Part shown: positions 1 to 64,000 of the stretch, piece after piece | How positions within the stretch are numbered: position 1 is the first letter of the stretch | Layout: every line of letters starts with the position of its first letter | Source of the DNA: Eubacteriales bacterium | GTDB taxonomy: Bacteria; Bacillota; Clostridia; Oscillospirales; SIG627 | DNA: 64,000 nucleotides | Assembly (NCBI GenBank): GCA_045541915.1 | Contig: JAZQJZ010000039.1 | Coordinates: 13,253 to 77,252 of the forward strand | Reading direction: 5' to 3' | Program-made: the position numbers and the translations under genes | The notes under the pieces: generated by a model | Seen by the model: the letters and a program-made list of their open reading frames with translations, nothing else | Databases searched by the model: none | What the model was told of the DNA's origin: nothing

Positions 1-9237: not shown

Positions 9238-9927
9238 ATGACAGACGAAAAAACACAGGAAATGCCGGGTCGTGAAGGGGCAGAGAGAAACGATATTCTG
9301 GAATTTGGAAAGATCATCACCGGCTCGGCGGAAAAAATTCAGACTTTGGTGATCGCCGGGCAGATCGAGGGGCACCAGACCCTGCCGCCTCCGGCCAAGG
9401 CCACCCGGTATGAGCACATTCTGCCACAGCTGGTTCTGGCGGAGGAGGATCCGGCGGTGGACGGGCTTTTGCTTCTGATCAATACGGTGGGAGGCGATGT
9501 GGAGGCCGGCCTTGCCATGGCCGAAATGATCCGGGGAATGACAAAACCCACCGTTTCTCTGGTGCTGGGCGGAGGACACTCCATCGGGATTCCCCTGGCG
9601 GTGGCGGCAAAAAAGTCCTTTATTGCTCCCAGCGCCACCATGACCGTGCACCCGGTACGGATCCAGGGTCTGGTTCTGGGCGTTCCCCAAAGCTTTGAAT
9701 ATTTAAAGCGAATGCAGGATCGCATTTGCGATTTTCTGGTGGAAAATTCTCACATCACCCGGGAGCGGCTTGACAGACTCATGGCCGGAAGAAGCGATTT
9801 TGCTACGGATATCGGCACCGTTTTGTGCGGCCGGGAGGCAGTGGAGGAGGGACTGATCGATTCTGTGGGCTCCTTTGCCTCGGCAACCTCTGCCCTGAAA
9901 GAAGCCATCAGAGCCGAAAAAGCTTGA
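9238..9927 (+). CDS. ClpP-fold protease-like protein (TepA-like)
   Basis: 229 aa. ClpP/SppA-fold pattern LLLINTVGGDVEAGLAMAEMI, with Ser in GGGHSIG and His in MTVHPV retained. Lies upstream of rny. Confidence 0.65.
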   Translation: MTDEKTQEMPGREGAERNDILEFGKIITGSAEKIQTLVIAGQIEGHQTLPPPAKATRYEHILPQLVLAEEDPAVDGLLLLINTVGGDVEAGLAMAEMIRGMTKPTVSLVLGGGHSIGIPLAVAAKKSFIAPSATMTVHPVRIQGLVLGVPQSFEYLKRMQDRICDFLVENSHITRERLDRLMAGRSDFATDIGTVLCGREAVEEGLIDSVGSFASATSALKEAIRAEKA

Positions 9928-9955
9928 CATTTTCAGCCTATTTGGTTCAAATCCC

Positions 9956-9985
9956 TTGACAAAAAAGGGCAGTTTGCGGTAAAAT
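9956..9985 (+). promoter_or_regulatory. sigma-A-type promoter candidate for rny
   Basis: TTGACA (9956-9961), 18-nt spacer, TAAAAT (9980-9985), about 95 nt upstream of the rny ATG. Confidence 0.5.
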
Positions 9986-10078
9986 AAAAGGGCGTATTGT
10001 AAAGTGCGTCATTATGAAATCTTTGATCCGATCCTACGGGGTCGTAATAACAAAACAAAGGAGGTGTGAGGTTACATA

Positions 10079-11635
10079 ATGGAATTGACACAGATCGAAA
10101 TCATCTTGTTGATTTTGGTTGCTGTTATGACACTGGTGATCGGTTTCTTCTGCGGTATGGTGTACCGCAAGCGCATTGCGGAAAAGAAAATCGGAACCGC
10201 CGAGGGTCAGGCTGTCAAAATCGTCGAAGAAGCGCGCCGTGCCGGCGAGCAAAAGAAAAAAGAACTTCTTCTGGAAGCAAAGGAAGAAGCCCTGAAAAAC
10301 AAGAACGAAGCAGAACGGGAAATCAAGGAACGCAGAAATGAAGTGTCCCGTCTGGAAAAAAGAGCCATCCAGAAGGAAGAAAATCTGGATCGCAAATTGG
10401 AAAATCTGGACCGCAAGGAGGAGGCTCTGGACCGCAAGCTGAAGGAAAATGAGGAAAAGGCTGCGGAATTGGAGCGTCTCTGCCAGGAAGAGATCCGCGT
10501 TCTGGAAAAGAGCGCCGGGATCACCGGAGAAGAAGCCAAGAACATTTTGTTCCAGCGCTATGAGGAGGATGCCAAGAGATCCGCCTCCATCCGCTTCCAG
10601 GAAATCGAACAGGAATTGAAGGAAAATGCCGAGGCGAAGGCAAGAGAGCTGATCACCGGCGCCATCCAGCGCATCGCCGCCAACCACGTGACGGAAGCCA
10701 CCGTTTCTGTGGTTGCCCTGCCCAATGACGATATGAAGGGCAGACTGATCGGTCGCGAGGGAAGAAACATTCGCACCATCGAGACTCTCACCGGGGTGGA
10801 TCTGATCATTGACGATACCCCCGAAGCCATCACCCTTTCCAGCTTTGATCCCATGCGTCGCGAGGTGGCAAAGCTCACCATTGAAAAATTGATGACCGAC
10901 GGGCGCATTCATCCTGCCCGCATTGAAGAGACCGTGGAAAAATCCCGCAAGGAAGTGGAAAGCACCATCAAGAGCGAGGGTGAGCAGGCAGTTCTCTCCT
11001 GCGGCATCCACAGCATGAACTCCGAATTGATCCGCCTTCTGGGCAGATTGAAATTCCGTACCAGCTACGGTCAGAACGTGCTGAAGCACTCTATTGAGGT
11101 GTCTTACATTGCCGGTATGATCGCAGACGAATTGGGAGTGGATCCCGCCCTGGCACGCAGAGCCGGTCTGCTTCACGATATCGGTAAGGCCTTAAGCCAT
11201 GAGGTGGAGGGCAGTCACACCCAGATCGGTGCTGATATTGCCAAGAAGTACCGTGAAAACCGCGATGTGATCCATGCCATCGAAGCCCACCATAACGATG
11301 TGGAGCCTCAAACCCTGGTGGCAGTGATCGTCCAGGCGGCCGATGCGGTTTCCGCAGCCCGTCCCGGCGCCAGAAGAGAAAATCTGGAATCTTATATCAA
11401 GCGGCTGCAGAAGCTGGAAGAGATCGCCAATTCCTACAACGGAGTGGAAAAATCCTTTGCCATTCAGGCCGGCCGCGAGCTGAGACTGATGGTGAAGCCC
11501 GACGTTGTCAACGATGAAAATATGGCCTTTATCGCCCACGACCTGGCACGGAAGATCGAAGCGGAGATGGAATATCCCGGTCAGATCAAGGTTCACGTGA
11601 TCCGTGAAAGCCGCGCGGTGGAATACGCCAAATAA
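10079..11635 (+). CDS. rny: ribonuclease Y
   Basis: 518 aa. N-terminal TM helix, Lys/Glu-rich coiled coil, KH domain ([12 protein letters not shown]), HD domain (LLHDIGK...HH). Confidence 0.95.
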
Positions 11636-11657
11636 ACCAATTAGAAAAGAACAAGCC

Positions 11658-12458
11658 ATGAAAACACAAGCCTTTCGTTTGCTTGCACTGGGCGACGTTG
11701 TGGGGGAGAAAAGCACCCTCTTCCTGCGGCGGAACCTGCCCCGATTCCGGCATGAGATGAGAGCCGATCTTGTCATTGCCAACGGAGAGAATTCTTCCCG
11801 TCGGGGAGGAATCGACCGGGAAGGAGCAGAAATGCTCTTTGCCGCCGGAGTGGATCTGATTACCACGGGGAATCATGTTTTCAGGCAGAGAGACTTTTAC
11901 GACTTTCTGGACGGAGCAGGATCCCTGCTCCGTCCTTGTAATTTCCCTTCTGCCTGTCCCGGACAAGGGTTTACCATTCTTTCGGTCTCGGGCCTTCGGA
12001 TTCTGGTGATCAACGTCCAGGGAACCCTCTTTATGGATGCCCTTTTGCCCCCCTTTGAAACGGTGGAGAAGATCCTTTTGTCCCAGGAGGGAAAATTTGA
12101 CCTTGCCCTGTGCGATTTTCACGGAGAGGCCACCAGTGAGAAAAAGGCCTTTGCCTGCTATTTTGATTCTCGCATCCACGCCGTTTTCGGAACCCACACC
12201 CATGTTCCCACCGCCGACTGGCAGGTGCTCCCCGGCGGTACGGGGTATGTAACGGACCTGGGAATGTGCGGCTCTGCCGATTCGGTGCTGGGAATGAAAA
12301 AAAGCATTGCCATTGAAAAATTTTTAACCCATATGCCCACCCGGTATGAGGTGGGAGAAGGCCCGGTGGAGGCCACCGGCGCCCTGTTTGAAATGGATCC
12401 GGAACGGAAAATATGCCTTTCCGTTACCCCGGTGAAGATCACGGAACCGGAGTCATAA
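11658..12458 (+). CDS. ymdB: YmdB-family metallophosphoesterase (2',3'-cyclic-nucleotide phosphodiesterase-like)
   Basis: ATG at 11658 (MKTQAFRLLALGDVVG). Motifs GDVVG, GENS, GNH, DFHGEATSEK, GTHTHV. rny-ymdB order as in Bacillus. The track ORF start at 11604 overlaps rny and lacks an RBS. Confidence 0.85.
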   Translation: MKTQAFRLLALGDVVGEKSTLFLRRNLPRFRHEMRADLVIANGENSSRRGGIDREGAEMLFAAGVDLITTGNHVFRQRDFYDFLDGAGSLLRPCNFPSACPGQGFTILSVSGLRILVINVQGTLFMDALLPPFETVEKILLSQEGKFDLALCDFHGEATSEKKAFACYFDSRIHAVFGTHTHVPTADWQVLPGGTGYVTDLGMCGSADSVLGMKKSIAIEKFLTHMPTRYEVGEGPVEATGALFEMDPERKICLSVTPVKITEPES

Positions 12459-12516
12459 AAGCCATTCCGATTTGATACCGAAAAAGCTGTTAAAAAAGGA
12501 AAAAAAGGATAACCCT

Positions 12517-15500
12517 ATGCTTCTTCTTTCCTGCCTGAGAAAGGAAAAGGATTTTGCGCCTCTCCTTTCCGCCTTGAAAAAAGAGAAGAAACCGGTACTG
12601 GTCACGGGAATTGCCTCCTCTCTTCGGCTTCTCTTCCCCGGCGCCGTACTTCTTGCCACCGGCGAAAAAGCGCTGATCCTGCTCCCCGGCGAAACCGAAG
12701 CCGCAGAGTGGGCCGGTGCCCTGTCGTCGGTCTTTCCGCGTACCTATTTTTTTCCGGCAAGGGATTTTTCCCTGGTTCGGGTGGATTCCTCCAGCCGTGA
12801 TTTCTCCCTCCAGAGGCTGAAGGTTCTGTCTGCGGTTGCCGCCGGGAATTTTGACTGTGTGGTCACCACCGTGGAGGCCGCCTGTCAAGCCACCCTCCCC
12901 CGGGATGTGATGGCAAAGCTCTCCCGCACCCTTTCCGTGGGGGAAACCCTTCCCAAGGAGGAAATTCTGGCCTTTCTTCTGGAGGCCGGCTACCGGGAAA
13001 CAGATCGGGTGGAGGGGCCGGGTCAGTTTGCTACCCGCGGCGATATTATCGATGTCTTTCTGGCCGGGGAGGAAAAGCCCGTCAGAATGGAACTGTTTGG
13101 GGACGAGATCGACGCCATGGGCAGCTTTGATCTCCTTACTCAAAGAAGAATTGAAAACCTTTCCTCTGTTACCCTCACCCCGGCAGAGGAGATCACCTTT
13201 TCTGCCTCTGACCGAGCCATCATTTCTGACTTTTTAAAGGAAGAGATGGAAAAGAGCGCCCCGTCAGAAAAAGAAAAAAGAGTGTTCATCCGGGATCTGC
13301 TGGACCGAATGGAAAACGGAATGGATTTCGCCAGGGATCTGTTTTTGCCCCTGGTCTACCGATTTTCCACCCTTCTGGACTATTTCCGGGAGGAAACGGT
13401 GTTCCTTTATGAGCAAGGGAACGCCCGGGAGGCCCTGCGCGTGGCAGAGGGCTTTCTTCAGGAGGAGCTTTCTGCTCTCTATGAAGACAACAAGACCCTC
13501 CTTCCGCCAAAGCATCTCCGCCTTCTGGAATCCTTTGACGACCTTGCCGCCCGTCTTTCCGGCTTTCGCACCGTCTTAATGGAAAACTTTTTTGCCGGAA
13601 AAAGTCAAATTCCCCCCAGCGGCATTTTTTCCTTCCGCACCCGTACCTCCGCGGTAGGCTTTCAGGATCTGCCCCGTTTTTCCGAAACCCTTTCCGGCTT
13701 AAGAGAGGATGGTTATAAAACCCTTGTTTTGTGTGAAAATTCCATGGCGGCCCGGAATCTGGAGCAGTATTTTACCCAGAAGGGGGCATCCGCCACGGTT
13801 CTCACCGGCCGGGAGGAAATTTCCCTTTCCGGGATCGTGGGTATTCTGCCTCGCAGCGCCCCGGGAGGAGAGATGATCCGGGAGGGCTTTGAGCTGGCAG
13901 ATTCCAAATTTGCCCTGTTGTGCGACTTTTCCGGAAAAACCGTCAAAAAGAGAAAAAAGAACCAAAGTCCCGTAAAAGAAAGCGCCAAGGAGAAAATCCT
14001 TTCCTATACCGATCTTTCGGTGGGGGATTATGTGGTCCATTCCGGTCACGGAATCGGCTTGTTTTCCGGAGTGGAAAAGCTCCGGGGAGCCGACGGCACC
14101 CAAAAGGATTTTATTAAGATCGCCTATGCCGGAACGGACGTGCTTTATGTGCCCTGCTCCAATCTGGACTCGGTTTCCAAATACATTGGCCCCAAAAGCG
14201 ATTCCGCCAACTTAAAATTGCATAAATTGGGCGGTGCAGAGTGGCACAAGGCCAAAAGCCGCGCAAAAAAAAGCGCTAAGGACATTGCAAAAAAACTGAC
14301 GCTTCTGTATGCCCAGCGCCAGAAAATGAAGGGCTATGCCTTCTCTCCCGATACCCCCTGGCAAGGGGAGTTTGAGGACGCCTTTCCCTATGGGGAGACC
14401 GAGGGTCAGCTTCGGGCCACCCGGGAGATCAAGGAGGATATGGAAAAACCCGTTCCCATGGACCGGCTCCTCTGCGGCGATGTGGGCTTCGGCAAGACCG
14501 AGGTGGCACTGCGCGGCGTGTTCAAGTGTGTGATGGATTCCAAGCAGGCGGCCATTCTGGTGCCCACCACCATTCTGGCCTGGCAGCATTATCAAACGAT
14601 TCTTTCCCGGTTTAAAGGGTATCCGGTGCGCATTGAAATGCTCTCCCGGTTCCGCACCAAAAAGGAACAGGCGGAAATTCTGAAAAGGACCGCCGCCGGA
14701 GAGATCGACATTCTGGTGGGAACCCATCGGCTTCTTCAGCCGGACGTGGTCTTTCCCCATCTGGGCTTTCTTGTGATCGATGAGGAGCAGCGCTTTGGCG
14801 TCACCCACAAGGAGCGCTTAAAGGAGATTTCCCAAGGGGTGGATGTGCTCACCCTCACCGCCACTCCCATTCCCAGAACCCTGAATATGGCCCTTGGGGG
14901 CATTAAGGATATGAGCCTTCTGGAGGAGGCGCCGGAGGATCGGCTCCCGGTGCAGACCTATGTGCTGGAGTTTAACCGGGGTCTTTTGGATGAGGCCATC
15001 CGGAGAGAGCTTCGCCGTGGCGGCCAGGTCTTCTATCTTCACAACAATATTGAGGAATTGGAAGGGCGGATCCCCTCCCTTCAAAGAAGCTTTCCCGATG
15101 CCAATATTGCCCTTGCCCACGGAAAAATGGACAAGGACTCCCTTTCCGATGTGTGGAAGGAGATGATGGATCATAACATTGACATTCTCCTTTGTACCAC
15201 CATCATCGAAACGGGCGTGGATCTGCCCGACGCCAACACGCTCATTGTAGAAAACGCCGATCACTTCGGTCTCTCCCAGCTGCATCAGATCCGCGGCCGG
15301 GTGGGTAGATCCGACCGAAAGGCCTATGCGTATTTCACCTACCGCCGGGGTAAAATGCTCTCGGAGATCTCCGTGAAGCGCCTGGAGGCCATCCGGGAAT
15401 ACACCCGGTTTGGCTCCGGCTTTCAGATCGCCCTGCGGGACCTGGAGATCCGGGGCGCCGGCAATCTTTTGGGCGCGGAGCAATCCGGCCATCTTGACAG

Positions 15501-16032
15501 CGTAGGGTATGATATGTTTATGAAGATCCTTTCCGATGCCGTGCTGGAGGAAAGGGGTGAAAAGGGGAAGGAAAAGACCGACTGTACCGTGGATCTGGCG
15601 CTGGACGGCTTCATTCCCGAGTCCTATGTGCCCACTCCCTCCACCCGAATGGATCTGTATCGGAAGATCGCCTCGCTGAAAACCCAGGAGGACGCGCTGG
15701 ATCTGACCGATGAAATGCTGGATCGCTTCGGAGATGTGCCCAGAAGCGTGAGAAACCTGTTTTCCGTGGCCCTGCTTCGGGCCCTGGCGGAGGAAGTTTT
15801 GTGTGAAAAGATCACCCAGCGGCAGAAAAAGGTCACCTTTACCTTCTCTTCTGTGAAGGAGGAGGCTCTGGTGCTTCTGTCTGCGGTGTATGCCTCCCGG
15901 CTCACCCTTTCCTTTGGCGGAAAACCGGGCGTAACTCTGACCTTAAATGAAAAAGAAAGCATCCTGGAGCAGTGTCGTGCTCTGCTTTCCCACCTGCAAG
16001 GCTTTTTGCAAGATCTGGAAAAAAGCGAATAA
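12517..16032 (+). CDS. mfd: transcription-repair coupling factor Mfd
   Basis: About 1171 aa from ATG 12517. CarD-like domain (DYVVHSGHGIG), helicase motifs GDVGFGKTEVA and VIDEEQRFG, and HQIRGRVGR. Confidence 0.95.
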   Translation: MLLLSCLRKEKDFAPLLSALKKEKKPVLVTGIASSLRLLFPGAVLLATGEKALILLPGETEAAEWAGALSSVFPRTYFFPARDFSLVRVDSSSRDFSLQRLKVLSAVAAGNFDCVVTTVEAACQATLPRDVMAKLSRTLSVGETLPKEEILAFLLEAGYRETDRVEGPGQFATRGDIIDVFLAGEEKPVRMELFGDEIDAMGSFDLLTQRRIENLSSVTLTPAEEITFSASDRAIISDFLKEEMEKSAPSEKEKRVFIRDLLDRMENGMDFARDLFLPLVYRFSTLLDYFREETVFLYEQGNAREALRVAEGFLQEELSALYEDNKTLLPPKHLRLLESFDDLAARLSGFRTVLMENFFAGKSQIPPSGIFSFRTRTSAVGFQDLPRFSETLSGLREDGYKTLVLCENSMAARNLEQYFTQKGASATVLTGREEISLSGIVGILPRSAPGGEMIREGFELADSKFALLCDFSGKTVKKRKKNQSPVKESAKEKILSYTDLSVGDYVVHSGHGIGLFSGVEKLRGADGTQKDFIKIAYAGTDVLYVPCSNLDSVSKYIGPKSDSANLKLHKLGGAEWHKAKSRAKKSAKDIAKKLTLLYAQRQKMKGYAFSPDTPWQGEFEDAFPYGETEGQLRATREIKEDMEKPVPMDRLLCGDVGFGKTEVALRGVFKCVMDSKQAAILVPTTILAWQHYQTILSRFKGYPVRIEMLSRFRTKKEQAEILKRTAAGEIDILVGTHRLLQPDVVFPHLGFLVIDEEQRFGVTHKERLKEISQGVDVLTLTATPIPRTLNMALGGIKDMSLLEEAPEDRLPVQTYVLEFNRGLLDEAIRRELRRGGQVFYLHNNIEELEGRIPSLQRSFPDANIALAHGKMDKDSLSDVWKEMMDHNIDILLCTTIIETGVDLPDANTLIVENADHFGLSQLHQIRGRVGRSDRKAYAYFTYRRGKMLSEISVKRLEAIREYTRFGSGFQIALRDLEIRGAGNLLGAEQSGHLDSVGYDMFMKILSDAVLEERGEKGKEKTDCTVDLALDGFIPESYVPTPSTRMDLYRKIASLKTQEDALDLTDEMLDRFGDVPRSVRNLFSVALLRALAEEVLCEKITQRQKKVTFTFSSVKEEALVLLSAVYASRLTLSFGGKPGVTLTLNEKESILEQCRALLSHLQGFLQDLEKSE

Positions 16033-16055
16033 ATTTACCGAAAGGATTTCCCGTT

Positions 16056-17138
16056 ATGAAAAAAACTCTGTTTCGCTCTGTTCTGTTCCTTTTGATCGTG
16101 GCTTTGATGGCACCTGTTTTTTCCGGATGCGGTCCGGAAAGCGCCCGTGCCTGCATTTCCTATGGGGACTATCAGGTGAGCCGCGCTACCTATCTGTACC
16201 TTTGCAGCTCCACTAAGACCGAATATCTCTATGAGGCCTATGGGGTGGATTCCTCCACCGTGACTGCCGGTCAGTTGACGGATAAGGAGGTCATCTGGAA
16301 GGCAGTGGCTGCCGACGGTACCACCGCCGGGGATGCCTTGAAGTCCGAGGTTCTGGAATCCTTGGAGCTGTATCTTTATTTCCGCCAGTATGCCAAGGAT
16401 CAGGGGTATGAGCTGAATGCTGAGCAGATCAAAATGGTCAAGAACGAATTTGACTCCATGGTGGCGGAAAACTTTGGAGATAAGAAAAAATTCAATGAGT
16501 ACCTTTCCAAGTACGGCTCTAATTATGACGAACTTTTGGAATACAACATGATCCAGGTCCATGCCTATCAGGGCGAGCAGCTTCTCTTTGGAGAGGGCGG
16601 CTCTATGGCCGTCAGCCAGGATAGTGCCAAGAAGTATTTTGATAAGAATTACATCACCGCAGAGTGTCTGTTTATCAACACCTCCTCCAAGACCTATCCC
16701 AACGGCAAGGTGGTGATCCTGCCGGAGGAGGAAAAGAAGGAGAAGGAGGATCTGGTCCATTCTCTGGAAGCGAAAATTCGTGCCGGAGAGGATTTTGCCT
16801 CTCTTGCCGTGGCCCATTCCGATCTTGCCGTGACCGAGGAGGAGGCTGCCCGTGGCTTTACCTTCTCTGCCGGTGGCTTTGTCAATGAAAAAGCGGAAGA
16901 AGCAGCCTTTGCTGCCAAGGAGGGAGAGTTGGTTCGGGTGGATACGGAAAAGGGAAGCTATCTGATCCGCCGCAAGGCGCTGGATCAGTCCTATTATGCC
17001 GAAGCCAGCGAAGACATTCTGGATCTTCTGAAGAATGCCAAAAAAGCCTCTCTTGTGGCCGATCACCTGGAGGATTTCAAATTGGACGAGGACTTCTTAA
17101 ACGGAGTTGATATTTCCGCCATTCCTCATTTGGTGTAA
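16056..17138 (+). CDS. PpiC/PrsA-like lipoprotein (putative foldase)
   Basis: ATG 16056 with signal peptide and lipobox VFSGCG. SurA-N-like helical region and a degenerate parvulin-like C-terminal segment (FASLAVAHSD...GSYLIRRK). Confidence 0.55.
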   Translation: MKKTLFRSVLFLLIVALMAPVFSGCGPESARACISYGDYQVSRATYLYLCSSTKTEYLYEAYGVDSSTVTAGQLTDKEVIWKAVAADGTTAGDALKSEVLESLELYLYFRQYAKDQGYELNAEQIKMVKNEFDSMVAENFGDKKKFNEYLSKYGSNYDELLEYNMIQVHAYQGEQLLFGEGGSMAVSQDSAKKYFDKNYITAECLFINTSSKTYPNGKVVILPEEEKKEKEDLVHSLEAKIRAGEDFASLAVAHSDLAVTEEEAARGFTFSAGGFVNEKAEEAAFAAKEGELVRVDTEKGSYLIRRKALDQSYYAEASEDILDLLKNAKKASLVADHLEDFKLDEDFLNGVDISAIPHLV

Positions 17139-17162
17139 GAGAAGGGCCCGGACAAGTTTCTA

Positions 17163-17191
17163 TTGCAATTATTTGAAAAATATGTTACAAT
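17163..17191 (+). promoter_or_regulatory. sigma-A-type promoter for the two-component operon
   Basis: TTGCAA (17163-17168), 17-nt spacer ending in TGT, TACAAT (17186-17191). Confidence 0.6.
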
Positions 17192-17259
17192 CGTATGAAA
17201 AGAGGGAAAAAAGTCGAAGTCCCGTTCCCTTGGATCAGTAACGAGAAAGGAAGCGTTCC

Positions 17260-17946
17260 ATGGCAAACAAAATTCTTGTTGTAGATGACGATTTGAATAT
17301 TTGCGAAGTATTAAAGTTTTATTTGGAAAACGACGGATATGAAGTCAAGTGCGCAAACGATGGCGCGGAGGCGGTGGAGGTCTTCAAGATTTACGAGCCG
17401 GATCTGGTTTTGCTTGACATTATGATGCCCAAAAAGGACGGCTGGCAGGTTTGCCGTGAGATTCGCGAGATCAGCGCAAAGCCGGTGATCATGCTTTCCG
17501 CCAAGGGAGAGGTGTTCGATAAGGTTTTGGGTCTGGAATTGGGCGCGGATGACTTTATTGTAAAGCCCTTTGATATGAAAGAGGTTGCCGCCAGGATCAA
17601 GGCGGTGCTCCGTCGGTATAACAGCCGGGACAAGTTCAATACCGATGAGGTCATCAAGTTCGATAATCTTGAGATCTCCAAGCAGAAATACGAATTGAAG
17701 CTTTGCGGCAAGGTAGTGGATGTTCCCCCCAAGGAGCTGGAGCTTTTGTACTTCCTCACCTCCAATTATAACCGGGTGTTCACCCGTGATCAGCTTCTGG
17801 ATAAGGTTTGGGGCTTTGACTACCTGGGCGATTCCAGAACGGTGGATGTGCACGTGAAGCGCCTCCGCGAAAAGCTGGAAGGTGTCAGCGACAAATGGAT
17901 CTTGAAAACGGTCTGGGGCGTAGGATATAAGTTCGAATTGCTCTGA
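17260..17946 (+). CDS. OmpR-family response regulator
   Basis: 228 aa. Receiver domain (VDDD...LLDIMMP...K) and winged-helix output (RTVDVHVKRLREKL...VWGVGYKF). Confidence 0.9.
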   Translation: MANKILVVDDDLNICEVLKFYLENDGYEVKCANDGAEAVEVFKIYEPDLVLLDIMMPKKDGWQVCREIREISAKPVIMLSAKGEVFDKVLGLELGADDFIVKPFDMKEVAARIKAVLRRYNSRDKFNTDEVIKFDNLEISKQKYELKLCGKVVDVPPKELELLYFLTSNYNRVFTRDQLLDKVWGFDYLGDSRTVDVHVKRLREKLEGVSDKWILKTVWGVGYKFELL

Positions 17947-18052
17947 CCTTCCCTGGCGAGAACACGCAGGGCAAATCTGGTTTTTCTTTGGACCTGCGTT
18001 CTTCTTTGGGGAGAGCGCAGGCCCTTTTTATCTCTAATTTGCAGGTTTTGTT

Positions 18053-19495
18053 ATGAAAACACAACGATACACCCGATACGCGATCCTGTTTTTTGTCCTG
18101 TTTTTCTCCCTGGCGGCGATCCTTGGCGCTTTTTTGAGCGTTTCTTTGAAATCGTACGCAAGACAGGAGAAGGAGGAGGAGCTGGAAAGTCGCGCCCGGA
18201 GCATTCAGCAGAGCATCACTGCCATGATCAGCCTCACCCAGCAGGATTTTCAGTATCTTCTGGACAATGAAAGCCACCTGCTTTATGAAATGCTGGCCAG
18301 CCAGCGGGGCGGTGGAGAGGTGGAGCTTTTTATCACGGACCAAACCGGTACCATTCTCATTTCCGCTCCCTATAGCGGCAGCGACGATGTTTCCTTTGAC
18401 GAAATGACCCTTGCCACGGAAAAAGCCCGCGCCGACCTTTCCTTTGAATCCGATTTGGGCGGGATCTATGACAAGGCCCGTCTGATCCGCGTGGTGCTTT
18501 TGGAAAAGGAGTTTTCCGATTCCCGTCTGCAGAGAGTGGGCGCCGTGTTTCTCTCTGTTCCCATTCAAACCCAGTCACCCCTTCTTTCTAATGTGCGATC
18601 GGGGCTTTTGATGGGCTTTTTCTTCCTGGTTTTGCTCACCGGCGCGTGCATTATTTGGATCGATCGGGAGATCCTTCGTCCCTTAAAATGGCTGGATGAG
18701 GCGGCAGAGAGCTTTGCCAAGGGGGATTTTTCCAAGCGTTTGCCGGAACACGGCGGTACGATCACTCCGCTTTTGAGAGCATATAATGAAATGGCGGAAA
18801 AGGTGGAGAAAAATGAGACCCTCCATCAGACCTTCATTTCCAACGTGTCCCACGATCTGCGCACTCCCTTGACTACCATCGGCGGTTTTGTGCAGAATAT
18901 GATGCAGGGGACCATTCCTCCGGATCGGATGGATCACTATTACCGGATCATTTTAGATGAGGTGAACCGTCTTTCCCGTCTGGTGCAGACCCTTTTGGAA
19001 ACCAGCCGGATGACCGCCGGAGAGAGAAAATATCATTTTGTCCCCACGGATATTTGTGAGTTGGGACGCATCACCCTCCTTTCCTTTGAAAAAAGGCTGG
19101 AGGAAAAAGGAATCCAGGTCTCCTTCGAGGCCACGGAGGATTCCATGACTGTTCGCGCCGATCAGGACGCCATCTGCCAGGTGATCTACAATCTTCTGGA
19201 CAATGCCATCAAATTTACTCCCGAAGATGGCTCTCTTTCCATTGACATTACCCGGGAAGAGAAAAAGGTGTTCTTTGCCGTGACCAATTCCGGCGACGGG
19301 ATTCCGGAGGAGGAGGTGGCACACCTGTTCGACCGCTTCTATAAATCCGACCGAAGCCGCGGTCTGGATAAAAAGGGAATGGGACTTGGCCTTTTCATTG
19401 CCAAATCCATTGTCAGCGCCCACGGAGAAGAAATTTGGGTGGAAAGCGAAGAAAAGAGATATACCCGATTCATTTTCAGTTTGTCCTTGATATAA
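18053..19495 (+). CDS. sensor histidine kinase
   Basis: 480 aa. Two TM segments flanking an extracytoplasmic domain, HAMP, H-box SNVSHDLRTPLTTI, N-box DNAIKFT, G-box GMGLGLFIAKSIV. Confidence 0.9.
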   Translation: MKTQRYTRYAILFFVLFFSLAAILGAFLSVSLKSYARQEKEEELESRARSIQQSITAMISLTQQDFQYLLDNESHLLYEMLASQRGGGEVELFITDQTGTILISAPYSGSDDVSFDEMTLATEKARADLSFESDLGGIYDKARLIRVVLLEKEFSDSRLQRVGAVFLSVPIQTQSPLLSNVRSGLLMGFFFLVLLTGACIIWIDREILRPLKWLDEAAESFAKGDFSKRLPEHGGTITPLLRAYNEMAEKVEKNETLHQTFISNVSHDLRTPLTTIGGFVQNMMQGTIPPDRMDHYYRIILDEVNRLSRLVQTLLETSRMTAGERKYHFVPTDICELGRITLLSFEKRLEEKGIQVSFEATEDSMTVRADQDAICQVIYNLLDNAIKFTPEDGSLSIDITREEKKVFFAVTNSGDGIPEEEVAHLFDRFYKSDRSRGLDKKGMGLGLFIAKSIVSAHGEEIWVESEEKRYTRFIFSLSLI

Positions 19496-19528
19496 ACGAA
19501 AATAGGTCCGATCAAAGGATGTGGTAAT

Positions 19529-20425
19529 ATGGAAAATAAGCAAAAAAAAGAGGGAGAAGCCACGGAACGAAAGGTAACCCGTTACGGCGGCTATTCCTCC
19601 CGATTCCAATATGAAAAAAGCAAGGAAAAAAAGAGAAGTGCCTGGAGCTCCGCTTTACAGATCTTGCTCCTTTTGGCCCTTGTTGCTGTCCTTGCTCTTT
19701 GCGCCGGCGTGCTTTATAAGGTTTTTCTGGCGCCGCCCCAGTCCTCCTCCGAGGGCGACGGCAGTGGCACGGTAAAGGTGCCCACCCAGGCCCAGCTCAA
19801 TCAGATCGCGCAGGATCCGGGAGAGATGCTGGAGGAGGTGGAATACTCCATGATCACCTTGGAGGTGACGGGAGAGGACGGTGCCCGGCAATACGGTACC
19901 GGCTTTATGATCTCCACCCAGGGCTATGCCCTCTGCTCCTCCAAGCTGGTCCATCCGGAGGTGACGGGAGAAGTGAGAGCCTATGACTCTGACGGCCTGA
20001 GCTATTCTGTTTCCCTGGCAGAAACGGTGGCGGACTTGGGCTTTTCCGTGATCCATCTCCAGGACTGCTTCGGCGCCATCACCTCCTCTGTGGGGAATTT
20101 CTCCTTTGTGGATCGGGGCGAGGTGCTGTATGTATTGGGATCGGTCTATCCCCGAGAATATTATGGTACCGCCCTTTCGGGCATTGCCGCCTCTGTGGGA
20201 AAGAATCTTCAGGTGACCTTGAATGGAAAAAGCATCTTTGTTCCGGTTGTCTTTTTGGACGTTGTGCCCAATGAAAGCCTTTACGGCGGCCCGGTGGTGG
20301 ATTCCGCCGGCAACGTCATCGGCTTTTGCACCGATGCCGTCACATCTCCCTACGGAAATCTCACCGGGGCCGTCTCCATCAACGTGATCCTCTCTCTGGT
20401 CAATGATCTTTTGGGAGAGAATTAG
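19529..20425 (+). CDS. membrane-anchored trypsin-fold (S1C/HtrA-like) protein, probably catalytically inactive
   Basis: 298 aa. Basic N-terminus plus one TM helix. GTGFMIS...GYALCSSKLV aligns to HtrA GSGFII..TNNHVV (His position is Lys). ESLYGGPVVDSAGNVIGF aligns to GNSGGPLVN..G.VIGI (Ser position is Tyr). No PDZ domain. Confidence 0.6.
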   Translation: MENKQKKEGEATERKVTRYGGYSSRFQYEKSKEKKRSAWSSALQILLLLALVAVLALCAGVLYKVFLAPPQSSSEGDGSGTVKVPTQAQLNQIAQDPGEMLEEVEYSMITLEVTGEDGARQYGTGFMISTQGYALCSSKLVHPEVTGEVRAYDSDGLSYSVSLAETVADLGFSVIHLQDCFGAITSSVGNFSFVDRGEVLYVLGSVYPREYYGTALSGIAASVGKNLQVTLNGKSIFVPVVFLDVVPNESLYGGPVVDSAGNVIGFCTDAVTSPYGNLTGAVSINVILSLVNDLLGEN

Positions 20426-20440
20426 GAAAGGAATCGGTTT

Positions 20441-21682
20441 ATGCAGCTGAACGAAAACATTAAACTTTTGCCGGAGGCGGGAATTACCATTCAAAAACGA
20501 GTTTCCGACTTTCTTACCACCTCCCCCTCCTCCACCCTGATCCGTCTGGATCAGACCTTGATGAATATGCCCTTGCCTTCTCTGGTGACCGAGGAAATGA
20601 AACGGGCGGTGGATGAGGTGGCGGCGCCCTTTGGGGTGCGGCTGAATAGTCCCTGGTCCGGCTATGAAAGCCTGAAAAAAGCAGTCAAGGAGCACATTTC
20701 TTCCCTGGGCGGTAGCATTTCGGAGAGCGAGGTGTTTATCACCTCCGGCCTGGAAAGCGCCCATTCCTGTCTGGCACAGCTTTTCGGTCCGGAAAACAAT
20801 GTGTTGCTCTCCGACCCCTGCGAGCGCAATCTTCTGCAGCTTCAGCAGAGCCTTGGCCGGAATCTGGCCTTTGTACGCAACCGGCCGGAAAACCGCTTTA
20901 TCCCCCTGCCGGATGAAACCCCGGAGGATCTGATCTATCTTTCCTCCCCCGATCTTGTGACCGGCGTGGCAATGGATCGGGAAAGCTTGAAAATTTGGGT
21001 GGATTATGCCAATGAAACCGGCGGCGTGATCCTTTACGATGCCTCCCTTTCCGAATACATCCGGGATGAGAACTTTCCCCGGTCTATCTATGAGATCCCC
21101 GGCGCCGAAAATTGTGCCATCGAGCTGTTTTCCTTTGAAAAAGGCTTTGGGGTCAGGGAATTGAAGGTGGCCTATGTGATCCTGCCGGCCACTCTTACCC
21201 GAAACGGCACCAAGATCCGGGATCTTTGGTGCATCCGTCAGCCGGTGACGGCCACACCCCCCAGCTTTGTGATGCAAAGGGCGGCAGAAATGCTCTTTTC
21301 CCAGGAAGCCAGGGCAGACACCCAGAAGCTGTTGCACCGGATCAAAAAGGTTGCCAATACCCTTTCCCAGGGTCTTAACAATGCCGGGATCCCCCATGTG
21401 GGAAACGAAACCAGCCCGTACCTTTGGGTGCAGTGTCCCGGAGAAATGAATGCCTGGCAGTGCTTTGATCTGCTTTTGGAAAAGGCAGGCGTGGTGGTCA
21501 CGCCCGGCTCGCTCTTCGGCTACGGCGGAGAGCGGTTTATCCGGCTCACCTCCTTTGGAATGCCGGACGAAGCGCTGGAGGCGGCAGAGCGCATTGCACT
21601 TTACCTTTCCCAGCCTGCGCAGGAGCCGGAGGATACCCCCACTCCCGAGGAAACGGCGGCCATGCTCTTTTCCCAGGAATAA
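20441..21682 (+). CDS. class I/II PLP-dependent aminotransferase (LL-diaminopimelate aminotransferase-like)
   Basis: 413 aa. YDASLSEYI and SFEKGFGVRELKVAY align to DapL-type YDAAY and SFSK..G..G.R motifs, with the lysine retained. Other family positions are divergent. Confidence 0.6.
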   Translation: MQLNENIKLLPEAGITIQKRVSDFLTTSPSSTLIRLDQTLMNMPLPSLVTEEMKRAVDEVAAPFGVRLNSPWSGYESLKKAVKEHISSLGGSISESEVFITSGLESAHSCLAQLFGPENNVLLSDPCERNLLQLQQSLGRNLAFVRNRPENRFIPLPDETPEDLIYLSSPDLVTGVAMDRESLKIWVDYANETGGVILYDASLSEYIRDENFPRSIYEIPGAENCAIELFSFEKGFGVRELKVAYVILPATLTRNGTKIRDLWCIRQPVTATPPSFVMQRAAEMLFSQEARADTQKLLHRIKKVANTLSQGLNNAGIPHVGNETSPYLWVQCPGEMNAWQCFDLLLEKAGVVVTPGSLFGYGGERFIRLTSFGMPDEALEAAERIALYLSQPAQEPEDTPTPEETAAMLFSQE

Positions 21683-21710
21683 AGACGGCCTTTCACTGGA
21701 ACCCGTAAGA

Positions 21711-21746
21711 TGCGGCGAAGGATTTTCCTTGCCGCGTCTTTTTTCT
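21711..21746 (+). terminator. rho-independent terminator after the aminotransferase gene
   Basis: Imperfect stem gcggcgaagg / ccttgccgc followed by gtcttttttctttg. Confidence 0.5.
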
Positions 21747-21867
21747 TTGGGAAAACAGAAAAAAGCCAATTTCGGAAGGAAAAACCATTCTTTTTGTGAA
21801 AAAGAGATATAAAAGAGAGCTCTTTTTCGTTCAAACTGATGAAAAGACAGAAAATCCTTCGTTTTCC

Positions 21868-21896
21868 TTGCAAAAAAAACAGAAAAAAGATATAAT
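21868..21896 (+). promoter_or_regulatory. near-consensus sigma-A promoter for the 530-aa lipoprotein gene
   Basis: TTGCAA (21868-21873), 17-nt spacer, TATAAT (21891-21896). Confidence 0.6.
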
Positions 21897-21956
21897 TAAA
21901 AGGACAAATTATCTCATTAGAAGGGGAGGTTTCCCTTTCTTTTAGGAGGAGATTTT

Positions 21957-23549
21957 ATGAAAAAAAGAATTTTATGTTCGCTGATGGCGCTTCTTCTTTG
22001 CACTGCCATGCTGCTGCCGATGCTCACTTCTTGCGGTGAAGATGACGGCAACGAGGTTATGCTATATACGGAAGAGAATGTTCAGCAGAACAACCAGCAG
22101 CCGACTGCCGGAGATCCCACCGGTGAGGAAAAGACGGAAGAAGAGGAGAATGCCAAGCCGAACGATTACATTCCCCCCGAAAACTACGTTGATTTTTCCA
22201 ACAGTGAAAGCTTAAATTCCACCACCAACATCGGCGGCACCGGCTCTACTGTTGTGGCTGGCGGTAACGCTGATAGCAGCAAATATACCCTCACCCAGAT
22301 CATGGAAGCCAATCCTGCCCTGGGTGGTACTGTGGCGCAGAAGAGAAATGCAGCCGAAGCAGAAATGAGAAAAATGCTCACCCTTCTCTGGACCCCTGCC
22401 GGCGAAACGGTCTATAGCTACAATGACCAGGCCTATAAGTCTGCCACCGCAGTGAATAACGATGCCTTCCTGCAGAATCGCATTACCCTTCAGGCCGGTA
22501 AGGTCTATCAGGGTCTGCCTTATACCCGCGGCTCCTCTAACACTGCCGTATTTACCTACGGTGTGAAGCCGGAAAACGGAATTTATACCGTTCCCCTGAA
22601 CCAGAGAATCCTCTCCGGCAGCTCCAAGATCTCCGCCCGTTACGGCGTGGACGATGTGGATGCTCTTTATTGGGCTTGGAGCGTTGCCGCCACCCGCATC
22701 TTCTTTACCAATTCCGGAGAAATGACCAAAGAAGCCGGTGTTTTGCCGGTTGGCTCTTATGTTCTCTCTAAGGATGAGAAGAAAGTGGTGAACTCCATTG
22801 CCGGCTTGACCGACGATGTGGTAAAGGAAAACGGCCAAGAGGTGATGTTCTCCTCTTACAAGGCTCTGCAGAAGGCAGACGGCCTGGTTTCCGATACGGA
22901 TCTGGGCAGCCACGTGATGATGGCCGTATCCGTTACCGTTGTTACCAAGGAAGACGGCTCCATTGACGGCAATAAGAGCTATGTCACCGTTCTGGAGCAG
23001 ACCGATGCCAATCTCGCAGCCTTCGAGCTTCTCACCGCAGAAGAAAAAGAAGCCAAGAAGGATGAAGTTCTGGTGGTGGGCGGAATCGATGTGAAATACA
23101 CCTTCCAGGAACTGTTCGAGGCCGGATACCTGCCTGTTACCTGCGATGATCTGACCCATGACGGCGCACTGGAGAACGTGTTCTACGGCGATAGCATCCG
23201 TTCCGAGGACCGTTTCCTTCCCAAGGCATTCTTCAGCACCACCGCTTCCGACGAACCCAACTTTGTTTCCTCCAACCGCCGCATTGTTTACGTCAACCAG
23301 GTGATCACCGATGCTGAAGGCAAGGTGGTCAGCGATGTGACCGGCTTCCCCACGGAAAAGGGCGTTGGCAAGGAAGTCTTCACCTATTACATCACCGATA
23401 TGGCAAGCTCCTCGGAGGAGACCCGTCGCATTGGCGAGGTTTCCACCGCGGTGTTCAAAAAGGGCGAGGATTATCGCTGCGTGATCACCGGTCTTCTTGC
23501 TACCGGCGAGACGGTTACCTTCCGCGATTACGAAGTAACCTATTCTTAA
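21957..23549 (+). CDS. lipoprotein, function unknown
   Basis: 530 aa. Signal peptide plus lipobox LTSCG, followed by an acidic low-complexity linker. No motif recognised. Confidence 0.7.
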   Translation: MKKRILCSLMALLLCTAMLLPMLTSCGEDDGNEVMLYTEENVQQNNQQPTAGDPTGEEKTEEEENAKPNDYIPPENYVDFSNSESLNSTTNIGGTGSTVVAGGNADSSKYTLTQIMEANPALGGTVAQKRNAAEAEMRKMLTLLWTPAGETVYSYNDQAYKSATAVNNDAFLQNRITLQAGKVYQGLPYTRGSSNTAVFTYGVKPENGIYTVPLNQRILSGSSKISARYGVDDVDALYWAWSVAATRIFFTNSGEMTKEAGVLPVGSYVLSKDEKKVVNSIAGLTDDVVKENGQEVMFSSYKALQKADGLVSDTDLGSHVMMAVSVTVVTKEDGSIDGNKSYVTVLEQTDANLAAFELLTAEEKEAKKDEVLVVGGIDVKYTFQELFEAGYLPVTCDDLTHDGALENVFYGDSIRSEDRFLPKAFFSTTASDEPNFVSSNRRIVYVNQVITDAEGKVVSDVTGFPTEKGVGKEVFTYYITDMASSSEETRRIGEVSTAVFKKGEDYRCVITGLLATGETVTFRDYEVTYS

Positions 23550-23568
23550 AAAAGAGTGTTTGAATCAG

Positions 23569-23597
23569 GCGGCGCCTCCCGGGCGCCGCTTCTTTTT
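23569..23597 (+). terminator. rho-independent terminator
   Basis: GC stem gcggcgcc / ggcgccgc with a 5-nt loop, followed by ttcttttt. Confidence 0.7.
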
Positions 23598-23670
23598 GAC
23601 CGAAAGGCTCTTGCCAAGGGCCTTTTGCTGTGATAAAATAAAAAGCGATGAAACAATAAGGAGGAACAAA

Positions 23671-24150
23671 ATGTCATTTCTCTGGACAACACTGTGGGGC
23701 AAGATCCTCATGACCTTTTTGGTTTCCATGGTGCCCTTTATTGAGCTGCGCGGCGCCATTCCCCTGGCGGCCATTCACGGCCTGGACCTGGCGGTGGCCT
23801 TTCCCGTGGCTATTTTGGGCAATGTGCTCCCCGTTCCCTTTATCATTTTGTTTATCCGGAAGATTTTTGCCTGGATCCGAAGGGTATTTCCCCGGCTGAA
23901 TCATTTTGTGGACCGGCTGGAGGAAAAGGGAAACAGCAAGAAGAATATCATCGAAAAAGGTGTTTTCTGGGGCATTTTCCTCTTTGTTGCCATTCCTCTT
24001 CCCGGCACAGGAGCCTGGTCCGGATCTCTCATTGCCGCTATGCTGGATCTACGCTTAAAGCGCGCGTTTCCTGCGGTGGCTCTGGGTGTGATCACCGCCG
24101 GAATCATTATGGCGACCCTTTCCTATTTGATTCCCGGCCTATTTTTCTAA
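23671..24150 (+). CDS. small membrane protein of the COG2426 'small multidrug export' family
   Basis: ATG 23671 after a GGAGGA RBS. About 159 aa with 4 TM segments. FIELRGAIPLA and PLPGTGAWSGSL motifs are typical of this family. Confidence 0.65.
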   Translation: MSFLWTTLWGKILMTFLVSMVPFIELRGAIPLAAIHGLDLAVAFPVAILGNVLPVPFIILFIRKIFAWIRRVFPRLNHFVDRLEEKGNSKKNIIEKGVFWGIFLFVAIPLPGTGAWSGSLIAAMLDLRLKRAFPAVALGVITAGIIMATLSYLIPGLFF

Positions 24151-24286
24151 TCACAAAAGAAAGCAAAGGAAGTCCGATCCCATGGGCTTCCTTTTTTTGT
24201 TTGGAAAGAGCGAGGCTTCCCCCTTGTAATTTTTTGTCCCTTATGATATATTGAAAGGTGACAAAAAGGAAAAAGGAGGCGGGAAA

Positions 24287-25669
24287 ATGGATCTTCCCAA
24301 CGGGTTCTGTCAGCGGATGACCCAGCTTCTGGGGGAAGAGGCCCCTTCCTTTTTCCGCGCCCTGGAAAACCAGCCCTCCCGCGCTTTTCGTTTTGATCCG
24401 AAAAAGGTGTCAAAAGAGCGGCTTTTTCAGGTGTTTTCTTCTTCCTTGAAAGAAGAAATTTTATTCTGCGAAGATGCATATCGTTTTGAATATGAGGGTG
24501 TGGGAAATCTTTCGCTGCACCATTCGGGTGCCATTTACGTGCAGGAGCCGGCCGCCATGGCGCCGGTAGCCGCTCTGGGAAAGATCTCGCCCGGTGCCAT
24601 TTTGGATCTTTGTGCCGCGCCAGGAGGAAAAAGTCTCCAGGCGGCAAGGCTTCTTTCAGAGGGCGGTGTGATCGTTTGCAATGAGCCCGATGACCGTCGC
24701 CGCCGGGTTCTGATGCAGAATCTGGAACGGTGCGGTTTGAAAAACTGCCAGGTAACCGGATTTGACGCCAGGCATCTTCCCAAAAGCTGGAAGGAGCGGT
24801 TTGACCTTGTGATCTGCGACGCCCCCTGCTCCGGCGAGGGAATGATGAGAAAAAGCCGGGAGGCAGTGGAAACCTGGAGTGAGGAGAACATTACTCTCTG
24901 TGCAAAGCGCCAGGAGGAGATTTTGGAGATGGCCTGGTTTGCGCTGGCCCCCGGGGGCACGCTTCTTTATTCCACCTGCACCTGGGCGCCGGAGGAAAAT
25001 GAAGAAAGGGTGTTTTCCCTTTTGAAAAAGAAGCCGGATCTGCATCTGGTATCTCCCACCGAAGGGGTTTTGGCCCAATCGGCGCCGGGGATTTCGTTGC
25101 CGGACTGCCCCTTTGATCTTTCCTTGACCCGTCGCTTTTATCCCCACCGATTCGACGGGGAAGGCCAGTTTTTGGCTGTGATGAAAAAAGACGGAGAAAA
25201 ACCGAAGGAAAAAAAGAAGAAGGAAAAAGAAAAAAGCGCCAAGGTGACGGAAAAAGAGAAGATTGCCCGGGCGTTTCTGGAGGAGCAGCTTTCCGGGCCC
25301 ATCCGGGAGAAAATTTTGTTTCGGGGCGAGGATCTTTACCTTGTGCCCCAAAATGGCCTTCCGGCAGAAGAGACGGTGTCTCCCGGTGTTTTGGTGGGCA
25401 CGGTGCAAAAGGGGAGAGTGGTTCCCCATCACCGCTTCTTTTTGGCCTTTTCCTCTTGTTTCCGCCGGAAATATATGTTGCCTCCGGAGGATGCCCGTGC
25501 AGAGGCGTATCTGCGCGGCGAGGAGATCCCCTTGGAGGGAGAAAACGGCTGGGGCGTTCTGTTTTCCGGAGAGATGCCCCTGGGCGGCGTGAAGCTTAGC
25601 CTTGGCCGAGGAAAAAATCAATATCCTAAGGGATTGAGAAAGGTATCATATGTACGACGAATTGACTAA
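24287..25669 (+). CDS. RsmB/RsmF (NOL1/NOP2/Sun) family RNA m5C methyltransferase
   Basis: ATG 24287 after AAGGAGG. SAM motif DLCAAPGGKS, motif IV DAPCSGEG, motif VI LLYSTCT. C-terminal PUA-like extension. Confidence 0.85.
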   Translation: MDLPNGFCQRMTQLLGEEAPSFFRALENQPSRAFRFDPKKVSKERLFQVFSSSLKEEILFCEDAYRFEYEGVGNLSLHHSGAIYVQEPAAMAPVAALGKISPGAILDLCAAPGGKSLQAARLLSEGGVIVCNEPDDRRRRVLMQNLERCGLKNCQVTGFDARHLPKSWKERFDLVICDAPCSGEGMMRKSREAVETWSEENITLCAKRQEEILEMAWFALAPGGTLLYSTCTWAPEENEERVFSLLKKKPDLHLVSPTEGVLAQSAPGISLPDCPFDLSLTRRFYPHRFDGEGQFLAVMKKDGEKPKEKKKKEKEKSAKVTEKEKIARAFLEEQLSGPIREKILFRGEDLYLVPQNGLPAEETVSPGVLVGTVQKGRVVPHHRFFLAFSSCFRRKYMLPPEDARAEAYLRGEEIPLEGENGWGVLFSGEMPLGGVKLSLGRGKNQYPKGLRKVSYVRRID

Positions 25670-26150
25670 AATCGACATTCAGAAAATGCAGGAGGAGATC
25701 GATTACCGCATTTCCCTGCGGCCACAGCTTCGGGCTGATGTTCAGCAGGCAAGAGAATTGGGCGATTTGAGTGAAAATGACGAATACCGTACCGCGAAAC
25801 GGGAAAAGGGAAAAAACGATTCCCGGATCCGGTATCTGCAGAATATGATCGCCACGGCAAAGATCATTTCCTCCGATTCCCGCGAGGGGGAGGTGGGCCT
25901 GTTTGACAAGGTGACCCTTTATATCGAAGAGGACGATGAGGAAGAGAGTTACCGTCTGGTCACCACCCTTCGGGAAAATGTGCTGGAGGGCTGTGTTTCC
26001 AAGGAATCTCCCTTGGGCAAGGCGCTTTTGGGCAAAAAGGTGGGGGATCGCATTTTGATCTCTCCCTCTCCCCAATATTCCTACTGGGCGCAGATCCGCG
26101 CCATTGAAAAAGGAGAGGATGACCCCTCTCTTCCCATTACTTCTTATTAA
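25650..26150 (+). CDS. greA: transcription elongation factor GreA
   Basis: 166 aa. Coiled-coil with GDLSENDEYRTAKRE and a C-terminal FKBP-like domain. Overlaps the preceding gene by 20 nt. Confidence 0.9.
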   Translation: MYDELTKIDIQKMQEEIDYRISLRPQLRADVQQARELGDLSENDEYRTAKREKGKNDSRIRYLQNMIATAKIISSDSREGEVGLFDKVTLYIEEDDEEESYRLVTTLRENVLEGCVSKESPLGKALLGKKVGDRILISPSPQYSYWAQIRAIEKGEDDPSLPITSY

Positions 26151-26164
26151 GCGAGGAGAAGGAT

Positions 26165-27988
26165 ATGAAAAAAACATTGAGCGTATTGGCGCTTTTGATC
26201 GCGCTGCTTTCCTTGAGCACTGTAGTGCTGGCGGAGGGAAAAACCCCCGTTCGCACGGTGACGGCCACCTCGGATCTTCCGGTGAGCGGAAAGCCCTGGT
26301 CGGTGGTGGAGGAGAGCAATGTGAAGATCATTGCCGTAAAGGACGGTGCCATTCAGGTACTTCAGGCGCCGCTGGAATTTTCCCTGGAGAGCACCATGTG
26401 GTATGACAATTCCACCGGCGAGGCGGTGGCCCTGAAGGAAAACGAGGTATTTATCAGCGGCAGAAGCTATACCCTTTCTCTGCGCATTGCCCTGTTTCAG
26501 CCGGACCTGGTGATTGACAATACCACCTCCCTTTTCATCAACGGAAAAAATGCCAGTGTTACGGCGGTGCAGGAGGGCCAAATGGAGACGGTCTATGAGA
26601 TCTCCAGCCATTTTGTATGCACGCCCAATGACATTGCCCCCAAGGTGACCCTGAAAACAGAAGGGGTCTGCAACAAGGAATATGACGGCAAGAGCATCAA
26701 ACTTTCTGCCGAAGTGGAAAAGACCGACGGAATCGAATATCGCTATGAGTGGTACCGGGACGGCTTGGTTCTGGAAGGAAAGGACCAGGAGACACTGGAA
26801 GTGAGAAACGTGGCGGAATCCGGCTCATATCACTGCAAGGTGTTTGCCAAGGTGGCCTCGGATCTGAACGAAAATTCCCAGTTCACCGAAACGGGCGTCC
26901 AGAGCATTGTGATCACTCCTCACCCGGTGACCGTTCAGATCGAAGATGCGGAAAAGAATCTGTTTGACCAGGACCCTGCCTTTACCTATACGGTCATGGG
27001 CGAAATTTACGATAAAATTTCCGGTTATCCCACCCGTACCGCCGGCGAGGACATTGGAAGCTATCTGATCTCCCCCGGCACCCTTTCCTTTGCCGATACC
27101 ATTTCCCAAAACTATCTGATCCAGTTCAGAACGGGCACCCTGACCATTCTCAATGTGGAGGATCTGCCCTTTTCCGCTGTGGCAACCCTGGCGGATCTGA
27201 GCTATATTTCCGGCGAGGGCGGCGCTAAGATTCGCGTCAGTGCCAGCAAGGGAACCTTGCCCCAGGGCGCCATTTTGTCCCTTTCCTTCCCCCAGGCCGA
27301 GGCCCAGAAGCCTCTGGAGGAATTGAGCGGAAAGCCCACCTTGAAAAGCTTTTCCGTCAGCGTGATGGATGAAAATGGAAAGGCCGTCTCTCTTCCCAAA
27401 TACGGAACGCTTCGTCTGCAGATCCCCTTGACCGAACAGGAAGAGGCCTCCCAAAAGGTAGAGACCATTCAGGCAGGATTCTTCGGAGAGGACGCTCAGT
27501 TTCTGGAGACAAAGGTTTCTGTAAGCGATGTGGGTGTGACCTATCTTACGGTAGAGATCAAGCGTCCGGGCACCGTTTCCCTGTTTGCCGGCGAGGAAAA
27601 GACTCCGGTGGTTTCCTCCGGCACCTCCCAAGGACAGGAGGAAGAAGGAAAAGAATCCGGCGGATTCTGGCTCTGGCTGGTGATCGGTCTGTTGACCCTG
27701 GCCGCTCTTTGCGCCATTGTTTTGACGGTGATCTGGACCAAGAAGAATCGGGCGGAGGAGGAAAAGGTCGGAAAAGGAAAGAAAAAATCGGTGCAAAAGC
27801 CTGTTCCGGAGACTCCATTGGATCTGACCTTAAAGGAAAAGGAAAAGGAGCGGATCCGCCGAATTGCCGATGAGATGAACGCGCTCCCTCCCGTCCCTCA
27901 GGAAAAAGCGGAGGAAAAGAGCCGGGAAAAAGAACAAAAGAACACAAAACGAAAGGTGATCTCCTTTGAAGATCTGGAGGAAGAGTGA
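26165..27988 (+). CDS. cell-surface protein with Ig-like and MBG-like domains and a C-terminal membrane anchor
   Basis: 607 aa. Signal peptide, Ig-like segment (YRYEWYRDG...GSYHCKV), MBG-like segment (TRTAGEDIGSYLISPG...NYLIQFRTGTLTI), TM helix near residue 510, Lys/Glu-rich tail. Confidence 0.6.
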   Translation: MKKTLSVLALLIALLSLSTVVLAEGKTPVRTVTATSDLPVSGKPWSVVEESNVKIIAVKDGAIQVLQAPLEFSLESTMWYDNSTGEAVALKENEVFISGRSYTLSLRIALFQPDLVIDNTTSLFINGKNASVTAVQEGQMETVYEISSHFVCTPNDIAPKVTLKTEGVCNKEYDGKSIKLSAEVEKTDGIEYRYEWYRDGLVLEGKDQETLEVRNVAESGSYHCKVFAKVASDLNENSQFTETGVQSIVITPHPVTVQIEDAEKNLFDQDPAFTYTVMGEIYDKISGYPTRTAGEDIGSYLISPGTLSFADTISQNYLIQFRTGTLTILNVEDLPFSAVATLADLSYISGEGGAKIRVSASKGTLPQGAILSLSFPQAEAQKPLEELSGKPTLKSFSVSVMDENGKAVSLPKYGTLRLQIPLTEQEEASQKVETIQAGFFGEDAQFLETKVSVSDVGVTYLTVEIKRPGTVSLFAGEEKTPVVSSGTSQGQEEEGKESGGFWLWLVIGLLTLAALCAIVLTVIWTKKNRAEEEKVGKGKKKSVQKPVPETPLDLTLKEKEKERIRRIADEMNALPPVPQEKAEEKSREKEQKNTKRKVISFEDLEEE

Positions 27989-28686
27989 AGCCCTATATTA
28001 TTTTTGATTTAGACGGAACCCTGGCAGAATTGGGGAAGGAATGCAAGGAGGAGAATGTTCGCCTATTAAAGGAATTGGAAAAGGCCGGTGCGCGTCTTGC
28101 CATTTCCAGCGGAAAGCCCACCTATTACCTTTGCGGCTTTGCCCGTCAGCTGGGCCTTTCCGGGCCCATTCTCATCGGCGAAAACGGAGGCGCACTCCAG
28201 GTGGGAATCGAGCTTCCGCCGCCCATTTTCAAGACGGCGCGGATCCCGGAGGATACCCAACTTGCCTTAAAGGAAATTCGGCGCCTTCTGGAGACGGAAT
28301 TCCCCGATCGGATCTGGTATCAGCCAAATGAAACGGCGCTTACTCCGTTCCCTCATTTTCAGGAGGATTTTGCTCCCATCCGAGCGCTCCTCGAAGATTT
28401 TATCCGGCCGGAAATGAACCTTGCGGTGTATGAGCATTCTGACTGCTTTGACATTGCCTTCGCTCCCATTTCCAAGGGAGAGGGGATCCGCTTGCTCTCG
28501 GAGGTGACCGGGGCAGATCCTGAGGATATGATCGCCGTAGGCGACTGGACCAACGATTATCCCATGTTTTGCCAGGTGGGGTATTCCGTGGGGATCCATC
28601 TGCCGGAGCCGGAGAGGGCCAGTGTGAATTTTCCCGATTTAAAAAGTGCTCTACTACACCTTTTGGATCGGTGCAACCGCCAATAA
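27985..28686 (+). CDS. HAD-superfamily (Cof-type) hydrolase
   Basis: 233 aa. Motif I IFDLDGTL, SSGKP, and motif IV GDWTNDYPM. GTG start overlaps the upstream stop. Confidence 0.8.
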   Translation: MKPYIIFDLDGTLAELGKECKEENVRLLKELEKAGARLAISSGKPTYYLCGFARQLGLSGPILIGENGGALQVGIELPPPIFKTARIPEDTQLALKEIRRLLETEFPDRIWYQPNETALTPFPHFQEDFAPIRALLEDFIRPEMNLAVYEHSDCFDIAFAPISKGEGIRLLSEVTGADPEDMIAVGDWTNDYPMFCQVGYSVGIHLPEPERASVNFPDLKSALLHLLDRCNRQ

Positions 28687-28690
28687 AAAG

Positions 28691-28724
28691 AAAAATCACC
28701 GAGCATTTCGCTCGGTGATTTTTT
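28691..28724. terminator. bidirectional terminator between convergent genes
   Basis: aaaaatcaccgagc / gctcggtgattttt perfect stem with an A-run and a T-run. Confidence 0.8.
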
Positions 28725-29175
28725 ATTTCTTGAATTCGGCAAGGATATGAATTTTTTCCTCCAGGGCCGCCTTTTCCTTTGGGGAAAAGAAAAAGAGGGG
28801 AAGAAAAAGCGAGAGGCCCGGCACAAGGAAAAAGAGGGCGAAATCCGGCTCCACCGGCAAAAGAGAGAGGCCTACGAAAAGCAGAAGGGCGGCCCACAAA
28901 AAAAGGAGAAGCCCGGAAAGGGCGGGGCGGGTAAAGCCATAACGAATGGAAAGTCCCTTCTCCTCCTCTGTGATCTTGCCTCGAAGGGTGCAGGAAAAAA
29001 GAGGAAAAAGACCTTTTTTCTGTCGGTAAAGGAGAAAGGAATCTCCTTTTCTTTTTGCCCGGAACAGGGTCTTGCTTTCTGCCGAAAAGCGGGAGGAAAG
29101 AGTGGAGGGGGTGGTGCCCCGATCCAGATTCCGAAGGAATTTTTCTTTGGAGAGCTTGATTTTGATCTGTTTCAT
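28723..29175 (-). CDS. small membrane protein, function unknown
   Basis: About 150 aa from ATG 29175 (MKQIKIKL...). Two C-terminal TM helices. Starts 1 nt after the comM stop. Confidence 0.5.
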   Translation of the reverse strand: MKQIKIKLSKEKFLRNLDRGTTPSTLSSRFSAESKTLFRAKRKGDSFLLYRQKKGLFPLFSCTLRGKITEEEKGLSIRYGFTRPALSGLLLFLWAALLLFVGLSLLPVEPDFALFFLVPGLSLFLPLFFFSPKEKAALEEKIHILAEFKK

Positions 29176-29176
29176 T

Positions 29177-30703
29177 TTATCCGAAATACTTTTCCGTGGA
29201 GACCCGGTATCCCACCGCCTCCAGGATGTGCTCCTCTTTGATGATGGGGGCTTCCTCCAGGTCTGCAATGGTACGGGAAAGCCGCAGGATCCTGTCATAC
29301 CCTCTGGCAGAAAGGTTCAGTGCGGAAAAACTCTCCTTTAAAAGGGCCTCGGCGCCTGCATCCAGAACGCACATTTCCTTGGTCTGTGCGCCGTTTAAGG
29401 CTCCGTTGGCGGTAATGCCCCATTTTTTGTACCGTTCCCTTGCCATCTGGCGCGCCCGGTTCACCCGTTCTCTCACCCTTTCGCTGCTCTCAGCCTTTTC
29501 CTTGTTCCGAAGCTCCTCAAAGGAAAGGGCCGGCACTTCCACGCGCATATCGATCCGATCCAGAAGCGGCCCGGAAATTTTACTTAAATAGCGCTCCACT
29601 GCGCCTTTTTTACAGCTGCAGCTGTGATGGGTGTCTCCATAGTATCCGCAAGGGCAGGGGTTCATGGCGCAAACCAGAATGAAATCCGAGGGGAAGGTCA
29701 TTTTCCAGTTGGCGCGGGTAATGGTGACACTGCGATCCTCCAAGGGCTGACGCAAGGCCTCCAGGCTCCGTTTTTCAAATTCCGGCAGCTCATCCAAAAA
29801 CAAAACCCCGTTGTGCGCCAGGCTGATCTCACCCGGCTGGGGCGTTTGCCCACCGCCGGAAAGACCGGCAAAGCTGATGGTGTGATGGGGAGAGCGAAAG
29901 GGGCGCTGGGTGACCAGAGCCGCATCCGGCGGCAGGGTGCCGCTGATGGAGTGAATGGCAGTGGTGCGGAGCATCTGCTCAAAGGTCATTTGGGGAAGGA
30001 TCCCGGGAATGGCCTTGGAAAGCATACTTTTTCCACTGCCCGGAGGGCCCACCAAGAGAAGGTTATGATTTCCGGCGGCGGCGATCTCAATGGCTCTCTT
30101 TGCCACCTCCTGACCCTTGATATCCGCAAAATCCACAGGGCAAGGCGCGGAGAGCATGGCATCCTCCAGAGAAAAAGAGGTTTGTTCCAGAAGGGCCTGG
30201 CCTGTCAGGTGACAGACGATCTCTCCCACATTTTTGGCACCGTAAACACAAAGTCCCTCTACGGCGCTGCACTCCCGGGCATTCTCCCAAGGGACAAAAA
30301 GGCGCTTGGCTCCCGCATCCCGGGCGGCCAGGGCAAGGCAAAGGGCACCGGGCAGACCGCGTAGATCTCCTCCCAACCCCACCTCGCCGAAAAAGGCGGC
30401 GTCCTCCAGAGGGACATTTTTTAAAGCTGTGCCGCATAATAGTGAAATGAGAATGGGAAGATCAAAGCCGCTCCCTTGCTTCTTCCGGTCTGCCGGCGCA
30501 AGGTTGACGGTGACGCTTCCCCGGGGCAAAGGGAGCGCGGCGCTTTGGGCCGCTGCATAAATTCGGTTGACGGATTCCTTTACCGCCGTATCAGGCAGAC
30601 CGATGATGTCAAGCCCGGGAAGTCCCTTTCCGAACCAGGCCTCCACCACCACGGGAAAGCCCTCCAAACCCCAAAGGCCGGCAGAGGAAATCTTAACGAT
30701 CAC
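29177..30703 (-). CDS. comM: YifB/ComM-family Mg-chelatase-like AAA+ protein
   Basis: 508 aa. Lon-protease-like N-domain, Walker A GPPGSGKS, Walker B LFLDELPEF, zinc-ribbon-like CPCGYYGD..HSCSC, C-terminal ChlI-like domain. Confidence 0.9.
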   Translation of the reverse strand: MIVKISSAGLWGLEGFPVVVEAWFGKGLPGLDIIGLPDTAVKESVNRIYAAAQSAALPLPRGSVTVNLAPADRKKQGSGFDLPILISLLCGTALKNVPLEDAAFFGEVGLGGDLRGLPGALCLALAARDAGAKRLFVPWENARECSAVEGLCVYGAKNVGEIVCHLTGQALLEQTSFSLEDAMLSAPCPVDFADIKGQEVAKRAIEIAAAGNHNLLLVGPPGSGKSMLSKAIPGILPQMTFEQMLRTTAIHSISGTLPPDAALVTQRPFRSPHHTISFAGLSGGGQTPQPGEISLAHNGVLFLDELPEFEKRSLEALRQPLEDRSVTITRANWKMTFPSDFILVCAMNPCPCGYYGDTHHSCSCKKGAVERYLSKISGPLLDRIDMRVEVPALSFEELRNKEKAESSERVRERVNRARQMARERYKKWGITANGALNGAQTKEMCVLDAGAEALLKESFSALNLSARGYDRILRLSRTIADLEEAPIIKEEHILEAVGYRVSTEKYFG

Positions 30704-30827
30704 GCTTGTGTCCTCCCAAATACAAAAAAGTACTTTTCTATTTTAACATATCTTTGAATCAAAAGCAAAAAAAATCACATTTTCCGGAAATTTCTTTGTT
30801 TTTTTCTGAAAAACTGACGTTTTTTCC

Positions 30828-30856
30828 TTTACATTCTTTCTATTTGGTGATATAAT
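30828..30856 (+). promoter_or_regulatory. strong sigma-A promoter for nifJ
   Basis: TTTACA (30828-30833), 17-nt spacer, extended -10 TGATATAAT (TATAAT at 30851-30856). Confidence 0.6.
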
Positions 30857-30908
30857 CTCGTTTGGAAAATTAAATTCAAATTCTATAGAAGAAAGGAATT
30901 TTTAAATC

Positions 30909-33900
30909 ATGGTCACAAGAAAGAAAATGTCCATGGATGGTAACACCGCTGCGGCGCACGTTTCCTATGCGTTCACCGAAGTGGCTGCCATCTACCCCAT
31001 CACTCCCTCCAGTGTTATGGCTGAATTGACCGACGCTTGGTCTGCCACAGGACTGAAGAACATCTTCGGCGAAGAAGTAAAAGTTACCGAAATGCAGTCT
31101 GAAGCAGGTGCTGCCGGTACCGTTCACGGCTCTCTTGCCGCCGGTGCTCTCACCACCACCTTCACCGCATCCCAGGGACTTCTTCTGATGATCCCCAATA
31201 TGTATAAGATCGCCGGCGAACTTCTTCCCGGTGTCATCCACTGCTCTGCACGCTGCGTTGCTTCTCACGCGCTGAACATCTTCGGCGATCACAGTGATAT
31301 CTACGCTTGCCGTCAGACCGGCTTTGCTCTTCTTGCCAACACCAATCCCCAGGAAGTTATGGACCTTGGCGCAGTGGCACACCTTCCCGCCATCAAGGGC
31401 AGAGTTCCTTTCCTAAACTTCTTTGACGGTTTCCGTACCTCTCACGAGATCCAGAAGATCTCCGTTTGGGAGTACAAGGAACTGGAAGAAATGATCGATA
31501 AGGACGCTCTGGCTGCCTTCCGCGCAAGAGCTCTCAATCCCGAGCATCCCGTTCTCCGCGGCTCCGCTGAAAACGGCGATATCTTCTTCCAACACAGAGA
31601 AGCCTGCAACCGTTACTATGACGAGCTTCCCGCCATCGTGGAAGAATATATGGATAAGGTCAATGCCAAGATCGGCACCAACTACAAGCTCTTCAACTAC
31701 TACGGTGCTCCCGATGCCGAAAAGGTTATCGTGGCAATGGGCTCCATCTGCGACGTAGCAGAAGAAGTTATTGATTATATGAACGCTCACGGCGAAAAGG
31801 TAGGTCTGGTAAAGGTTCGTCTGTACCGTCCCTTCCGCGCTGACAAGCTGATCGAAGCCATCCCTGCAACCGCGAAGAAGATTGCTGTTCTGGACCGCAC
31901 CAAGGAGCCCGGCTCTCTGGGCGAACCCTTGTACCTGGATGTGGTAACCGCTCTGGCTACCTCTGGCAAGAACGATGTGAAGATCGTAGGCGGTAGATAC
32001 GGCCTCGGTTCTAAGGATACTCCTCCCTCCAGCATTTTCGCAGTATACGAAAACCTGGATCAGGCAGAGCCCAAGAACGGCTTTACCATCGGTATTGTAG
32101 ACGATGTGACCGGTCTTTCTCTGGAAGAGAAGGCTGCTCCCGACACCGCTGCAGAAGGAACCATCTCCTGCAAGTTCTGGGGTCTGGGCGGCGACGGTAC
32201 CGTTGGTGCAAACAAGAACTCCATCAAGATCATCGGTGACCATACCGATAAGTTCATCCAGGCATACTTCCAGTATGACTCCAAGAAGACCGGTGGTGTG
32301 ACCATCTCCCACCTGCGCTTTGGCGACAAGGAGATCAAGTCCCCCTATTACATCACCAAGGCAAACTTTGTTGCTTGCCACAACTCCTCTTATATCCTCA
32401 AGGGCTATAAGATCGTTCAGGATGTGAAGCCTGGCGGCACCTTTATGCTGGACTGCCAGTGGAAGGCAGACGAGCTGGACGCTCACCTTCCCGCAGATGT
32501 AAAGGCTTACATCGCTCAGAATAACATCAAGTTCTACACCATTGATGCTACCACCATCGCTTCCAAACAGATCGGTAACCCCAAGGTAAAGAACACCGTT
32601 CTTCAGTCTGCATTCTTTGCTCTGGCTAACATTCTTCCTAAGGATGAGGCCATTGAATACATGAAGAAGATGGCTTACAAGTCCTACATCAAGAAGGGCG
32701 AGGCCATTGTGGAACTGAACTACAAGGCAATCGATGCCGGCGCCAACGCTATGGTTGAAGTTGCTGTTCCCGAAGCTTGGAAGAGCATTTCTGCCGGCGA
32801 AGAGAAGGCAAAGGCTACCGGTAAGAGAGCAGACCTTGTGAAGTTCGTCAATGAGATCGTGGAACCCGTTTCCCTGATGAATGGCGACTCTCTGCCCGTT
32901 TCCCGCTTTGCTGACTGCGCTGACGGTACCTTCCCCCAGGGCGCTGCCGCTTACGAGAAGAGAGGCGTTGCTGTTTCCGTTCCCGTATGGCACGCTGAGA
33001 ACTGCATCCAGTGTAACAACTGCTCCTTTGTATGTCCTCACGCCGCCATTCGTCCCTTCGCTCTGACCGCTGATGAGGCTGCCTCGGCTCCCGCAGAAAC
33101 CAAGTTCTGTGCAAAGCCCGTTCTGAAGACCGATTACAAGTTCACCATGGCGATTTCTCCTCTGGATTGTATGGGTTGTACCCTTTGTGTGAAGGCTTGT
33201 CCTGTTACCGCAAAGGCAGAAAAAGACGGCGCTCCCGAAAAGAAAGCCATCGAAATGGTACCCCAGGCAACTCAGCTGGATCAGCAGAAGCCCTTCGACT
33301 GGTGCGTTGAAAACGTAACCGAAAAGAAGGAACTGTTCAATGCTAAGACTGTAAAGGGCAGCCAGTTCAAGCAGCCTCTGCTTGAGTTCTCCGGTTCCTG
33401 TGCCGGTTGTGCTGAAACCTCTTATGCAAGACTGATCACCCAGCTGTTCGGTGAAAGAATGTACATCTCCAATGCAACCGGATGTTCCTCCATCTGGGGT
33501 GGCTCCGCTCCTGCAACTCCTTACACTGTCAACAATGCAACCGGTCGCGGTCCTGCTTGGGCAAACTCCCTCTTTGAGGATAACGCTGAGCACGGTCTGG
33601 GTATCCACCTGGGTCAGAAGACCATCCGCGAAAGACTGATCGGTTATGTTGAAAAGCTCCTGGAGACTGTGGAAGATGCCGATAAGAAGGCCATCGTTCA
33701 GGCTTACCTTGACACCAAGGACAACGGTGCTGAAAACGAAAAGGCAACCGACGCTCTGATTGCAATGCTGGAAGCTTGCGATTGCAAGAACGAATGGAAA
33801 GAAAAGATCCTTGCTGAAAAGGATTACCTGTCCAAGAAGTCCATCTGGATCTTCGGTGGCGACGGTTGGGCATACGACATCGGATTTGGCGGTCTGGATC

Positions 33901-34484
33901 ACGTTCTGGCCAGCGGCGAAGATGTAAACGTAATGGTATTCGATACTGAAGTTTACTCCAACACCGGCGGACAGGCTTCCAAGGCTTCCAACATCGGTCA
34001 GGTAGCTCAGTTTGCTGCAGCCGGTAAGGCCATCGGCAAGAAGAATCTGGCTGAGATCGCTATGAGCTATGGCTACGTTTACGTGGCTCAGGTGGCAATG
34101 GGCGCTGATATGAACCAGCTGCTCAAGGCTCTCACCGAAGCAGAAGCTTATCCCGGACCTTCTCTCATCATCGGCTATGCTCCCTGTGAAATGCACGGCA
34201 TTAAGGGCACCATGGCAAACTGCCAGGTGGAAATGAAGAAGGCTGTGGAATCTGGCTACTGGCAGATGTTCCGTTACAACCCCTTGGCAGAGAAGAAGCT
34301 CATCGTGGATTCCAAGGCTCCCACCGGTTCCTACCAAGACTTCATTAAGGGCGAGACCCGTTATGCAAGACTTGCTCAGCAGAACCCCGAAAGAGCTGCC
34401 GCTCTCTTCGATAAGGCTGAAGCTGCTGCTGCAGAGAGATACCAGAAGCTTACCAAGCTGGAAAAACTCTACGGCGAAGAATAA
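30909..34484 (+). CDS. nifJ: pyruvate:ferredoxin (flavodoxin) oxidoreductase
   Basis: 1191 aa. DGNTAAAHVSYAFTEVAAIYPITPSS, two 4Fe-4S motifs (CIQCNNCSFVCPH and CMGCTLCVKACP), TPP motif GGDGWAYDIG. Confidence 0.95.
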   Translation: MVTRKKMSMDGNTAAAHVSYAFTEVAAIYPITPSSVMAELTDAWSATGLKNIFGEEVKVTEMQSEAGAAGTVHGSLAAGALTTTFTASQGLLLMIPNMYKIAGELLPGVIHCSARCVASHALNIFGDHSDIYACRQTGFALLANTNPQEVMDLGAVAHLPAIKGRVPFLNFFDGFRTSHEIQKISVWEYKELEEMIDKDALAAFRARALNPEHPVLRGSAENGDIFFQHREACNRYYDELPAIVEEYMDKVNAKIGTNYKLFNYYGAPDAEKVIVAMGSICDVAEEVIDYMNAHGEKVGLVKVRLYRPFRADKLIEAIPATAKKIAVLDRTKEPGSLGEPLYLDVVTALATSGKNDVKIVGGRYGLGSKDTPPSSIFAVYENLDQAEPKNGFTIGIVDDVTGLSLEEKAAPDTAAEGTISCKFWGLGGDGTVGANKNSIKIIGDHTDKFIQAYFQYDSKKTGGVTISHLRFGDKEIKSPYYITKANFVACHNSSYILKGYKIVQDVKPGGTFMLDCQWKADELDAHLPADVKAYIAQNNIKFYTIDATTIASKQIGNPKVKNTVLQSAFFALANILPKDEAIEYMKKMAYKSYIKKGEAIVELNYKAIDAGANAMVEVAVPEAWKSISAGEEKAKATGKRADLVKFVNEIVEPVSLMNGDSLPVSRFADCADGTFPQGAAAYEKRGVAVSVPVWHAENCIQCNNCSFVCPHAAIRPFALTADEAASAPAETKFCAKPVLKTDYKFTMAISPLDCMGCTLCVKACPVTAKAEKDGAPEKKAIEMVPQATQLDQQKPFDWCVENVTEKKELFNAKTVKGSQFKQPLLEFSGSCAGCAETSYARLITQLFGERMYISNATGCSSIWGGSAPATPYTVNNATGRGPAWANSLFEDNAEHGLGIHLGQKTIRERLIGYVEKLLETVEDADKKAIVQAYLDTKDNGAENEKATDALIAMLEACDCKNEWKEKILAEKDYLSKKSIWIFGGDGWAYDIGFGGLDHVLASGEDVNVMVFDTEVYSNTGGQASKASNIGQVAQFAAAGKAIGKKNLAEIAMSYGYVYVAQVAMGADMNQLLKALTEAEAYPGPSLIIGYAPCEMHGIKGTMANCQVEMKKAVESGYWQMFRYNPLAEKKLIVDSKAPTGSYQDFIKGETRYARLAQQNPERAAALFDKAEAAAAERYQKLTKLEKLYGEE

Positions 34485-34494
34485 GAACCAAAAC

Positions 34495-34527
34495 AAAAAG
34501 GAACTGCATTTTGCAGTTCCTTTTTTT
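34495..34527 (+). terminator. rho-independent terminator after nifJ
   Basis: aaaaaggaactgca-ttt-tgcagttcc followed by seven T. Confidence 0.85.
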
Positions 34528-34590
34528 GTATCCGGAAACCCCCGCGCCAGTGGCGCGATTTGGGAAAGGGGCTCCGGCAAGAAGAAAAAG

Positions 34591-34741
34591 AGAAGGCGAT
34601 TGGGTAAAGGCCAGAATTTTGGCGAAGATCCGACGGGAGGCAGGTTGCCTCCCCTACAGGGTTTGGGGAAACCGAAGTATTGTTCTTTTTCTACGGGCTG
34701 TCGAGGACGTCAGCCCCTACAGAGTTTGGGGAAATCGGGAT
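34591..34741 (+). repeat. 151-bp direct repeat, copy A (two hairpin+CCCCTACAGrGTTTGGGGAAA subunits)
   Basis: Aligns base-for-base with 35144-35294 with a handful of substitutions. Contains hairpins gggaggcaggttgcctccc and gggctg-N10-cagccc. Confidence 0.85.
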
Positions 34742-34801
34742 TTTTAGTGAGAGAGGCGGACAATGTAACAATCGGGTTTTTGGTACAATATCGTGGCACA
34801 T

Positions 34802-35060
34802 TTGCCTTCCCCAGTGGGGGAAGGGGACCACGAAGTGGTGGATGAGGTATGCGAAACGCCAAAACAATATTTCTTCACATAAATTCGTTCGGCGATATCG
34901 TAGGGGAGGCAATCTGCCTCCCGTTCTGCGGCAAACCACAAAACATTCTTTTTCAAATATTCCGTTCTGGCATTGTAGGGGCCGACGTCCCCGACGGCCC
35001 GCCCTGGGGCAAAAAAACCAAAATTTCTGCCAAAACCCCGTTTGGGATTTCATAGGTGCT
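34802..35060 (-). repeat. REP-like palindromic units in opposite orientation
   Basis: Contains gtaggggaggcaatctgcctccc and gtaggggccgacgtccccgacggccc, which are reverse-orientation versions of the hairpin+CCCCTAC units. Also ccttccccagtgggggaagg...ggatgaggt, the reverse of the unit at 35098-35143. Confidence 0.6.
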
Positions 35061-35143
35061 GATTCCAAAGAAGGAGAAAACAAAAACCGGGAATTTTTTG
35101 ACACCTCATCCGTCAGCCTGCACCTGCCACCCTCTCCCGCTGG

Positions 35144-35294
35144 AGAAGGCGATTGGACAAAGGTCAGAATTTTGGCGAAGATCCGACGGGAGGCAGGTTG
35201 CCTCCCCTACAGGGGTTGGGGAAACTGAAGTATTGTTCTTTTTCTACGGGCTGTCGAGGACGTCAGCCCCTACAGGGTTTGGGGAAATCGGGAT
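35144..35294 (+). repeat. 151-bp direct repeat, copy B
   Basis: See copy A. Ends 5 nt before the left palindrome of the XRE/SLOG cassette. Confidence 0.85.
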
Positions 35295-35298
35295 ATAG

Positions 35299-35337
35299 TT
35301 TTGCGCAAAAAAAGACCGGAAAAACCGGTCTTTTTTT
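35299..35337. terminator. terminator-like palindrome, left bracket of cassette 1
   Basis: ttttgcgc-aaaaaaa-gaccgg-aaaaa-ccggtc-ttttttt. Abuts the XRE stop codon at 35338-35340. Confidence 0.8.
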
Positions 35338-35679
35338 CTAATTTCCTTTGAATTGATCCATTTCCTTGAGGATTCTCATGATTCGCTCTTGATCCTCCTG
35401 GCTTTTGGCCAATAAAAACTCATAGCATTCAAGAGGCAAATTTGGCTGGGAATCACACTTTTCTCCACCAAGGTTTTCAAGTAGCTTGGAAAGAGAAACG
35501 TTTAACGAAGAAGCAATTTTTTCGATACTTTCCAAGGTGGCGTTCTTTTCTCCGCGCTCCAATTGACCGATATAGGTTGGGTGACAACCGGCAAGCTCGG
35601 CCAACTTTTCTTGACTAAAACCCAGTTTTGTTCTGTAATTTCGGATCCGTTGCCCTACAATTTTTGCTAAATCTTTCAC
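35338..35679 (-). CDS. XRE-family HTH transcriptional regulator with a ~45-aa C-terminal extension
   Basis: 113 aa. HTH_3 pattern GFSQEKLAELAGCHPTYIGQLERGEKNATL. GTG start 5 nt after a GAGGTG RBS. Confidence 0.85.
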   Translation of the reverse strand: MKDLAKIVGQRIRNYRTKLGFSQEKLAELAGCHPTYIGQLERGEKNATLESIEKIASSLNVSLSKLLENLGGEKCDSQPNLPLECYEFLLAKSQEDQERIMRILKEMDQFKGN

Positions 35680-35734
35680 AAAATCACCTCTATATTAGAG
35701 TCTATAAATATTAGCGGGAATATTCCACAGACTA

Positions 35735-35763
35735 TTGATATTGATAATTTAGAGGTATATACT
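35735..35763 (+). promoter_or_regulatory. promoter candidate for the SLOG gene of cassette 1
   Basis: TTGATA (35735-35740), 17-nt spacer, TATACT (35758-35763). The -10 overlaps the left arm of an 11-bp inverted repeat (35761-35771 / 35789-35799). Confidence 0.4.
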
Positions 35764-35814
35764 ATAAGCACCGGCGCTTTGTTTTTTTGTGCTTATAGTG
35801 TTTGAGGTGAAACA

Positions 35815-36294
35815 ATGGATCCAAAGTATACTTGTTGTGTTTTTGGTCACAGAAACATAGAGAAAAGTGAATCGTTAAGGGCGAGACTTTATTGCGTTAT
35901 GGAAGAACTGATACGGAAAGAACGGGTTGAGACTTTCCTGTTTGGGAGCAAAAGCGCTTTCAACGATCTTTGCCATGCCGTCGCAACAGAGTTGAAGGAG
36001 AAGTATCCACACCTTAAACGAATTTATGTGCGAGCGGAATATCCTCATATTAGTGAGCAGTATCAGGATTATCTTTTAGGACTTTATGAGGATACTTATT
36101 ATCCGGAAAAGATCTTGGCCTCGGGAAAAGCAGTTTACATTGAGCGCAACTATGAAATGATTCATCAAAGCCGGTTTTGCATTGTTTATTATGATGAAAA
36201 AAAGACAGCGGTCGAAGGAAAAAGCGGAACGAAAATCGCCCTCGAATACGCTATAAAAAACGGAAAACGTTTGATCTTATTGCCTTCTCTCTAA
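35815..36294 (+). CDS. DUF1273/YpsA-like SLOG-fold protein
   Basis: 159 aa. N-terminal CCVFGHRN (family pattern C.FTGHR), TFLFGSKSAF loop, C-terminal KSGTKIALEYAIKNGKRLILL (family pattern GGT...YA...GK.I.N). GAGGTG RBS. Confidence 0.6.
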   Translation: MDPKYTCCVFGHRNIEKSESLRARLYCVMEELIRKERVETFLFGSKSAFNDLCHAVATELKEKYPHLKRIYVRAEYPHISEQYQDYLLGLYEDTYYPEKILASGKAVYIERNYEMIHQSRFCIVYYDEKKTAVEGKSGTKIALEYAIKNGKRLILLPSL

Positions 36295-36296
36295 CC

Positions 36297-36336
36297 TTTT
36301 TGCGCAAAAAAAAGACCGGTTTTTCCGGTCTTTTTT
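36297..36336. terminator. terminator-like palindrome, right bracket of cassette 1 (loop inverted relative to the left copy)
   Basis: ttttgcgc-aaaaaaaa-gaccgg-ttttt-ccggtc-tttttt. Same flank and arms as 35299-35337, but the loop is ttttt instead of aaaaa. Confidence 0.8.
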
Positions 36337-36368
36337 GTTTCTATCATATGGAAGAGGGGAATGGCCCT

Positions 36369-37658
36369 TTACCAGCGGCATACGCCCAGGCCGTTTTCCA
36401 TCTGGATGGAAACGCCGTAAGGCGCGCTCATTTTGGCCAGGTCCTCCATAAAGGCAAGATCCTTTGCCGGCTGGGGCAGACCCTCCAGGTGCTTGCCCTC
36501 GCCCTTGCTTGCCTTAACGGGCATCAGAACCAGCTTGGTCAGCTTTTTGTTTTCGTCGGTTTCCCAGTAGGGGATCACCGTTTCCAGCATCCTGGGATCC
36601 TCCATCAAGCCGCGGGTAAAGCCGGCGGAGCGCTTCTCCAGAAGAGAGATGGGGGAGGAATTGGAATCCATACCGTATTTTTTGTAAAAATCCTCGGGTG
36701 CAACGGGAACCTGATACAGCTGAATGATAAAATCGCCCAGAGAATAGAAAATGGGCTTTTCCTGATATACTTCAATGGCGCGAAGCAGATGAGGACCGTG
36801 ACCCACCACCGCGTCAGCACCGGCATCGATCAGGGTGTGGCAAATGTCCTTGAGCACCTGGGGAACGGTGGTCTTATCGCTTCCCACGATCTGGTGAGCG
36901 TGAAGGGAGATCATCACGTAATCGGCGCAAAGGGAGGCTTCCCGGATGGAAGCGATGACCCGGTCCATATCTTCCTTGCTGGGGGTTGAGATCAGGTCGA
37001 AGCGGTCGCCCTTGACAAAATTCAAGGTACCGATTTCTGCCGTTCCCTCCGGCAAAAAGGGATAATAACCCTCCCGACGGGTAATGTTTTTCGGCTCGTT
37101 GATCTGGGTCTTTTCGCCGATTTCCTGCACAGTCTTGAAGGCTTCCTCGGGAACCATCAGCTTTTGGGAAATATTGATTCCGTTGATACCGGGTCTGCCG
37201 GGAATACGACGGGACATTTCGCCGGCCATCATAGCCGGAGCAAAGGAGGTGTTGATGCAAATCAGCGCTACCCGGCCGTTTTTTGTTTCCAGGTAAGCCG
37301 GCGCGGCGGCCTGGTGCAGATTCATACCCACACCGCTGTGTACCACGCCGGTACGGGACACGTATTCAATGGTTTTTTCCATACCCAGATGGTCAAAGTC
37401 CATGGCGTGGTTGTTATTGAAGGTGGTGGTGTTAAAGCCGAATTTCAGCATATCCTCCATCACTTCGGGGGTGCATCTGACGTAAGTTCCGCCGGAATGC
37501 TGGCAAGCGTAGCACTCGCCCTCATAATTGACGGTGGTTTCCAGGTTGAAAAAGCGGCAGTCACCTTGATCCAGAAAGGCCTTGATGGGAGCAAAGCCCT
37601 CGTAATCTTCGGGAAGTCTTCTTTGACAGAGAACGTCACCTACGGCTGTAAATTTCAT
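36369..37658 (-). CDS. CapA/PGA-cap family metallophosphatase-like protein
   Basis: 429 aa. GD....NLE....NNH..D.G..G pattern (AVGDVL...FFNLET...FNNNHAMDFDHLG) typical of the CapA family. Confidence 0.7.
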   Translation of the reverse strand: MKFTAVGDVLCQRRLPEDYEGFAPIKAFLDQGDCRFFNLETTVNYEGECYACQHSGGTYVRCTPEVMEDMLKFGFNTTTFNNNHAMDFDHLGMEKTIEYVSRTGVVHSGVGMNLHQAAAPAYLETKNGRVALICINTSFAPAMMAGEMSRRIPGRPGINGINISQKLMVPEEAFKTVQEIGEKTQINEPKNITRREGYYPFLPEGTAEIGTLNFVKGDRFDLISTPSKEDMDRVIASIREASLCADYVMISLHAHQIVGSDKTTVPQVLKDICHTLIDAGADAVVGHGPHLLRAIEVYQEKPIFYSLGDFIIQLYQVPVAPEDFYKKYGMDSNSSPISLLEKRSAGFTRGLMEDPRMLETVIPYWETDENKKLTKLVLMPVKASKGEGKHLEGLPQPAKDLAFMEDLAKMSAPYGVSIQMENGLGVCRW

Positions 37659-37868
37659 TGTTCATTTTCCTTTACTTTTTTAAATGTTATTTGCTTTTTG
37701 CCTTTTCAGTTTACTCTTTATGCCACCTGATGTCAAGTAAAAAAAGGTTCTTTCTACGAAAAACAAGGGAGAATTTCCAGAAAAATATTGTGAAGAAAAA
37801 AGGATTGTGATACAATAAAAGAAAGAGATTGTCAGGGGAGGAGTTCCCTTTCCCCTTGAGGAGAAAAC

Positions 37869-38816
37869 ATGAAGATCACGGTATTTGAATGGGAAACGGT
37901 TTGCGGAAGCGATCTGGATCCCGGCGGCTTAGAAAAGCTTGGTCAGGTGCGCTTTTTCGGCACGCCAAAGCCGGAGGAGGTAGTCTCCCTTGTTGGCGAC
38001 AGCCAGGCGGTTTTGTGCAGTAAGGTTCGCTTTACTGCGGAGGTGATGGATGCCTGCCCCAATCTTTCTTATATTGGCCTTATGGCAACCGGGTATAATA
38101 ATATTGACATTGCCGCCGCCCGGGAGCGGGGAATCCTGGTGACCAACATTCCCGATTATTCTGCCGATGCTGTCTGCCAGATGACCATGGCTTATATTTT
38201 GCAGTTTGCCACCAATCTCATTCGGTATGACGCCGCCACCAAACGGGGCGACTGGACACGATCCCCCTTCTTTTGCTATTATCCCTATCCCATGATCGAG
38301 CTTTCCGGCAAAACCCTTGGCCTTTTGGGCCTTGGCTCCATTGGAAGCCGCGTAGCAAAGGCGGCGGAAGCCTTTGGAATGAAAGTTCTTTATCACACCC
38401 GGAGAAAACGGGACGTTCCCTATGAATATGTTTCCCTGGAGGAGCTGTTTTCCCGGAGTGACTTTCTCTCCCTTCACTGCCCCTTGACCGAGCAAACAAG
38501 TGGAATCATCAACAAAGAGGCTCTTTCCAAAATGAAGAAAAATGCCTATTTGATCAACACGGCCCGCGGCCCTCTGGTGAAGGAAGAGGATCTGGCAAGG
38601 GCGCTGAAGGAGGAACGGATCGCCGGATTTGCCGGAGACGTTCTGGTAAACGAGCCCCAGCGGGAGGACTGCCCCCTTTTGGGCCTAGAAAACTGTATTC
38701 TCACTCCCCACATTGCCTGGGCACCCAAGGAGACCAGAGAGCGCCTTTGGGGAATTCTTCTTTCCAATTTAGAGGCATTCTTATCCGGCGAGCCGAAGAA
38801 TGTGGTGGAAGGGTAA
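37869..38816 (+). CDS. D-isomer-specific 2-hydroxyacid dehydrogenase (glycerate dehydrogenase-like)
   Basis: 315 aa. NAD motif GLLGLGSIGSRVA and catalytic-region pattern NTARG...TPHIAWA. Confidence 0.85.
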   Translation: MKITVFEWETVCGSDLDPGGLEKLGQVRFFGTPKPEEVVSLVGDSQAVLCSKVRFTAEVMDACPNLSYIGLMATGYNNIDIAAARERGILVTNIPDYSADAVCQMTMAYILQFATNLIRYDAATKRGDWTRSPFFCYYPYPMIELSGKTLGLLGLGSIGSRVAKAAEAFGMKVLYHTRRKRDVPYEYVSLEELFSRSDFLSLHCPLTEQTSGIINKEALSKMKKNAYLINTARGPLVKEEDLARALKEERIAGFAGDVLVNEPQREDCPLLGLENCILTPHIAWAPKETRERLWGILLSNLEAFLSGEPKNVVEG

Positions 38817-38882
38817 AAAGTTCAAATTGAGGAAATGATTTTCCTTTTATATAAAACCAATATCAAAAAGGAGATGGATGCT

Positions 38883-39677
38883 ATGAATGCAAAATCAAAA
38901 AAACCCGGTATTGTGATCGCCATTGTCTTGATCTGTCTTGCGGCGCTGTTTGTCCTTGCCAATTGCTTTACCATTGTAGAAGCCGGCCATACGGGCGTGG
39001 TTCTTACCTTGGGTAGGGTGAATGAGGCCGTTCTGTCCGAGGGCTTTCACTTGAAAATTCCCTTTGCCCAGGAAGTGGTGCAGATCGACAACCGTATTTC
39101 CAAATTGGAAGTGAATACTGAGGCCTTTTCCAAGGACCTGCAGACCGTTTCCACCACCCTTGCCATCAACTATCGCGTGGATTCTGCCAAGAGCAGTGAG
39201 CTTTATCAAAACATCGGAAGAAATTATGAAACCGTTTTGGTGGTACCGGCGGTGAACGAGGTATTGAAGGCCATCACCGCCCGGTACACTGCCGAGGAGA
39301 GCGTAACCAACCGCGTGATCATTTCCGACGGGCTCATTTCCGGCTTGAATGAAAAACTCAACGAGGAAGGGCTTTATGTGAACGATGTGAACATTATGAA
39401 CTTCGACTTTTCCGAAGCGTTCATTACGGCCATTGAAGAAAAACAGGTGGCCCAGCAGCAGCTTTTAAAGGCCGAGACGGAAAAGCAAACTGCCATTACC
39501 AATGCCGAGGCAGAGGCAGAGACCATTCGCATCAAGGCTCAGGCTGAGGCGGAGGCCAACCGCATTGTCAGCGAATCCTTAAATGAGATCATCATTGAAA
39601 ACAAGAAGATCGAAAAGTGGAACGGTCAGCTTCCTCAGGTAATGGGGGATGCAGATCCGCTGATTGCCATTGAATAA
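38883..39677 (+). CDS. SPFH/prohibitin-family membrane protein
   Basis: ATG 38883, 8 nt after AAGGAG. N-terminal TM helix, SPFH core, Ala/Glu-rich coiled-coil tail. Confidence 0.8.
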   Translation: MNAKSKKPGIVIAIVLICLAALFVLANCFTIVEAGHTGVVLTLGRVNEAVLSEGFHLKIPFAQEVVQIDNRISKLEVNTEAFSKDLQTVSTTLAINYRVDSAKSSELYQNIGRNYETVLVVPAVNEVLKAITARYTAEESVTNRVIISDGLISGLNEKLNEEGLYVNDVNIMNFDFSEAFITAIEEKQVAQQQLLKAETEKQTAITNAEAEAETIRIKAQAEAEANRIVSESLNEIIIENKKIEKWNGQLPQVMGDADPLIAIE

Positions 39678-39684
39678 AGACCAT

Positions 39685-39719
39685 AAAAAAGAGGTGTGAG
39701 AATTCACACCTCTTTTTTT
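39685..39719. terminator. bidirectional terminator between convergent genes
   Basis: aaaaaagaggtgtga-gaat-tcacacctc-ttttttt. The MFS stop codon lies inside the 3' arm. Confidence 0.8.
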
Positions 39720-40897
39720 GTTTTCACTTTGTTTTTCTTGTCAAAGCGCAGGTTTTCCCGTTCGGTGAACAGGATCATCAGAACCACGAAAAGGGCAAGA
39801 TAGACGGGGTAAAAGGAAAGCTTTAGAGCGCCTGAAATCAAGCCGAAGATGGAAGGCGCCACGGTGCTTCCCGTATAAGCTGCCGCCATTTGAATGCCCA
39901 CAATGGCGTGGGAATTTTCCCGGCCGTAAAGGGTGGGCGTAGAGTGAATGAGCGCCGGGTAAAAGGGCGCGCCGCCTACACCGGTGATCACAAGTCCCCA
40001 AAGGGCAAGGGTACTGCTCTTGGTGGGAAAAAGAAGGAGAAAAACCCCCAAGGCCATCAGAACCACACCGCTTCGCACCATATTCCGATCTCCCACCCGG
40101 TTTGCCACAAAGCCGGAAAAAAGTCTTCCCACGGTGATGCCCAGATAAAACATGGAGGCAAAGTGGGCGGCGGTAATTTCATCCACCCCTCGCACCGAAA
40201 CCAGATAGGTGCTGGCCCAAAGACCGGCGGAGGTTTCCAATGCGCAGTAGCAGAAGAAGGCGATCATCGAGCCTTTCACTCCTTTGATCCTCAAGGCATC
40301 AAAAAAGGAAAGATCGGATTCTTCCTCCTCTCTCATTTCCTTTTTGGGAAAGGTCTTTTTCCAGAGGGGAAGGGTGAGAAACAAAAAGGCGCAAAGAACA
40401 AACTGAATGAGGGAAACGGTGCTGTATCCTACTTCCCACCCGCGGGTGGAGGAAAGGGCCCAGCCCATAATATACGGGCTGATGGTGGCGCCCACGCCCC
40501 AGAAGCAGTGAAGCCAGTTCATATGGCTGGATTTGTAATGAAGGGCCACAAAATTGTTTAAGGCGGCATCTACCGCGCCGGCACCCAAGCCGTAAGGCAC
40601 TGCCAAGAGGCACAGGGCAAGGTAGGAGGAGGCCCGGGAAAAGCCAAAGAGGGCCACGGCGGTGAGAAGAACGCTAAAGGCGGTGACCTTTTCCGTTCCC
40701 AGCTTTTTGGTGACAGAGTCGGCAAAAAGACTGGCAAAGACCGTTCCGGAAGAAATGATCATAGAAACAAATCCCGCCCAGGATAAGGGTGCGCCGATCT
40801 CCAGGGACATCACCGGCCAGGCGGAGCCCAGCAGGGAATCCGGAAGCCCCAGACTGATAAATGAAAGATAAATAATGGCAAGAAGAAGCGAATACAT
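39704..40897 (-). CDS. MFS transporter
   Basis: 397 aa, about 12 hydrophobic segments, with a central basic loop. Confidence 0.8.
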   Translation of the reverse strand: MYSLLLAIIYLSFISLGLPDSLLGSAWPVMSLEIGAPLSWAGFVSMIISSGTVFASLFADSVTKKLGTEKVTAFSVLLTAVALFGFSRASSYLALCLLAVPYGLGAGAVDAALNNFVALHYKSSHMNWLHCFWGVGATISPYIMGWALSSTRGWEVGYSTVSLIQFVLCAFLFLTLPLWKKTFPKKEMREEEESDLSFFDALRIKGVKGSMIAFFCYCALETSAGLWASTYLVSVRGVDEITAAHFASMFYLGITVGRLFSGFVANRVGDRNMVRSGVVLMALGVFLLLFPTKSSTLALWGLVITGVGGAPFYPALIHSTPTLYGRENSHAIVGIQMAAAYTGSTVAPSIFGLISGALKLSFYPVYLALFVVLMILFTERENLRFDKKNKVKTKKEV

Positions 40898-40964
40898 AAA
40901 AGATCCTTTCTTTTTGATAAAGGGAAAACTGTCCCTATTATGATACGGTTCACGCCTTTTTTTG

Positions 40965-41726
40965 TCAACCGATTTTTTGCCCCTCCTGGTACAACCTTCG
41001 GTAACCGGAGGGAGTGTGCCCGGTTCTTTTTTTGAACAGACGGGAAAAGTAATTGCCGTCGGAAAAGCCGGTCATTTGGGCGATCTCCTCCATGGAATAA
41101 AGGCCCTGCACCAAAAAAAGCTTTGCCTGATCCACCCTCAGATCAATCAGATAATCGATGATGGATCTTCCCGTTTCCTTTTTAAAGACCGTTTCGCAGT
41201 AGATGGGGGAAAAGTAGGTTTCCTCCGCAATGTCATCCAGGGTGATCCTATTTTCCAGATTCTGATGAAGATAAGACACGATCTTCTGCACCAGAGGATT
41301 GGTTTCCCGGGAGGTGATCTGGTCCTTCAGAGCCAAAAGGAGATTTAAGATCAGAAGCTTTGTTTTCTCTGTGGTGTTGGGAAGGTAGTTTTCCTTTTGC
41401 TCCTCGTCAAAAGCAGAAAGAAGAAAGAGGATCTCCCGGTTCACACCCCCCTGAATGAAAGAGGGAAGCTGGGGAAAGCCCTCCCCAAGAAAGTTGAAGC
41501 TGACATAATCCGAAGGAGAGGCCCCTTCCTTTCGGCTTCGCATGGTGCCGGGAGGAAGGCAGATCACATCGCCCCCTTGCACCAAAAGTTTCCGGTCGCC
41601 CAGGGAATATTCCAGTTCCCCTTTTAAGACCAGGGTCAATTCGGTATAGGAAATGGCCTTTTTTCTGATTTTGACCGCCCGCCCGTTCTGGCGGTGCCGG
41701 GCGAGGATAATAGAATGGATCTCCAT
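40965..41726 (-). CDS. AraC-family transcriptional regulator
   Basis: 253 aa. Cupin-like N-terminal half and C-terminal HTH (IAQMTGFSDGNYFSRLFKKRTGHTPSGYR). Confidence 0.85.
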   Translation of the reverse strand: MEIHSIILARHRQNGRAVKIRKKAISYTELTLVLKGELEYSLGDRKLLVQGGDVICLPPGTMRSRKEGASPSDYVSFNFLGEGFPQLPSFIQGGVNREILFLLSAFDEEQKENYLPNTTEKTKLLILNLLLALKDQITSRETNPLVQKIVSYLHQNLENRITLDDIAEETYFSPIYCETVFKKETGRSIIDYLIDLRVDQAKLFLVQGLYSMEEIAQMTGFSDGNYFSRLFKKRTGHTPSGYRRLYQEGQKIG

Positions 41727-41846
41727 ATTAAGATTGTGCTAATCCTTTCTCCAAAACATAAGATTATCTATTTATTTGCATTAAAAATGTACTATAATGA
41801 GAATAACACAAACGGAAAAAAAGTCAAGTGGTTTCAAGGAGGAATT

Positions 41847-42704
41847 ATGATCCGACTGGCAGCATTTGCGGATGAAGCCAATCCTTCTCTGCAAAAACAG
41901 ATTCTGGCGCTGAAAAGAAATGGCATTTCCATGATCGAATTGAGAGGTCTGGACGGGGTAAATATTTCCAAAATCAGCCTGGAGGACGCAAAAAATTATG
42001 CCCGTCTTTTAAAGGACGAGGGCATTGAAGTTTGGTCCATCGGCTCTCCCGTTGGCAAAATTGACATTGCAAATCCCTTTTCCGAAACGGAGGAGGAATT
42101 GAGACATATCTGCCGCCTGGCCAACATTTTCGGCACCTCAAGGATCCGTATGTTCAGCTTCAAAAATGCCGAGGGTCAGGGCGAAAAGGTGGTGGAAAAC
42201 CTGAAGAAAATGGTTTCCATTGCCAAGGAATTCTCTTGCGATCTTTACCACGAAAACGAAAAGAAGATCTTTGGGGAGAAGGCCAAGGATGTAACGCTTC
42301 TTTTGGATCGGGTAGAGGGATTGAAATCCATCTATGACCCGGCAAACTACATTGAAGTGGGCGAGGATCCGGAAATGACCCTTTCTGCCTTGGCACCCAG
42401 AGCCGATTACTATCACATTAAGGACGCTCTTCTGGAAACCGGTCAGATCGTACCGGCTGGCCAGGGCGACGGGCGGATCCTTCAGCTGATAAAAAGCATT
42501 TCGCCGGAGAAAGATGTGACCTTGACCCTGGAGCCCCATCTTGCCATCTTTGACGGCTTTGCGCAAATCGACGAATCCCAATTAAAGAATAAATATGTAT
42601 TTCCCGATAACGAAACCTCCTTCGATGCGGCAGTAAGCGCCTTAAAACAGGTGCTGGGTGAAGCCGGCTACGAGGAAAATGAGAAAGGATGGAACAGAAA
42701 ATGA
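41847..42704 (+). CDS. sugar phosphate isomerase/epimerase (xylose isomerase-like TIM barrel)
   Basis: ATG 41847 after a GGAGGA RBS. About 285 aa with pattern RIRMFS...YHENE...HIKD. Confidence 0.7.
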   Translation: MIRLAAFADEANPSLQKQILALKRNGISMIELRGLDGVNISKISLEDAKNYARLLKDEGIEVWSIGSPVGKIDIANPFSETEEELRHICRLANIFGTSRIRMFSFKNAEGQGEKVVENLKKMVSIAKEFSCDLYHENEKKIFGEKAKDVTLLLDRVEGLKSIYDPANYIEVGEDPEMTLSALAPRADYYHIKDALLETGQIVPAGQGDGRILQLIKSISPEKDVTLTLEPHLAIFDGFAQIDESQLKNKYVFPDNETSFDAAVSALKQVLGEAGYEENEKGWNRK

Positions 42705-43477
42705 ATGCAGGACTGAATCTTTATTCTCTGCGCAAGCTTATTACAACCGAAGAGGATTTTCTGGCAACCGCCAAAAAATTAAAGCAGATGGGATATTCTT
42801 ATCTCCAGTATTCCGGCGCCGAATTCGACCCGGAGCGGATCCGCAGAGTCAGCCAGGAGACCTCTCTTCCCGTGGTACTCACTCACGTGCCCTACGATCG
42901 CATCATCAACGATACGGAAAAGCTTATGGAGGAGCACCAGGTGTTCGGTTGCCACAACATCGGTCTTGGTATGGTTCCCTTCTCCCTTTGCCGGGAGACC
43001 AAACAGTGCCTGGAGGCCATTGAGAAAATGGAAAAGGCCGCAGAAAAAATGGAAAAAGCCGGCTTCCACTTCTTCTATCACAACCATCACTTGGAATTTT
43101 TCCGGATCGACGGCAGAACCTATTTTGACCGTCTCATCGAGGAAGCGCCTCACTTGAATTTCACGCTTGATACCTATTGGGTGCAAAACGGCGGCGGCGA
43201 TATTTTGAAAATGATAGATCGCCTGGCCGGCAGAATCGGCTGTGTCCATTTAAAGGATTACACCGTGGGAATCCCGATCCAGAAGCCGGACGAAAAAAAG
43301 ATGGTTCCCGTATTTGCTCCGGTGGGCAGCGGAAGCCTTGATTTCCCCACCATTGTGGAAAAAATGAAAGCGGCCGGCACTCAGTATTTTCTTGTGGAGC
43401 AGGACAATGCAGTGTTCTATCCCGATCCTCTGGGTCAGGTGGAAGAGAGTATTCGCTATATCAGAGAGGAGCTTTAA
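42701..43477 (+). CDS. sugar phosphate isomerase/epimerase (xylose isomerase-like TIM barrel)
   Basis: ATG 42701 in an ATGA overlap with the upstream stop. About 258 aa with pattern YHNH..EF...HLKD...GSG. Confidence 0.7.
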   Translation: MNAGLNLYSLRKLITTEEDFLATAKKLKQMGYSYLQYSGAEFDPERIRRVSQETSLPVVLTHVPYDRIINDTEKLMEEHQVFGCHNIGLGMVPFSLCRETKQCLEAIEKMEKAAEKMEKAGFHFFYHNHHLEFFRIDGRTYFDRLIEEAPHLNFTLDTYWVQNGGGDILKMIDRLAGRIGCVHLKDYTVGIPIQKPDEKKMVPVFAPVGSGSLDFPTIVEKMKAAGTQYFLVEQDNAVFYPDPLGQVEESIRYIREEL

Positions 43478-43480
43478 AAA

Positions 43481-44650
43481 ATGGAAAAGGTACGTTACGG
43501 CATCATCGGCCTTGGAAACCAGGGCAGCACCTACAATTTGAAGATTTTTGACAGAGACAAGGTGGAAAACGGAGTGGTCACCGCCCTTTGCGATAACGAT
43601 CCGGAAAAGATCCGCATCATGAAGGAAAAGACCCAAAACCAATCCATCACCTATTTTGAAGACTATAAGGAAATGCTCGACTCCGGCCTTTGCGATGCGG
43701 TTTTAATTGAAACGCCCCATTACATTCACCCGGAAATCTCGATGGAGTGCTTCAAGCGCGGTATTCATGTGCTCTGCGAAAAGCCGGCAGGCGTTTATGC
43801 CGACCAGGTACGGGAAATGAACGAAGCAGCCGAAAAGACCAATTCCCTTTTCGGTATGATGTTCAATCAGAGAACCAATTGCAACTATCGGAAAATGAGA
43901 GAAATGGTCCTGGGCGGTGAAATCGGAGAAATTCAGAGAATCACCTGGATCATCACCGACTGGTTCCGCACTCAGACCTATTACGATTTAGGTCAGTGGA
44001 GAGCCACCTGGTCCGGAGAGGGCGGCGGCGTTCTCATCAACCAGGCTCCTCACCAGCTGGATCTGGTGCAGTGGATCATCGGTCAAAGCCCCAAATCGGT
44101 CAACGGCTTCTGCAAGTACGGACACTGGCACGATGTAGAGGTGGAGGACGAGGTTACCGCATATCTGGAATATGAAAACGGCGCCACCGGTGTGTTCATC
44201 ACCACCACCGGCGAAGCACCCGGCACCAACCGCCTGGAAATTTCCGGCACCAAGGGAAAGCTTCTCTGCGAAGGGAAGAATTTGATGTTCTATCGCAATG
44301 CCCAGGATAGCCGGGAGTACTCCAAAACCTCCCCGGAAGCCCATAAAAAGCCTGATGTGGAAGTGATCGAAGTGGAGACCGACGGCAAGAATCCCAAGCA
44401 CGCCGGCATTATCAATAACTTTACCAATGCCATTCTGGGCAAGGAAGAGCTCTTTGTGGATGGCAGAGAGGGAATCCGCGGCGTGGAGCTGATGAACGCC
44501 ATCGAATATTCCGGCTGGATGGGCGGCATCAAGGTCACCCTTCCCGTGGACGGCAAACAGTACCTGGAGGAATTGAACCGCCGCAGAGCCACCTCCCGTG
44601 TGAAGGAAAAGGTGGAGGCCAAGGTTCTGGATACCTCCAACAGCTATTAA
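43481..44650 (+). CDS. Gfo/Idh/MocA-family oxidoreductase
   Basis: 389 aa. Rossmann YGIIGLGNQG and the EKP motif in VLCEKPAG. Confidence 0.85.
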   Translation: MEKVRYGIIGLGNQGSTYNLKIFDRDKVENGVVTALCDNDPEKIRIMKEKTQNQSITYFEDYKEMLDSGLCDAVLIETPHYIHPEISMECFKRGIHVLCEKPAGVYADQVREMNEAAEKTNSLFGMMFNQRTNCNYRKMREMVLGGEIGEIQRITWIITDWFRTQTYYDLGQWRATWSGEGGGVLINQAPHQLDLVQWIIGQSPKSVNGFCKYGHWHDVEVEDEVTAYLEYENGATGVFITTTGEAPGTNRLEISGTKGKLLCEGKNLMFYRNAQDSREYSKTSPEAHKKPDVEVIEVETDGKNPKHAGIINNFTNAILGKEELFVDGREGIRGVELMNAIEYSGWMGGIKVTLPVDGKQYLEELNRRRATSRVKEKVEAKVLDTSNSY

Positions 44651-44653
44651 AAT

Positions 44654-44687
44654 AAAAAGATGTGTGGAAAATCCACACATCTTTTTT
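44654..44687. terminator. terminator-like palindrome, left bracket of cassette 2
   Basis: aaaaagatgtgtggaaaatccacacatctttttt. Identical 34-mer recurs at 45452-45485. The SLOG stop codon overlaps its T-run. Confidence 0.85.
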
Positions 44688-45138
44688 ATATTTTCTCCAG
44701 TGGAAAGCTTCCCAAGTTGATAATTTTAATGTTTTTCTTTTTTGCTTTTTCAATATAAGTGTAGGTGTTGGAAATAGGATTTTCTAAAAAGCAAACAATA
44801 AAATCAACGCGGTTCAGCATAAAATGGTTTCGTTTGGAGATTGCAAAGCGTTTTGGCGTTTTTGAAATGCAGTCGGGAAAAATGGTTTTTTGGAGGTCAT
44901 AATAAATGGAATTCTTTTTTTGATTTAAATAGGCTAACACCACCTTGATTTCAATGCTGTGTTTTTCTTCAAGGGAGCATAAAACTTCATAAGCAGTTTT
45001 GTCAAATCTTCCGTGAGTACCTACGAAAAAAGTATGAACATTTTCATTGATAATCAAATTTTCAATCACTGAAAATAAGGCTTTTCTCAAATCATCTGGA
45101 CAATTTCTATGTCCGAAAAAAGCACACGCCGCCATCAT
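44686..45138 (-). CDS. DUF1273/YpsA-like SLOG-fold protein, diverged paralogue of 35815-36294
   Basis: 150 aa. MMAACAFFGHRN, HTFFVGTHGRFD loop, C-terminal NTYTYIEKAKKKNIKIINL. GAGGTG RBS sits 2 nt upstream of the first ATG (45138-45136), so the second ATG (45135-45133) is the more plausible start. Very AT-rich. Confidence 0.55.
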   Translation of the reverse strand: MMAACAFFGHRNCPDDLRKALFSVIENLIINENVHTFFVGTHGRFDKTAYEVLCSLEEKHSIEIKVVLAYLNQKKNSIYYDLQKTIFPDCISKTPKRFAISKRNHFMLNRVDFIVCFLENPISNTYTYIEKAKKKNIKIINLGSFPLEKI

Positions 45139-45235
45139 ATCACCTCTTTTATTCCATCCATTTTAAGGGAATTCCCCTTAAAAGTCAATAAGGCATCATC
45201 CCTTAAGGCATAATTTATTAGAAGGGGTGATAAGG

Positions 45236-45448
45236 ATGTTTCATAGAATTCGCGATTTGCGCGAGGACCGGGATCTGACGCAAACACAATTGGCCCGGTA
45301 TTTGCAAATTCATCAAACAACTTATTCCGATTATGAAATTGGGAATTTGAATGTTCCCGTGGACATTCTCATCAAATTGGCAAAGTTTTATGATACCAGC
45401 GTTGATTATCTTGTGGAATTGACAAACGAAGCCAAGCCATATCGATAA
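45236..45448 (+). CDS. minimal XRE-family HTH protein
   Basis: 70 aa from ATG 45236, after a GAAGGGG RBS. HTH_3 pattern LTQTQLARYLQIHQTTYSDYEIGNLNVPVDILIKLAKFY. Confidence 0.8.
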   Translation: MFHRIRDLREDRDLTQTQLARYLQIHQTTYSDYEIGNLNVPVDILIKLAKFYDTSVDYLVELTNEAKPYR

Positions 45449-45451
45449 AAC

Positions 45452-45485
45452 AAAAAGATGTGTGGAAAATCCACACATCTTTTTT
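45452..45485. terminator. terminator-like palindrome, right bracket of cassette 2
   Basis: Identical to 44654-44687. Lies between the XRE stop (45448) and the convergent gene's stop (45496). Confidence 0.85.
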
Positions 45486-45495
45486 TTGCTTTGGT

Positions 45496-47415
45496 TTATT
45501 TTTCCCCTTCGGGAACGAATCTTCTGAGGGTTCTTCTGTAAACGGCCTGGAATACCACCGGGTCGAATACTTCCTGGATGCCATCTTCCATTTCGTACAT
45601 TGCGTCCTTCAAAATGGTTTTCTTTTCCAGTCTTTCCTCTTCGTTGTCCTTGCCGCACAAATAAGACATTTGAGCATCGGCAAACTTCTTGGTCAGCTCT
45701 GCGTGATAAACCAGAAGCTTCCAGGAGGGATTGGTATCGCCCTTTGTGGCCAGGTGCTCGCGGGAGAAGGCGTCCACCCATTCCTTTGCTTCGGTCAGTC
45801 TCTTTTCCACACCCTCGGGATCCAGTTCCTTTTCCTTGCGTACGTAGGGCGGATCAAAGAGAACGGAAAGACGGGACAGATATTTCTCTACGACCTTGGC
45901 ATCTTCTCCGAATGCGGCGGTAAAGTACTCGTCGCAAATATCGGAAAACTGGCTCTTCTTATCCCAAAGGCCCTTGGCCATAGCATAGAAGGGAAGGCCG
46001 GTGGGAAGGAAAGTGCGCTGCAGCTGGCAGCTCATCATACCGTTCAGGCCGATCTTATCCAGGTTGACCATATCCTTGTGGAGAATACGGGCACATTCAT
46101 AGTAACCGGGATCCAGGTGATGGTCCCACATCAGGTGATAGTCAAAGTCAAAGCTATCGGAATTGATCTGCTCGTTCTGCCAACGTTCCAGTCTTGCCAG
46201 GTTGTCTTCCACAGCTTTGGGCATTTTCAGCTGGTTTCTCACATAGGGAGTAAGCTCCACCTTCTTGTTGGGATCCACATCGGAGAAGGCGTTGGTGTAG
46301 GTACGGGTGATGGGGGCAAACATCAGAACAAAGCGATCGGGATTCTTGATCTTTTCCTGTTCGGGAGCCCAGAGCAGGTCTACATAGATCAGACAAACGA
46401 TCTTGGTATCCACGCCGGCAGCAGTGAGCTTTTCGTCCAATTCATTGAGCATGGTCACGTAAAAGTCTGCCGGGGTCTTCTTTTGACATTCGGGACATTC
46501 GCAGTGGTTGTTCTTGCCGTCTGCCAGCCAAAAGTGAAGGAAGTTCACATCGCTGTGCTTCTGGCAGTATTCCACAATGCCGCTTGTCATCTTATCTCTC
46601 ACCACGGGGTTGGAGTAGCAAAGGTTGGTATTCAGGGCAACGTCTCTCCAAAGGGCGCGCTTGCCGTCGATCTCTGCCAGGTACTGAACCGCATCGGCAG
46701 GAACCTGGGAGGGATCCATTTTGGTCCAGCCGCTGGCGGGAATGCCAAAGGGATCGCAGGTCCAACCGTGACCGGTGGCGTGATAATCAAGGCCGCGAAG
46801 GACGATCTCCTCCTCCAGACCCTTCCACATATGAGCCACATCCTGGTCGGTCACCGGGGTCAGACCCTTTTTGCTGTAGGGATCGTTATAAAAACGGGTG
46901 AAGAAAATGGTGGGAATGTGGAACTGCATAAAATAGCCGTTCATTCCGACCTTGGGCAGATAATCGATCATATTGCGCACGTGCTCATAGGAAACGGCAC
47001 CTTCAATGCAAACACCGCGGTGGCGGTAGGAAGCCTTTTCCTGAACCGAGGCGCAAAGATCCTCTTTCTTCAATTTTTTCTGGGGAATTTCCTCTCCCTC
47101 TGCGCCGGGGCGCAGGAAGCGGCAGCCCAATTCAAACAGGAAGCGGTATGCACCGATGAGAACGGCTCTTTCGCTGGAACCGGTGATGATGCCGGCGCCG
47201 TTTTGGATCTCAATGCGAATCTCGTCCAGGCCGCTCTTCTCCACCGATCCGTCCAGACCCAACCAAAGAATGCGTTCAAGCTTCGGGTCAATTTCGTCAT
47301 AAATACGGGTATCCACAAACAGGGTGGGGTCCATTTTCTTTAGGATACGGGTCAATTCCTGAGCCGCGTACCCAAGGGTTTTGTTGGTGCCGATTCTGCC
47401 AAGGGTAATGTTCAT
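45496..47415 (-). CDS. DUF4838-like (GH20-related fold) protein, putative glycan-degrading enzyme
   Basis: About 639 aa from ATG 47415, after AAAGGAGAG. Cys cluster HCECPECQKK and overall layout resemble DUF4838 proteins as I remember them. Assignment is tentative. Confidence 0.45.
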   Translation of the reverse strand: MNITLGRIGTNKTLGYAAQELTRILKKMDPTLFVDTRIYDEIDPKLERILWLGLDGSVEKSGLDEIRIEIQNGAGIITGSSERAVLIGAYRFLFELGCRFLRPGAEGEEIPQKKLKKEDLCASVQEKASYRHRGVCIEGAVSYEHVRNMIDYLPKVGMNGYFMQFHIPTIFFTRFYNDPYSKKGLTPVTDQDVAHMWKGLEEEIVLRGLDYHATGHGWTCDPFGIPASGWTKMDPSQVPADAVQYLAEIDGKRALWRDVALNTNLCYSNPVVRDKMTSGIVEYCQKHSDVNFLHFWLADGKNNHCECPECQKKTPADFYVTMLNELDEKLTAAGVDTKIVCLIYVDLLWAPEQEKIKNPDRFVLMFAPITRTYTNAFSDVDPNKKVELTPYVRNQLKMPKAVEDNLARLERWQNEQINSDSFDFDYHLMWDHHLDPGYYECARILHKDMVNLDKIGLNGMMSCQLQRTFLPTGLPFYAMAKGLWDKKSQFSDICDEYFTAAFGEDAKVVEKYLSRLSVLFDPPYVRKEKELDPEGVEKRLTEAKEWVDAFSREHLATKGDTNPSWKLLVYHAELTKKFADAQMSYLCGKDNEEERLEKKTILKDAMYEMEDGIQEVFDPVVFQAVYRRTLRRFVPEGEK

Positions 47416-47579
47416 TTTTCTCTCTCCTTTTATCACTTCGATGATGATCATTCAGCGAGGGTTTCCACCTTTTTTGTCATCGTAACAAAGAAAAAATGAC
47501 AAAAAAGTGGACTTGATTGAAGCATAACACAGTTTATTTCATAAGTCAAGGAATGTGGAAAAAGTACGGTGAAAAAGAC

Positions 47580-47607
47580 AAAGGAGAGGTGTTTTCCTCT
47601 CCTTTTT
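47580..47607 (-). terminator. terminator after the glycoside hydrolase gene
   Basis: aaaggagagg / cctctccttt stem. The minus strand reads hairpin then tttgtcttttt. Confidence 0.55.
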
Positions 47608-47617
47608 AAACTTGAAA

Positions 47618-48976
47618 TTAATGGTTTTTGATGAATGCCACCTGGTAGGGCAAGAGCGTAAAGCCGGAGGGCGAAAGGGAAGCTTTTGCCATCAGGTGAT
47701 CCTCGTCAATGAGATAAACGGAAAATTCATCTCCCAGGTTCAAGGTGATCTCCTTTTCCTCCTCTGAGTCATTTACCACAAGAAGAGCCTTCTTCTCTCC
47801 CTTTGATGCGGCGGTCACACGAATCTCTTTTTCATCAAAATCGCATACCACCTGGTTTTCAAGAGCATACATTTCGCCCCAGGCAGCCAGGGTATAAAAG
47901 GTGGAAACGGGCTTTAAGGTATAGGGATTGAAAAGACCGGCGTAGGTGCCGAAGGTGTTGATTCTGGCATCGTAATAGCACATCATATAAGTGCTGGTAT
48001 CCTGCATGGCGCACATCATCCGCGCCGTGGCCGCAGAGGAGATGCTCTTTCCCACCTTTTCTCTTCCCTTGGAGTTGTTCCACTCGTTGATGTGGATCTC
48101 CAGACCCTCATAGCCGAACTCTTTCAGCACCCGATCCAAAAACTTTGACATTTCCACGGTTTTTTCCACCGTGGCGTAAGAATGCCAGGAGAAAAAGTCA
48201 ATGGGGCACTTTTTTTCCTTGATGTAAGAAAAGAAGCCGTATAAAAAGTCTAGGCGGTACTGCAATGTGGCCATGCGGCGAGGATCCTCGTGGGGCGTTT
48301 CCTTTTTCCAGTTGGCGCCGTAGAGTTCCGGATCGTAAAAGATGCCGGCAAAGCCGGTGGCACCGTATCCTCCCACCTTGATGCTGTCGCCAAAGCAGGC
48401 CTTCAGGTGCTTGGAGGCTACCTCGTAAAGCTCATAATACTGCTCTTTGGTGCCGATCCACATCATATTGTAGCCGTCGATTCCGTTTTCCGGCTCGTTC
48501 CAGATCTCCCAATACTTGACACCGTAATGAAAGCCGTTGGCCCAGCCTTCGTTGTAATGACGGACCACATGCTCGCAGATCCGGGCCCATTTTTCAAAAT
48601 CCTTGGGCGGAAAAATGCGATATGCCTTGATAAACATCTGATTTTCAATGGTCACACCCAGACGGAAAATGGGGGAGACCCCCTTTTCGTGCATGGCCTC
48701 CATTAAAAGATCGGTAAACGTGAAGTCATAGTTTTCCGGATCGGTTTCATCTGCATCGAAATCCCGGAACAGATTGGGAATGTCTACAAAGCGATCACTG
48801 CCAAAGGCGCCCCAAACATCGTGCAGACGGGCAAAGGGAATATTGGCATCTCTCAAATAATCCATGGGAGAAAAATCAATGCCTCTCAATGCTCCCAGAA
48901 AGGGAGGTTGCCCCACCGCGTGCATGGGTTTGATGTTCCCTTTGATCTTGTCAAACTGAACGGAAATTTTTGTCAT
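47618..48976 (-). CDS. clan GH-A TIM-barrel glycoside hydrolase (GH39-like)
   Basis: About 452 aa from ATG 48976. WEIWNEPEN acid/base motif and a beta-sandwich-like C-terminus. Confidence 0.6.
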   Translation of the reverse strand: MTKISVQFDKIKGNIKPMHAVGQPPFLGALRGIDFSPMDYLRDANIPFARLHDVWGAFGSDRFVDIPNLFRDFDADETDPENYDFTFTDLLMEAMHEKGVSPIFRLGVTIENQMFIKAYRIFPPKDFEKWARICEHVVRHYNEGWANGFHYGVKYWEIWNEPENGIDGYNMMWIGTKEQYYELYEVASKHLKACFGDSIKVGGYGATGFAGIFYDPELYGANWKKETPHEDPRRMATLQYRLDFLYGFFSYIKEKKCPIDFFSWHSYATVEKTVEMSKFLDRVLKEFGYEGLEIHINEWNNSKGREKVGKSISSAATARMMCAMQDTSTYMMCYYDARINTFGTYAGLFNPYTLKPVSTFYTLAAWGEMYALENQVVCDFDEKEIRVTAASKGEKKALLVVNDSEEEKEITLNLGDEFSVYLIDEDHLMAKASLSPSGFTLLPYQVAFIKNH

Positions 48977-49061
48977 AATGCTCTTCTCCTTCTGTTTTTC
49001 TGCCCTCATTATACAAAGTAAGAAAACAAATTGCAAGTAAAAAAGGATTTTTTCGCAAGGA

Positions 49062-49670
49062 TCATTCCAAAAGAAAAAGCCGGGCAAAGCCGTAATAGGA
49101 AAGAAGCGCCACCAGATCGTTTAAGGTGGTGATCAGGGGACCGGAGGAAACGGCCGGGTCAATGTTTGCCCTTTGAAGCAAAAGAGGGATCGCAGTTCCC
49201 GAAAGGCCGGCCAGAAAGGTGGAGGTGAAAAGGGCAAGAGCGGCGCAAAGGGCAAGGGTGCCGGCCTGAGAGAGGGGGAGATCTTTCCCCAGCACAAGGT
49301 AAAGGGAGGCCAGAGCGAAGGAAAGAAAGCCCAAAACGATCCCTTGGACCAGTCCCACCCGCGCCTCCTTTCCCACCAAGAGCCGTTTTTCTTTTTTGGA
49401 AAGGCTCTTTTCCGTTAAGGCGCGCACTGTAACGGCCAGGGACTGGGTGCCCACATTTCCCGCCATTCCCAGAATGAGAGACTGAAAGCTCACCAGTACA
49501 GAGACCTCTTTTACCACATCCTCAAACAGCCCCACCACTCCGGAGACCACCATTCCCAGGGCCAGAAGAAACAAAAGCCACGGCAGGCGCCTGGAAAGAC
49601 TTTCCTCCAGAGGCTCGCCAAGATCCTTTGAGAAGGGAGAAAAGTTCTTTTTGCGATCTGTTTTTTCCAA
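49062..49670 (-). CDS. MgtE-type divalent cation transporter, transmembrane domain only
   Basis: 202 aa. Matches the C-terminal 5-TM MgtE domain (GMAGNVGTQSLAVTVRAL...PLITTLNDL). No MgtE_N or CBS region is encoded upstream. Confidence 0.65.
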   Translation of the reverse strand: MEKTDRKKNFSPFSKDLGEPLEESLSRRLPWLLFLLALGMVVSGVVGLFEDVVKEVSVLVSFQSLILGMAGNVGTQSLAVTVRALTEKSLSKKEKRLLVGKEARVGLVQGIVLGFLSFALASLYLVLGKDLPLSQAGTLALCAALALFTSTFLAGLSGTAIPLLLQRANIDPAVSSGPLITTLNDLVALLSYYGFARLFLLE

Positions 49671-49739
49671 ACTTCTCCCACACTCCTTTTTTCATCCTTA
49701 TATAGGGATCATAGCCCAAAAAAGGCCCTTTTATGCAAG

Positions 49740-49767
49740 AAAAAAGCACTCGAAAGAGTGCTTTTTT
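49740..49767. terminator. bidirectional terminator after glf
   Basis: aaaaaagcactc-gaaa-gagtgctttttt. The same 12-nt arms recur at 57988-58015. Confidence 0.8.
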
Positions 49768-49808
49768 CATCTTCAGAATTTGTTTTTTGATGAGATAGGC
49801 CAAAGGCT

Positions 49809-50909
49809 TTACAGTTCGTTCCGGCACATTTCCAGGGCCGAGGCGATCACCGCATCCATATCGTAATACTTGTATTCGCCCAATCTTCCGCCGAAAATAA
49901 CCTTTTCTTCCTTCTCTGCCAAGGCCTTGTACTTCTGGAAGAGAGCACCGTTTTTCTCGTCGTTGACGGGGTAATAAGGCTCGTCTCCCGGCTTCCATTC
50001 GGAGCTGTACTCTCTGGAAATGACGGTTTTCTCCTGGGTGCCGAATTCAAACCACTTGTGCTCGATGATTCGGGTCCAGGGAGTTTCTCTGTCTGTGTAG
50101 TTTACCGCGGCGTTGCCCTGGAAATTGGGAATGTCCAGAATTTCGTTTTCAAAGCGAACGGAGCGGTATTCCAGGTAACCCAGCTGATAGTCAAAATAAG
50201 CGTCAATGGCGCCGGTATAGACCACCTTTTCCGTCAGGTCATCCAATTCCTTCTTGTTTGCCAGGTAATCGGTGTTCAGGCGAAGGGGAATATCCTTTAG
50301 TATATTGGCCACCATTTTGGTGTATCCGCCCATGGGAATGCCTTGATAGAGTGCGTTGAAATAATTGTTATCAAAGGTCAGTCTCACCGGCAAACGCTTG
50401 ATGATAAAGGAGGGAAGATCCTTGCAGTCTCTGCCCCATTGCTTTTCCGTGTAGCCCTTGACCAGCTTCTGGTAAATATCCGTTCCCACAAGGGAAATGG
50501 CCTGCTCCTCCAGGTTCTTCGGCTCGGTGATGCCGGCGGCCTTCTTTTGCTCCTCGATCTTTTCCGCAGCCTCCCGGGGGGTCACCACGCCCCACATTTG
50601 ATTGAAGGTGTACATATTGAAGGGGAGGCTGTAAAGCTCGCCCTTATAATTGGCAACGGGAGAATTGGTAAAGCGGTTGAAGGTGGCAAACTGCTGAACA
50701 AAATCCCACACTTCTTTGTTGTTGGTATGGAAAATGTGAGCGCCGTAAACGTGAACGTTGATGCCTTCCACCTCTTCGGTGTGAACGTTGCCGGCAATGT
50801 GGCTTCTCTTATCCACCACCAGGACCCGTTTTCCCGCTTTTTTTGCTTCGTGGGCAAACACCGCGCCGTAAAGGCCGGCGCCCACCACCAGATAATCATA
50901 CTGTTTCAT
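49809..50909 (-). CDS. glf: UDP-galactopyranose mutase
   Basis: 366 aa. FAD motif VVGAGLYGAV and C-terminal GRLGEYKYYDMD, typical of Glf. Confidence 0.9.
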   Translation of the reverse strand: MKQYDYLVVGAGLYGAVFAHEAKKAGKRVLVVDKRSHIAGNVHTEEVEGINVHVYGAHIFHTNNKEVWDFVQQFATFNRFTNSPVANYKGELYSLPFNMYTFNQMWGVVTPREAAEKIEEQKKAAGITEPKNLEEQAISLVGTDIYQKLVKGYTEKQWGRDCKDLPSFIIKRLPVRLTFDNNYFNALYQGIPMGGYTKMVANILKDIPLRLNTDYLANKKELDDLTEKVVYTGAIDAYFDYQLGYLEYRSVRFENEILDIPNFQGNAAVNYTDRETPWTRIIEHKWFEFGTQEKTVISREYSSEWKPGDEPYYPVNDEKNGALFQKYKALAEKEEKVIFGGRLGEYKYYDMDAVIASALEMCRNEL

Positions 50910-50947
50910 ATTGATTCCTCACTGTAATTTACTTCATTGAGAGGGCT

Positions 50948-52003
50948 TTAGCCTCGTTTTACCATTTTCCGGAATAGGGTGAGCATTTTGCTCTGAACAA
51001 AATCAATTCCGGTGGCAAAAAGAAGAACCAGGCGGCACTGCTTTTTGGCAATGGCAGAGCAAAGGAGGCGATATTTTATGTCACTTGGCCGATACTCTCC
51101 CATGACCTCTACGGTCAAGGGATCCTCTGCCATCTTTTGAATGGCAGAAAGCTGCTCCTTTCGGGAAAGGGAAGCCTTCTTGCTCCGATTTTTGATCGCT
51201 GTGGAAACAAAATGCTTCACGAAGCTTTGCCGAATCAGATCCATCTGCTCCGGCAAGGGAGAGCCGCACTGCTCCAAAAAGCGCTTTTCCAGGCTGTATT
51301 TTCTCTTGCAAAGCTGGAAAAACTCTGGATCGTACCGGCTGGCCAGGGTCTCGTGAGTGGGCTTGCGGTAGTAATAAAACGCCCGGTCCACCGTTCCGAT
51401 GACACTCGCCTTTCCAAACAGATCAATGTTGAAAAGGAAGTCCTCGATCAATTTTGTCTTTTCAAACAGGGTGCCGCACTGCAAGAGAAACTCTCTCCGG
51501 TAGATCTTGTTCCAGGCATAGGGAAAGGCCCGTTTCCGGTTTAATTCGGTAAACAAAGAGGCGATTTCCTTTGGGGATTTGGCCCAAAAGGCGCCGGGGG
51601 TAGCCTTTTCCCGAAGGGTGACGTTTCCGTTTTTGTCCTCATATACATATTCCAGGCCGAACACCAGAATGTCGGGATCCTCCTTCAGTGCCTTGTCGCA
51701 GACCTCCAGAAGATCCGGGGCAACAGAATCGTCCGAATCCAAAAACAAAAGGTATTGGCCCTGGGCTTTTTCCATGCCCGTATTCCGGGCAAAGCCAAGG
51801 CCGCCGTTTTGCTCCTTGTGGATCACTCGGATCCGAGGATCCTTTTTGGCCCATTCATCGCACATTTCGGGGCAGCGATCGGGAGAAACATCGTCCACCA
51901 GGATCACTTCAAAATCCGAAAAGGACTGGGCCAGGATGCTTTTCACACATCCGTCCAGATATTGTTCCACGCCGTAAACCGGCACAATGAAAGAATATTT
52001 CAT
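50948..52003 (-). CDS. family 2 glycosyltransferase
   Basis: About 351 aa from ATG 52003. SFIVPVYGVEQYL, VDDVSPD, DSDD. Confidence 0.85.
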   Translation of the reverse strand: MKYSFIVPVYGVEQYLDGCVKSILAQSFSDFEVILVDDVSPDRCPEMCDEWAKKDPRIRVIHKEQNGGLGFARNTGMEKAQGQYLLFLDSDDSVAPDLLEVCDKALKEDPDILVFGLEYVYEDKNGNVTLREKATPGAFWAKSPKEIASLFTELNRKRAFPYAWNKIYRREFLLQCGTLFEKTKLIEDFLFNIDLFGKASVIGTVDRAFYYYRKPTHETLASRYDPEFFQLCKRKYSLEKRFLEQCGSPLPEQMDLIRQSFVKHFVSTAIKNRSKKASLSRKEQLSAIQKMAEDPLTVEVMGEYRPSDIKYRLLCSAIAKKQCRLVLLFATGIDFVQSKMLTLFRKMVKRG

Positions 52004-52014
52004 GGATGAAAGGC

Positions 52015-52776
52015 TTATACGCCGCGATACTTCTTCAGACCCATCAGACCCCAGCGAACCAGATTGACGGCACTCTTTACCGGGTTCAATTTCAAATACT
52101 CGCGGTAGAAGCGCCACTGCTTGCCGATGAGCTTTTTCTTGTTGCCGGTGGTGGAGGAGGCCAGAACGCGGTATCTGGCAAGGAGAGACTGGTTACCGTA
52201 AGCAAAGCCGTCCACCTTCACCACGTCAAGCCAGTAGGCATAGTCATCACGCATGCTCTTGAGCTCTTCGTGGAGATAGATCTTGCCTGCCTTGGAAATG
52301 TCATAAAGACCGCTCAGGCATCCGATATAGTTGGTGACCAGCATATCCTTCACGGTGATCTTTTCCTTGCAGATCACAGGAGAGAGGATCTCCTTGGAGT
52401 TTTCGTCAATGCAGCGATAGGAGGAATACACGCAGGAAGCGCCCTTTTCCTTCATAAAGGCGATCTGGGACTCCAGAAATTCCGGTTCCCAAAGGTCGTC
52501 AGCGTCAAGCAGGGCGATGTACTGACCCTCGGCGCTTCGAATGCCATTGTTCCGTGCGGCTGCAGAGCCGGCGTTGGCCTGCTGCAAAAACTTGATTCGG
52601 GAATCCTTTTCCATATAGGCACGTACGATCTCCTCGGAATTGTCCTTGGAGCCGTCGTCGATGATGATCATTTCCCAGTTTTCATAGGTCTGAGCCAGAA
52701 CTGAGTCAATGGTTTGAGAAATGTATTTTGCGCCGTTATAGCAAGGGGTGATGATCGAGGCCAAGCCGTCTTTCAT
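52015..52776 (-). CDS. family 2 glycosyltransferase
   Basis: About 253 aa from ATG 52776, after AAGGAG. SIITPCYNGAKYI, IDDGSKD, LDADD. Confidence 0.85.
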   Translation of the reverse strand: MKDGLASIITPCYNGAKYISQTIDSVLAQTYENWEMIIIDDGSKDNSEEIVRAYMEKDSRIKFLQQANAGSAAARNNGIRSAEGQYIALLDADDLWEPEFLESQIAFMKEKGASCVYSSYRCIDENSKEILSPVICKEKITVKDMLVTNYIGCLSGLYDISKAGKIYLHEELKSMRDDYAYWLDVVKVDGFAYGNQSLLARYRVLASSTTGNKKKLIGKQWRFYREYLKLNPVKSAVNLVRWGLMGLKKYRGV

Positions 52777-52991
52777 GATAAATCTCCTTATCTTTGATAA
52801 AAAAGTCAAATAAAGGTGCAAAGACCCGAAAAAAGGGTTGCACAATAATATTCTACAACAATTCCCCCCTAAAAGCAAGTATTCCGAGGAAATTGTAACA
52901 AAAGGGAAAAGACAACAAATGGAACGCTCTCTTTCTGTGGAAAAAAAGAAATGTGCCGGTTTTGCACATTTCTTTTTCGGATCAAGCGTTT

Positions 52992-54842
52992 TCAGTTTTC
53001 GTATTCCACTTCCAGAAGAAGGGTGCTTTGGGGTGAAAATTCCGTGTGAAGTAGGATCTTATCCCCGGCAAGGGTACCTTCGGCTCCCAAAAGAGAAAAG
53101 GACCGTGCCTTTTTCGGCAGCGTGATCTCAAAATCAAAAACGGGATCCAGAGAATGGTTCTGGAACAGAACCACGTGCCGGTTTTCCTTTTTCGCGCAAA
53201 TGGAATAAAGCTCCGTGTAGCCTACAATGGCAGGGAAAGGATTTTCAAAGAAGGAAACCAGCTGCCTTCCTCTTTCGTAGGAGCAAAGGATCGGAGACCC
53301 CTCTCCCACGGCGGTGCCGTCAAAATTCAGTACCAGAAAATTCTTGTAGGTAAAGCTTGCCACCTGGCCGGTGCTGTATCGGCTTTGTACCGTTGCACCG
53401 TCCTTTAAGGCAAGGCTCTTCCATTCTGCCTCCTTACCCAGGTATTTGAAAGGTACGCTTTCATCGGCAAAGGCCTCCCAGGCAGGCTGGGGGGCGGTGC
53501 CGATCACCTTGGCGATTCCGGTATCAATGCCTTTTCCCTGCAGGAGAAGGGCCGCCGGAAGATCCAAAACCACCTTTTTATGCTTTGGCTCAAAATAGAG
53601 GGCGTCAGAGCCGAATACCATAGCAAAATCACTTTCACCGTCATACAAAACGGGAATGGCCTGGCAGGCAAGAAGCGCGGCAGCCTTGGAAAAATAAGAG
53701 CGCATCACCGCCTCCTCCCCCACAAAGGCTTCGGGGAAGACGGTATTTTCCAGTCGGTCCTTCGGACGGTAGACCCTCACGCCGCAAGGGATGGCTCCCT
53801 CAAAGGCTCCCTCCAGCTTTTCGTAAAGGGGAAGGTTGCGGCAGTGGATCTTGTGATACTGCTTTTCGTAACGGGGAGAGGAATGATAGTCAAAGAGATA
53901 TTTTAGGCTGGGAATGCCCGAAGCGTGCATGGCAATGTCAAAATTTTCCACCAGCATCGCCGGGGTATTGTAACAGGCTCTGGGATAGGAATCTGCCTCG
54001 GCAAAGATCTCGATTTCTTCTCCCTTGCACCAGGCGATCTGGTTCCGGGCATTTTCGATCACCGCCGAAAGGCGCTGACCCTTGAAGCGTTGCCGTTTCA
54101 CCGTCACCCAATAGGGGGCACCGGTCAAGCGGAAGAAGGGCTTTGTGCTTCCGGCTAAAATCCGAGAAAGCTCGATGGGGCTTACGCCCTCCAGATCCCA
54201 GGAGGTAAAGCCTGCGCAAAAGCCCACGCGGATCTGGGGACAAACCTGGTCTACTGCTTCTCTTGTCTTGCGGCAAAAGTCGCGGAGGGTGTTTCCCATC
54301 ACCTTCAAATACGCATCCCTTTGGGGATTTTTGCCGCCGGTGAAGATTTTGGAAAGATCGGGATCCTGGCCCAGCTCCTCCCGGAGAAGCTTTAAGTGGC
54401 GCGGACAAAAGCATCCGATTCCCGGCCGCACCGAGAGACAGAGCTCATCGTCCAGCATCAAAAGAGACGGCTTTTTTTGGGCAATGTCCTTCACCCAGGT
54501 CAAAAAGGCTAAAACGAAATCCGGATCCTCGGGACAGAAGGCGTCCATCTCTTGGCTTTTTCCCTCCAGGGAATGGATCCGGGTCCAGGAGCACGCTTCA
54601 AAGGAAAGGGGAGAGCCGAACCCGAGAGAGGAGATCCAAACGCCCGCTTCCAGTCCGTTCTCTTCAAAATAGCGCAGGTTTTCCTCCAGGGTTTCCAGTC
54701 CCTTTCCCCGGGAAAAAAGCGCTTCGCGCCCCAGGGCGATCCAAACGCGTCCGGCCTTGGCTTTTTTGATCATATCCAAATAGAGGGGACGGGTTTTTTC
54801 ATTTAAGGTGGAATTCATCAAGGGAAGTGCAGGCTGTAGCAT
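52992..54842 (-). CDS. hypothetical protein (about 616 aa) in the galactofuranose cluster
   Basis: ATG 54842, 7 nt after AGGAGG. Cytoplasmic-looking, Cys-containing (CFCPRH). No family recognised by eye. Confidence 0.6.
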   Translation of the reverse strand: MLQPALPLMNSTLNEKTRPLYLDMIKKAKAGRVWIALGREALFSRGKGLETLEENLRYFEENGLEAGVWISSLGFGSPLSFEACSWTRIHSLEGKSQEMDAFCPEDPDFVLAFLTWVKDIAQKKPSLLMLDDELCLSVRPGIGCFCPRHLKLLREELGQDPDLSKIFTGGKNPQRDAYLKVMGNTLRDFCRKTREAVDQVCPQIRVGFCAGFTSWDLEGVSPIELSRILAGSTKPFFRLTGAPYWVTVKRQRFKGQRLSAVIENARNQIAWCKGEEIEIFAEADSYPRACYNTPAMLVENFDIAMHASGIPSLKYLFDYHSSPRYEKQYHKIHCRNLPLYEKLEGAFEGAIPCGVRVYRPKDRLENTVFPEAFVGEEAVMRSYFSKAAALLACQAIPVLYDGESDFAMVFGSDALYFEPKHKKVVLDLPAALLLQGKGIDTGIAKVIGTAPQPAWEAFADESVPFKYLGKEAEWKSLALKDGATVQSRYSTGQVASFTYKNFLVLNFDGTAVGEGSPILCSYERGRQLVSFFENPFPAIVGYTELYSICAKKENRHVVLFQNHSLDPVFDFEITLPKKARSFSLLGAEGTLAGDKILLHTEFSPQSTLLLEVEYEN

Positions 54843-54886
54843 AAAAAAACCTCCTGGTTCCATAAAAAATCAGATTTTATCTAACT

Positions 54887-55744
54887 TTAAAGATTCATCA
54901 ACACAACGGAAACTGTGCCCAGCAAAAGGCCGAGAATCTGTTTTTTCGAAAGGGGCTCCTTGTAAACAAAAAGAGAAAGGCAGCCGGCAAGGAGGATTCC
55001 GCCGCCGGAAATCACCGGAAACATAATAGAGGCGCTCATTCCCCGGGACACCAGAAGCATCACGAACAAATTGGTCATGCCGTTGGCCACGCCGGAAAGG
55101 ATCATAGGAAGGATGCCGCACTGCAAGGAAAACTTCTGCTCCTCCCGGTTTTCCCGGAGAAAGCTGACCAAAAAGAAGAACAGAGATAAAATGGCAAGGG
55201 CCAGGATCATAAATTCACTTTTATACTGTCCACCGAATCGGATCTGCTGGGAGGTTTGCACCGCGGAGCAAAAGCCGTTTCCTAAAAAGGCCAGAAGCGC
55301 ATACAAAATCCACTTGGGGGTTATTTTGGTGCCGCCCTTTGTTTCATTCACAAGGAACAGGCTGATGCACAGAAAAACAAGGCCGATCCCCAAAAAAAGA
55401 CTGACGGATTCATTTAAAAATAAAATGCCGTAACAGGTGGGGATGATCAAAGAATAAGAGGTGGCAAGGGCCGTCAGAGAAAGAGGACCTTCCTGAATGG
55501 CAAAAAAGGAAAACAGAACTGCAGAGCCGTAGGAGGCGGCAAAGGCTAGAATATAAGGAAATAGCGCCGGATCAAAGGAAAAGCCACCCTTGTCGGTGCA
55601 GAGAAAGAAGATTCCGGCACTGAAAGTGGTCATGGCATTGAATAAAAAGACCCCGGCCTTTTTTGCTTTCAGCTGATACTGCTTTTTGGAAACGGATTGA
55701 ATCAAAGAAGAGAACATGACCAGAATCAATAAGAGAACGTTCAT
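54887..55744 (-). CDS. EamA/DMT-family transporter
   Basis: 285 aa, about 10 TM segments in two similar halves. Confidence 0.75.
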   Translation of the reverse strand: MNVLLLILVMFSSLIQSVSKKQYQLKAKKAGVFLFNAMTTFSAGIFFLCTDKGGFSFDPALFPYILAFAASYGSAVLFSFFAIQEGPLSLTALATSYSLIIPTCYGILFLNESVSLFLGIGLVFLCISLFLVNETKGGTKITPKWILYALLAFLGNGFCSAVQTSQQIRFGGQYKSEFMILALAILSLFFFLVSFLRENREEQKFSLQCGILPMILSGVANGMTNLFVMLLVSRGMSASIMFPVISGGGILLAGCLSLFVYKEPLSKKQILGLLLGTVSVVLMNL

Positions 55745-55897
55745 CGTTTCACCTCATTTTTGTTTGCCCGGACGGCGCGACCTGTCTTTGTTTTTGCAAA
55801 CATTTTGCAAGGCTTGTCTGTTTGATGATATCTTATTAAAAGTTTTGGAAAAAGTCCAGTGTTTTTCTTCTTTTTTTTTCAAAAAAATGAAAAAAGG

Positions 55898-55937
55898 AAA
55901 AAGCCTCGACTGCGATAGGACAGTCGAGGCTTTTTTT
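55898..55937. terminator. terminator after pfp
   Basis: aaaaagcctcgactg-N8-cagtcgaggc-ttttttt. Confidence 0.75.
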
Positions 55938-55948
55938 GATAGGGGGAT

Positions 55949-57610
55949 TTATTTTCCCTGCTCCAGGGCAAGGGTAACGGTGGTGGCGTCGCACACCTCG
56001 GCCGGGCCGTAGTACTGAATGGCACCGGGATAAACATAGCAGGTGTTTTCGCTCCATTCCTGGCGGCGAGCTTCAAAATAACGGAAGGGCTTTCCGTCCA
56101 GTTCCACCAGGGCCTTCTTGATTACAGGCTTGTCTTCGCCGTGTCTTCTTTCCATATTCATCATCTTGGTGATGGGCATACCGCCGGCGATCCAGCTTTC
56201 GGCAGGCTGGGAAAGATTGGAGATCTTGGAAAGATAGCCGGTATAACCGTACTGAATGAGCATAAAGGCATTGTAGCCCAAGGAGTAGCAGTAATCGGAG
56301 TCAAAGTTGGAGGGGAATGCACAGCGTCCTTCATAGCCCAGGAAGTGGTGCAGAGGGCTGAATTTGCCATTGTAGGTTCCCTTTGCCTTTCTGGCGGCAA
56401 GGTTTTCCTTTACCATAGCGGAGAAGAGCTTTTCGGATTCAATGAGAGAAACCTGCACGTTGCCGTGGGGGTCTCGTTCCAAAAACAGCTGCTGCTGAAT
56501 GGCCTGGGGCAGAATGGCAAAGACCTCCATGGATTCCTTGGTCAGACCCTTCTGAATGAAACTATATTTTGCTTCCCAGGAAGGAAGAGCGTTAAAGTCA
56601 TCTGCGTTCTTTCCGGCCAGAAGCTCGTTGATCTCGTGGATCAGAACGGAAAATTCCGGAACAAATTCCACCACGCCTTCGGGAATGAGAGCCACACCGT
56701 AGTTCATTCCCTTTGCGGCTCTGTCAGCCACGGAGGAGGCCAAAATATCGGTGATCTGGGCAAGGGACATTTTCTTTTCTGCCACTTCCTCCGAGATCAG
56801 ACAAACGTTGGGCTGGGTCTGGAGGGCACATTCCAGTGCCACGTGAGAGGCACTGCGGCCCATCACCTTTACAAAGTGCCAGTACTTCTTGGCGCTCTTG
56901 GCGTCTCTTTCAATGTTGCCGATGATCTCGCTATAGGTCTTGGTGGCGGTATCAAAGCCAAAGGAGCATTCAATGTCCTCGTTTTTTAAGTCGCCGTCAA
57001 TGGTCTTGGGGCAACCGATCACCTGAACACCGGCATTCTTTGCGGCAAAATACTCTGCCAGAACAGCGGCATTGGTATTGGAGTCGTCACCGCCGGTGAT
57101 CACCAGTGCGGTGATACCGTGCTTTTTGCAAACCTCGGCCACGATGGCAAACTGCTCCTGGGTTTCCAATTTGGTTCTGCCGGAGCCGATGATATCAAAG
57201 CCACCGGTATTTCTGTATTGATCAATGAAAGCATCGTCAAACACAACAAAATCGTCTTCGATCAGTCCGCTGGGGCCGCCCTTGAAGCCGTAGAGCACAT
57301 TTTCCTTGTTGGTCTTTTTCAGGGCGTCGTAGAGACCGCAAATCACGTTATGTCCGCCGGGGGCCTGGCCGCCGGAAAGGATCACGCCCACTACCTGCTT
57401 TTTATCCTCAGAGGTGTATTTACCCTTCTGGAAGGTGATCTCCTTTTTGCCATAGGTGTTGGGGAAGAGGGCCTTGATCTTGTCCTGATCGGCAACGCTC
57501 TGAGTAGGAGCGCCTTCCTTTACACAGATCTCGCCAACACCGCCTGTGAGCATTCCGGGGAGCTTCGGCTGATAGGCATATCTTTGTTGCTGTAAAGATG
57601 AAATTTTCAT
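55949..57610 (-). CDS. pfp: diphosphate--fructose-6-phosphate 1-phosphotransferase (PPi-PFK, long form)
   Basis: About 553 aa from ATG 57610, after [15 protein letters not shown] and PKTIDGDL motifs. Long-form length. Confidence 0.9.
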
Positions 57611-57737
57611 ATTCAAACTCCTTTGCATTTTGATTTCACACACAGCGTATTTTAATACATTTTGTCGTCAAAGTAAAGACTTTGGGGAAAAAAAGACAAA
57701 GTTTTCCCAAAGGGAAGCAGCATTTTTTGTTTTTTTA

Positions 57738-57766
57738 TTGCAAGCTGGTGAATTTTCCCTTATAAT
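57738..57766 (+). promoter_or_regulatory. consensus sigma-A promoter driving only a 43-codon ORF
   Basis: TTGCAA (57738-57743), 17-nt spacer, TATAAT (57761-57766). Confidence 0.55.
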
Positions 57767-57799
57767 ACAGAAAAACAGTTGTCACAAAGGAGATTTGGA

Positions 57800-57931
57800 A
57801 TGAAGAGAAAGTATGACGTGGCGGCCTTTGTCTGGCCGGCGTATACCGGAGATGAGCCGCGCACCCGGATCTTTTGCCGGATAACCTCCATGGCTACGGA
57901 TATCTGGAGGCGGTTAAAGATGTCTTTTTGA
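57800..57931 (+). pseudogene. 43-codon ORF, possibly the N-terminal remnant of a larger gene
   Basis: AAGGAG RBS 6 nt upstream. MKRKYDVAAFVWPAYTGDEPRTRIF... reads like an enzyme N-terminus and then degenerates. Terminator hairpin at 57988. Confidence 0.3.
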
Positions 57932-57987
57932 CCGAAGAGTGAAGCCGGAACCCATTCAAAAAAATGCAAACGGTTTTTCATAAAAAC

Positions 57988-58015
57988 AAAAAAGCACTCA
58001 TTTGAGTGCTTTTTT
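57988..58015. terminator. bidirectional terminator
   Basis: aaaaaagcactc-attt-gagtgctttttt. Confidence 0.8.
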
Positions 58016-58038
58016 GTTGCCTGACGGAAAAGATATAT

Positions 58039-58069
58039 AAAAAATCCTCGGATCATTCCGAGGATTTTT
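58039..58069. terminator. terminator-like palindrome after the MATE gene, flanked by 15-bp direct repeats
   Basis: aaaaaatcctcgga-tcat-tccgaggattttt. tgacggaaaagatat occurs at 58022-58036 and 58073-58087. Confidence 0.75.
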
Positions 58070-58097
58070 GTGTGACGGAAAAGATATTTCTTCCTTT

Positions 58098-59486
58098 TCA
58101 AGGAGAGGTCAGGTGCTGGATCCAAGTGCCGCTGCGGATCAGACACGAGCCTACGATGCACTTGATCAAATCGGTGCTGTTGCAAATGGCGTAAATGGCC
58201 AAAAAGGGAAAGCTTGTAAAGCGGCTGAGCAAAAAGGAGATGGGCAGATACAAAAACCAAATGGAGCCGCAATCAAACAGGGTGGTCAAGGCGGTTTTCC
58301 CCCCTGCCCGCAGGGTGAAGTAAATCGGGAAGCTGTATGCTTGCAAGGGCATCAGTACTGCTGAGACCAAAATGGTCTGGGTCGCCAGATGCCGCACCTG
58401 CTCCGTGGTATTGTAAAGGGCGGGGAACAGTCCGGACAGACAAATCACCACGCCCCCGAAGACAACGCCGGAGAAAGCCGCCAAAGCTGTCATTTTCCGG
58501 TTGGTGTCCATCAGCTCATGGGTGGAACGGCGGGCGCCCAGCATTTGTCCCATAAAAATGCCCACGGTGTTGCCCAGCGATCGGAATACCACCGCCGCCA
58601 GATTGTAAATGGTGGAAGAAATGCTCATTGCCGGTACCACATCCAAGGCACAGGTGGAGTAGCATTGGTTGACGAAAGCCATACCGATGGTCCAGAAAAA
58701 TTCGTTGAGCAAAAGGGGCATGCCCTTTTTGACGATGGCTCGGAGCAGCCCTCTTGGAATGTGCGCAGATCGGAAAAGATCTTTGGTGTAGGGGCAATGC
58801 TCCGTATGGGTGTGGGACCAGATCATCACGATTGCCATTTCCACATACCGGGATAAAACAGTTGCCAGTGCTGCGCCCTTCACTCCCATCGCCGGTGCGC
58901 CGAAGTGACCGAAAATCAAAATGTAGTTAAACACCAGATTGACAAGGGTGGCGATCACGCCTGCCACCATGGGCGGAGTGGGTTTGCCGCATTCCCGAAG
59001 GGTGCCGGCATAGGCATTGGTGATGGCAAAGGGGATCATACCCCAGAGCATCAGAAACAGATATTCCCGTCCGGCCGCCAGGGTTTCGGCGGCAAGCTGA
59101 GGATTGCCCTCGCCGGTAAGATACAGACCGATCAGAGGAGAAGCCAGAAAATAAAAGGCAAAGCCGGCGATCACCGACAAAATGCCGCACAGGATCAATT
59201 TGAAGCGCAAGGTATATCGAATGCCCTGGTTGTCGCCGCTTCCTCGGAACTGCGTGGTGAAAATACCCGCTCCGGCGGCGGCACCGAACATACAGATATT
59301 AAAGATAAACATCAAATTGTTGTTTACGATGGTCACACCGCTGATCTGTGCGGTTGACAACTGCCCAACCATAATATTATCAAGCATTGCCACAAAGTTC
59401 GTGATGGCATTTTGAATGATAATCGGTAGGGCTACCGCGAAGATCCGGCCGTAAAATGCCCGATCTCCCACATAGCGCTTTAACAT
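58098..59486 (-). CDS. MATE-family efflux transporter
   Basis: 462 aa, 12 TM. N-terminus ...FAVALPIIIQNAITNFVAMLDNIMVGQL is typical of MATE. Confidence 0.85.
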   Translation of the reverse strand: MLKRYVGDRAFYGRIFAVALPIIIQNAITNFVAMLDNIMVGQLSTAQISGVTIVNNNLMFIFNICMFGAAAGAGIFTTQFRGSGDNQGIRYTLRFKLILCGILSVIAGFAFYFLASPLIGLYLTGEGNPQLAAETLAAGREYLFLMLWGMIPFAITNAYAGTLRECGKPTPPMVAGVIATLVNLVFNYILIFGHFGAPAMGVKGAALATVLSRYVEMAIVMIWSHTHTEHCPYTKDLFRSAHIPRGLLRAIVKKGMPLLLNEFFWTIGMAFVNQCYSTCALDVVPAMSISSTIYNLAAVVFRSLGNTVGIFMGQMLGARRSTHELMDTNRKMTALAAFSGVVFGGVVICLSGLFPALYNTTEQVRHLATQTILVSAVLMPLQAYSFPIYFTLRAGGKTALTTLFDCGSIWFLYLPISFLLSRFTSFPFLAIYAICNSTDLIKCIVGSCLIRSGTWIQHLTSP

Positions 59487-59498
59487 ATCAAATTCCTT

Positions 59499-60836
59499 TT
59501 ACTTCCATTTGAAATGAATCAGACCTACAATGTAGATCACAATGATTGCCGCGGGAACGAAATAGCAAAAGATGGGCTTCATCCAGTTTTTCACTTTCAG
59601 CCCCTTGCCCGCATTGGCTTCGGCAACGAACTGCTTCCAGCCCCAGCCATAACGCTTGTTGCAGCAGAACGCAACGAAGAGAAGAGAGCCGAGGGGAAGG
59701 AGATTGTTGGAAACCATAAAATCCCACAGATCCAGCCAGGCACTGCCTTCTGCAAAGGGTTGGAATTGGAAGAGGCTGTAGCCCAAAGCAGTGGTGGTGG
59801 AGGTGATGGCAATGACAATGGCGCAAACCATGCTTCCCCGGGGTCTGCTCCAACCGGTCAATTCGCGAACGCAAGCCAAAATATTCTCAAATACCGCCAA
59901 AATGGTCGACATTGAGGCGAAGATCATAAACAGAAAGAAAACAGAGCCCCAAATTCTTCCGCCTTGCATATTGTTAAACACCGTTGCCATGGTGTCAAAG
60001 AGAAGGCCGGGACCTGCGGTCACTTCCATATCATAGGTAAAGCAAGCAGGGAAAATGATAAATCCCGCGGTTACGGCAACGAAGATATCCAAAATGATCA
60101 CGTTGATGGATTCTCCCATCAGGGAGCGTTTTTTGTCAATATAACTGCCGAAGATCGCCATGGATCCAATGCCGAGGCTCAAGGAGAAGAAGGATTGGTT
60201 CATAGCGCCAACGATCACGGCCGGTGTCAGTTTTTTCACGTCGGGCAGAAGATAAAACTTCAGGCCTTCCGCCGCGCCGGGCATGGTGGCGCTGTTGATT
60301 GCCAAGATCAGCATAAGCCCCAAAAGAGCCACCATCATATATTTGGTGACGCGCTCCAGGCCGCCTTGAAGGTTAAAACTGACAATGGCAAAGCCGATCA
60401 CCACCACAAGGATCATAAAGGTCATATTTACTCCGGGCTCGGCAATCATTTTGGCAAAGCCCAGATCCTCGGACTGACCGGTAACAAAACGGTAGAAGTA
60501 ATACATGATCCAGCCGGAAACCACGGTATAAAAGGACATAAGACAAACGTTGCCAAACAGAGCAAAGTAGCCGTGAAGATGCCATTTTTGACCCGGTTTT
60601 TCCAGCTTCTGATACATCCGAACGGGACTTGCCTGAGCCGCTCTGCCCAGAGAAAACTCCATGGTCATAACGGGAAGGCCCAAAAAGAGCATACAAATAA
60701 AATAAACCAAAACAAAACTGCCGCCGCCGTACTGCCCCGCCATCCAGGGAAATTTCCAAACGTTGCCACAGCCAATGGCGCAACCTGCGCTTAACAGAAT
60801 AAATCCCAAACGGGAGGATAACCTCTCACGATTCAT
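59499..60836 (-). CDS. sodium-dependent transporter (SNF/NSS family)
   Basis: 445 aa. N-terminus SRLGFILLSAGCAIGCGNVWKFPWMAGQYGGG matches the NSS signature. Confidence 0.85.
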   Translation of the reverse strand: MNRERLSSRLGFILLSAGCAIGCGNVWKFPWMAGQYGGGSFVLVYFICMLFLGLPVMTMEFSLGRAAQASPVRMYQKLEKPGQKWHLHGYFALFGNVCLMSFYTVVSGWIMYYFYRFVTGQSEDLGFAKMIAEPGVNMTFMILVVVIGFAIVSFNLQGGLERVTKYMMVALLGLMLILAINSATMPGAAEGLKFYLLPDVKKLTPAVIVGAMNQSFFSLSLGIGSMAIFGSYIDKKRSLMGESINVIILDIFVAVTAGFIIFPACFTYDMEVTAGPGLLFDTMATVFNNMQGGRIWGSVFFLFMIFASMSTILAVFENILACVRELTGWSRPRGSMVCAIVIAITSTTTALGYSLFQFQPFAEGSAWLDLWDFMVSNNLLPLGSLLFVAFCCNKRYGWGWKQFVAEANAGKGLKVKNWMKPIFCYFVPAAIIVIYIVGLIHFKWK

Positions 60837-60963
60837 AAAAAATACCTTTCTTTGCTAAGATGGGAAAAACCAAAGAGCATTGTACCCAAAATCCCTCCAT
60901 TTGTCAAAAGAAATCATAAAAACCGTCTTTTTTTGTTTGACTGTTGAAAACCCGCTTTGCTTC

Positions 60964-61001
60964 AAAAAAATATCCCAAGTCATCTGACTTGGGATATTTT
61001 T
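60964..61001. terminator. terminator after the nagB-like gene
   Basis: aaaaaaatatcccaagtca-tc-tgacttgggatattttt. Confidence 0.75.
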
Positions 61002-61052
61002 GCAAATTGCCCCGCCTTGGTGCGGCTCTGCAGGACATCTTTTTTCTCTTTT

Positions 61053-61784
61053 TTAAAACTTGATCACGTCTGCGGCGCTTTCCCGATCGATCCAAAGGGT
61101 CCAGTCCGGATGGGTACGCAAAATGGTACCGGGATAGTGTTTGCTTACAGGCTGGGTCAGGGTCTGTTCCACTGCCCAAGCCTTCACCTTGTGGGGAACG
61201 CAGGAGATCAGTTTCTTGCAGGACATGATCTGAAAGACGGTCATGGAAACGGCCTTCTTGGGAACCTCATCCAGGGTGGCAAACCAGCCCTCGCCCATCT
61301 GCTGCTTTTTGCAGCGCTCGTCCAGATCCACCACAATGTAAGCCTCCTTGGTATCAATGTTGGCAGGGGGATCGTTGAAGGCAATGTGAGAATTTTCGCC
61401 GATGCCGATCAGACCGATATCAATGGGAAGACGGCGGATCTGGGCGGTCAATTCTGCGATCCCCTCCGGGGTACCGTCCACGAAATGCACGGCCTTTAAG
61501 GGCAAGGGGAGAAGGGAGATGAATCTCTCCTGAAGATACTTCCGAAAGCTTGCCGGGTGGGTGATGGGAAGATCCACATATTCATCCAAATGGAACATTT
61601 CCACCTTGGTCCAATCCACATCCTCCTTCACCAGGGCAGAGAGGGTCTCAAATTGAGAAGCGCCGGTGGAAAGGGCAATTCTGGCATAGCCCTGCTTTTG
61701 AATACATTGGCGAAGGGCAAGAGCGGTCTCTCTTGCGGCGCTCTTTCCCAATTGGCTTGCATTGTCACAAATTCTGATTTCCAT
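61053..61784 (-). CDS. nagB: glucosamine-6-phosphate deaminase-family protein
   Basis: 243 aa. LSTGASQ, DEYVDL and GIGENSHIAFNDP align to NagB motifs. Confidence 0.7.
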   Translation of the reverse strand: MEIRICDNASQLGKSAARETALALRQCIQKQGYARIALSTGASQFETLSALVKEDVDWTKVEMFHLDEYVDLPITHPASFRKYLQERFISLLPLPLKAVHFVDGTPEGIAELTAQIRRLPIDIGLIGIGENSHIAFNDPPANIDTKEAYIVVDLDERCKKQQMGEGWFATLDEVPKKAVSMTVFQIMSCKKLISCVPHKVKAWAVEQTLTQPVSKHYPGTILRTHPDWTLWIDRESAADVIKF

Positions 61785-61809
61785 TTTTTATTACCTCACT
61801 TTTTCTATT

Positions 61810-63036
61810 TTATCGAAGCTCTTTGTAAAATTCCTTCAATTCCACCTGCCGCTTTTCCGCCATGGAAAGGTTGGCGGCCATGCCGATTCCAATGGACATC
61901 ATACCGGCGCGAAGAGACGCCATCTGTCCCAGGGGATCCTCTGTTTTCCCCCGGAAGAGCATATCGCGCAGTCTGGGATCGGCGCCGCCGTGTCCCTTTA
62001 ACTGATCCTTGGGGAATTTCATCTGAATCTCTTCCCCTTTTCGGTTGTAGATTTTCACACTTCGGGCGCTGTCCTCCCGGTAGCCGATAAATCCGCTGGA
62101 ACGGACGGAAATCTCCATACGGCCCAGGGTGCCGCCCAGGGTCATATTAAAGCCTTCATAGGGGGAATGAGCGGTAAGAGAATAGCTCATGATCGCACCG
62201 CCGCTATAAAGGACATTCACGCTCATGCTGTCTTCAATGTCGATCTCTTCTGAGAACACGCAGGCATCGCGGATGTATCCGTCCTCTTCTTCGCAGTCCA
62301 GATATAATTCCTTTGACGTGTCGTCCATTTGGTAATAAAATTCACATTCTCCCTTGTAGGGGCAGGTCAGACATCTCTCAGAGCGCTTGTCCCGGGTGGG
62401 GCCGTAAAAGCGACGGGTTCCAAAGGCGTTCACTGCCAAGGGCTCTTGCTCCAAAAACCAGTTGACCAGGTCAAAGTGGTGGGTGGATTTGTGCACCAGA
62501 AGGGAGCCGGAGTTTTTTCTTTGGCGGTGCCATCTCCGGAAATAATCTGCACCGTGGCGAGTGTTCAGCATCCATTCAAAATGAACGTTTAAAACCTCCC
62601 CAATGACGCCCTCCCGGATCAGCTCCTTGATTCGGGCATAAACCGGCTGGAAACGGAGGTTAAAGGTGACGGTCAGATCTCGCCCCGTCTCTTCCTTTAC
62701 CTTTTGAATTTCAAGGGCCTTTTCAAAGGTGGTAGTCAGCGGCTTTTCGCAGATCACATCGCACCCGGCGCGCATGGCGCGGATACAATAGGAATCGTGT
62801 TCGCTGTCCTTGGTGGCAACGATGACCACATCCGGCTTTACCTCTTTTAGCATCCGGTCGAAATCGTCAAAGACCGGAATGGACTTTTCGCAAAGTCGGG
62901 AGGTTAGAAGTGCCCGTTTGGGATTGGTGTCATAAACGCCGCAAAGCTCGGCACAGTCCGAATATTCCTTTACCAGCGGAACCGCATAGGATACCAGGCC
63001 TCGGTTTCCGCAGCCCACTTGAACATATCGCTTCAT
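61810..63036 (-). CDS. Gfo/Idh/MocA-family oxidoreductase
   Basis: 408 aa. Rossmann YVQVGCGNRG and VICEKPL. Confidence 0.85.
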   Translation of the reverse strand: MKRYVQVGCGNRGLVSYAVPLVKEYSDCAELCGVYDTNPKRALLTSRLCEKSIPVFDDFDRMLKEVKPDVVIVATKDSEHDSYCIRAMRAGCDVICEKPLTTTFEKALEIQKVKEETGRDLTVTFNLRFQPVYARIKELIREGVIGEVLNVHFEWMLNTRHGADYFRRWHRQRKNSGSLLVHKSTHHFDLVNWFLEQEPLAVNAFGTRRFYGPTRDKRSERCLTCPYKGECEFYYQMDDTSKELYLDCEEEDGYIRDACVFSEEIDIEDSMSVNVLYSGGAIMSYSLTAHSPYEGFNMTLGGTLGRMEISVRSSGFIGYREDSARSVKIYNRKGEEIQMKFPKDQLKGHGGADPRLRDMLFRGKTEDPLGQMASLRAGMMSIGIGMAANLSMAEKRQVELKEFYKELR

Positions 63037-63202
63037 GGATGATCTCCTTTTACTTTTTTTGCTTGTTACACTCCCATTATAAAATAGTTTTTTTCAAAGA
63101 ACAAGAACCCGGCAAGACGTTTTACCATCAAGGAATGTCCGATTTTTGTAGTTTTTATCGCCAAAACTTGACTTTTTTTATAATTATGGCATAATATTGT
63201 TT

Positions 63203-64000
63203 ATGAAAACAGAACAAAATACCACCTACACCACCATATGGCACTCCATCCCCGTTAAGATCTATCTGACCGGAAAAAATGCGCAGATTGACCTTGTGGA
63301 TGATGACGGCCAAGCCCCCAGAAGTCTCCGGAACATCCATACCCATTTTACCTATGAAATCCTGTTTGTCACCGAAGGGTCCATGGCTCTGGTTTCGGAA
63401 TTGGGCACCCGGCATTTTCAAAACCGGGTCGTGTTTGTTCCCCCTCAGGTGAGGCACTGCTCCTTTCCCAGCACCACCGGAAGCTACTGTATGCTTTTTT
63501 CCCTGGAAGAGGCAGGGGTAGGCAATCAGGAATTGATCCAGAGCATCACCGGGGAATTGTCAAATAAGATCTGCGATCTGCCCTTGACGGAGGAGGTCTC
63601 CTTTTATGTCCGGCAATTTGCCAAAAGCGATATGGCAGGCCTTGTGGGCGATGCCGCGCACCTTCTGGGACTGATCTTCGGAGCCGTTTTCCGCCAGCTG
63701 GTCCGGGTGGAATCCGCCCGGGATCCAAAGCATACGGATTCCCGTCACATCAATGAGATCGAGGAGTATATCAACACCCATTTGTTCGAAAAGATCACTC
63801 TTTCCCAGCTTGCCCAAACCTTTTTTCTTTCCACCAAGCAGATCTCCCGGATTCTTCAAAGGGAGTATCGGTGCACCCTTTCTGCCCTGCTTTCAAGGAA
63901 ACGGATGGACGTGGTAGAAACCCTTTTGAAGAGCAGTGACCTTTCCGTCTCCCAGATCGCCGAGCAGGTATATGCCGGCTCGGAGCCTTATTTTTACACC
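63203..64000 (+). CDS. AraC-family transcriptional regulator (3'-truncated by the window edge)
   Basis: ATG 63203, open to the window end (266 codons). My translation ends ...ITLSQLAQTFFLSTKQISRILQREYRCTLSALLSRKRMD...SVSQIAEQVYAGSEPYFYT, an AraC-type HTH. Not in the ORF track because no stop is reached. Confidence 0.75.
   Translation, partial: MKTEQNTTYTTIWHSIPVKIYLTGKNAQIDLVDDDGQAPRSLRNIHTHFTYEILFVTEGSMALVSELGTRHFQNRVVFVPPQVRHCSFPSTTGSYCMLFSLEEAGVGNQELIQSITGELSNKICDLPLTEEVSFYVRQFAKSDMAGLVGDAAHLLGLIFGAVFRQLVRVESARDPKHTDSRHINEIEEYINTHLFEKITLSQLAQTFFLSTKQISRILQREYRCTLSALLSRKRMDVVETLLKSSDLSVSQIAEQVYAGSEPYFYT

Follow-up and report, generated by a model that had tools for sequence, protein, structure and literature searches.

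The window analysed here, a stretch of 64,000 nucleotides whose sequence comes entirely from one metagenome-assembled contig, carries two gene cassettes that are each bracketed by a pair of hairpins. In cassette 1, the hairpins are separated by 959 bp that are delimited by a stop codon at each end. XRE1 (35338-35679, minus strand) encodes a 113-aa Cro/C1-type HTH regulator (Pfam HTH_3, E 4.5e-16) that also matches PADLOC control-protein and CapH-like HTH models, and SLOG1 (35815-36294, plus strand) encodes a 159-aa YpsA/DUF1273-like SLOG protein. The two genes are separated by a predicted divergent promoter/operator region (35680-35814) with a promoter-like site at 35735-35763 on the plus strand. 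As a sequence-only reading of this DNA had claimed, the two direct-repeat copies bracket a discrete two-gene unit without a recombinase, consisting of the HTH regulator and the SLOG protein only. To the left, nifJ has its own terminator (34495-34525), so the left hairpin copy is dispensable for nifJ termination, and a REP-like repeat array (34590-35294) occupies the space between that terminator and the left copy. To the right, a CapA-family host gene (36369-37658, minus strand; Pfam PGA_cap, E 1.4e-49) points its 3' end toward the right hairpin, 32 nt away.

The SLOG1 match to Pfam PF06908 (E 4.5e-6, 27.2 bits) lies slightly below the 27.7 cut-off. A total of 4519 SLOG1 homologues were recovered, the best at 66% identity, and homologues carry precomputed PF06908 hits. 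The top Foldseek hits of the SLOG1 AlphaFold model (pLDDT 83.8) were ShosA 8zva and YpsA 2nx2 (TM 0.65); a sequence-profile search found no PDB chain for the SLOG protein. By family profile, homologues and modelled fold, the cassette cargo protein is assigned to the YpsA/DUF1273 family of the SLOG superfamily as a predicted member.

The left hairpin copy (35299-35337) consists of the flank TTTTGCGC followed by A7, GACCGG, AAAAA, CCGGTC and T7, and the right copy (36297-36336) of the flank TTTTTGCGC followed by A8, GACCGG, TTTTT, CCGGTC and T6; both sequences agreed base for base with their first description on re-reading, and their stems start exactly 1000 bp apart. The left copy folds with -16.6 kcal/mol on the plus strand and -17.7 kcal/mol on the minus strand, where it is the predicted XRE1 terminator, its T run being abutted by the XRE1 stop codon (35338-35340). 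The right copy would serve as terminator for both SLOG1 (plus strand) and CapA (minus strand). The 30-nt block that includes the loop, 35308-35337, is the reverse complement of 36307-36336 at 30/30 positions, and besides this inverted block the copies differ solely by one additional T in the flank (TTTTT GCGC in the right copy). The reverse-complemented loop reported earlier was therefore seen again, within a perfect inverted block, and one 30-nt inversion explains both the loop flip and the change from A7/T7 to A8/T6. The longest direct exact match between the copies is TTTTGCGCAAAAAAA, 15 nt. The flank had also been called non-palindromic, which did not hold, as it sits in the small palindrome TTTTGCGCAAAA; its direct orientation did hold, the flank lying on the left side of both hairpins, and the direct-repeat reading stands on that account. 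The repeats of cassette 1 exist and are direct. In cassette 1, the inverted match (30/30) equals the direct match in length, and terminal inverted repeats are compatible with the sequence.

The second cassette (44688-45445) lies 9 kb from cassette 1 and is another XRE-SLOG unit, unrelated to the first. SLOG2 (44686-45138, minus strand) encodes a 150-aa YpsA-like protein (Pfam PF06908, E 1.8e-5, just under the gathering score) that is 27% identical to SLOG1 (BLASTP E 6e-13). Divergent from it, XRE2 (45236-45448, plus strand) encodes a 70-aa HTH regulator (Pfam HTH_3, E 4.7e-15) that is also matched by NCBIfam and PADLOC HTH models. The left hairpin (44648-44687; TAAAAT, A5, GATGTGTGGA, AAA, TCCACACATC, T6) starts at the stop codon of a host oxidoreductase gene (43481-44650), and the right hairpin (45446-45487; TAAAAC, A5, GATGTGTGGA, AAA, TCCACACATC, T8), with its loop unflipped, is followed by 8 nt and the stop codon of a convergent host gene (45496-47451). 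The copies share a 32-nt exact direct match inside a 47-nt alignment at 91%, and their sequence differs from that of the cassette 1 hairpins. The site thus lies between two convergent host genes, with 3 nt of host spacer left outside the hairpins on one side and about 8 nt on the other. This leftover spacer fits a single terminator of about 47 nt that the two host genes would have shared before the insertion, with no space for a lost host terminator. At each of the four cassette ends, a stop codon is found at a distance of 0-3 nt.

Both hairpin pairs form predicted strong stem-loops followed by U tracts on all four strands, with energies between -15.7 and -21.9 kcal/mol and z-scores between -4.4 and -8.0. 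Each strand has a run of 6-8 T, and the hairpins have the features of predicted bidirectional intrinsic (Rho-independent) terminators. They resemble the window's other host terminators in style, and an Rfam scan of 34400-36500 gave no match above threshold. With a free loop and up to 3 mismatches allowed, the core GACCGG pattern occurred at two sites only in 64 kb, with 0 expected by chance in the window (100 dinucleotide-preserving shuffles). The sequence-only reading had argued against chance from the stem, stating that every other terminator in the window had a different one. Two further pairs do share a stem, one identical (44654-44686 and 45452-45484, the hairpins of cassette 2) and one with the same stem (49739-49768 and 57985-58018). 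The argument itself fails: among the matches listed, a metagenome scan for the hairpin gave generic look-alikes only, with A6-GACCGG-N5-CCGGTC-T6 present in over 120 metagenome contigs that are unrelated to one another, as well as in 2 viral contigs, with other loops and flanks. The GACCGG stem is generic, so its uniqueness carries no evidential weight. The flank TTTTGCGC was present at 0/122 other GACCGG hairpins among the matches listed, and no viral contig was found to carry the cassette 1 flank together with an arm. A contig with a similar stem twice, also 798 bp apart (L204), was set aside as a phage repeat without similarity to the window.

The GC content was 39.5% in cassette 1 and 35.5% in cassette 2, compared with 51.1 ± 3.3% in the window, and the two cassettes are its two lowest-GC stretches (960-bp stretches). 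Over positions 5-934 of 959, cassette 1 matches a module of an unrelated genome of about 38% GC (L048) at 74% DNA identity, with no homology beyond; the promoter/operator region aligns inside this continuous match, and the XRE proteins are identical at 82 of 113 residues. The region around the L048 module encodes a serine recombinase and a Mob protein. Composition and homology thus identify the cassette 1 unit as foreign, and it is a conserved module that runs from stop codon to stop codon. No recombinase or transposase was found among the window ORFs (12-63 kb), and no mobility gene lies nearby. Searches of cassette DNA and SLOG2 against phage and plasmid sequences returned weak partial matches only, and a viral scan found no SLOG relatives. 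The divergent XRE-SLOG pair was found in seven further contexts, with unrelated terminators at the two ends of homologous modules. None of the seven showed a flanking duplication, so bracketing is not a general property of the XRE-SLOG module. In L242, an XRE-SLOG module that carries its own terminators lies inside a split host terminator palindrome, which suggests that terminators are recurrent entry points for the module.

An empty site was not found for either window locus. The window species had one occurrence in the protein collection, and exact-protein look-ups (SLOG1, CapA and the 100% database match) returned no indexed contig. For site 1, the best CapA match in GTDB genomes was 77% identical; CapA identity in the closest relatives was at most 78%, and none had nifJ beside CapA. 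In the closest relatives the CapA block is inverted, and a peptidase gene is usually next after CapA. The nifJ/CapA junction is a lineage-specific rearrangement, which makes the history of site 1 more complex than a simple insertion. For site 2, relatives located through the DUF4838 neighbour (65-68% identity) were not syntenic. Natural insertions do duplicate entire hairpins, as shown by the sequences of two gut-metagenome contigs: L108 has one hairpin, and L070 has identical flanks with a hairpin, a 211-bp element and a hairpin. This repeat element, whose left end is CAGCGTGTCGATAAACCC, also lies between two copies of another hairpin in L090, and it uses palindromic intergenic hairpins as insertion sites in L070, L090, L161 and L117. 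No copy of the L070 element was found in the window. A natural loop flip was seen between L155 and L163, in a sequence family with the GACCGG stem. Template switching is documented as a mutational process that inverts the loop or spacer of a palindrome (PMC8794818, PMC8604942). The earlier suggestion that the loop was flipped by an event within the palindrome is supported by these two sources and by the L155/L163 pair.

On balance, we favor, at somewhat better than even chances, that both cassettes arose by insertion at a pre-existing bidirectional terminator with a long target duplication, the loop flip being secondary. Insertion with duplication of the whole hairpin had already been proposed by the sequence-only reading; the proposal loses the stem-uniqueness argument and retains the direct repeats, the foreign unit, the second bracketed cassette and the comparison of L108 with L070. 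Two unrelated XRE-SLOG pairs would have been gained from low-GC Clostridia, each entering the host at an existing bidirectional intrinsic terminator, and we infer one ancestral hairpin at each of the two window sites. The insertion would have copied the whole palindrome with its A/T tracts and a few flanking bases, amounting to 38-40 nt in cassette 1 and 34-40 nt in cassette 2. With the terminator duplicated, the host and incoming transcription units would all end in a working (predicted) terminator. In the preferred mechanism, the DNA would break or switch strands within the two symmetric A/T tracts where the palindrome has its feet, for example while it is extruded or folded, and fill-in or re-copying would then leave a complete hairpin on either side of the insert. 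A separate event would have flipped the cassette 1 loop: template switching from one arm to the other would have inverted 30 nt within the palindrome, whether in the course of that repair synthesis or afterwards. The flip is probably functionally meaningless because the cassette 2 copies share one loop. The cruciform or A/T-tract model alone does not account for the duplication of TTTTGCGC, a flank of 8-9 nt that lies beyond the main palindrome.

An unlikely alternative is that the hairpins are part of the cassette, each divergent gene carrying the same terminator as a 30-bp perfect terminal inverted repeat, and that the unit arrived complete and replaced or adjoined a host terminator. Both cassette 1 genes do read one RNA hairpin (A run, GACCGG, UUUUU, CCGGUC, U run), the inverted match is 30/30, and the L242 module has terminators of its own. 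The 9-nt flank TTTTGCGCA, however, lies on the same side of both cassette 1 copies and is direct, the cassette 2 copies are direct with identical loops, site 2 has no space for a separate host terminator, and homologous modules have unrelated terminators at their two ends. A hairpin located 3' of a SLOG gene in L193 agrees with the cassette 2 stem at 10 of 11 stem positions, and this stem was found nowhere else in the 1.87 Mb of DNA fetched, a hint that the hairpin may move together with the cargo and a point against the favored reading. Since SLOG2 and the L193 protein share no more than 29% identity, descent of a near-identical noncoding hairpin is implausible, and the stem shared by L193 and cassette 2 occurs at chance frequency in viral contigs. 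A hairpin traveling with SLOG genes was rejected on these two grounds, and the look-alike in L193 is probably a coincidence.

A circular cassette, joined to the chromosome by site- or structure-specific recombination at a hairpin acting as an attC- or Xer/dif-like attachment site, would also leave direct repeats if a recombinase encoded elsewhere in the genome joined the cassette and chromosomal copies. The direct repeats around a promoter-containing, recombinase-less cassette agree with this scheme, as does the location of the homologous L048 module near a serine recombinase and a Mob protein; in addition, near-palindromic dif-type sites are oriented by their spacer alone and would resemble a flipped loop. 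We nevertheless regard it as quite improbable. The hairpins of the two cassettes are unrelated and so provide no common recognition sequence, they are perfect A/T-flanked terminators of 31-33 nt with spacers of 5 and 3 nt and without attC boxes, extrahelical bases or dif-like arms, no integrase was found among the window ORFs (12-63 kb), and a cassette would already need its own copy of every target that it enters. The chance that the pattern is an artefact or coincidence, produced by independent look-alike terminators or by metagenome misassembly, appears very small. The source is a single MAG contig, the GACCGG stem is found in the more than 120 unrelated contigs among the matches listed and the ATGTGTGG stem in 46 viral contigs. 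These observations are countered by the 0/122 count for the TTTTGCGC flank among the matches listed, by the 0 matches expected by chance in the window and by the recurrence of the pattern at a second, independent cassette with the same kinds of genes. Repeats of 38-47 nt are also shorter than the usual final assembly k-mers, and arms of 13 nt would be too short to make the loop orientation ambiguous in the assembly graph.

Under insertion with target duplication, the data point to the hairpin itself as setting the size of the duplication. This would explain why such insertions are tolerated, each neighboring gene keeping a terminator. How small defence- or addiction-type gene pairs spread without a transposase is poorly understood, and terminator-duplicating insertion would be a rarely described route of gene gain; no description of this bracketing pattern was found in the literature on terminator duplication. 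The flipped loop of cassette 1 offers a clean natural case of intrapalindrome inversion between paralogous copies. More speculatively, and improbably as a whole, bidirectional terminator palindromes in gut Clostridia may be specific entry sites, defined by structure, for recombinase-less DNA, a cut at the feet of the folded or extruded palindrome duplicating the hairpin (cassettes 1 and 2, L070 and L090) and a cut at the tip splitting it (L242), which would be exploited by XRE-SLOG modules, perhaps via the DprA-related SLOG protein, and by the 211-bp elements. If true, this would amount to a class of terminator-targeting mobility that is new.

Among known systems, integron cassettes are likewise short gene cassettes set apart by imperfect palindromes, with the recombinase not inside the cassette; the window cassettes differ in having their own promoters and two divergent genes. 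An attC site is 57-141 nt long, with R and L boxes and extrahelical bases, and works with the IntI integrase of the array. The window palindromes are perfect, 31-33 nt long and free of bulges or boxes (the consensus was judged by eye), and with no integrase found among the ORFs at 12-63 kb this candidate was rejected. A pdif site is 28 bp long and has a 6-bp spacer between two Xer-binding arms of 11 bp. Xer/dif was also rejected, the window spacers being 5 and 3 nt and the arms, an A run with GACCGG or GATGTGTGGA, being unlike the dif consensus; IS200/IS605-type subterminal hairpins were ruled out by structure and by the absence of the enzyme. In CRISPR spacer acquisition and casposon integration, a segment of about 30 nt that is partly palindromic is attacked at its two ends in a staggered manner, and fill-in after the insertion duplicates it. 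The outcome is alike by analogy only, as the window cassettes have no Cas1, casposase or leader and the insert is kilobase-sized and carries genes.

MITEs and insertion sequences prefer extragenic palindromes or terminators as targets (e.g. PMC1525189). Unlike these, the window cassettes lack terminal inverted repeats of their own, and the whole hairpin is duplicated rather than a fixed 2-10 bp. No inverted repeats were found between the inner ends of either cassette, the hairpins aside, and a DDE transposon or MITE was rejected on this ground together with duplications of 34-40 nt and unequal length. Template-switch (quasipalindrome) mutations (PMC8794818; PMC8604942) are similar to the cassette 1 flip in that the loop is reverse-complemented, the stem is kept and two arms suffice. 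The window case differs in that the inversion spans 30 nt with asymmetric ends in the A and T runs and lies between paralogous copies, not orthologues.

The closest comparison for the insertions is insertion with long target duplication (Nobusato et al. 2000; Furuta, Abe and Kobayashi 2010), in which a variable duplication of more than 30 bp, often spanning stop codons, accompanies units without mobility genes (PMC2853133). The window cassettes share with it a compact unit, the lack of a mobility gene, conflict-type cargo, deviating GC content and direct repeats of more than 30 bp and variable length, which correspond there to a single target copy; repeats often span a stop codon, and the neighboring genes stay intact. 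The repeats measure 39 and 40 nt in cassette 1 (the central 30 nt inverted) and 32 nt exact in cassette 2. The differences are that the window cargo is XRE plus SLOG and not restriction-modification, that the host is gut Clostridia-like, that the target is exactly a bidirectional terminator palindrome and that one copy is centre-inverted; the known class is defined by comparison with the empty site, whereas we infer the ancestral state in the window. Since 2000 this class has been known for restriction-modification genes only, without a mechanism. New here are two XRE-SLOG cassettes in one genome in which the duplicated unit is exactly the terminator palindrome, and an unrelated small element that does likewise, with an empty site for comparison.

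Cassette 1, a divergent unit of an XRE regulator gene and a SLOG gene, was bracketed by two copies of a terminator-like hairpin, TTTTGCGC-A7-GACCGG-AAAAA-CCGGTC-T7 on the left (35299-35337) and TTTTTGCGC-A8-GACCGG-TTTTT-CCGGTC-T6 on the right (36297-36336). The window sequence agreed exactly with the sequence-only reading, which had described both brackets and the reversed loop, and the duplicated hairpin around cassette 1 is real. The stem starts were separated by 1000 bp. When the loop was left free and up to 3 mismatches were allowed, the GACCGG core was detected at only two sites in 64 kb, both of them brackets of cassette 1, and none was expected from shuffles. A repeat finder yielded a perfect 30-nt reverse complement between 35308-35337 and 36307-36336 and a 15-nt exact direct match, TTTTGCGCAAAAAAA, on the left side of both copies, indicating that the two copies differ by an inversion of the central 30 nt and by one extra T in the flank of the right copy; a single 30-nt inversion accounts for both the loop flip and the replacement of A7/T7 by A8/T6. 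The flank had been called non-palindromic, which was incorrect: TTTTGCGCAAAA is a small palindrome by itself. It stood on the same side of each hairpin, and the copies are therefore direct repeats, as had been proposed. Every strand of the hairpins folded into a strong stem-loop followed by a U tract.

The 959-bp interior of cassette 1 (35338-36296) ran from stop codon to stop codon. It contained two divergent genes separated by a promoter region of 135 nt: XRE1 on the minus strand, an HTH regulator of the XRE type (113 aa; Pfam HTH_3, E 4.5e-16), and SLOG1 on the plus strand (159 aa), whose YpsA SLOG family match was slightly below the Pfam cut-off. This content, a regulator and a SLOG protein, bore out the earlier statement that the cassette carries no recombinase. 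XRE1 was similar to control proteins and to CapH of defence systems, and the SLOG1 structure model (pLDDT 83.8) best matched ShosA and B. subtilis YpsA, followed by ThsA SLOG domains; the closest of 4519 SLOG1 homologues, its own record excluded, was 66% identical. The GC content was 39.5%, compared to 51.1 ± 3.3% for the window. The whole unit showed 74% DNA identity to a module in a metagenome contig of ~38% GC (L048), with no similarity outside the unit. The L048 module was at the margin of a region holding a serine recombinase and a Mob protein, where a terminator palindrome, AAAAAAGATATGAGAGA...TCTCTCATATCTTTTTT, was also present twice in inverted orientation (116-178 and 1991-2032) around a 1.8-kb gene block, with half-copies at 754-773 and 3081-3100.

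Scanning the window for perfect hairpins detected a second pair around cassette 2, consisting of identical copies of AAAAAGATGTGTGGAAAATCCACACATCTTTTT at 44654-44686 and 45452-45484, which enclosed SLOG2 (44686-45138, minus strand, 150 aa) and the 70-aa regulator XRE2 (45236-45448, plus strand). SLOG2 was only 27% identical to SLOG1, so cassette 2 represents a separate acquisition; its GC content of 35.5% was the lowest of any stretch in the window. The repeats were direct, the loop was unchanged between copies, and the exact match was 32 nt inside a 47-nt alignment (91%). Cassette 2 with both hairpins spanned 44648-45487 between convergent host genes: the left copy began at the stop codon of an oxidoreductase gene (43481-44650, plus strand), and the right copy ended 8 nt short of the stop of a DUF4838 gene (45496-47451, minus strand). 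Taking out the cassette and one copy left an ordinary ~47-nt spacer with one shared bidirectional terminator. All four ends of the two cassettes were 0-3 nt from a stop codon.

The GACCGG stem is not distinctive. A6-GACCGG-N5-CCGGTC-T6 was present in at least 120 unrelated metagenome contigs and 2 viral contigs; among the matches listed, loops and flanks were highly diverse and none had the TTTTGCGC flank. Chance identity had been considered unlikely because every other terminator in the window was said to have a different stem; the core does occur only twice in the window, but the stem is common in unrelated contigs. Common descent of the two copies is evident from the flank and not from the stem. 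The cassette 2 stem occurred at chance frequency in viral contigs. One viral contig (L204) contained a hairpin, GATGTGTGG...CCACACATC, twice with common flanks (5533-5557 and 6331-6355); its 798-bp spacing, equal to that of cassette 2, is a coincidence, and the contig had no similarity to the window. A third same-stem pair in the window, AAAAAAGCACTC/GAGTGCTTTTTT (49739-49768 and 57985-58018), displayed unlike loops (GAAA, ATTT) and unlike flanks, with 8.2 kb between copies and surroundings of ordinary GC containing glycosyltransferase, transporter, and phosphofructokinase genes; the estimated chance of such a match was ~0.03 among ~16 hairpins.

Same-stem hairpin pairs no more than 6 kb apart were also sought in all the DNA under study, the window included (2.26 Mb with 549 perfect hairpins). 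Beyond the two window cassettes, the scan yielded contigs L070 and L090, both carrying one ~210-bp MITE-like element with terminal inverted repeats (CCTGTCATTsCGArCCAG) and a local terminator copy on each side, with a GACCGG-type stem in L070 but another stem in L090. The regions concerned were L070 9391-9662, L090 4044-4313, L161 797-1010, and L117 5932-6103, and the element's insertion sites were terminator hairpins of GC-rich gut-metagenome genomes. L108 and L070 represent one locus, matching over ~80 nt per side with two differences, both on the left; L108 (7065-7094) had a single hairpin and no element. L161 is the same locus too, with the element on the opposite side of the hairpin and the homopolymer run alone duplicated. 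The whole hairpin was duplicated in L070 and L090, whereas only an A or T run was duplicated in L161 and L117. The empty L108 and the filled L070 demonstrate that an entire hairpin can be duplicated when DNA inserts at a bidirectional terminator that lies between convergent genes. The two copies differed in the loop in both L070 and L090, which identifies the loop as the unstable part of the hairpin.

The loop flip belongs to a documented class of mutation, in which template switching between the arms inverts the loop or spacer of a hairpin (PMC8794818, PMC8604942). A natural flip on the GACCGG stem was found between L155 (ACTTG) and L163 (CAAGT), whose loops are exact reverse complements. They belong to a family, GCCCGAGGCACG + A6GACCGG-N5-CCGGTCT6 + CATGCCTAA, with members in L078, L084, L104, L106, L128, L138, L146, L155, L163, and L169. 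Loops and left flanks varied in this family; the left flanks in L138 and L169 resembled the 3' end of a tRNA, suggesting that an integrative element ends there. No function is evident for the flip, since the cassette 2 loops are identical.

A divergent regulator-SLOG pair was found in seven further contexts. None of the seven had a flanking duplication, and six had neither a duplicated nor a split palindrome. In L242 (1056-2101), the module with its own two terminators lay between the halves of a split host palindrome with 16-nt arms (AAAAGAGCTGATTTAT ... ATAAATCAGCTCTTTT), each half directly adjoining the stop of one of two convergent host genes (ComM-like; DUF4358). The module looks as if it had been inserted in the loop of a bidirectional terminator, and the splitting of a host palindrome by the module suggests that terminator palindromes are its repeated entry points. 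The ComM-like Mg-chelatase gene adjoining the L242 pair has a window homologue at 29177-30703, 5 kb from cassette 1. Among L176-L191, pairs immediately followed spoVA genes in two lineages, represented by L176 and L186. L193 (1658-3005) contained a decayed XRE-SLOG module, its SLOG gene reduced to 23 codons and a C-terminal remnant, 5' of an Arc-SLOG module; both SLOG genes were followed by related hairpins, the second of which, AAAAAAGGTGTGTGGAAAAAATCCACACACCTTTT, shares 10 of 11 stem positions with the cassette 2 hairpin.

No cassette-free version of either window locus was found among the sequences searched. The source species had a single representative in the protein collection, and exact look-ups of SLOG1 and CapA returned no indexed contig. 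The nearest CapA proteins were at most 78% identical, and nifJ was not adjacent to CapA in their genomes. The CapA/2-hydroxyacid dehydrogenase/SPFH block was inverted relative to nifJ (window 30909-39677 vs L002 and L006); the nifJ/CapA junction is thus a lineage-specific rearrangement. In L002-L005 and L007-L009, CapA was directly followed by an M20-type peptidase gene that is absent at the window locus, which, together with the inversion, places cassette 1 at the breakpoint. The DUF4838 gene neighbourhood differed in relatives (65-68% identity). REP-like repeats were present within the junction. A 152-nt direct repeat, 96% identical, occupied 34590-34741 and 35143-35294, with an inverted partial copy in the intervening 401 bp; 34590-35294 consisted of REP-like hairpins (GGGAGGCAnnnTGCCTCCC; CGGGCTGTCGAGGACGTCAGCCC) absent elsewhere in the window. 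Hairpins resembling these, GTAGGGGAGGG...CCCTCCCCTAC, adjoined the XRE-SLOG module in L176-L178.

The insertion and duplication originally proposed is the best available interpretation: on balance, the cassettes probably entered at a pre-existing bidirectional terminator, and we infer that its hairpin was duplicated in the process. It is unlikely that the cassette itself brought the hairpins in as inverted terminators at its ends, and at cassette 2 this would leave a host spacer of just ~11 nt. A circular cassette recombined by an enzyme supplied in trans is more doubtful still, and an artefact or coincidence is highly improbable. Every repeat boundary lay in an A or T run, so two routes to insertion with hairpin duplication are both compatible with the data. 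Nicks might be made in the two symmetric A/T runs at the base of the palindrome, once it is folded or extruded, and then filled in; otherwise, a replicative template switch might exit the template past the hairpin and re-enter upstream through A/T microhomology, which would also explain the duplicated TTTTGCGC flank and the loop inversion within the same synthesis.

The interest lies in the recurrence of whole-terminator duplication, at two separate XRE-SLOG cassettes and at a small element, unrelated to them, for which an empty site served as control, rather than in the loop flip or the stem, which is ordinary. The window cassettes lacked the defining features of integron attC, Xer/dif, MITE or IS, and IS200/IS605-type systems. 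Among described phenomena, "insertion with long target duplication" comes closest. There, restriction-modification units that carry no mobility genes lie between direct repeats of >30 bp, and the empty site has one copy of the repeated sequence; stop codons are often included in these repeats, and double-strand breakage has been suggested as the cause (PMC2853133). The window cassettes resemble it in having no mobility genes and in their long direct repeats, which are unique within the window, but they differ in their XRE and SLOG cargo, in their host group, in the duplicated unit, which is a terminator palindrome, and in the inverted centre of one copy.

Follow-up and report, generated by a model that had tools for sequence, protein, structure and literature searches.

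Exchangeable DNA-binding regulators diverge from a YpsA-like SLOG gene in gut Clostridia

SLOG domains, which Burroughs et al. reportedly defined in 2015, occur in DprA, a recombination mediator, and in ThsA, where the domain is a sensor. In the Thoeris system, the effector domain of ThsA (SIR2 or TM) is fused to this SLOG (STALD) sensor, and the protein needs a TIR signal producer. Small divergent regulators gate effectors in CapH(/CapP)-CBASS, C-protein restriction-modification (R-M), DicA-dicB of the Qin prophage, and LexA-yneA of B. subtilis. Bacillus subtilis YpsA (2NX2), the founding YpsA-clade SLOG protein, is encoded in a cotD-ypsA unit; conserved gpsB synteny marks YpsA proper, a Firmicutes clade linked to cell division. 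Overproduction of YpsA is harmful, a precedent within the family, and its residues G53, E55, G42, and E44 are needed for filamentation (PMC6459960). A prophage member of the family, YoqJ (COG4474) of SPbeta, resides on a mobile element. ShosA, a 308-aa DNA-binding protein, is the antitoxin to the PRTase toxin of the anti-phage system ShosTA (PMC11961720).

We analyzed a 64,000-nt stretch of DNA from a Eubacteriales bacterium (the window), which contains a divergent two-gene chromosomal cassette of ~1 kb that pairs a small DNA-binding regulator with a YpsA-like SLOG gene (Table 1). An earlier note, made from the DNA letters, had described an XRE-HTH gene and a SLOG gene diverging from a 135-bp region, and we located both open reading frames and both GAGGTG ribosome-binding sites (RBSs), each 5 nt from its start codon (GTG for XRE, ATG for SLOG). 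The SLOG motifs it quoted are present (CCVFGHRN, residues 7-14; TFLFGSKSAF, 40-49; KSGTKIALEYAIKNGKRLILL, 136-156), its G+C values of 27, 25, and 36 for the sampled lines are exact, and its label of copy 1 is justified by a second divergent SLOG/XRE pair at 44686-45448. The neighboring genes are metabolic (PFOR, PGA_cap, 2-hydroxyacid dehydrogenase, Band_7, GFO/IDH/MocA, and DUF4838), and surveys of these flanks and of those of related loci agreed that no neighbor is functionally linked. As the note had supposed, neither PADLOC nor the searchable literature yielded a description of an XRE and DUF1273 pairing. At 90% identity, most proteins of the window are singletons, and an exact look-up of the window SLOG protein gave no contig.

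Table 1. Features of the two cassettes, with positions counted from the first nucleotide of the window
Feature	Position	Strand	Remark
Copy-1 left terminal hairpin, bidirectional intrinsic terminator	35299-35337		Abuts XRE stop codon
Class-A XRE regulator, 113 aa	35338-35679	-	HTH_3 E 4.5e-16
Divergent control region, 135 bp	35680-35814		Promoter match and conserved boxes in class-A cassettes
XRE RBS, GAGGTG	35685-35690	-	
Class-A direct-repeat box AGAGTCTATAAATATT	35697-35712		Conserved in 8 class-A cassettes
Class-A direct-repeat box AGACTATTGATATT	35729-35742		Conserved in 8 class-A cassettes
Predicted SLOG promoter	-35 TTGATA 35735-35740; 17 nt; -10 TATACT 35758-35763		10/12 consensus positions
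Inverted repeat around expected transcription start	CTATAAGCAC 35762-35771; GTGCTTATAG 35789-35798		
SLOG RBS, GAGGTG	35804-35809		
Stand-alone YpsA-like SLOG protein, 159 aa, conserved payload	35815-36294	+	PF06908 27.2 bits, E 4.5e-6 (gathering threshold 27.7 bits)
Copy-1 right terminal hairpin, bidirectional terminator	36298-36336		3 nt past SLOG stop
Copy-2 left terminal hairpin AAAAAGATGTGTGGAAAATCCACACATCTTTTTT	44651-44690		32/32 direct repeat with 45449-45486
SLOG2, 150 aa, distant paralog	44686-45138	-	Profile E 7e-16
Copy-2 divergent control region, 97 bp	45139-45235		
XRE2, 70 aa, HTH_3	45236-45448	+	HTH_3 E 4e-15, 56 bits
Copy-2 right terminal hairpin	45449-45486		Directly 3' of XRE2 stop

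The 159-aa product belongs to the YpsA-type SLOG proteins, as a divergent member. It scores just below the Pfam YpsA/DUF1273 (PF06908) threshold and far under the cut-off of NCBIfam PRK13660, and the consensus of 28 clade members reaches 33.2 bits, above the 27.7-bit PF06908 cut-off. An AF2 model (pLDDT 80, pTM 0.78) predicts a Rossmannoid alpha/beta fold of SLOG type by structure comparison. When this model was compared with the PDB using Foldseek, the top matches at E <0.01 were all SLOG proteins, led by ShosA (8ZVA; E 1.6e-5) and including YpsA (E 1.6e-4, TM 0.67), DprA, and ThsA; the top viral fold matches were DUF2493, DprA-like, and YpsA-related SLOG domains. Thus, Pfam scores near the cut-off and fold matches bear out, at the family level, the SLOG/DUF1273 membership claimed by the earlier note. 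The protein resembles YpsA in its size, its single domain, and its Pfam family, at or near threshold. The two also have in common a G-aromatic-basic landmark after strand 1, YD after strand 4, and G/S-x-x-K/Y...A ahead of the last helix, while their sequence similarity is marginal (hhalign E 0.047; no phmmer match). Unlike YpsA, the SLOG clade has an additional conserved YEDTYYPE loop, which was modeled with low confidence. Neither the single protein nor the profile had a true match in PDB sequence searches, and the link to YpsA in the PDB comes from the fold search only.

Homologs of this protein form >4,500 clusters at 90% identity and ~1,000 at 50%. Most have a precomputed PF06908 match, and many were already annotated as PF06908, SLOG, or YoqJ; JGI names them "phage-like protein YoqJ," and YoqJ is likewise without an assigned function. 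The dN/dS of the SLOG gene is ~0.11, indicating strong purifying selection. As the biochemical function of this abundant stand-alone clade is uncharacterized in the literature open to search, the cassette offers an entry point, with removal of the repressor as a simple experimental handle.

The surroundings of the SLOG gene distinguish the cassette from the described systems. YpsA lies in its cotD-ypsA unit, whereas the window SLOG gene has a dedicated divergent regulator; it also lacks gpsB synteny, its neighbors being PFOR and PGA_cap. Among the families listed for 264 flanking proteins of related loci (25 per side, each in at least two proteins), none was DivIVA/GpsB. Like ShosA, the window protein is a SLOG/DprA-like domain in a two-gene module, that of ShosA being a conflict system; unlike ShosTA, the cassette has no PRTase or other partner enzyme, and the partner is a transcription factor. 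The fold of the ThsA SLOG domain is the same, but the window protein stands alone, with no linked signal-producing gene. In PADLOC-DB v2, its sole match was a weak one to ThsA STALD (E 0.021, 12 bits), over the C-terminal glycine-loop/helix region, and no system model matched significantly. Like the CapH, C-protein, DicA, and LexA systems, the cassette has a small divergent HTH regulator and predicted operators that lie over the promoter of a gene whose product may be harmful. It differs from them in its SLOG payload and in having no CapP-type protease, restriction enzyme, division-inhibitor peptide, or SOS box.

We fetched 80 related loci, of which 77 were informative; the other three end at a contig edge and are missing the upstream side. 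In all 77, a small divergent DNA-binding gene (53 XRE, 24 Arc-like) lies directly upstream of the SLOG gene. The same architecture is found in the copy-2 clade (25% identical; 4/4 loci), in a congener, and at the WP_320690925.1 locus of Monoglobus pectinilyticus, a cultured carrier available for experiments. The two genes are therefore neighbors in other genomes, as the earlier note had expected, and since the pairing holds in 77/77 informative loci, the adjacency of regulator and SLOG gene is not due to chance. The pairing is a widespread architecture that recurs across gut Clostridia. If the regulators are repressors, their obligatory presence would mean that SLOG dosage matters.

The regulators represent six non-orthologous classes, of which five are XRE types and one is an Arc-like ribbon-helix-helix type. 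The 113-aa class-A XRE protein matches HTH_3 over residues 12-66 (59 bits against a Pfam cut-off of 23), has a conserved C-terminal extension of ~45 aa (PLECYEFLL...), and is 74-81% identical to eight orthologs, C-terminal part included. Among PADLOC models, it matched the R-M control protein (E 8e-19) and, over its full length, capH (E 2e-13); despite the latter match, no CapP metallopeptidase is adjacent to the cassette, which has two genes only. The class-B regulator ends right behind the HTH. We found no recognizable signal-sensing domain in any regulator examined. A single-sequence structure model of XRE was too poor for use (pLDDT 58).

Every regulator class has its own palindromes over the SLOG promoter or 5'UTR, positioned from the -35 element to the RBS. 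These include CGATATATCG (three copies), GATATAC-N-GTATATC, AAGTAAAT-N4-ATTTACTT, and ATATCC-N5-GGATAT. In class A, the direct-repeat boxes overlap the -35 element, and the boxes, the -10 element, and the arms of the inverted repeat are kept in eight cassettes while the spacers vary. We infer that the class-specific palindromes are operators at which the regulators bind and repress; their placement over a near-consensus promoter supports the repressor gating of SLOG that the earlier note proposed. Such classes could yield orthogonal repressor/operator parts for Clostridia. We also considered 35762-35798 as an RNA attenuator hairpin and dropped this reading, as its left arm extends into the -10 element and would lie mostly outside the transcript, and only the arms are conserved across loci, with no stem extension.

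Regulator class is uncorrelated with SLOG sequence. SLOG pairs that are at least 90% identical have the same regulator class in only 33% of cases, and two syntenic groups, of 24 and 11 loci, contain four classes each. In three pairs of loci (L044/L045, L008/L016, and L018/L031), the flanks and SLOG genes are 89-95% identical and the regulator segments are unrelated. Old and new regulators are stacked in L073, L067, and L084, and genomes carry two or three cassette copies with different regulators. The presence of unrelated regulators on near-identical SLOG genes at one locus implies that the repressor-operator unit is exchangeable. These loci show repeated replacement, by recombination, of a segment comprising the regulator, its predicted operators, and the first 4-5 SLOG codons, the homology arms being provided by the host flank together with the conserved SLOG gene. 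With six repressor-operator locks that can be interchanged on one payload, in some cases at a single chromosomal locus of sister genomes, the cassette is a natural experiment in regulatory modularity. To our knowledge, no such exchange of six classes on a single payload has been reported for the CapH, C-protein, DicA, or LexA systems.

We propose, with a probability of about one half, that the cassette is an autoregulated repressor lock on a costly SLOG effector, that its regulators are swapped, and that the window copies were acquired horizontally as hairpin-bounded units. A small autoregulating repressor, here the 113-aa XRE protein, would keep the divergent SLOG gene shut by binding class-specific operators that overlap the near-consensus sigma-70-type promoter and the SLOG 5'UTR. 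SLOG would normally be silent, with a burst of synthesis once the repressor is lost, titrated, or degraded. The protein would then bind or process a nucleotide-derived ligand, or bind DNA, at a cost to the cell if unregulated, and its release would probably halt growth or division or serve as a response to an invader. Turnover of the lock may reflect selection for diverse regulators that keep copies orthogonal to one another or evade anti-repressors.

Several observations weigh against a costly effector. As the nearest structural relatives include the nontoxic ShosA, DprA, and ThsA-SLOG, harm is not implied by the fold. Successful horizontal acquisition would mean that the unrepressed state was tolerated on entry, and long vertical residence beside greA-lysS fits a cellular function. 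In a low-confidence hhalign alignment (E 0.047), YpsA G53/E55 (GxD/E motif) align to R48/N50 of SLOG, G42 to R37, and E44 to E39 (D in most clade members), such that conservation of the residues needed for the division block is not supported; the YpsA authors met the same problem of phenotype transfer for YoqJ (PMC6459960).

A regulated cellular function is a less likely alternative. SLOG would be a benign DNA-repair or recombination helper, similar to DprA or ShosA, or a LOG-like nucleotide-salvage or detoxification enzyme that is stress-induced through its local repressor, and regulator turnover would be neutral recombination in the promoter region. In favor of this explanation, 35 of 80 related loci occupy a conserved housekeeping position, either greA-lysS or merR-matE, the SLOG gene is under strong purifying selection, the best fold matches are DNA- or ligand-binding nontoxic SLOG proteins, and the cassette is chromosomal, not on a phage or plasmid. 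However, a benign enzyme would rarely need a dedicated repressor in 100% of loci. It would also not readily account for six non-orthologous regulator replacements, each with its own operators, for two or three copies per genome under different locks, or for copies that are compositionally foreign and patchily placed in the window and the congener. Moreover, some loci adjoin defense candidates, a modest association that involves a minority of neighbors and whose count is inflated by synteny.

The acquisition of the window copies, as the lock model proposes, is indicated by composition and by their ends. The G+C content is 39.4% for copy 1 and 35.3% for copy 2, compared with 51.1% for the window, and no other 950-bp stretch of the 64 kb is as low in GC as the two cassettes. 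The left hairpin of copy 1 has the structure TTTTGCGC-AAAAAAAGACCGG-AAAAA-CCGGTCTTTTTTT, and the right hairpin is a duplicate of it with the loop flipped. The 30-nt arms pair with 100% complementarity, TTTTGCGCAAAAAAA (15 nt) additionally recurs in direct orientation, and the sequence occurs at just these two sites in the window; the hairpin sequences of the two window cassettes are unrelated to each other. In the congener, at 80% nucleotide identity, the cassette has a different insertion site. Since they combine low GC, duplicated flanking hairpins, and another site in the congener, both window copies look acquired. The "horizontally moving module" of the earlier note is only partly supported, as it fits the window copies but not the cassettes at greA-lysS and merR-matE, where it is the regulator that moves and not the pair. 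The copy-1 right hairpin also terminates the convergent PGA_cap gene.

The duplicated terminator hairpins hint at recombinase-less entry of small units into terminators between convergent genes. We nevertheless regard it as improbable that the cassette is such a minimal mobile unit, made up of one divergent promoter region, two genes, and a single bidirectional terminator hairpin that becomes duplicated at the two ends, whose stand-alone SLOG effector arrests the cell or blocks phage when the lock is removed. If so, gut Clostridia would have a very compact, previously unrecognized conflict system that diversifies its regulators in a new way; an antiviral or growth-arresting payload would place it among the smallest conflict systems, in an under-studied gut lineage. 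The cassette consists of two genes between metabolic flanks and contains no transposase, integrase, recombinase, or phage gene of its own.

Far less probable is a self-mobilizing element, in which a DprA-like SLOG protein would recombine or integrate the cassette at its terminal hairpins, with the repressor limiting this activity. Duplicated hairpins without a recombinase gene would fit, as would the recurrence, in two genomes, of the same hairpin around copy-2-type cassettes whose loci are unrelated, and the DNA-binding activity of DprA and ShosA, SLOG proteins active in recombination. Against it, flanking repeats exceed the 99th percentile of the null in just 12 of 71 cassettes of the family, many cassettes are stably vertical, and we know of no strand-transfer chemistry in SLOG domains. 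Nor did we find an empty site or circular form: the PFOR relatives (L081-L083) are rearranged at the insertion point, the DUF4838 orthologs (L090-L092) have other neighbors, and a metagenome scan for the copy-2 hairpin gave one match, at a contig edge. Xer/dif-like, integron attC, and IS200/IS605 hairpin models were rejected, as the hairpins of the two cassettes are unrelated and no cognate recombinase is nearby. We also rejected REP elements as cassette-linked, although 9 of 19 lie within 300 nt of a cassette (2.8 expected), because REPs are confined to intergenic DNA anyway.

Slightly less likely still is a type II or IV toxin-antitoxin system, in which a DNA-binding antitoxin would counter a SLOG toxin by contact or counteraction and addiction would maintain the module. 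Antitoxins typically exchange their DNA-binding domains (XRE, ribbon-helix-helix), a conserved C-terminal tail (~20 aa) and weak ParD-like matches are seen in the Arc-like regulator, and ShosTA places a SLOG protein within a toxin-antitoxin-type defense (PMC11961720). However, SLOG is the antitoxin in ShosTA, not the toxin (PMC11961720). The genes are divergent at every locus, with neither a co-directional operon nor a co-varying antitoxin segment, and SLOG proteins that are 90-95% identical pair with non-homologous regulators that share no C-terminal segment. Purely transcriptional control would also not give post-segregational killing. The toxin-antitoxin analogy drawn in the earlier note is thus not supported.

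Least likely of all is a prophage or integrative-element remnant, a YoqJ-like moron stranded in the chromosome with an immunity-type repressor: the SPbeta origin of YoqJ and the JGI use of its name for homologs, a repressor-operator mosaicism like that of phage immunity regions, a tyrosine integrase on the regulator side in 4 of ~70 loci, a resolvase there in two, and a terminase gene 3 kb from L084 favor it, but a pattern scan of 2.9 million IMG/VR contigs found no relative, matches were limited to 1 of 50,697 phage records and 2 of 72,556 plasmids (~30% identity), no phage genes surround either window copy, and most flanks of related loci are housekeeping genes. The near-absence of the clade from these collections, together with its divergent regulator, sets it apart from YoqJ in its prophage, and a phage or plasmid origin of the cassette is not supported by these searches.

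The second cassette encodes a SLOG protein that BLAST of copy 1 against the window did not link to the first; SLOG2 was found by a search with the family profile. It scores 25.3 bits against Pfam YpsA (cut-off 27.7) and has 84 homologs. The left hairpin of copy 2 overlaps the SLOG2 stop codon and is 1 nt past the stop of the GFO/IDH/MocA gene, and the convergent DUF4838 gene ends 10 nt from the right hairpin.

The earlier note had described a divergent gene pair (window positions 35338-36294, hereafter cassette 1) in which an HTH_3 repressor would gate a SLOG protein. The ORF listing and the sequence agree with its description: 135 bp separate the two ORFs, GAGGTG precedes each, every quoted peptide motif of the 159-aa protein is present, and the G+C counts of the sampled lines are exact. 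The 113-aa protein matches HTH_3 in Pfam (E = 4.5e-16). Cassette 1 has a G+C content of 39.4%, versus 51.1% for the window, and the lowest-GC 950-bp stretches of the 64 kb are this cassette and a second one, implied by the note's label "copy 1". BLAST found no paralogue of the 159-aa protein in the window; the second SLOG gene was detected with a family profile and has a divergent HTH_3 neighbor. This cassette 2 (44651-45486, 35.3% G+C) is very divergent from cassette 1 and sits between convergent GFO/IDH/MocA and DUF4838 genes.

Coordinates of features in the window and in related loci (L handles)
Locus	Feature	Position	Strand	Detail
Window	Gut-1 RNA	7998-8068	minus	RF01706
Window	REP/BIME-like zone	34590-35294		adjoins cassette 1
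Window	Cassette-1 hairpins	35299-35337, 36298-36336		30/30 inverted repeat, 15-nt direct extension, loop flipped
Window	XRE regulator, 113 aa	35338-35679	minus	GTG start
Window	SLOG promoter	35735-35763		TTGATA-17-TATACT
Window	SLOG protein, 159 aa	35815-36294	plus	
Window	Cassette-2 hairpins	44651-44690, 45449-45486		32/32 direct repeat
Window	SLOG2, 150 aa	44686-45138	minus	family profile E 7e-16
Window	XRE2, 70 aa, HTH_3	45236-45448	plus	divergent from SLOG2
L016	HTH_3-DUF3990 and small ORF (PDC-M13), then AbiH	6524-8995		
L030	AAA_14-DUF4143 (PDC-S01)	6510-7883		
L050	Second, partial SLOG copy	8019-8333		
L067	Stacked regulators	5289-5879		
L073	Stacked regulators	4917-5657		
L084	Stacked regulators	2883-3361		
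L084	Split right-hand hairpin	4054-4445		
L093	Stacked regulators	1814-2373		Monoglobus pectinilyticus NZ_OY725739.1
L094	Distant SLOG homologue	1216-4173		Ruminococcus albus 7 pRUMAL02

Against the Pfam YpsA/DUF1273 model (PF06908; curated cut-off 27.7), the 159-aa protein scores 27.2 bits (E = 4.5e-6), and the consensus of 28 clade members scores 33.2 bits, above the threshold. Its homologues form more than 4,500 clusters at 90% identity and 1,010 clusters at 50% identity (exhaustive phmmer, 1.84 billion representatives). Many of the former already carry the labels PF06908, "SLOG family protein", "DUF1273" or "phage-like protein YoqJ". An AlphaFold2 model from the family alignment (pLDDT 80, pTM 0.78) matches ShosA, B. 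subtilis YpsA (2NX2, TM 0.67), DprA, and the ThsA SLOG domain; its viral library matches are DUF2493, DprA-like, and YpsA-related SLOG proteins. Because homologue tags, consensus score, and fold matches all point to SLOG, the assignment to SLOG is sound. The median dN/dS of 0.11 (788 pairs) indicates strong purifying selection on the gene.

We rejected the candidate "YpsA proper": the protein resembles 2NX2 only marginally in sequence, the YpsA GxD/E motif (G53/E55) aligns with R48/N50 in a low-confidence alignment, and the gpsB synteny of YpsA is absent from the window and from the flanking families listed for related loci. The YpsA authors warned that the division-inhibition residues are not conserved in YoqJ (PMC6459960), and that warning holds for this protein too.

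Scanning a single genome for each species yielded 359 related loci, most from Acutalibacteraceae, Oscillospiraceae, and "Clostridia" gut MAGs, of which we fetched 80. As the earlier note had anticipated, the two genes co-occur in other genomes. A small divergent gene lies directly upstream of the SLOG gene in 77 of 77 loci with enough upstream sequence, encoding an XRE protein in 53 and an Arc-like ribbon-helix-helix (RHH) protein (66 aa, Pfam Arc 25.8 bits) in 24. The XRE regulators split into five unrelated-looking classes: A (113 aa, the window type), B (77 aa), C (80 aa, HTH_26), D (~111 aa), and E (~90 aa). The same architecture occurs in a congener of the window organism, in cultured Monoglobus pectinilyticus, and in all four loci examined from the cassette-2 clade, where the regulators are HTH_3, HTH_26, or Arc-like. 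In these genomes, pairing of the SLOG gene with a small DNA-binding protein is obligatory and the partner interchangeable.

SLOG sequence says almost nothing about regulator class: when two SLOG genes are at least 90% identical, their regulators belong to one class in only 33% of cases, about chance level. The orthologous loci L044/L045, L008/L016, and L018/L031 share 89-95% identity in their flanks and SLOG genes and lack homology in the segment running from the regulator stop codon to SLOG codon 4-5. The greA-lysS site, common to 24 loci, holds classes B, C, D, and RHH; the merR-matE site, common to 11, holds C, D, E, and RHH. Since orthologous loci carry swapped segments and single sites carry mixed classes, the SLOG gene is the constant payload, and the regulator with its control region the replaceable module. 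This module is swapped by recombination, in which the conserved 5′ end of the SLOG gene provides one of the homology arms. In L073, L067, L084, and Monoglobus, a single SLOG gene has two regulator genes, an old and a new one, stacked upstream, in combinations that include class A with class C and an RHH remnant with class C; such stacks look like intermediates of regulator replacement. Genomes with two or three cassettes (L032/L039/L056, L021/L040, L012/L079, L006/L059, L072/L080) always have differing regulator classes, only a trend given a chance expectation of ~0.12.

The cassette-1 SLOG promoter matches 10 of 12 consensus positions. Across the control regions of eight class-A cassettes, elements are conserved and spacers variable. 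The conserved elements are the -10 element, direct-repeat boxes, AG(T/A)CTAT(T/A)(G/A)ATATT, one of which contains the -35 element, and an inverted repeat (ACTATAAG ... CTTATAGT) that spans the expected start site. Every other class has palindromes of its own, placed downstream of the -10 element and upstream of the RBS: CGATATATCG three times, GATATAC-N-GTATATC, AAGTAAAT-N4-ATTTACTT, and ATATCC-N5-GGATAT. These class-specific palindromes are the signature of repressor-operator pairs moving together, and we infer that each regulator represses its SLOG gene. The class-A regulator, its C-terminal extension (~45 aa) included, is better conserved than the SLOG protein it accompanies (74-81% versus ~63% identity). 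It matches the PADLOC capH model end to end, but no CapP-type protease accompanies it.

The proposal of a horizontally moving module is only partly right, since in other genomes vertical inheritance at conserved loci prevails. Both window cassettes look acquired because of their low GC, stop-to-stop homology, differing site in the congener, and bracketing hairpin duplicates. Homology between class-A cassettes starts and stops at the two stop codons. In the congener, whose PFOR region is 80% identical, the class-A cassette lies elsewhere, between gap and ddl, also bracketed by a duplicated hairpin; a third relative has no cassette near PFOR. The duplicated terminator hairpins bracketing both window cassettes are absent elsewhere in the window. 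Such a duplicate or a REP pair also occurs in L081, L003, L007, L012, L024, L046, L059, L084, and L087, and for flanking duplication 12 of 71 cassettes score beyond the 99th percentile of a null made by shuffling partners.

The hairpin is apparently part of the element, because the cassette-2 hairpin flanks a cassette of the same type at an unrelated locus in another genome (L084), and L003 and L009 have one hairpin in common. At cassette 2, the stop codons of the host genes lie directly against the hairpins and a third terminator is lacking, as target duplication would give; the two observations point different ways. In L084, a ~350-bp insertion with its own hairpins and "ATATCAC" repeats interrupts the loop of the right-hand hairpin; it may be a small non-coding mobile element targeting hairpin loops. 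There is no recombinase near the window cassettes, and we found no empty site among PFOR relatives, DUF4838 orthologues, or a metagenome hairpin scan.

The REP/BIME-like zone is non-coding. Its six "GTAGGGG-stem-loop-stem-CCCG" units, of two families, lie inside a 152-bp direct repeat (34590-34741 / 35143-35294, 96%) and have no counterpart elsewhere in the 64 kb; both REP families are also represented in L012, L028, L031, L043, L063, L066, L067, L072, and L084. Relative to L082 (ChlI-PFOR, 80% nucleotide identity), window 34493-39677 has the Band_7/2-hydroxyacid-dehydrogenase block inverted and on the opposite side of PFOR, and homology ends exactly where the REP zone starts.

The cassettes have varied neighbors (133 and 131 genes, with 156 and 134 Pfam families), mostly housekeeping genes such as lysS, greA, and matE, with about six recombinases. 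Of the defence or prophage setting envisaged earlier, the prophage part finds no support, as phage and plasmid collections contain almost no members of this SLOG clade; defence candidates do occur, as a minority whose counts are inflated by synteny (PDC-S01, six; PDC-M13, five, followed by AbiH in L016; also SoFic, type I and IIG R-M, DruA, and AriA). At the two conserved loci, a defence candidate often follows the SLOG gene.

A transcriptionally locked SLOG payload is the best-supported reading, and the regulator's role as the lock is well supported by sequence comparison. The payload may be costly or conflict-related: a dedicated repressor at every locus, lock turnover, the several copies per genome with different locks, the patchy acquisition, and the YpsA precedent favor it, but the nearest structural relatives, ShosA and DprA, are benign (ShosA is a DNA-binding antitoxin; PMC11961720), residence at housekeeping loci is stable, and there is no known trigger. 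The suggested toxin-antitoxin analogy is unlikely, because the two genes diverge and SLOG proteins of almost the same sequence have regulators with no common segment that could neutralize them.

The locked cassette architecture is real and widespread. It combines known themes, an effector gated by a repressor and a SLOG protein of the YpsA family, and is experimentally tractable. Like the earlier note, we found no description of a unit that joins an XRE or RHH gene to a stand-alone YpsA-like SLOG gene, in PADLOC or in the searchable literature, outside which the founding SLOG paper lies.

The partial SLOG copy in L050 lies ~1.5 kb downstream of the complete one. Two site-specific integrase genes flank the pRUMAL02 homologue (31% identity), which lacks an HTH neighbor, a different setting for the family. 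Gut-1 RNA is the sole Rfam match in the window (62.5 bits versus a gathering score of 50).

Follow-up and report, generated by a model that had tools for sequence, protein, structure and literature searches.

Two small cassettes, each made of a SLOG gene and a divergently transcribed HTH_3 gene of the XRE type, suggest by their sequence and surroundings an element of two genes, without transposase, that has terminators as its landing sites. Both lie in a 64,000-nucleotide stretch of DNA of an Eubacteriales bacterium (GCA_045541915.1, JAZQJZ010000039.1:13253-77252; here called the window), at a spacing of 8.4 kb. The best reading, which we consider probably correct, is that of a mobile, repressor-controlled SLOG module inserting into terminators and duplicating them. 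The unit is bounded by the stop codons of the XRE gene and of the divergent SLOG gene and is placed in intergenic terminators, mostly between convergent genes; in about a quarter of the loci the duplicated local terminator is still present on each side. The features of the two cassettes, in window coordinates, are the following.

35299..35337, left terminator copy of cassette 1, TTTTGCGCAAAAAAAGACCGGAAAAACCGGTCTTTTTTT, from repeat-family and flank alignment
35338..35679, minus strand, XRE1, HTH_3 protein of 113 aa, extended at the C-terminus
35680..35814, control region of cassette 1, with promoter-like site and palindromes
35735-35763, plus strand, promoter-like site of cassette 1 (TTGATA, 17 nt, TATACT)
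35815..36294, plus strand, SLOG1, 159 aa, member of a much larger sister family
36298..36336, right terminator copy of cassette 1, TTTTTGCGCAAAAAAAAGACCGGTTTTTCCGGTCTTTTTT
44648..44687, both strands, left terminator copy of cassette 2, TAAAATAAAAAGATGTGTGGAAAATCCACACATCTTTTTT, terminator-scored
44686..45138, minus strand, SLOG2, a 150-aa ORF, YpsA/DprA-like, SLOG superfamily
45160..45188, minus strand, promoter-like site of SLOG2 (TTGACT, 17 nt, TAAAAT), from a promoter scan, 10/12 matches
45163-45181, palindrome TTAAGGGAATTCCCCTTAA between the SLOG2 promoter hexamers, putative XRE2 operator
45189..45216, second operator-like stretch, ATGCCTTAAGGGATGATGCCTTAT on the minus strand, from DNA conservation across loci
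45227..45448, plus strand, XRE2, a 73-aa ORF (70 aa from the ATG at 45236), minimal HTH_3, putative repressor
45446..45485, both strands, right terminator copy of cassette 2, terminator-scored

Relationship of the Two Cassettes

The 150-aa and 159-aa proteins, which the preliminary description had aligned by eye, are homologous from end to end (27% identity, BLASTP E = 6e-13), and profile-profile alignment of the SLOG1 and SLOG2 families gave the same result (99.7% probability, E = 5e-26). The HTH pair is homologous as well (XRE1 vs XRE2, 29% identity, E = 3e-7), and both partners belong to XRE/HTH_3 (PF01381; E = 4.7e-15 for XRE2 and 4.5e-16 for XRE1). The divergent arrangement of a SLOG gene and a small HTH_3 gene was recovered in both cassettes at the coordinates given above, and the minimal 70-aa form of the second HTH_3 protein was confirmed; for SLOG2, the second ATG (149 aa) has a better RBS spacing than the 150-aa form. 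The AT-richness ascribed to the cassettes also held, with exact counts of 15 G+C of 60 at 44701-44760 and 36 of 60 in the adjacent oxidoreductase gene (44521-44580). The cassettes have 35% and 39% G+C against ~50% in the flanks, and the G+C profile runs at 0.34-0.39 over cassette 2 and ~0.40 over cassette 1, with flanks at 0.48-0.56. That one copy might be a decayed pseudogene is not what we found, as all 11 residues that are invariant in an alignment of 50 family sequences are retained by SLOG2.

For the origin of the pair, two possibilities had been proposed, namely repeated acquisition at this locus or an old local duplication under diversifying selection; the identities, and the repeats and operators that each cassette has for itself, favour the first and speak against the second. 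The SLOG2 family comprises 84 homologues, the best being 62% identical (about 60%), and the SLOG1 family more than 4,500, the best at 60-66% identity and annotated as SLOG family, DUF1273 or YoqJ-like, while neither SLOG1 nor SLOG2 exceeds 35% identity with a member of the opposite family. Likewise, XRE2 shares 73-79% identity with its counterparts in SLOG2-type modules of other genomes, against 29% with XRE1. Because each protein, XRE2 included, is far closer to other genomes than to its neighbour, cassettes 1 and 2 are independent arrivals from two lineages, with no local duplication.

An old duplication in place, by which the cassettes would be paralogues born in one region and diverged under diversifying selection, could draw on the same two-gene architecture at a distance of 8.4 kb and on a similarity that is low yet significant. 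We consider it extremely unlikely, given identities of 60-65% (73-79% for XRE2) to other genomes against 27-29% to the neighbour, family sizes as far apart as 84 and more than 4,500 matches, and a flanking terminator repeat and an operator that are distinct in each cassette. Furthermore, the two cassettes are separated by ordinary housekeeping genes of host G+C content, and the identity data argue against SLOG1 and SLOG2 being sisters to the exclusion of their homologues in other genomes.

Terminators Flanking the Cassettes

At cassette 2, the upstream oxidoreductase gene has its stop codon (44648-44650) within the left terminator copy, XRE2 has its own within the right copy, and the convergent DUF4838 gene ends 10 nt from the latter, with its stop codon at 45496. 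A 34-nt core, AAAAAGATGTGTGGAAAATCCACACATCTTTTTT, is identical at 44654-44687 and 45452-45485 and has no third occurrence in the window, with 0 such matches expected in shuffles. Starting from TAAAA, the extended repeat measures 40 nt (97% identity) and takes in the stop codons of both the oxidoreductase gene and XRE2. With nt 44688-45445 (758 bp) deleted, the convergent host stop codons are 47 nt apart and have a single bidirectional terminator between them; a third, original terminator would find no space at this site. A hairpin brought along by the element was also considered: at cassette 2 the excess original terminator would not fit, and for most loci this origin was ruled out, modules 81-94% identical to each other carrying different flanking hairpins.

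At cassette 1 the repeat has the form TTTTGCGCAAAAAAAGACCGG-loop-CCGGTCTTTTTT and occurs at 35299-35337 and 36298-36336, with a length of 38-39 nt, 85% identity and a gapped flank score of 22.5; its 5-nt loop is inverted between the two copies. In both cassettes the inserted segment extends from stop codon to stop codon.

Within the metagenome collection scanned, the cassette-2 hairpin is no common repeat, and the 5 matches retrieved were unrelated, with none beside a SLOG or XRE gene. A search for the empty site showed that the closest DUF4838 orthologues (67-68%) are followed by a NUDIX gene and not by the oxidoreductase operon; no empty site was recovered, and it is therefore from the repeats alone that we infer the insertion. 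No database record was found for the exact products of the oxidoreductase gene at cassette 2 and of the gene at 36369-37658 next to cassette 1.

As a separate observation, the hairpin stem GATGTGTGGA is common to the flanks of cassette 2 and of three surveyed loci (L002, L013 and L014), the flanking genes being different; a stem shared in this way is not what target duplication alone would predict.

Control Regions

In cassette 2, further half-sites of the TTAAGGG type lie past the palindrome listed above, and the plus strand of 45189..45216 holds a weak -10 (CATAAT), presumably belonging to an XRE2 promoter, that is overlapped by the second operator-like stretch. A palindrome of the form TTAAGGG-N5-CCCTTAA between the -35 and the -10 of the SLOG promoter is present, with conservation of the DNA, in 24 of 66 related intergenic regions. 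The operator palindromes of other subfamilies, cassette 1 included, are different sequences; those of cassette 1 are GGAATATTCC and TATAAGCAC...GTGCTTATA, unlike those of cassette 2. We infer that the XRE represses SLOG, and probably itself too, through recognition of predicted, lineage-specific operators. Since the palindromes differ between the two cassettes of the window, cross-repression between them is unlikely.

Survey of Related Modules

A scan of species-representative genomes yielded 80 loci, nearly all in MAGs from animal (mainly ruminant) guts and labelled as Acutalibacteraceae, Oscillospiraceae, Ruminococcus, Eubacteriales or just Clostridia. The module family is widespread in Oscillospirales/Clostridia, and several genomes carry two copies on different contigs. 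A divergent HTH ORF was found within 500 bp of 70 of the 91 SLOG matches, and the XRE-SLOG pairing is kept in SLOG1-family loci also.

For 67 modules, the 250 nt on the left were aligned to the 250 nt on the right. A flank-repeat score of at least 17.5 was reached by 17 modules; 20 were above the 99th percentile (12.5) of a cross-locus null and 12 above the maximum of this null (22), with about three quarters of the 67 being without a detectable flanking repeat. As a control, 432 gene or gene-pair units of 400-1600 bp from the same loci (~840 kb), a sample small beside whole genomes, gave no score above 17, the maximum being 15. Other duplicated hairpins met in the loci were discarded as REP-like arrays, AT-only low-complexity sequence or, in L075, a 3.8-kb segmental duplication. 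In the sample examined, the duplicated-terminator signature is thus specific to XRE-SLOG modules. The source contigs come from many independent assemblies with names that imply a k-mer of 141, a length at which repeats of 30-40 nt should not give rise to misassembly.

The flanking repeats measure 20-155 nt, and the terminator hairpin that is repeated changes from locus to locus. The two copies are at most 10 nt from the two stop codons in 8 loci, and at most 6 nt in 7 of these. These positions bear on whether the pair might have been stationary, with a nearby terminator copied across it at a later time, as each module gene requires one. Templated hairpin mutation is indeed seen, the loop inversion of cassette 1 being one case and a loop inversion with a compensatory stem change in L031 another. 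Nevertheless, we regard such late copying as very improbable, because the repeats do not end with the hairpin but take in neighbouring bases and the context of the stop codons, keep in those 8 loci so close to the stop codons, and reach 84-155 nt with several elements spanned in L100 (SLOG1 family, a decayed 84-nt repeat) and L012, and because near-identical modules are found in unrelated flanks.

Composition and Probable Mobility of the Modules

Modules L050 and L055 are 94% identical in DNA, and L079 and L080 88%, with unrelated flanks; the homology of such near-identical modules stops at the two stop codons, ahead of the hairpins. Three subfamilies are placed directly downstream of one same host gene (L029, L010, L050), in both orientations. 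The modules have a median length of 772 bp (range cited, ~0.75-0.95 kb) and a mean G+C of 35% against 45% in the flanks, being lower than these in 59 of 63 cases, and in 26 of 48 loci the ORFs on either side converge. Carriage by phages and plasmids is rare, with one weak phage match and two plasmid matches; the copy on an R. albus plasmid lies between two inverted integrase paralogues and is without a flanking hairpin repeat.

Searches of the module proteins against Pfam, NCBIfam, PHROGs and PADLOC returned HTH and SLOG-type matches only, with no transposase or recombinase. Terminal inverted repeats and conserved non-coding ends are absent among the related modules compared, and the sole conserved end sequence across modules is the coding end of the XRE gene. 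The repeats lack the short, fixed target duplication of insertion sequences and transposons, being variable in length and spanning the whole terminator, and the junctions fall in A and T tracts beside the stop codons. A classical transposase is hard to reconcile with repeats of variable length, junctions in A/T tracts and ends that are not conserved. The remaining options are a staggered cut guided by structure and copy choice, and each of them could be driven by the host or aided by the DprA-like protein.

If the host were wholly responsible, template switching or nicking at hairpins would move any DNA lying between terminators, with SLOG and XRE uninvolved in insertion; XRE-SLOG pairs would then be the ones seen because they are self-contained and selfish (addictive or protective). 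The variability of the repeats (20-155 nt), the A/T-tract junctions by stop codons and modules without terminal repeats or recombinase all agree with this, as do two further observations, an enrichment of REP-like hairpins near these sites and a flanking hairpin whose loop holds a MITE-like element. A general process, however, should leave traces elsewhere, and with none of the 432 other gene units (~840 kb) showing such a repeat we hold transport as passive cargo to be unlikely.

Fold and Possible Function of the Proteins

The SLOG assignment proposed from sequence was upheld at the fold level, by a structural model and by structure matches. The AlphaFold model of SLOG2 (pLDDT 94.4) has the Rossmannoid alpha/beta fold of the SLOG superfamily, as in DprA/Smf, LOG, YpsA and the ThsA SLOG domain. 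The best PDB folds retrieved by Foldseek were ShosA (8zva; E = 1.3e-5, TM 0.69) and DprA of S. pneumoniae and H. pylori (3uqz/4ljr; TM 0.65-0.71), followed by LOG, MCP and the ThsA SLOG domain; the best viral match was a phage DprA-like protein (E = 5e-8), and then cpYpsA and DUF2493 proteins. A sequence search of PDB with both family profiles gave no match, and Rfam retrieved nothing over both cassettes.

PF06908 (YpsA/DUF1273) is the best Pfam match of both proteins, with 25.3 bits for SLOG2 and 27.2 for SLOG1, below the gathering threshold of 27.7, and many homologues carry a precomputed PF06908 match; hence SLOG1 and SLOG2 are borderline relatives. A joint profile retrieved ~7,800 clusters at 50% identity, of which the best 150 are mostly single-domain proteins of ~140-160 aa. 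Both SLOG proteins are basic (pI 9.2 and 8.5). The invariant residues of the SLOG2 family include G9, H10, G40, G43, D46, Y70 and N104. According to an excerpt of the study of the B. subtilis protein, the YpsA family has a GxD/E substrate-binding signature, G53 and E55 in B. subtilis YpsA (PMC6459960). A stretch that may correspond to it, G43-x-F-D46, is invariant in the SLOG2 family, with SxFN at the aligned columns of the SLOG1 family, and a catalytic activity common to both families is therefore doubtful.

What these proteins do in the cell is a question that the preliminary description had answered with a conflict or addiction module, and this reading is plausible. One form of it would be a function of the toxin-antitoxin or abortive-infection kind, with a toxic SLOG acting by nucleotide or NAD-metabolite depletion or by a block of division, and the XRE as transcriptional antidote. 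It is a possibility that we advance tentatively. SLOG domains are found in Thoeris ThsA and in ShosTA, whose ShosA binds ssDNA (PMC11961720), and YpsA overexpression blocks cell division, as reported in the same excerpt (PMC6459960). XRE1 matches models of restriction-modification controller proteins (E = 8e-19) and the XREs also match CapH models, and operator specificities are diversified, with several copies per genome. On the other hand, no partner PRTase, SIR2 or TIR accompanies the cassettes, and PADLOC returned no system match, the SLOG proteins matching no known defence or toxin-antitoxin model and a weak ThsA match of SLOG1 (E = 0.021) marking no separate stretch. Moreover, the genes are divergent and form no operon, the neighbours are housekeeping genes and not defence islands, and the module is rare on phages and plasmids. 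A function of this kind is compatible with mobility.

A Model for the Module

Returning to the mobile, repressor-controlled module, insertion would take place at an intrinsic terminator, in a staggered event or by copy choice, and would leave the hairpin in two complete copies (20-155 nt); host genes and module genes would then all end at a terminator. With all four genes so terminated, the insertion would therefore be nearly harmless to the host. The resident XRE would keep SLOG off by binding palindromes overlapping both the SLOG promoter and that of the XRE gene, and SLOG would be de-repressed on entry into a cell devoid of XRE, or on XRE loss. As a basic, single-domain Rossmannoid protein, SLOG might bind a nucleotide-derived ligand or ssDNA and act as the effector of a selfish or conflict function.

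One may go as far as to imagine a new class of mobile element of ~0.8 kb, without transposase, in which the DprA-like SLOG promotes integration into terminator hairpins, a burst of SLOG occurs on entry before XRE accumulates, and the terminator is duplicated with a CRISPR-like geometry. This extension is speculative, and we judge it rather improbable.

Should the mobile-module reading be true, two genes of ~70 and ~150 codons would constitute a self-contained unit spreading among gut Clostridia without a recognisable recombinase, landing where it is least harmful and rebuilding a terminator on each side, which would be a new mode of gene mobility. This reading would also explain the small XRE-plus-effector pairs scattered between housekeeping genes and would provide a testable role for a large uncharacterised branch of the SLOG superfamily, the ~7,800 clusters mentioned above. 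Even with the proteins uninvolved, the duplication of the terminator points to a terminator-directed insertion process that is module-specific in the sample examined. A literature search, of incomplete coverage, retrieved REP-targeting IS elements, with terminator duplication by an inserted cassette nowhere described.

Comparison with Known Systems

Like YpsA/YoqJ (DUF1273, PF06908), the SLOG proteins of the window are single-domain Rossmannoids of about 150-180 aa, yet the solved YpsA structure was missed by the window-family profiles in sequence searches. YpsA proper couples with gpsB, whereas the window SLOGs are without gpsB and have XRE and unrelated housekeeping genes as neighbours in the inspected loci; their N-terminal FGHR and divergent XRE partner fall outside the YpsA-family contexts given in the excerpt of PMC6459960. 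DprA (Smf) and ShosA are the closest structures, with an identity of just 12-20%, and the window SLOGs correspond to the Rossmann core alone, without SAM or winged-helix domains. In ShosTA the PRTase toxin ShosT is beside ShosA, whereas the window cassettes have no adjacent PRTase and gave no Shosta match in PADLOC; in Thoeris, ThsA has its SLOG domain fused to a SIR2 or TM effector and is joined by the TIR protein ThsB, whereas the window SLOG is single-domain and without a TIR neighbour.

In regulatory layout, type II toxin-antitoxin systems are co-directional operons of two genes, with an antitoxin that neutralises the toxin by binding it, whereas the cassettes are divergent with a promoter region of 90-135 nt between the genes. 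The closer likeness is with restriction-modification C proteins and the CI/Cro XRE switches of phages, which also place a small XRE beside its presumed target gene, with predicted palindromic operators here overlapping the divergent promoters. Unlike in C-protein systems, the controlled gene is a SLOG, with no nuclease and no methyltransferase.

Among elements that target palindromes or terminators are group IIC introns and Tn7 (glmS terminator). REP-targeting IS elements target palindromes (PMC1525189). The XRE-SLOG modules share with all three the use of harmless intergenic hairpin sites downstream of genes. These elements encode a transposase or reverse transcriptase and leave short or no duplications, whereas the modules have no such gene and the whole hairpin (20-155 nt) is duplicated. 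In CRISPR spacer integration, Cas1-Cas2 duplicates the repeat, so that the insert comes to lie between two palindromic copies of ~30-40 bp where there was formerly a single one. The likeness to the modules is in geometry only, by analogy: the modules are 750-950 bp long and their repeat is locus-specific, with no array, leader or cas genes in view.

Finally, phage morons, integron cassettes and pdif modules are likewise small, AT-rich, self-contained, hairpin-bounded units without a recombinase of their own. The XRE-SLOG module differs from morons in lying outside any prophage, and from integron cassettes and pdif modules in its flanking hairpins, which have no conserved attC or dif cores and are plain, locus-specific intrinsic terminators. 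An attC site has conserved R/L core sites and extrahelical bases and recurs in similar form along an array, whereas the hairpins here are near-perfect palindromes with A and T tracts.

A hairpin stem common to modules of several genomes

The flanking hairpin of cassette 2 has a 10-bp stem, GATGTGTGGA/TCCACACATC, which brackets the cassette and also borders XRE-SLOG modules in three other genomes, represented by the fetched loci L002, L013 and L014:
Window 44654-44687, hairpin with this stem
Window 45452-45485, hairpin with this stem
L002 3321-3352, hairpin with this stem
L013 658-690, hairpin with this stem
L014 6450-6482, hairpin with this stem
The neighbour genes differ between cassette 2 and these three loci, and the SLOG proteins share no more than 52-59% identity. 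Hairpins more loosely related to that of cassette 2 were also found away from modules, at window 39679-39725 and at 11099 of locus L066.

A look-alike repeat in another locus, L075 (8200-8340 and 11994-12130), was considered as a duplicated terminator and ruled out: here a segment of ~3.8 kb, coding sequence included, has been duplicated in tandem.

Changes inside the flanking hairpins

In cassette 1 one hairpin copy has its loop inverted relative to the other (window 35320-35324 vs 36321-36325), and the same was observed in locus L031 (195-222 vs 994-1023), where a stem pair has also changed from C:G to T:A in a compensatory manner. Such loop inversions, together with the L031 stem change, are the pattern expected if, once duplicated, a hairpin undergoes intrastrand template switching. 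In L002 (= L017) the loop of the right-hand hairpin copy (4561-4940) is interrupted by ~350 bp of inserted DNA whose terminal inverted repeats, GCGAGACTTCTC ... GAGAGGTCGC, are imperfect; this is a MITE-like element that landed in the hairpin loop.

Repeats and REP-like hairpins near cassette 1

The long spacer (window 34485-35300) 3' of the pyruvate:ferredoxin oxidoreductase gene contains a direct repeat, together with three hairpins of REP-like type (GGGAGGCA..TGCCTCCC):
Window 34590-34741 and 35143-35294, direct repeat, 152 nt, 96% identical
Window 34635, REP-like hairpin
Window 34904, REP-like hairpin, inverted
Window 35188, REP-like hairpin
Across the fetched loci, hairpins of this type reach a density of 0.22 per kb at up to 300 nt from XRE-SLOG modules, against 0.009 per kb in the rest, a roughly 20-fold difference.

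An Rfam search of the 64,000-nt window retrieved a Gut-1 RNA (RF01706; 7998-8068, minus strand; 62.5 bits, gathering score 50) and no other match.

Atypical members and a recurrent neighbour gene

On the Ruminococcus albus 7 plasmid pRUMAL02 (194793-200236; L102), two site-specific integrase genes, paralogous and mutually inverted, enclose a SLOG homologue that has no XRE partner; no hairpin repeat flanks this homologue. Since the SLOG genes of loci L043 (661-1333) and L031 (566-1003) are disrupted by frameshifts or rearrangement, the family includes decaying copies. In L043, BlaR1/BlaI-like genes come after the 3' part of the broken gene, and a long hairpin is present twice (246-283 and 4564-4603).

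Modules of three different subfamilies are directly adjoined by a homologous host gene, coding for a product of ~235-250 aa with the motif ISHLDL:
L029 4957-5661, ISHLDL-motif gene
L010 6471-7217, ISHLDL-motif gene
L050 3441-4151, ISHLDL-motif gene
Its position beside three subfamilies, next to XRE in one of these genomes and next to SLOG in the other two, suggests that it marks a recurrent landing site of modules.

Follow-up and report, generated by a model that had tools for sequence, protein, structure and literature searches.

The closest known class to the locus analysed here is insertion with long target duplication, which has been without an explained mechanism since 2000 (Nobusato et al. 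2000; Furuta, Abe & Kobayashi 2010, PMC2853133). Small gene pairs that resemble toxin-antitoxin or defence systems are widely disseminated without mobility genes, and XRE-SLOG cassettes are a recurrent case in which the duplicated unit is exactly a hairpin predicted to be a bidirectional terminator, the loop is often flipped between copies, and the hairpin sequence probably follows the cassette lineage. Cassette 2, which lies in the 64-kb stretch of DNA that we analysed (the window), resembles the described insertions: it is a selfish-looking gene pair without transposase or integrase, its direct repeats exceed 30 bp and lie at gene 3′ ends, and its GC content is below the genome average. It differs from them in that its repeat coincides exactly with a palindromic, intrinsic-terminator-like hairpin, in that this repeat recurs with homologous cassettes at unrelated loci and may not be target-derived, and in that the cargo is an XRE-SLOG pair, not a restriction-modification system.

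The first-pass annotation had described a perfect 34-bp duplicated palindrome around cassette 2, and this was borne out. The 34-mer AAAAAGATGTGTGGAAAATCCACACATCTTTTTT occurs on the + strand at 44654-44687 and again at 45452-45485 with 0 mismatches, and 100 dinucleotide-preserving shuffles of the sequence produced 0 matches. It has exactly two copies in the 64 kb, where chance predicts none, and there is no further match at up to 3 mismatches. When one mismatch is allowed, the repeat becomes 6 nt longer leftward (TAAAAyAAAAAG), 40 bp in total; the extension consists of a stop codon and A-run in both copies and may be a coincidence. Each copy forms a perfect 15-bp stem, the A/T tracts counted in, closed by a loop of 3 nt, and has a folding energy of about -20 kcal/mol (z of about -6 to -7; -19.7 / -20.4 kcal/mol for the left copy). 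Both copies scored as terminator-like on either strand. With a GC-containing stem-loop, a T-run on both strands and a position directly after convergent stops, they look like bidirectional intrinsic (Rho-independent) terminators as far as sequence can tell.

The position of the two hairpins relative to the surrounding genes agreed with the earlier description. On the left, a Gfo/Idh/MocA oxidoreductase gene (43481-44650, + strand, assigned by Pfam) converges on the cassette and ends with its stop codon at 44648-44650. On the right, a gene for a DUF4838-like protein (45496-47451, - strand; Pfam DUF4838, E=4e-12) converges from the other side with its stop at 45496-45498. The stop codon of the SLOG gene (44686-44688, - strand) shares 2 nt with the left copy's T-run, and that of the XRE gene (45446-45448) lies 3 nt ahead of the right copy. 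The left copy is predicted to serve as a terminator common to the oxidoreductase (+) and SLOG (-) genes, and the right copy, identical and in the same orientation, as one common to the XRE (+) and DUF4838-like (-) genes. The proposal that the cassette uses the duplicated hairpins as its own terminators fits these predictions, both copies being terminator-like on both strands just past the SLOG and XRE stops.

Cassette 2 has a GC content of 35%, compared with 51% for the whole window, and contains the XRE and SLOG genes only, without an integrase, transposase or other mobile-element gene. Among the 46 window ORFs of at least 110 aa that were scanned, none had a transposase or integrase domain, and neither a tyrosine recombinase nor a Y1 transposase was found. 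These data support the view that cassette 2 is a foreign (low-GC) two-gene module located between convergent host genes and devoid of a mobility gene. Synteny around the left neighbour is kept in relatives for the upstream xylose-isomerase-like gene and is not kept for the downstream gene.

The first of the two genes encodes a SLOG-fold, YpsA/DUF1273-like protein (44686-45138, - strand; ORF of 150 aa, called publicly from the second Met at 45135 as a protein of 149 aa, P0121). Its match to Pfam YpsA (E=1.8e-5) falls slightly under the gathering score, as does that of its counterpart in cassette 1 (25.3 and 27.2 bits, respectively, against the PF06908 cut-off of 27.7). The AF2 model (pLDDT 93.8, pTM 0.88) has a predicted SLOG Rossmann-like fold, and the best Foldseek matches of the model were ShosA 8zva (E=1e-5), DprA 4ljr and LOG 5wq3; a PDB sequence search gave nothing significant. 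In its modelled fold the protein resembles YpsA/YoqJ and the ShosA component of the ShosTA defence system, whereas its partner is an XRE repressor, not a phosphoribosyltransferase toxin as in ShosTA. Overproduction of YpsA inhibits cell division, and the family has been tied to conflict systems (PMC6459960). None of the PADLOC models matched the SLOG protein of either cassette, and the XRE proteins matched generic HTH models only. The second gene, divergent from the first, encodes an XRE-family helix-turn-helix repressor of 70 aa (45236-45448, + strand; Pfam HTH_3, E=4e-15) that is 73-83% identical to the XRE proteins of related cassettes. In the divergent promoter region, the palindrome TTTTAAGGGAATTCCCCTTAAAA (45161-45183) overlaps the -35/-10 of a predicted promoter-like site for the SLOG gene (45188-45160, - strand). 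It is kept in L083, L093 and L094 (L-numbers denote loci from other genomes), is also visible in the L176 sequence, and is a probable operator judging by these features.

The observation that a second cassette in the window has the same signature with an unrelated palindrome was also correct. Cassette 1 (35299-36336) is laid out as cassette 2 is, with an XRE-family repressor of 113 aa (35338-35679, - strand; Pfam HTH_3, E=4.5e-16) and a SLOG/YpsA-like protein of 159 aa (35815-36294, + strand; Pfam YpsA, E=4.5e-6). The SLOG proteins of the two cassettes are 27% identical; that of cassette 1 has more than 4500 homologues, with source names such as SLOG family, DUF1273 and YoqJ-like. The left repeat of cassette 1 (35299-35337) reads TTTTGCGC followed by A7-GACCGG-AAAAA-CCGGTC-T7, and the right repeat (36297-36336) reads TTTTTGCGC followed by A8-GACCGG-TTTTT-CCGGTC-T6, so that the flanks run in the same direction but the loop is inverted between the copies. 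This hairpin was not found at other SLOG1-type loci, and Rfam gave nothing above threshold at either cassette. A possible third cassette between the terminators at 49737-49767 and 57985-58015, which have the stem AAAAAAGCACTC in common, was rejected because the intervening 8 kb is of normal GC content and chance readily yields a matching GC stem of 6 nt.

Removal of one hairpin copy together with the insert leaves, as had been proposed, a standard arrangement of two convergent genes with one shared bidirectional terminator. The reconstructed empty site, ...AGCTATTAAAAT + hairpin + TTGCTTTGGTTA..., spans about 47 nt. The same genome has such a layout at 39685-39719, where a solo hairpin predicted to be a bidirectional terminator, AAAAAAGAGGTGTGA-GAAT-TCACACCTCTTTTTTT, lies between convergent Band7 and MFS genes. 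This solo hairpin belongs to the same hairpin family as that of cassette 2 and is one compensated pair and a loop indel apart from the L176 cassette hairpin. A second solo family member between convergent genes was found at L002 (10108-10143).

A comparison of left and right flanks over 14 cassette contexts showed that the bracketing is repeated at related cassettes in other gut bacteria. In 5 to 6 of the 14 cassette contexts, the hairpins on the left and right were significantly similar, and direct left/right flank similarity was z=22 for cassette 2 (labelled win2 in this test), z=10 for cassette 1 (win1), z=5.6 for L155, z=5.2 for L082 and z=4.6 for L095, with L094 borderline at z=3.4. The two sides had dissimilar hairpins in 8 of the 14. 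Cassette 2 is about 70% identical in DNA sequence to the cassettes of L081, L083 and L093 over 44680-45441, the similarity ending at both stop codons, and in all SLOG2-type loci the hairpins lie 0-5 nt from the stops. The asymmetric parts of the repeats are directly oriented, namely the AAA loop in cassette 2, TTTTGCGC in cassette 1 and ATAAAC...TTTAATTAT in L095, as would be expected if one site had been duplicated, and unlike what two gene terminators of independent origin would show. Within the cassette 2 locus the copies are alike at 34 of 34 positions, more than between copies of different loci, which fits a pair regenerated at each insertion.

The hairpins are also shared across loci. 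The GATGTGTG hairpin adjoins homologous cassettes in unrelated host loci, on both sides in L082 and on the SLOG side only in L176, and the stem GATGTGTGGA / GATGTGTGA is common to cassette 2, L082 and L176, whose host neighbours are non-homologous. The SLOG proteins of the L082 and L176 cassettes are 59-60% identical to that of cassette 2, and the stem is conserved between loci with only about 68% identity in coding DNA. In about 1 Mb of other Clostridia loci the GATGTGTG hairpin was absent. Two further types are common between cassette loci, the stem TCCCGACT on the XRE side of L176 and the SLOG side of L094, and the stem GCTGTGC in L081 and L093. As background, stems of at least 8 nt were shared in just 0.1% of pairs among 91 terminators. 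From the recurrence at L082 and L176 and the two other shared types, we infer that the hairpin probably belongs to the cassette lineage, which would either carry it or recognise it as a sequence-specific target, and that it is probably not a duplicated host terminator.

This bears directly on two proposals of the first-pass annotation, that the hairpin was the host's own terminator and that the insertion mechanism aims at terminators or hairpin structure rather than at a sequence. Neither found support: the same stem adjoins diverged homologous cassettes in the L082 and L176 host contexts, and two further hairpin types are common between other cassette loci. Combined, they would amount to an insertion with long target duplication in which a structure- or terminator-specific mechanism placed the cassette into a resident shared host terminator and duplicated the whole target. 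We consider this unlikely, if still a serious contender. Its appeal lies in the standard arrangement of the reconstructed empty site and in the combination of direct repeats above 30 bp, absence of a mobility gene and insert GC below that of the genome, which recalls restriction-modification system insertions with 46-bp duplications across gene 3′ ends (PMC2853133). The unrelated hairpin of cassette 1 also agrees with it, as does the L095 repeat, which takes in the host adh_short stop codon and so hints that the repeat is target-derived. In 3 of 4 pairs (win1, L082 and L095) the loop has opposite orientations at the two ends, and no loop flip-flop polymorphism was found among 9-10 strains of one locus, which fits a hairpin or cruciform intermediate. 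There is a precedent in Gut-1, a different element that inserts into terminator loops with unrelated stems. Set against these points are the further hairpin types shared between cassette loci and the presence of the same hairpin next to homologous cassettes at two other, non-homologous host loci; on the assumption that about 3% of terminators belong to the family (3 of some 35 in the window), three independent generic hits would have p of about 1e-3.

The reading that we favour, tentatively and at somewhat less than an even chance, is that cassette 2 is an att-like, hairpin-bounded, horizontally acquired, non-autonomous cassette whose hairpins are attL/attR-like. As in other att-flanked non-autonomous elements, direct repeats bracket it and the same site occurs at independent insertions (cassette 2, L082 and L176). 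On this reading, cassette 2 (about 44688-45451) would be an XRE-SLOG pair diverging from an operator-bearing promoter region in a core chromosomal region, and the two 34-bp hairpins would be direct copies of one site belonging to the cassette lineage. The cassette, carrying or recognising the hairpin, would recombine where a terminator stands, with the help of a host activity or one supplied in trans, perhaps by way of a circular or hairpin intermediate, and the site would be duplicated on insertion so that a whole hairpin is left on each side. Both copies would then terminate four converging transcripts in both directions and the insertion would therefore be transcriptionally insulated; an inserted module could thus arrive pre-insulated from its neighbours' transcription. 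If the copies recombined with each other, the cassette would be lost and a solo hairpin of the kind seen at 39685-39719 would remain. Counting against this reading are the 8 of 14 contexts with unlike hairpins, the lack of a recombinase among the window ORFs, the host stop codon in the L095 repeat and the restriction of the cassette 1 hairpin to its own locus among SLOG1-type loci. Neither an empty site nor an excision circle nor a polymorphism was seen, and the hairpin sequences are textbook terminators, to which a part in recombination would be added. The hairpin types also disagree with the SLOG tree: L093 is the closest relative of L082 (76%), yet is without the GATGTGTG hairpin.

Other systems in which small modules are bounded by palindromic sites provide partial parallels. 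CIMEs, IMEX elements and Acinetobacter pdif modules are small modules bracketed by direct or oriented repeats of a 25-40-bp, partly palindromic site; they are often of toxin-antitoxin type, lack their own recombinase and are moved in trans. The sites of XRE-SLOG cassettes differ in being terminator-like, in falling into at least three unrelated hairpin families, and in having no Xer-type core or cognate tyrosine or serine recombinase identified. Integron cassettes, including those of CALINs, are likewise small, have hairpin-forming attC recombination sites that differ by cassette, and depend on a recombinase encoded outside the cassette; such a cassette can have its own site on one side and its neighbour's on the other. 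Unlike attC, which is imperfect and has extrahelical bases and R/L boxes, the cassette 2 hairpin is a short perfect palindrome with A/T tracts. XRE-SLOG cassettes also have their own divergent promoters and occur singly between core genes, with no IntI in the window, in contrast to a mostly promoterless, co-oriented array next to an integrase and attI. To our knowledge, integrons are essentially absent from Firmicutes. Cas1-Cas2 duplication of CRISPR repeats and casposon integration, in which a palindromic unit of about 30-37 bp is duplicated whole, one copy on each side of the insert, through staggered integration at its two borders, offer a mechanistic analogy only, as there are no cas genes here, the insert is about 760 bp and there is no array.

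If an HUH/Y1 transposase (IS200/IS605- or RAYT-like) recognised the terminal hairpins and moved the cassette in trans in single-stranded form, the cassette would be a palindrome-associated transposable element. Such movement would agree with a direct hairpin at each end and with the lack of a classical short target-site duplication, and also with REP/REPIN-like elements with a 5′-GTAG head (GTAGGGGAGG...CCTCCC), which in about 1.4 Mb scanned were found beside XRE-SLOG cassettes only, in four contexts. Such a head is the hallmark of RAYT-associated REPs. We nevertheless regard this explanation as very improbable. IS200/IS605-type elements and REP-RAYT systems use one-strand subterminal hairpins, whereas the stems here are perfect and symmetric, and the hairpins are bidirectional with A/T tracts; the loops flipped between the ends in 3 of 4 pairs are incompatible with one-strand recognition. 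No Y1 transposase is present among the window ORFs, and the REPs of cassette 1 sit outside its repeats.

It is also distinctly unlikely that no dedicated mobility is involved at all and that the repeats are ordinary cassette terminators, one of which was copied across by a local event, be it slippage, gene conversion or, during transformation, ends-in homologous recombination, and then retained for the transcriptional insulation that it provides. Both copies do look like functional terminators placed exactly past stop codons, most related loci have differing hairpins on the two sides, and the differences between the L095 stems are compensated, a pattern that structural selection on palindromes would produce. 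Such a history would, however, call for a separate local duplication at each of at least five loci, in two subfamilies of cassettes, and it leaves unexplained both the conservation of the stem at about 68% coding DNA identity and the occurrence of hairpin types on either cassette side. An artefact of metagenome assembly, joining a foreign fragment at a shared palindromic k-mer, is extremely improbable. The contig does come from a metagenome-assembled genome and the GC of the cassette is very different; against this, two cassettes with different hairpins lie on one contig, the same architecture is seen in independent assemblies (L082, L095 and L155-L160), the flanks of one related cassette are identical in 15 contigs that come from different samples, and gene ends and terminators match to the nucleotide.

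A wider form of the att-like reading, which we rate as quite unlikely, is that the XRE-SLOG modules of gut Clostridia form a new class of integrase-less mobile cassettes with an intrinsic-terminator hairpin as their attachment site. Integration would proceed via a hairpin or cruciform intermediate and the complete terminator would be rebuilt on both sides, which would account both for direct repeats of the whole palindrome and for a loop orientation that is random. Solo terminators left behind by excision would seed new sites, and the DprA/ShosA-like SLOG protein or a host structure-specific nuclease might act as the mobility factor. If true, this wider reading would also supply a mechanism for insertion with long target duplication. 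The anatomy of these cassettes thus leads to specific testable hypotheses, att-like hairpin recombination or hairpin-capped intermediates.

Finally, we searched for empty sites, hairpin copies and carriers of the cassettes. Exact-protein look-ups of the oxidoreductase and the 150-aa SLOG ORF returned nothing, and among GTDB representatives the oxidoreductase matched 80 loci (best 76% identical), none with DUF4838 downstream and none with an empty site; the collections contained no close relative of this genome. The exact 27-mer of the cassette 2 hairpin had 0 matches in metagenome contigs. A relaxed stem pattern gave 55 matches (about 15 independent loci), none adjoining XRE/SLOG; these were uninformative and were set aside, as their number is about that expected by chance for a 10-nt stem. 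In IMG/VR, the hairpin pattern scan retrieved 3 phage hairpins, all unrelated, and of the SLOG profiles, that of SLOG2 retrieved 4 weak loci and that of SLOG1 none. Phage and plasmid collections contained no cassette match except one plasmid match at 25% identity; the cassettes are thus not evidently phage- or plasmid-borne. Nothing specific on terminator duplication or terminator targeting was met in the literature searched. In the homologue searches, the species of the window was represented by a single contig, and a frameshifted SLOG1 relic seen at L018 had no flanking repeats and was uninformative.

Cassette 2, an XRE and SLOG gene pair, is bracketed by the 34-mer AAAAAGATGTGTGGAAAATCCACACATCTTTTTT, which occurs at 44654–44687 and, as an identical copy with the same orientation, at 45452–45485. 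No third copy was detected in the 64-kb window when up to 3 mismatches were allowed, and none of 100 shuffled controls yielded a match. Each copy consists of a perfect 15-bp stem, including the A/T tracts, and a 3-nt loop (about −20 kcal/mol; z about −6 to −7), and both score as intrinsic terminators on either strand. Besides this duplicate, we confirmed the four stop codons reported in the first-pass annotation, all TAA: those of the oxidoreductase (44648–44650, plus strand), the SLOG gene (44686–44688, minus strand, overlapping the left T-run by 2 nt), the XRE gene (45446–45448, plus strand), and the DUF4838-like gene (45496–45498, minus strand).

The two genes between the repeats are divergent, with the XRE-family HTH gene at 45236–45448 on the plus strand (HTH_3, E=4e-15) and the SLOG gene at 44686–45138 on the minus strand. 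The 149/150-aa SLOG product matches the Pfam YpsA/SLOG family slightly under its gathering score, and no PADLOC model exists for it. Its AlphaFold model is confident (pLDDT 93.8) and places the protein in the SLOG superfamily, since the closest solved folds are ShosA, DprA, and LOG proteins. The intergenic palindrome TTTTAAGGGAATTCCCCTTAAAA (45161–45183), which overlaps a predicted promoter and is kept in related cassettes, is probably the operator of the cassette-2 repressor. Overproduction of YpsA-family proteins inhibits cell division, and the family is tied to conflict systems (PMC6459960), so the cargo may reasonably be taken for an effector of toxic or defence type under the control of the repressor. 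The GC content of the cassette is 35%, compared with 51% for the window. The window has 49 non-overlapping ORFs of at least 110 aa, and in the 46 scanned against Pfam neither a transposase nor an integrase was detected; the genes identified are core functions (dxs, recN, tyrS, mfd, rny, and sugar enzymes). A further putative core gene, pyruvate:ferredoxin oxidoreductase-like (30909–34484), lies upstream of cassette 1.

Cassette 1 had been described as being of like design, and this was borne out at 35299–36336 (GC about 40%), where flanking hairpins enclose an XRE gene (35338–35679, minus strand) and a SLOG gene (35815–36294, plus strand) whose product is 27% identical to the cassette-2 protein. 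Its left repeat is TTTTGCGC followed by A7-GACCGG-AAAAA-CCGGTC-T7, and its right repeat is TTTTTGCGC followed by A8-GACCGG-TTTTT-CCGGTC-T6. Both copies carry the asymmetric TTTTGCGC on the same side, so the repeat is direct; the loop is inverted between them. The 765 nt from the terminator of the preceding gene to the left repeat (34530–35294) are non-coding. Upstream of cassette 1 we also observed a 152-nt direct repeat (34590–34741 and 35143–35294, 96% identical) and three REP-like elements with a 5′-GTAG head and the form GTAGGGGAGGC-loop-GCCTCCC, at 34635 (minus), 34900 (plus), and 35188 (minus). The strict REP pattern was found only beside XRE-SLOG cassettes (cassette 1 and the loci L082, L093, and L161–L167 of other genomes) and nowhere else in the approximately 1.4 Mb examined.

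The only 100% match to the oxidoreductase flanking cassette 2 among 5.8 billion proteins was its own contig, the second-best match being 76% identical. Across 80 GTDB loci with oxidoreductase homologues, the synteny of the upstream gene was kept, and DUF4838 was downstream in none, so these loci provided no empty site. We retrieved 12 further cassette contexts containing relatives of the SLOG proteins, which belong to a small subfamily for cassette 2 (84 proteins) and one of more than 4500 proteins for cassette 1. The divergent HTH-SLOG pair was kept across these contexts, usually between convergent genes and with a GC content lower than that of its flanks, and the host neighbours differed at every locus. 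DNA homology to cassette 2 (about 70%) extends from 44680 to 45441 and ends at both stop codons, and loci of the cassette-2 subfamily carry a bidirectional hairpin 0–5 nt from each stop.

In addition, the repressor side of the cassettes appears to accrete modules. At L093 (2938–3902), the SLOG gene has a stack of four small HTH genes (70, 75, 80, and 71 aa) on its upstream side, two of them preceded by a duplicated upstream segment; L082 also has the 75-aa gene (89% identity) and an 80-aa gene matched to its L093 counterpart by size and Pfam family. The pair at L169 (1–5556) lies in an apparent defence island, adjoining a serine recombinase (Resolvase and Recombinase domains), AbiGi/AbiGii, and an NgoFVII-like restriction enzyme. 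At L081 (431–2113), a large serine recombinase, accompanied by TnpW and ParB, is located 2 kb from the cassette.

When the flank beyond the XRE stop was compared with that beyond the SLOG stop against shuffled controls, similarity was detected for cassette 2 (z=22), cassette 1 (z=10), L155 (z=5.6), L082 (z=5.2), and L095 (z=4.6), was borderline for L094 (z=3.4), and was absent in eight other contexts. The terminator-bracketed cassette is a real, recurrent feature. The L095 pair, ATAAACAAAA-GCGACCC-AAAC-GGGTCGC-TTTAATTAT and ATAAACAAAA-CGCACCC-GTTT-GGGTGCG-TTTTTAATTAT, combines direct flanks with a flipped loop and compensated stem changes. At L082, the T-rich remnant of the interrupted right loop indicates a flip with respect to the left copy here as well. 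Three of the four assessable pairs thus differ in loop orientation, and no loop polymorphism was seen among 9–10 strains at one locus, which suggests that the duplication mechanism sets the orientation rather than frequent later flipping.

The first-pass annotation had proposed that a resident host terminator was duplicated by a mechanism targeting terminators or structure in general rather than sequence. For the cassettes this generality was unsupported, since the cassette-2 hairpin family recurs at L082, between EamA and DUF711 genes (SLOG 59% identical; AAAGATGTGTGGA-AAAA-TCCACACATCTTT on both sides), and at L176, in another host context (SLOG 60% identical; AAAAAAAGATGTGTGA-GAAATATT-TCACACATCTTTTTTT 3′ of the SLOG gene). 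The coding DNA of these three cassettes is only about 68–70% identical, and in the SLOG tree cassettes sharing the GATGTGTG-type hairpin are not sister lineages. Other Clostridia loci, about 1 Mb in total, contained no GATGTGTG...CACACATC hairpins, and the exact cassette-2 hairpin was absent from metagenome contigs; 55 metagenome matches to a 10-nt stem pattern, in about 15 unrelated loci, were discarded as chance level. Two other types are shared: the TCCCGACT hairpin is found at L176 (XRE side) and L094 (SLOG side), and the GCTGTGC hairpin at L081 (SLOG side) and L093 (far XRE side). Sharing of at least 8 nt is rare in a background of 91 terminators, at only 0.1% of pairs. If the GATGTGTG family were just a resident type with a frequency of about 3% (3 of roughly 35 terminators in the window), the probability that generic insertion hit it three times independently would be about 1e-3, which argues that the cassette brings its hairpin or targets that sequence family. 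On either reading, the hairpin-cassette association is sequence-specific rather than general for terminators.

Solo copies also occur. Between the convergent genes for Band7 and MFS proteins lies a bidirectional terminator of the cassette-2 family (39685–39719, stem GAGGTGTGA). It is nearly identical to the L176 hairpin, from which a loop indel and one compensated pair distinguish it, and could be an excised-cassette footprint or a potential target. In a different genome from L081, the L002 terminator at 10108–10143, between convergent MBL-fold and glucosamine-6-phosphate deaminase-like genes, shares CTGTGCAGAA(A) with the L081 SLOG-side hairpin, in a 10–12-nt stem (CTGTGCAGAAA). A candidate third cassette in the window, between terminators at 49737–49767 and 57985–58015 (8.2 kb apart; common arm AAAAAAGCACTC; loops GAAA and ATTT), was judged a chance resemblance; the intervening DNA has normal GC and encodes glycosyltransferases and Glf-like and PFK-like proteins.

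Any model has to explain direct repeats of whole terminators (34–40 bp), frequent loop inversion and compensated stem divergence between copies, hairpin types on either or both sides, solo copies, and the absence of a mobility gene in cis. Our tentatively preferred reading is an att-like system in which one hairpin travels with the cassette, integration at or beside a terminator position would rebuild a full hairpin on both sides, and recombination between copies would remove the cassette and leave a solo terminator. Candidate activities would include a recombinase in trans, short-homology ends-in recombination, or host structure-specific nucleases working on hairpins or cruciforms once extruded; random loop orientation would follow naturally from the last. 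Among described phenomena, the nearest is insertion with long target duplication, in which low-GC restriction-modification gene pairs without a mobility gene are flanked by repeats of more than 30 bp at gene ends (Furuta et al. 2010, PMC2853133). Cassette 2 shows two defining features of this known but unexplained class, which the cassette anatomy refines, with a target origin of the repeat in doubt. Generic duplication of a resident terminator fits this class, and the L095 repeat takes in a host stop codon; we give it a lower probability than the att-like reading. Local duplication without mobility is less likely still, as are an HUH/RAYT route and an assembly artefact; the features tested for membership among integrons and IS200/IS605-type elements were absent from the cassettes. 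Functional analogies are provided by integron attC cassettes, CIME/IMEX/pdif modules, and the duplication of CRISPR repeats.

Terminator targeting is suggested for a different element. Between convergent genes at 6931–7716 (plus) and 8111–9151 (minus), about 359 nt of inserted non-coding DNA (7740–8098) interrupt the loop of a bidirectional terminator (arms AAAAAGACACCC, 7728–7739, and GGGTGTCTTTTT, 8099–8110). The insert is composed of short hairpins spaced by GTGATAT/ATATCAC and carries the Rfam Gut-1 motif at 7998–8068 (minus; 62.5 bits, gathering score 50) and a weaker copy at 7888–7976 (plus), which suggests that the Gut-1 'RNA' belongs to a mobile element with terminator loops as its targets. 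At L082 (4561–4938), an insert of about 350 nt splits the loop of the right GATGTGTGGA hairpin; it contains Gut-1 at 4602–4673 (55.7 bits) and is 74% identical to window 7938–8068 over 132 nt. The two stems are unrelated, and the L082 insert represents a second, independent terminator-loop insertion.
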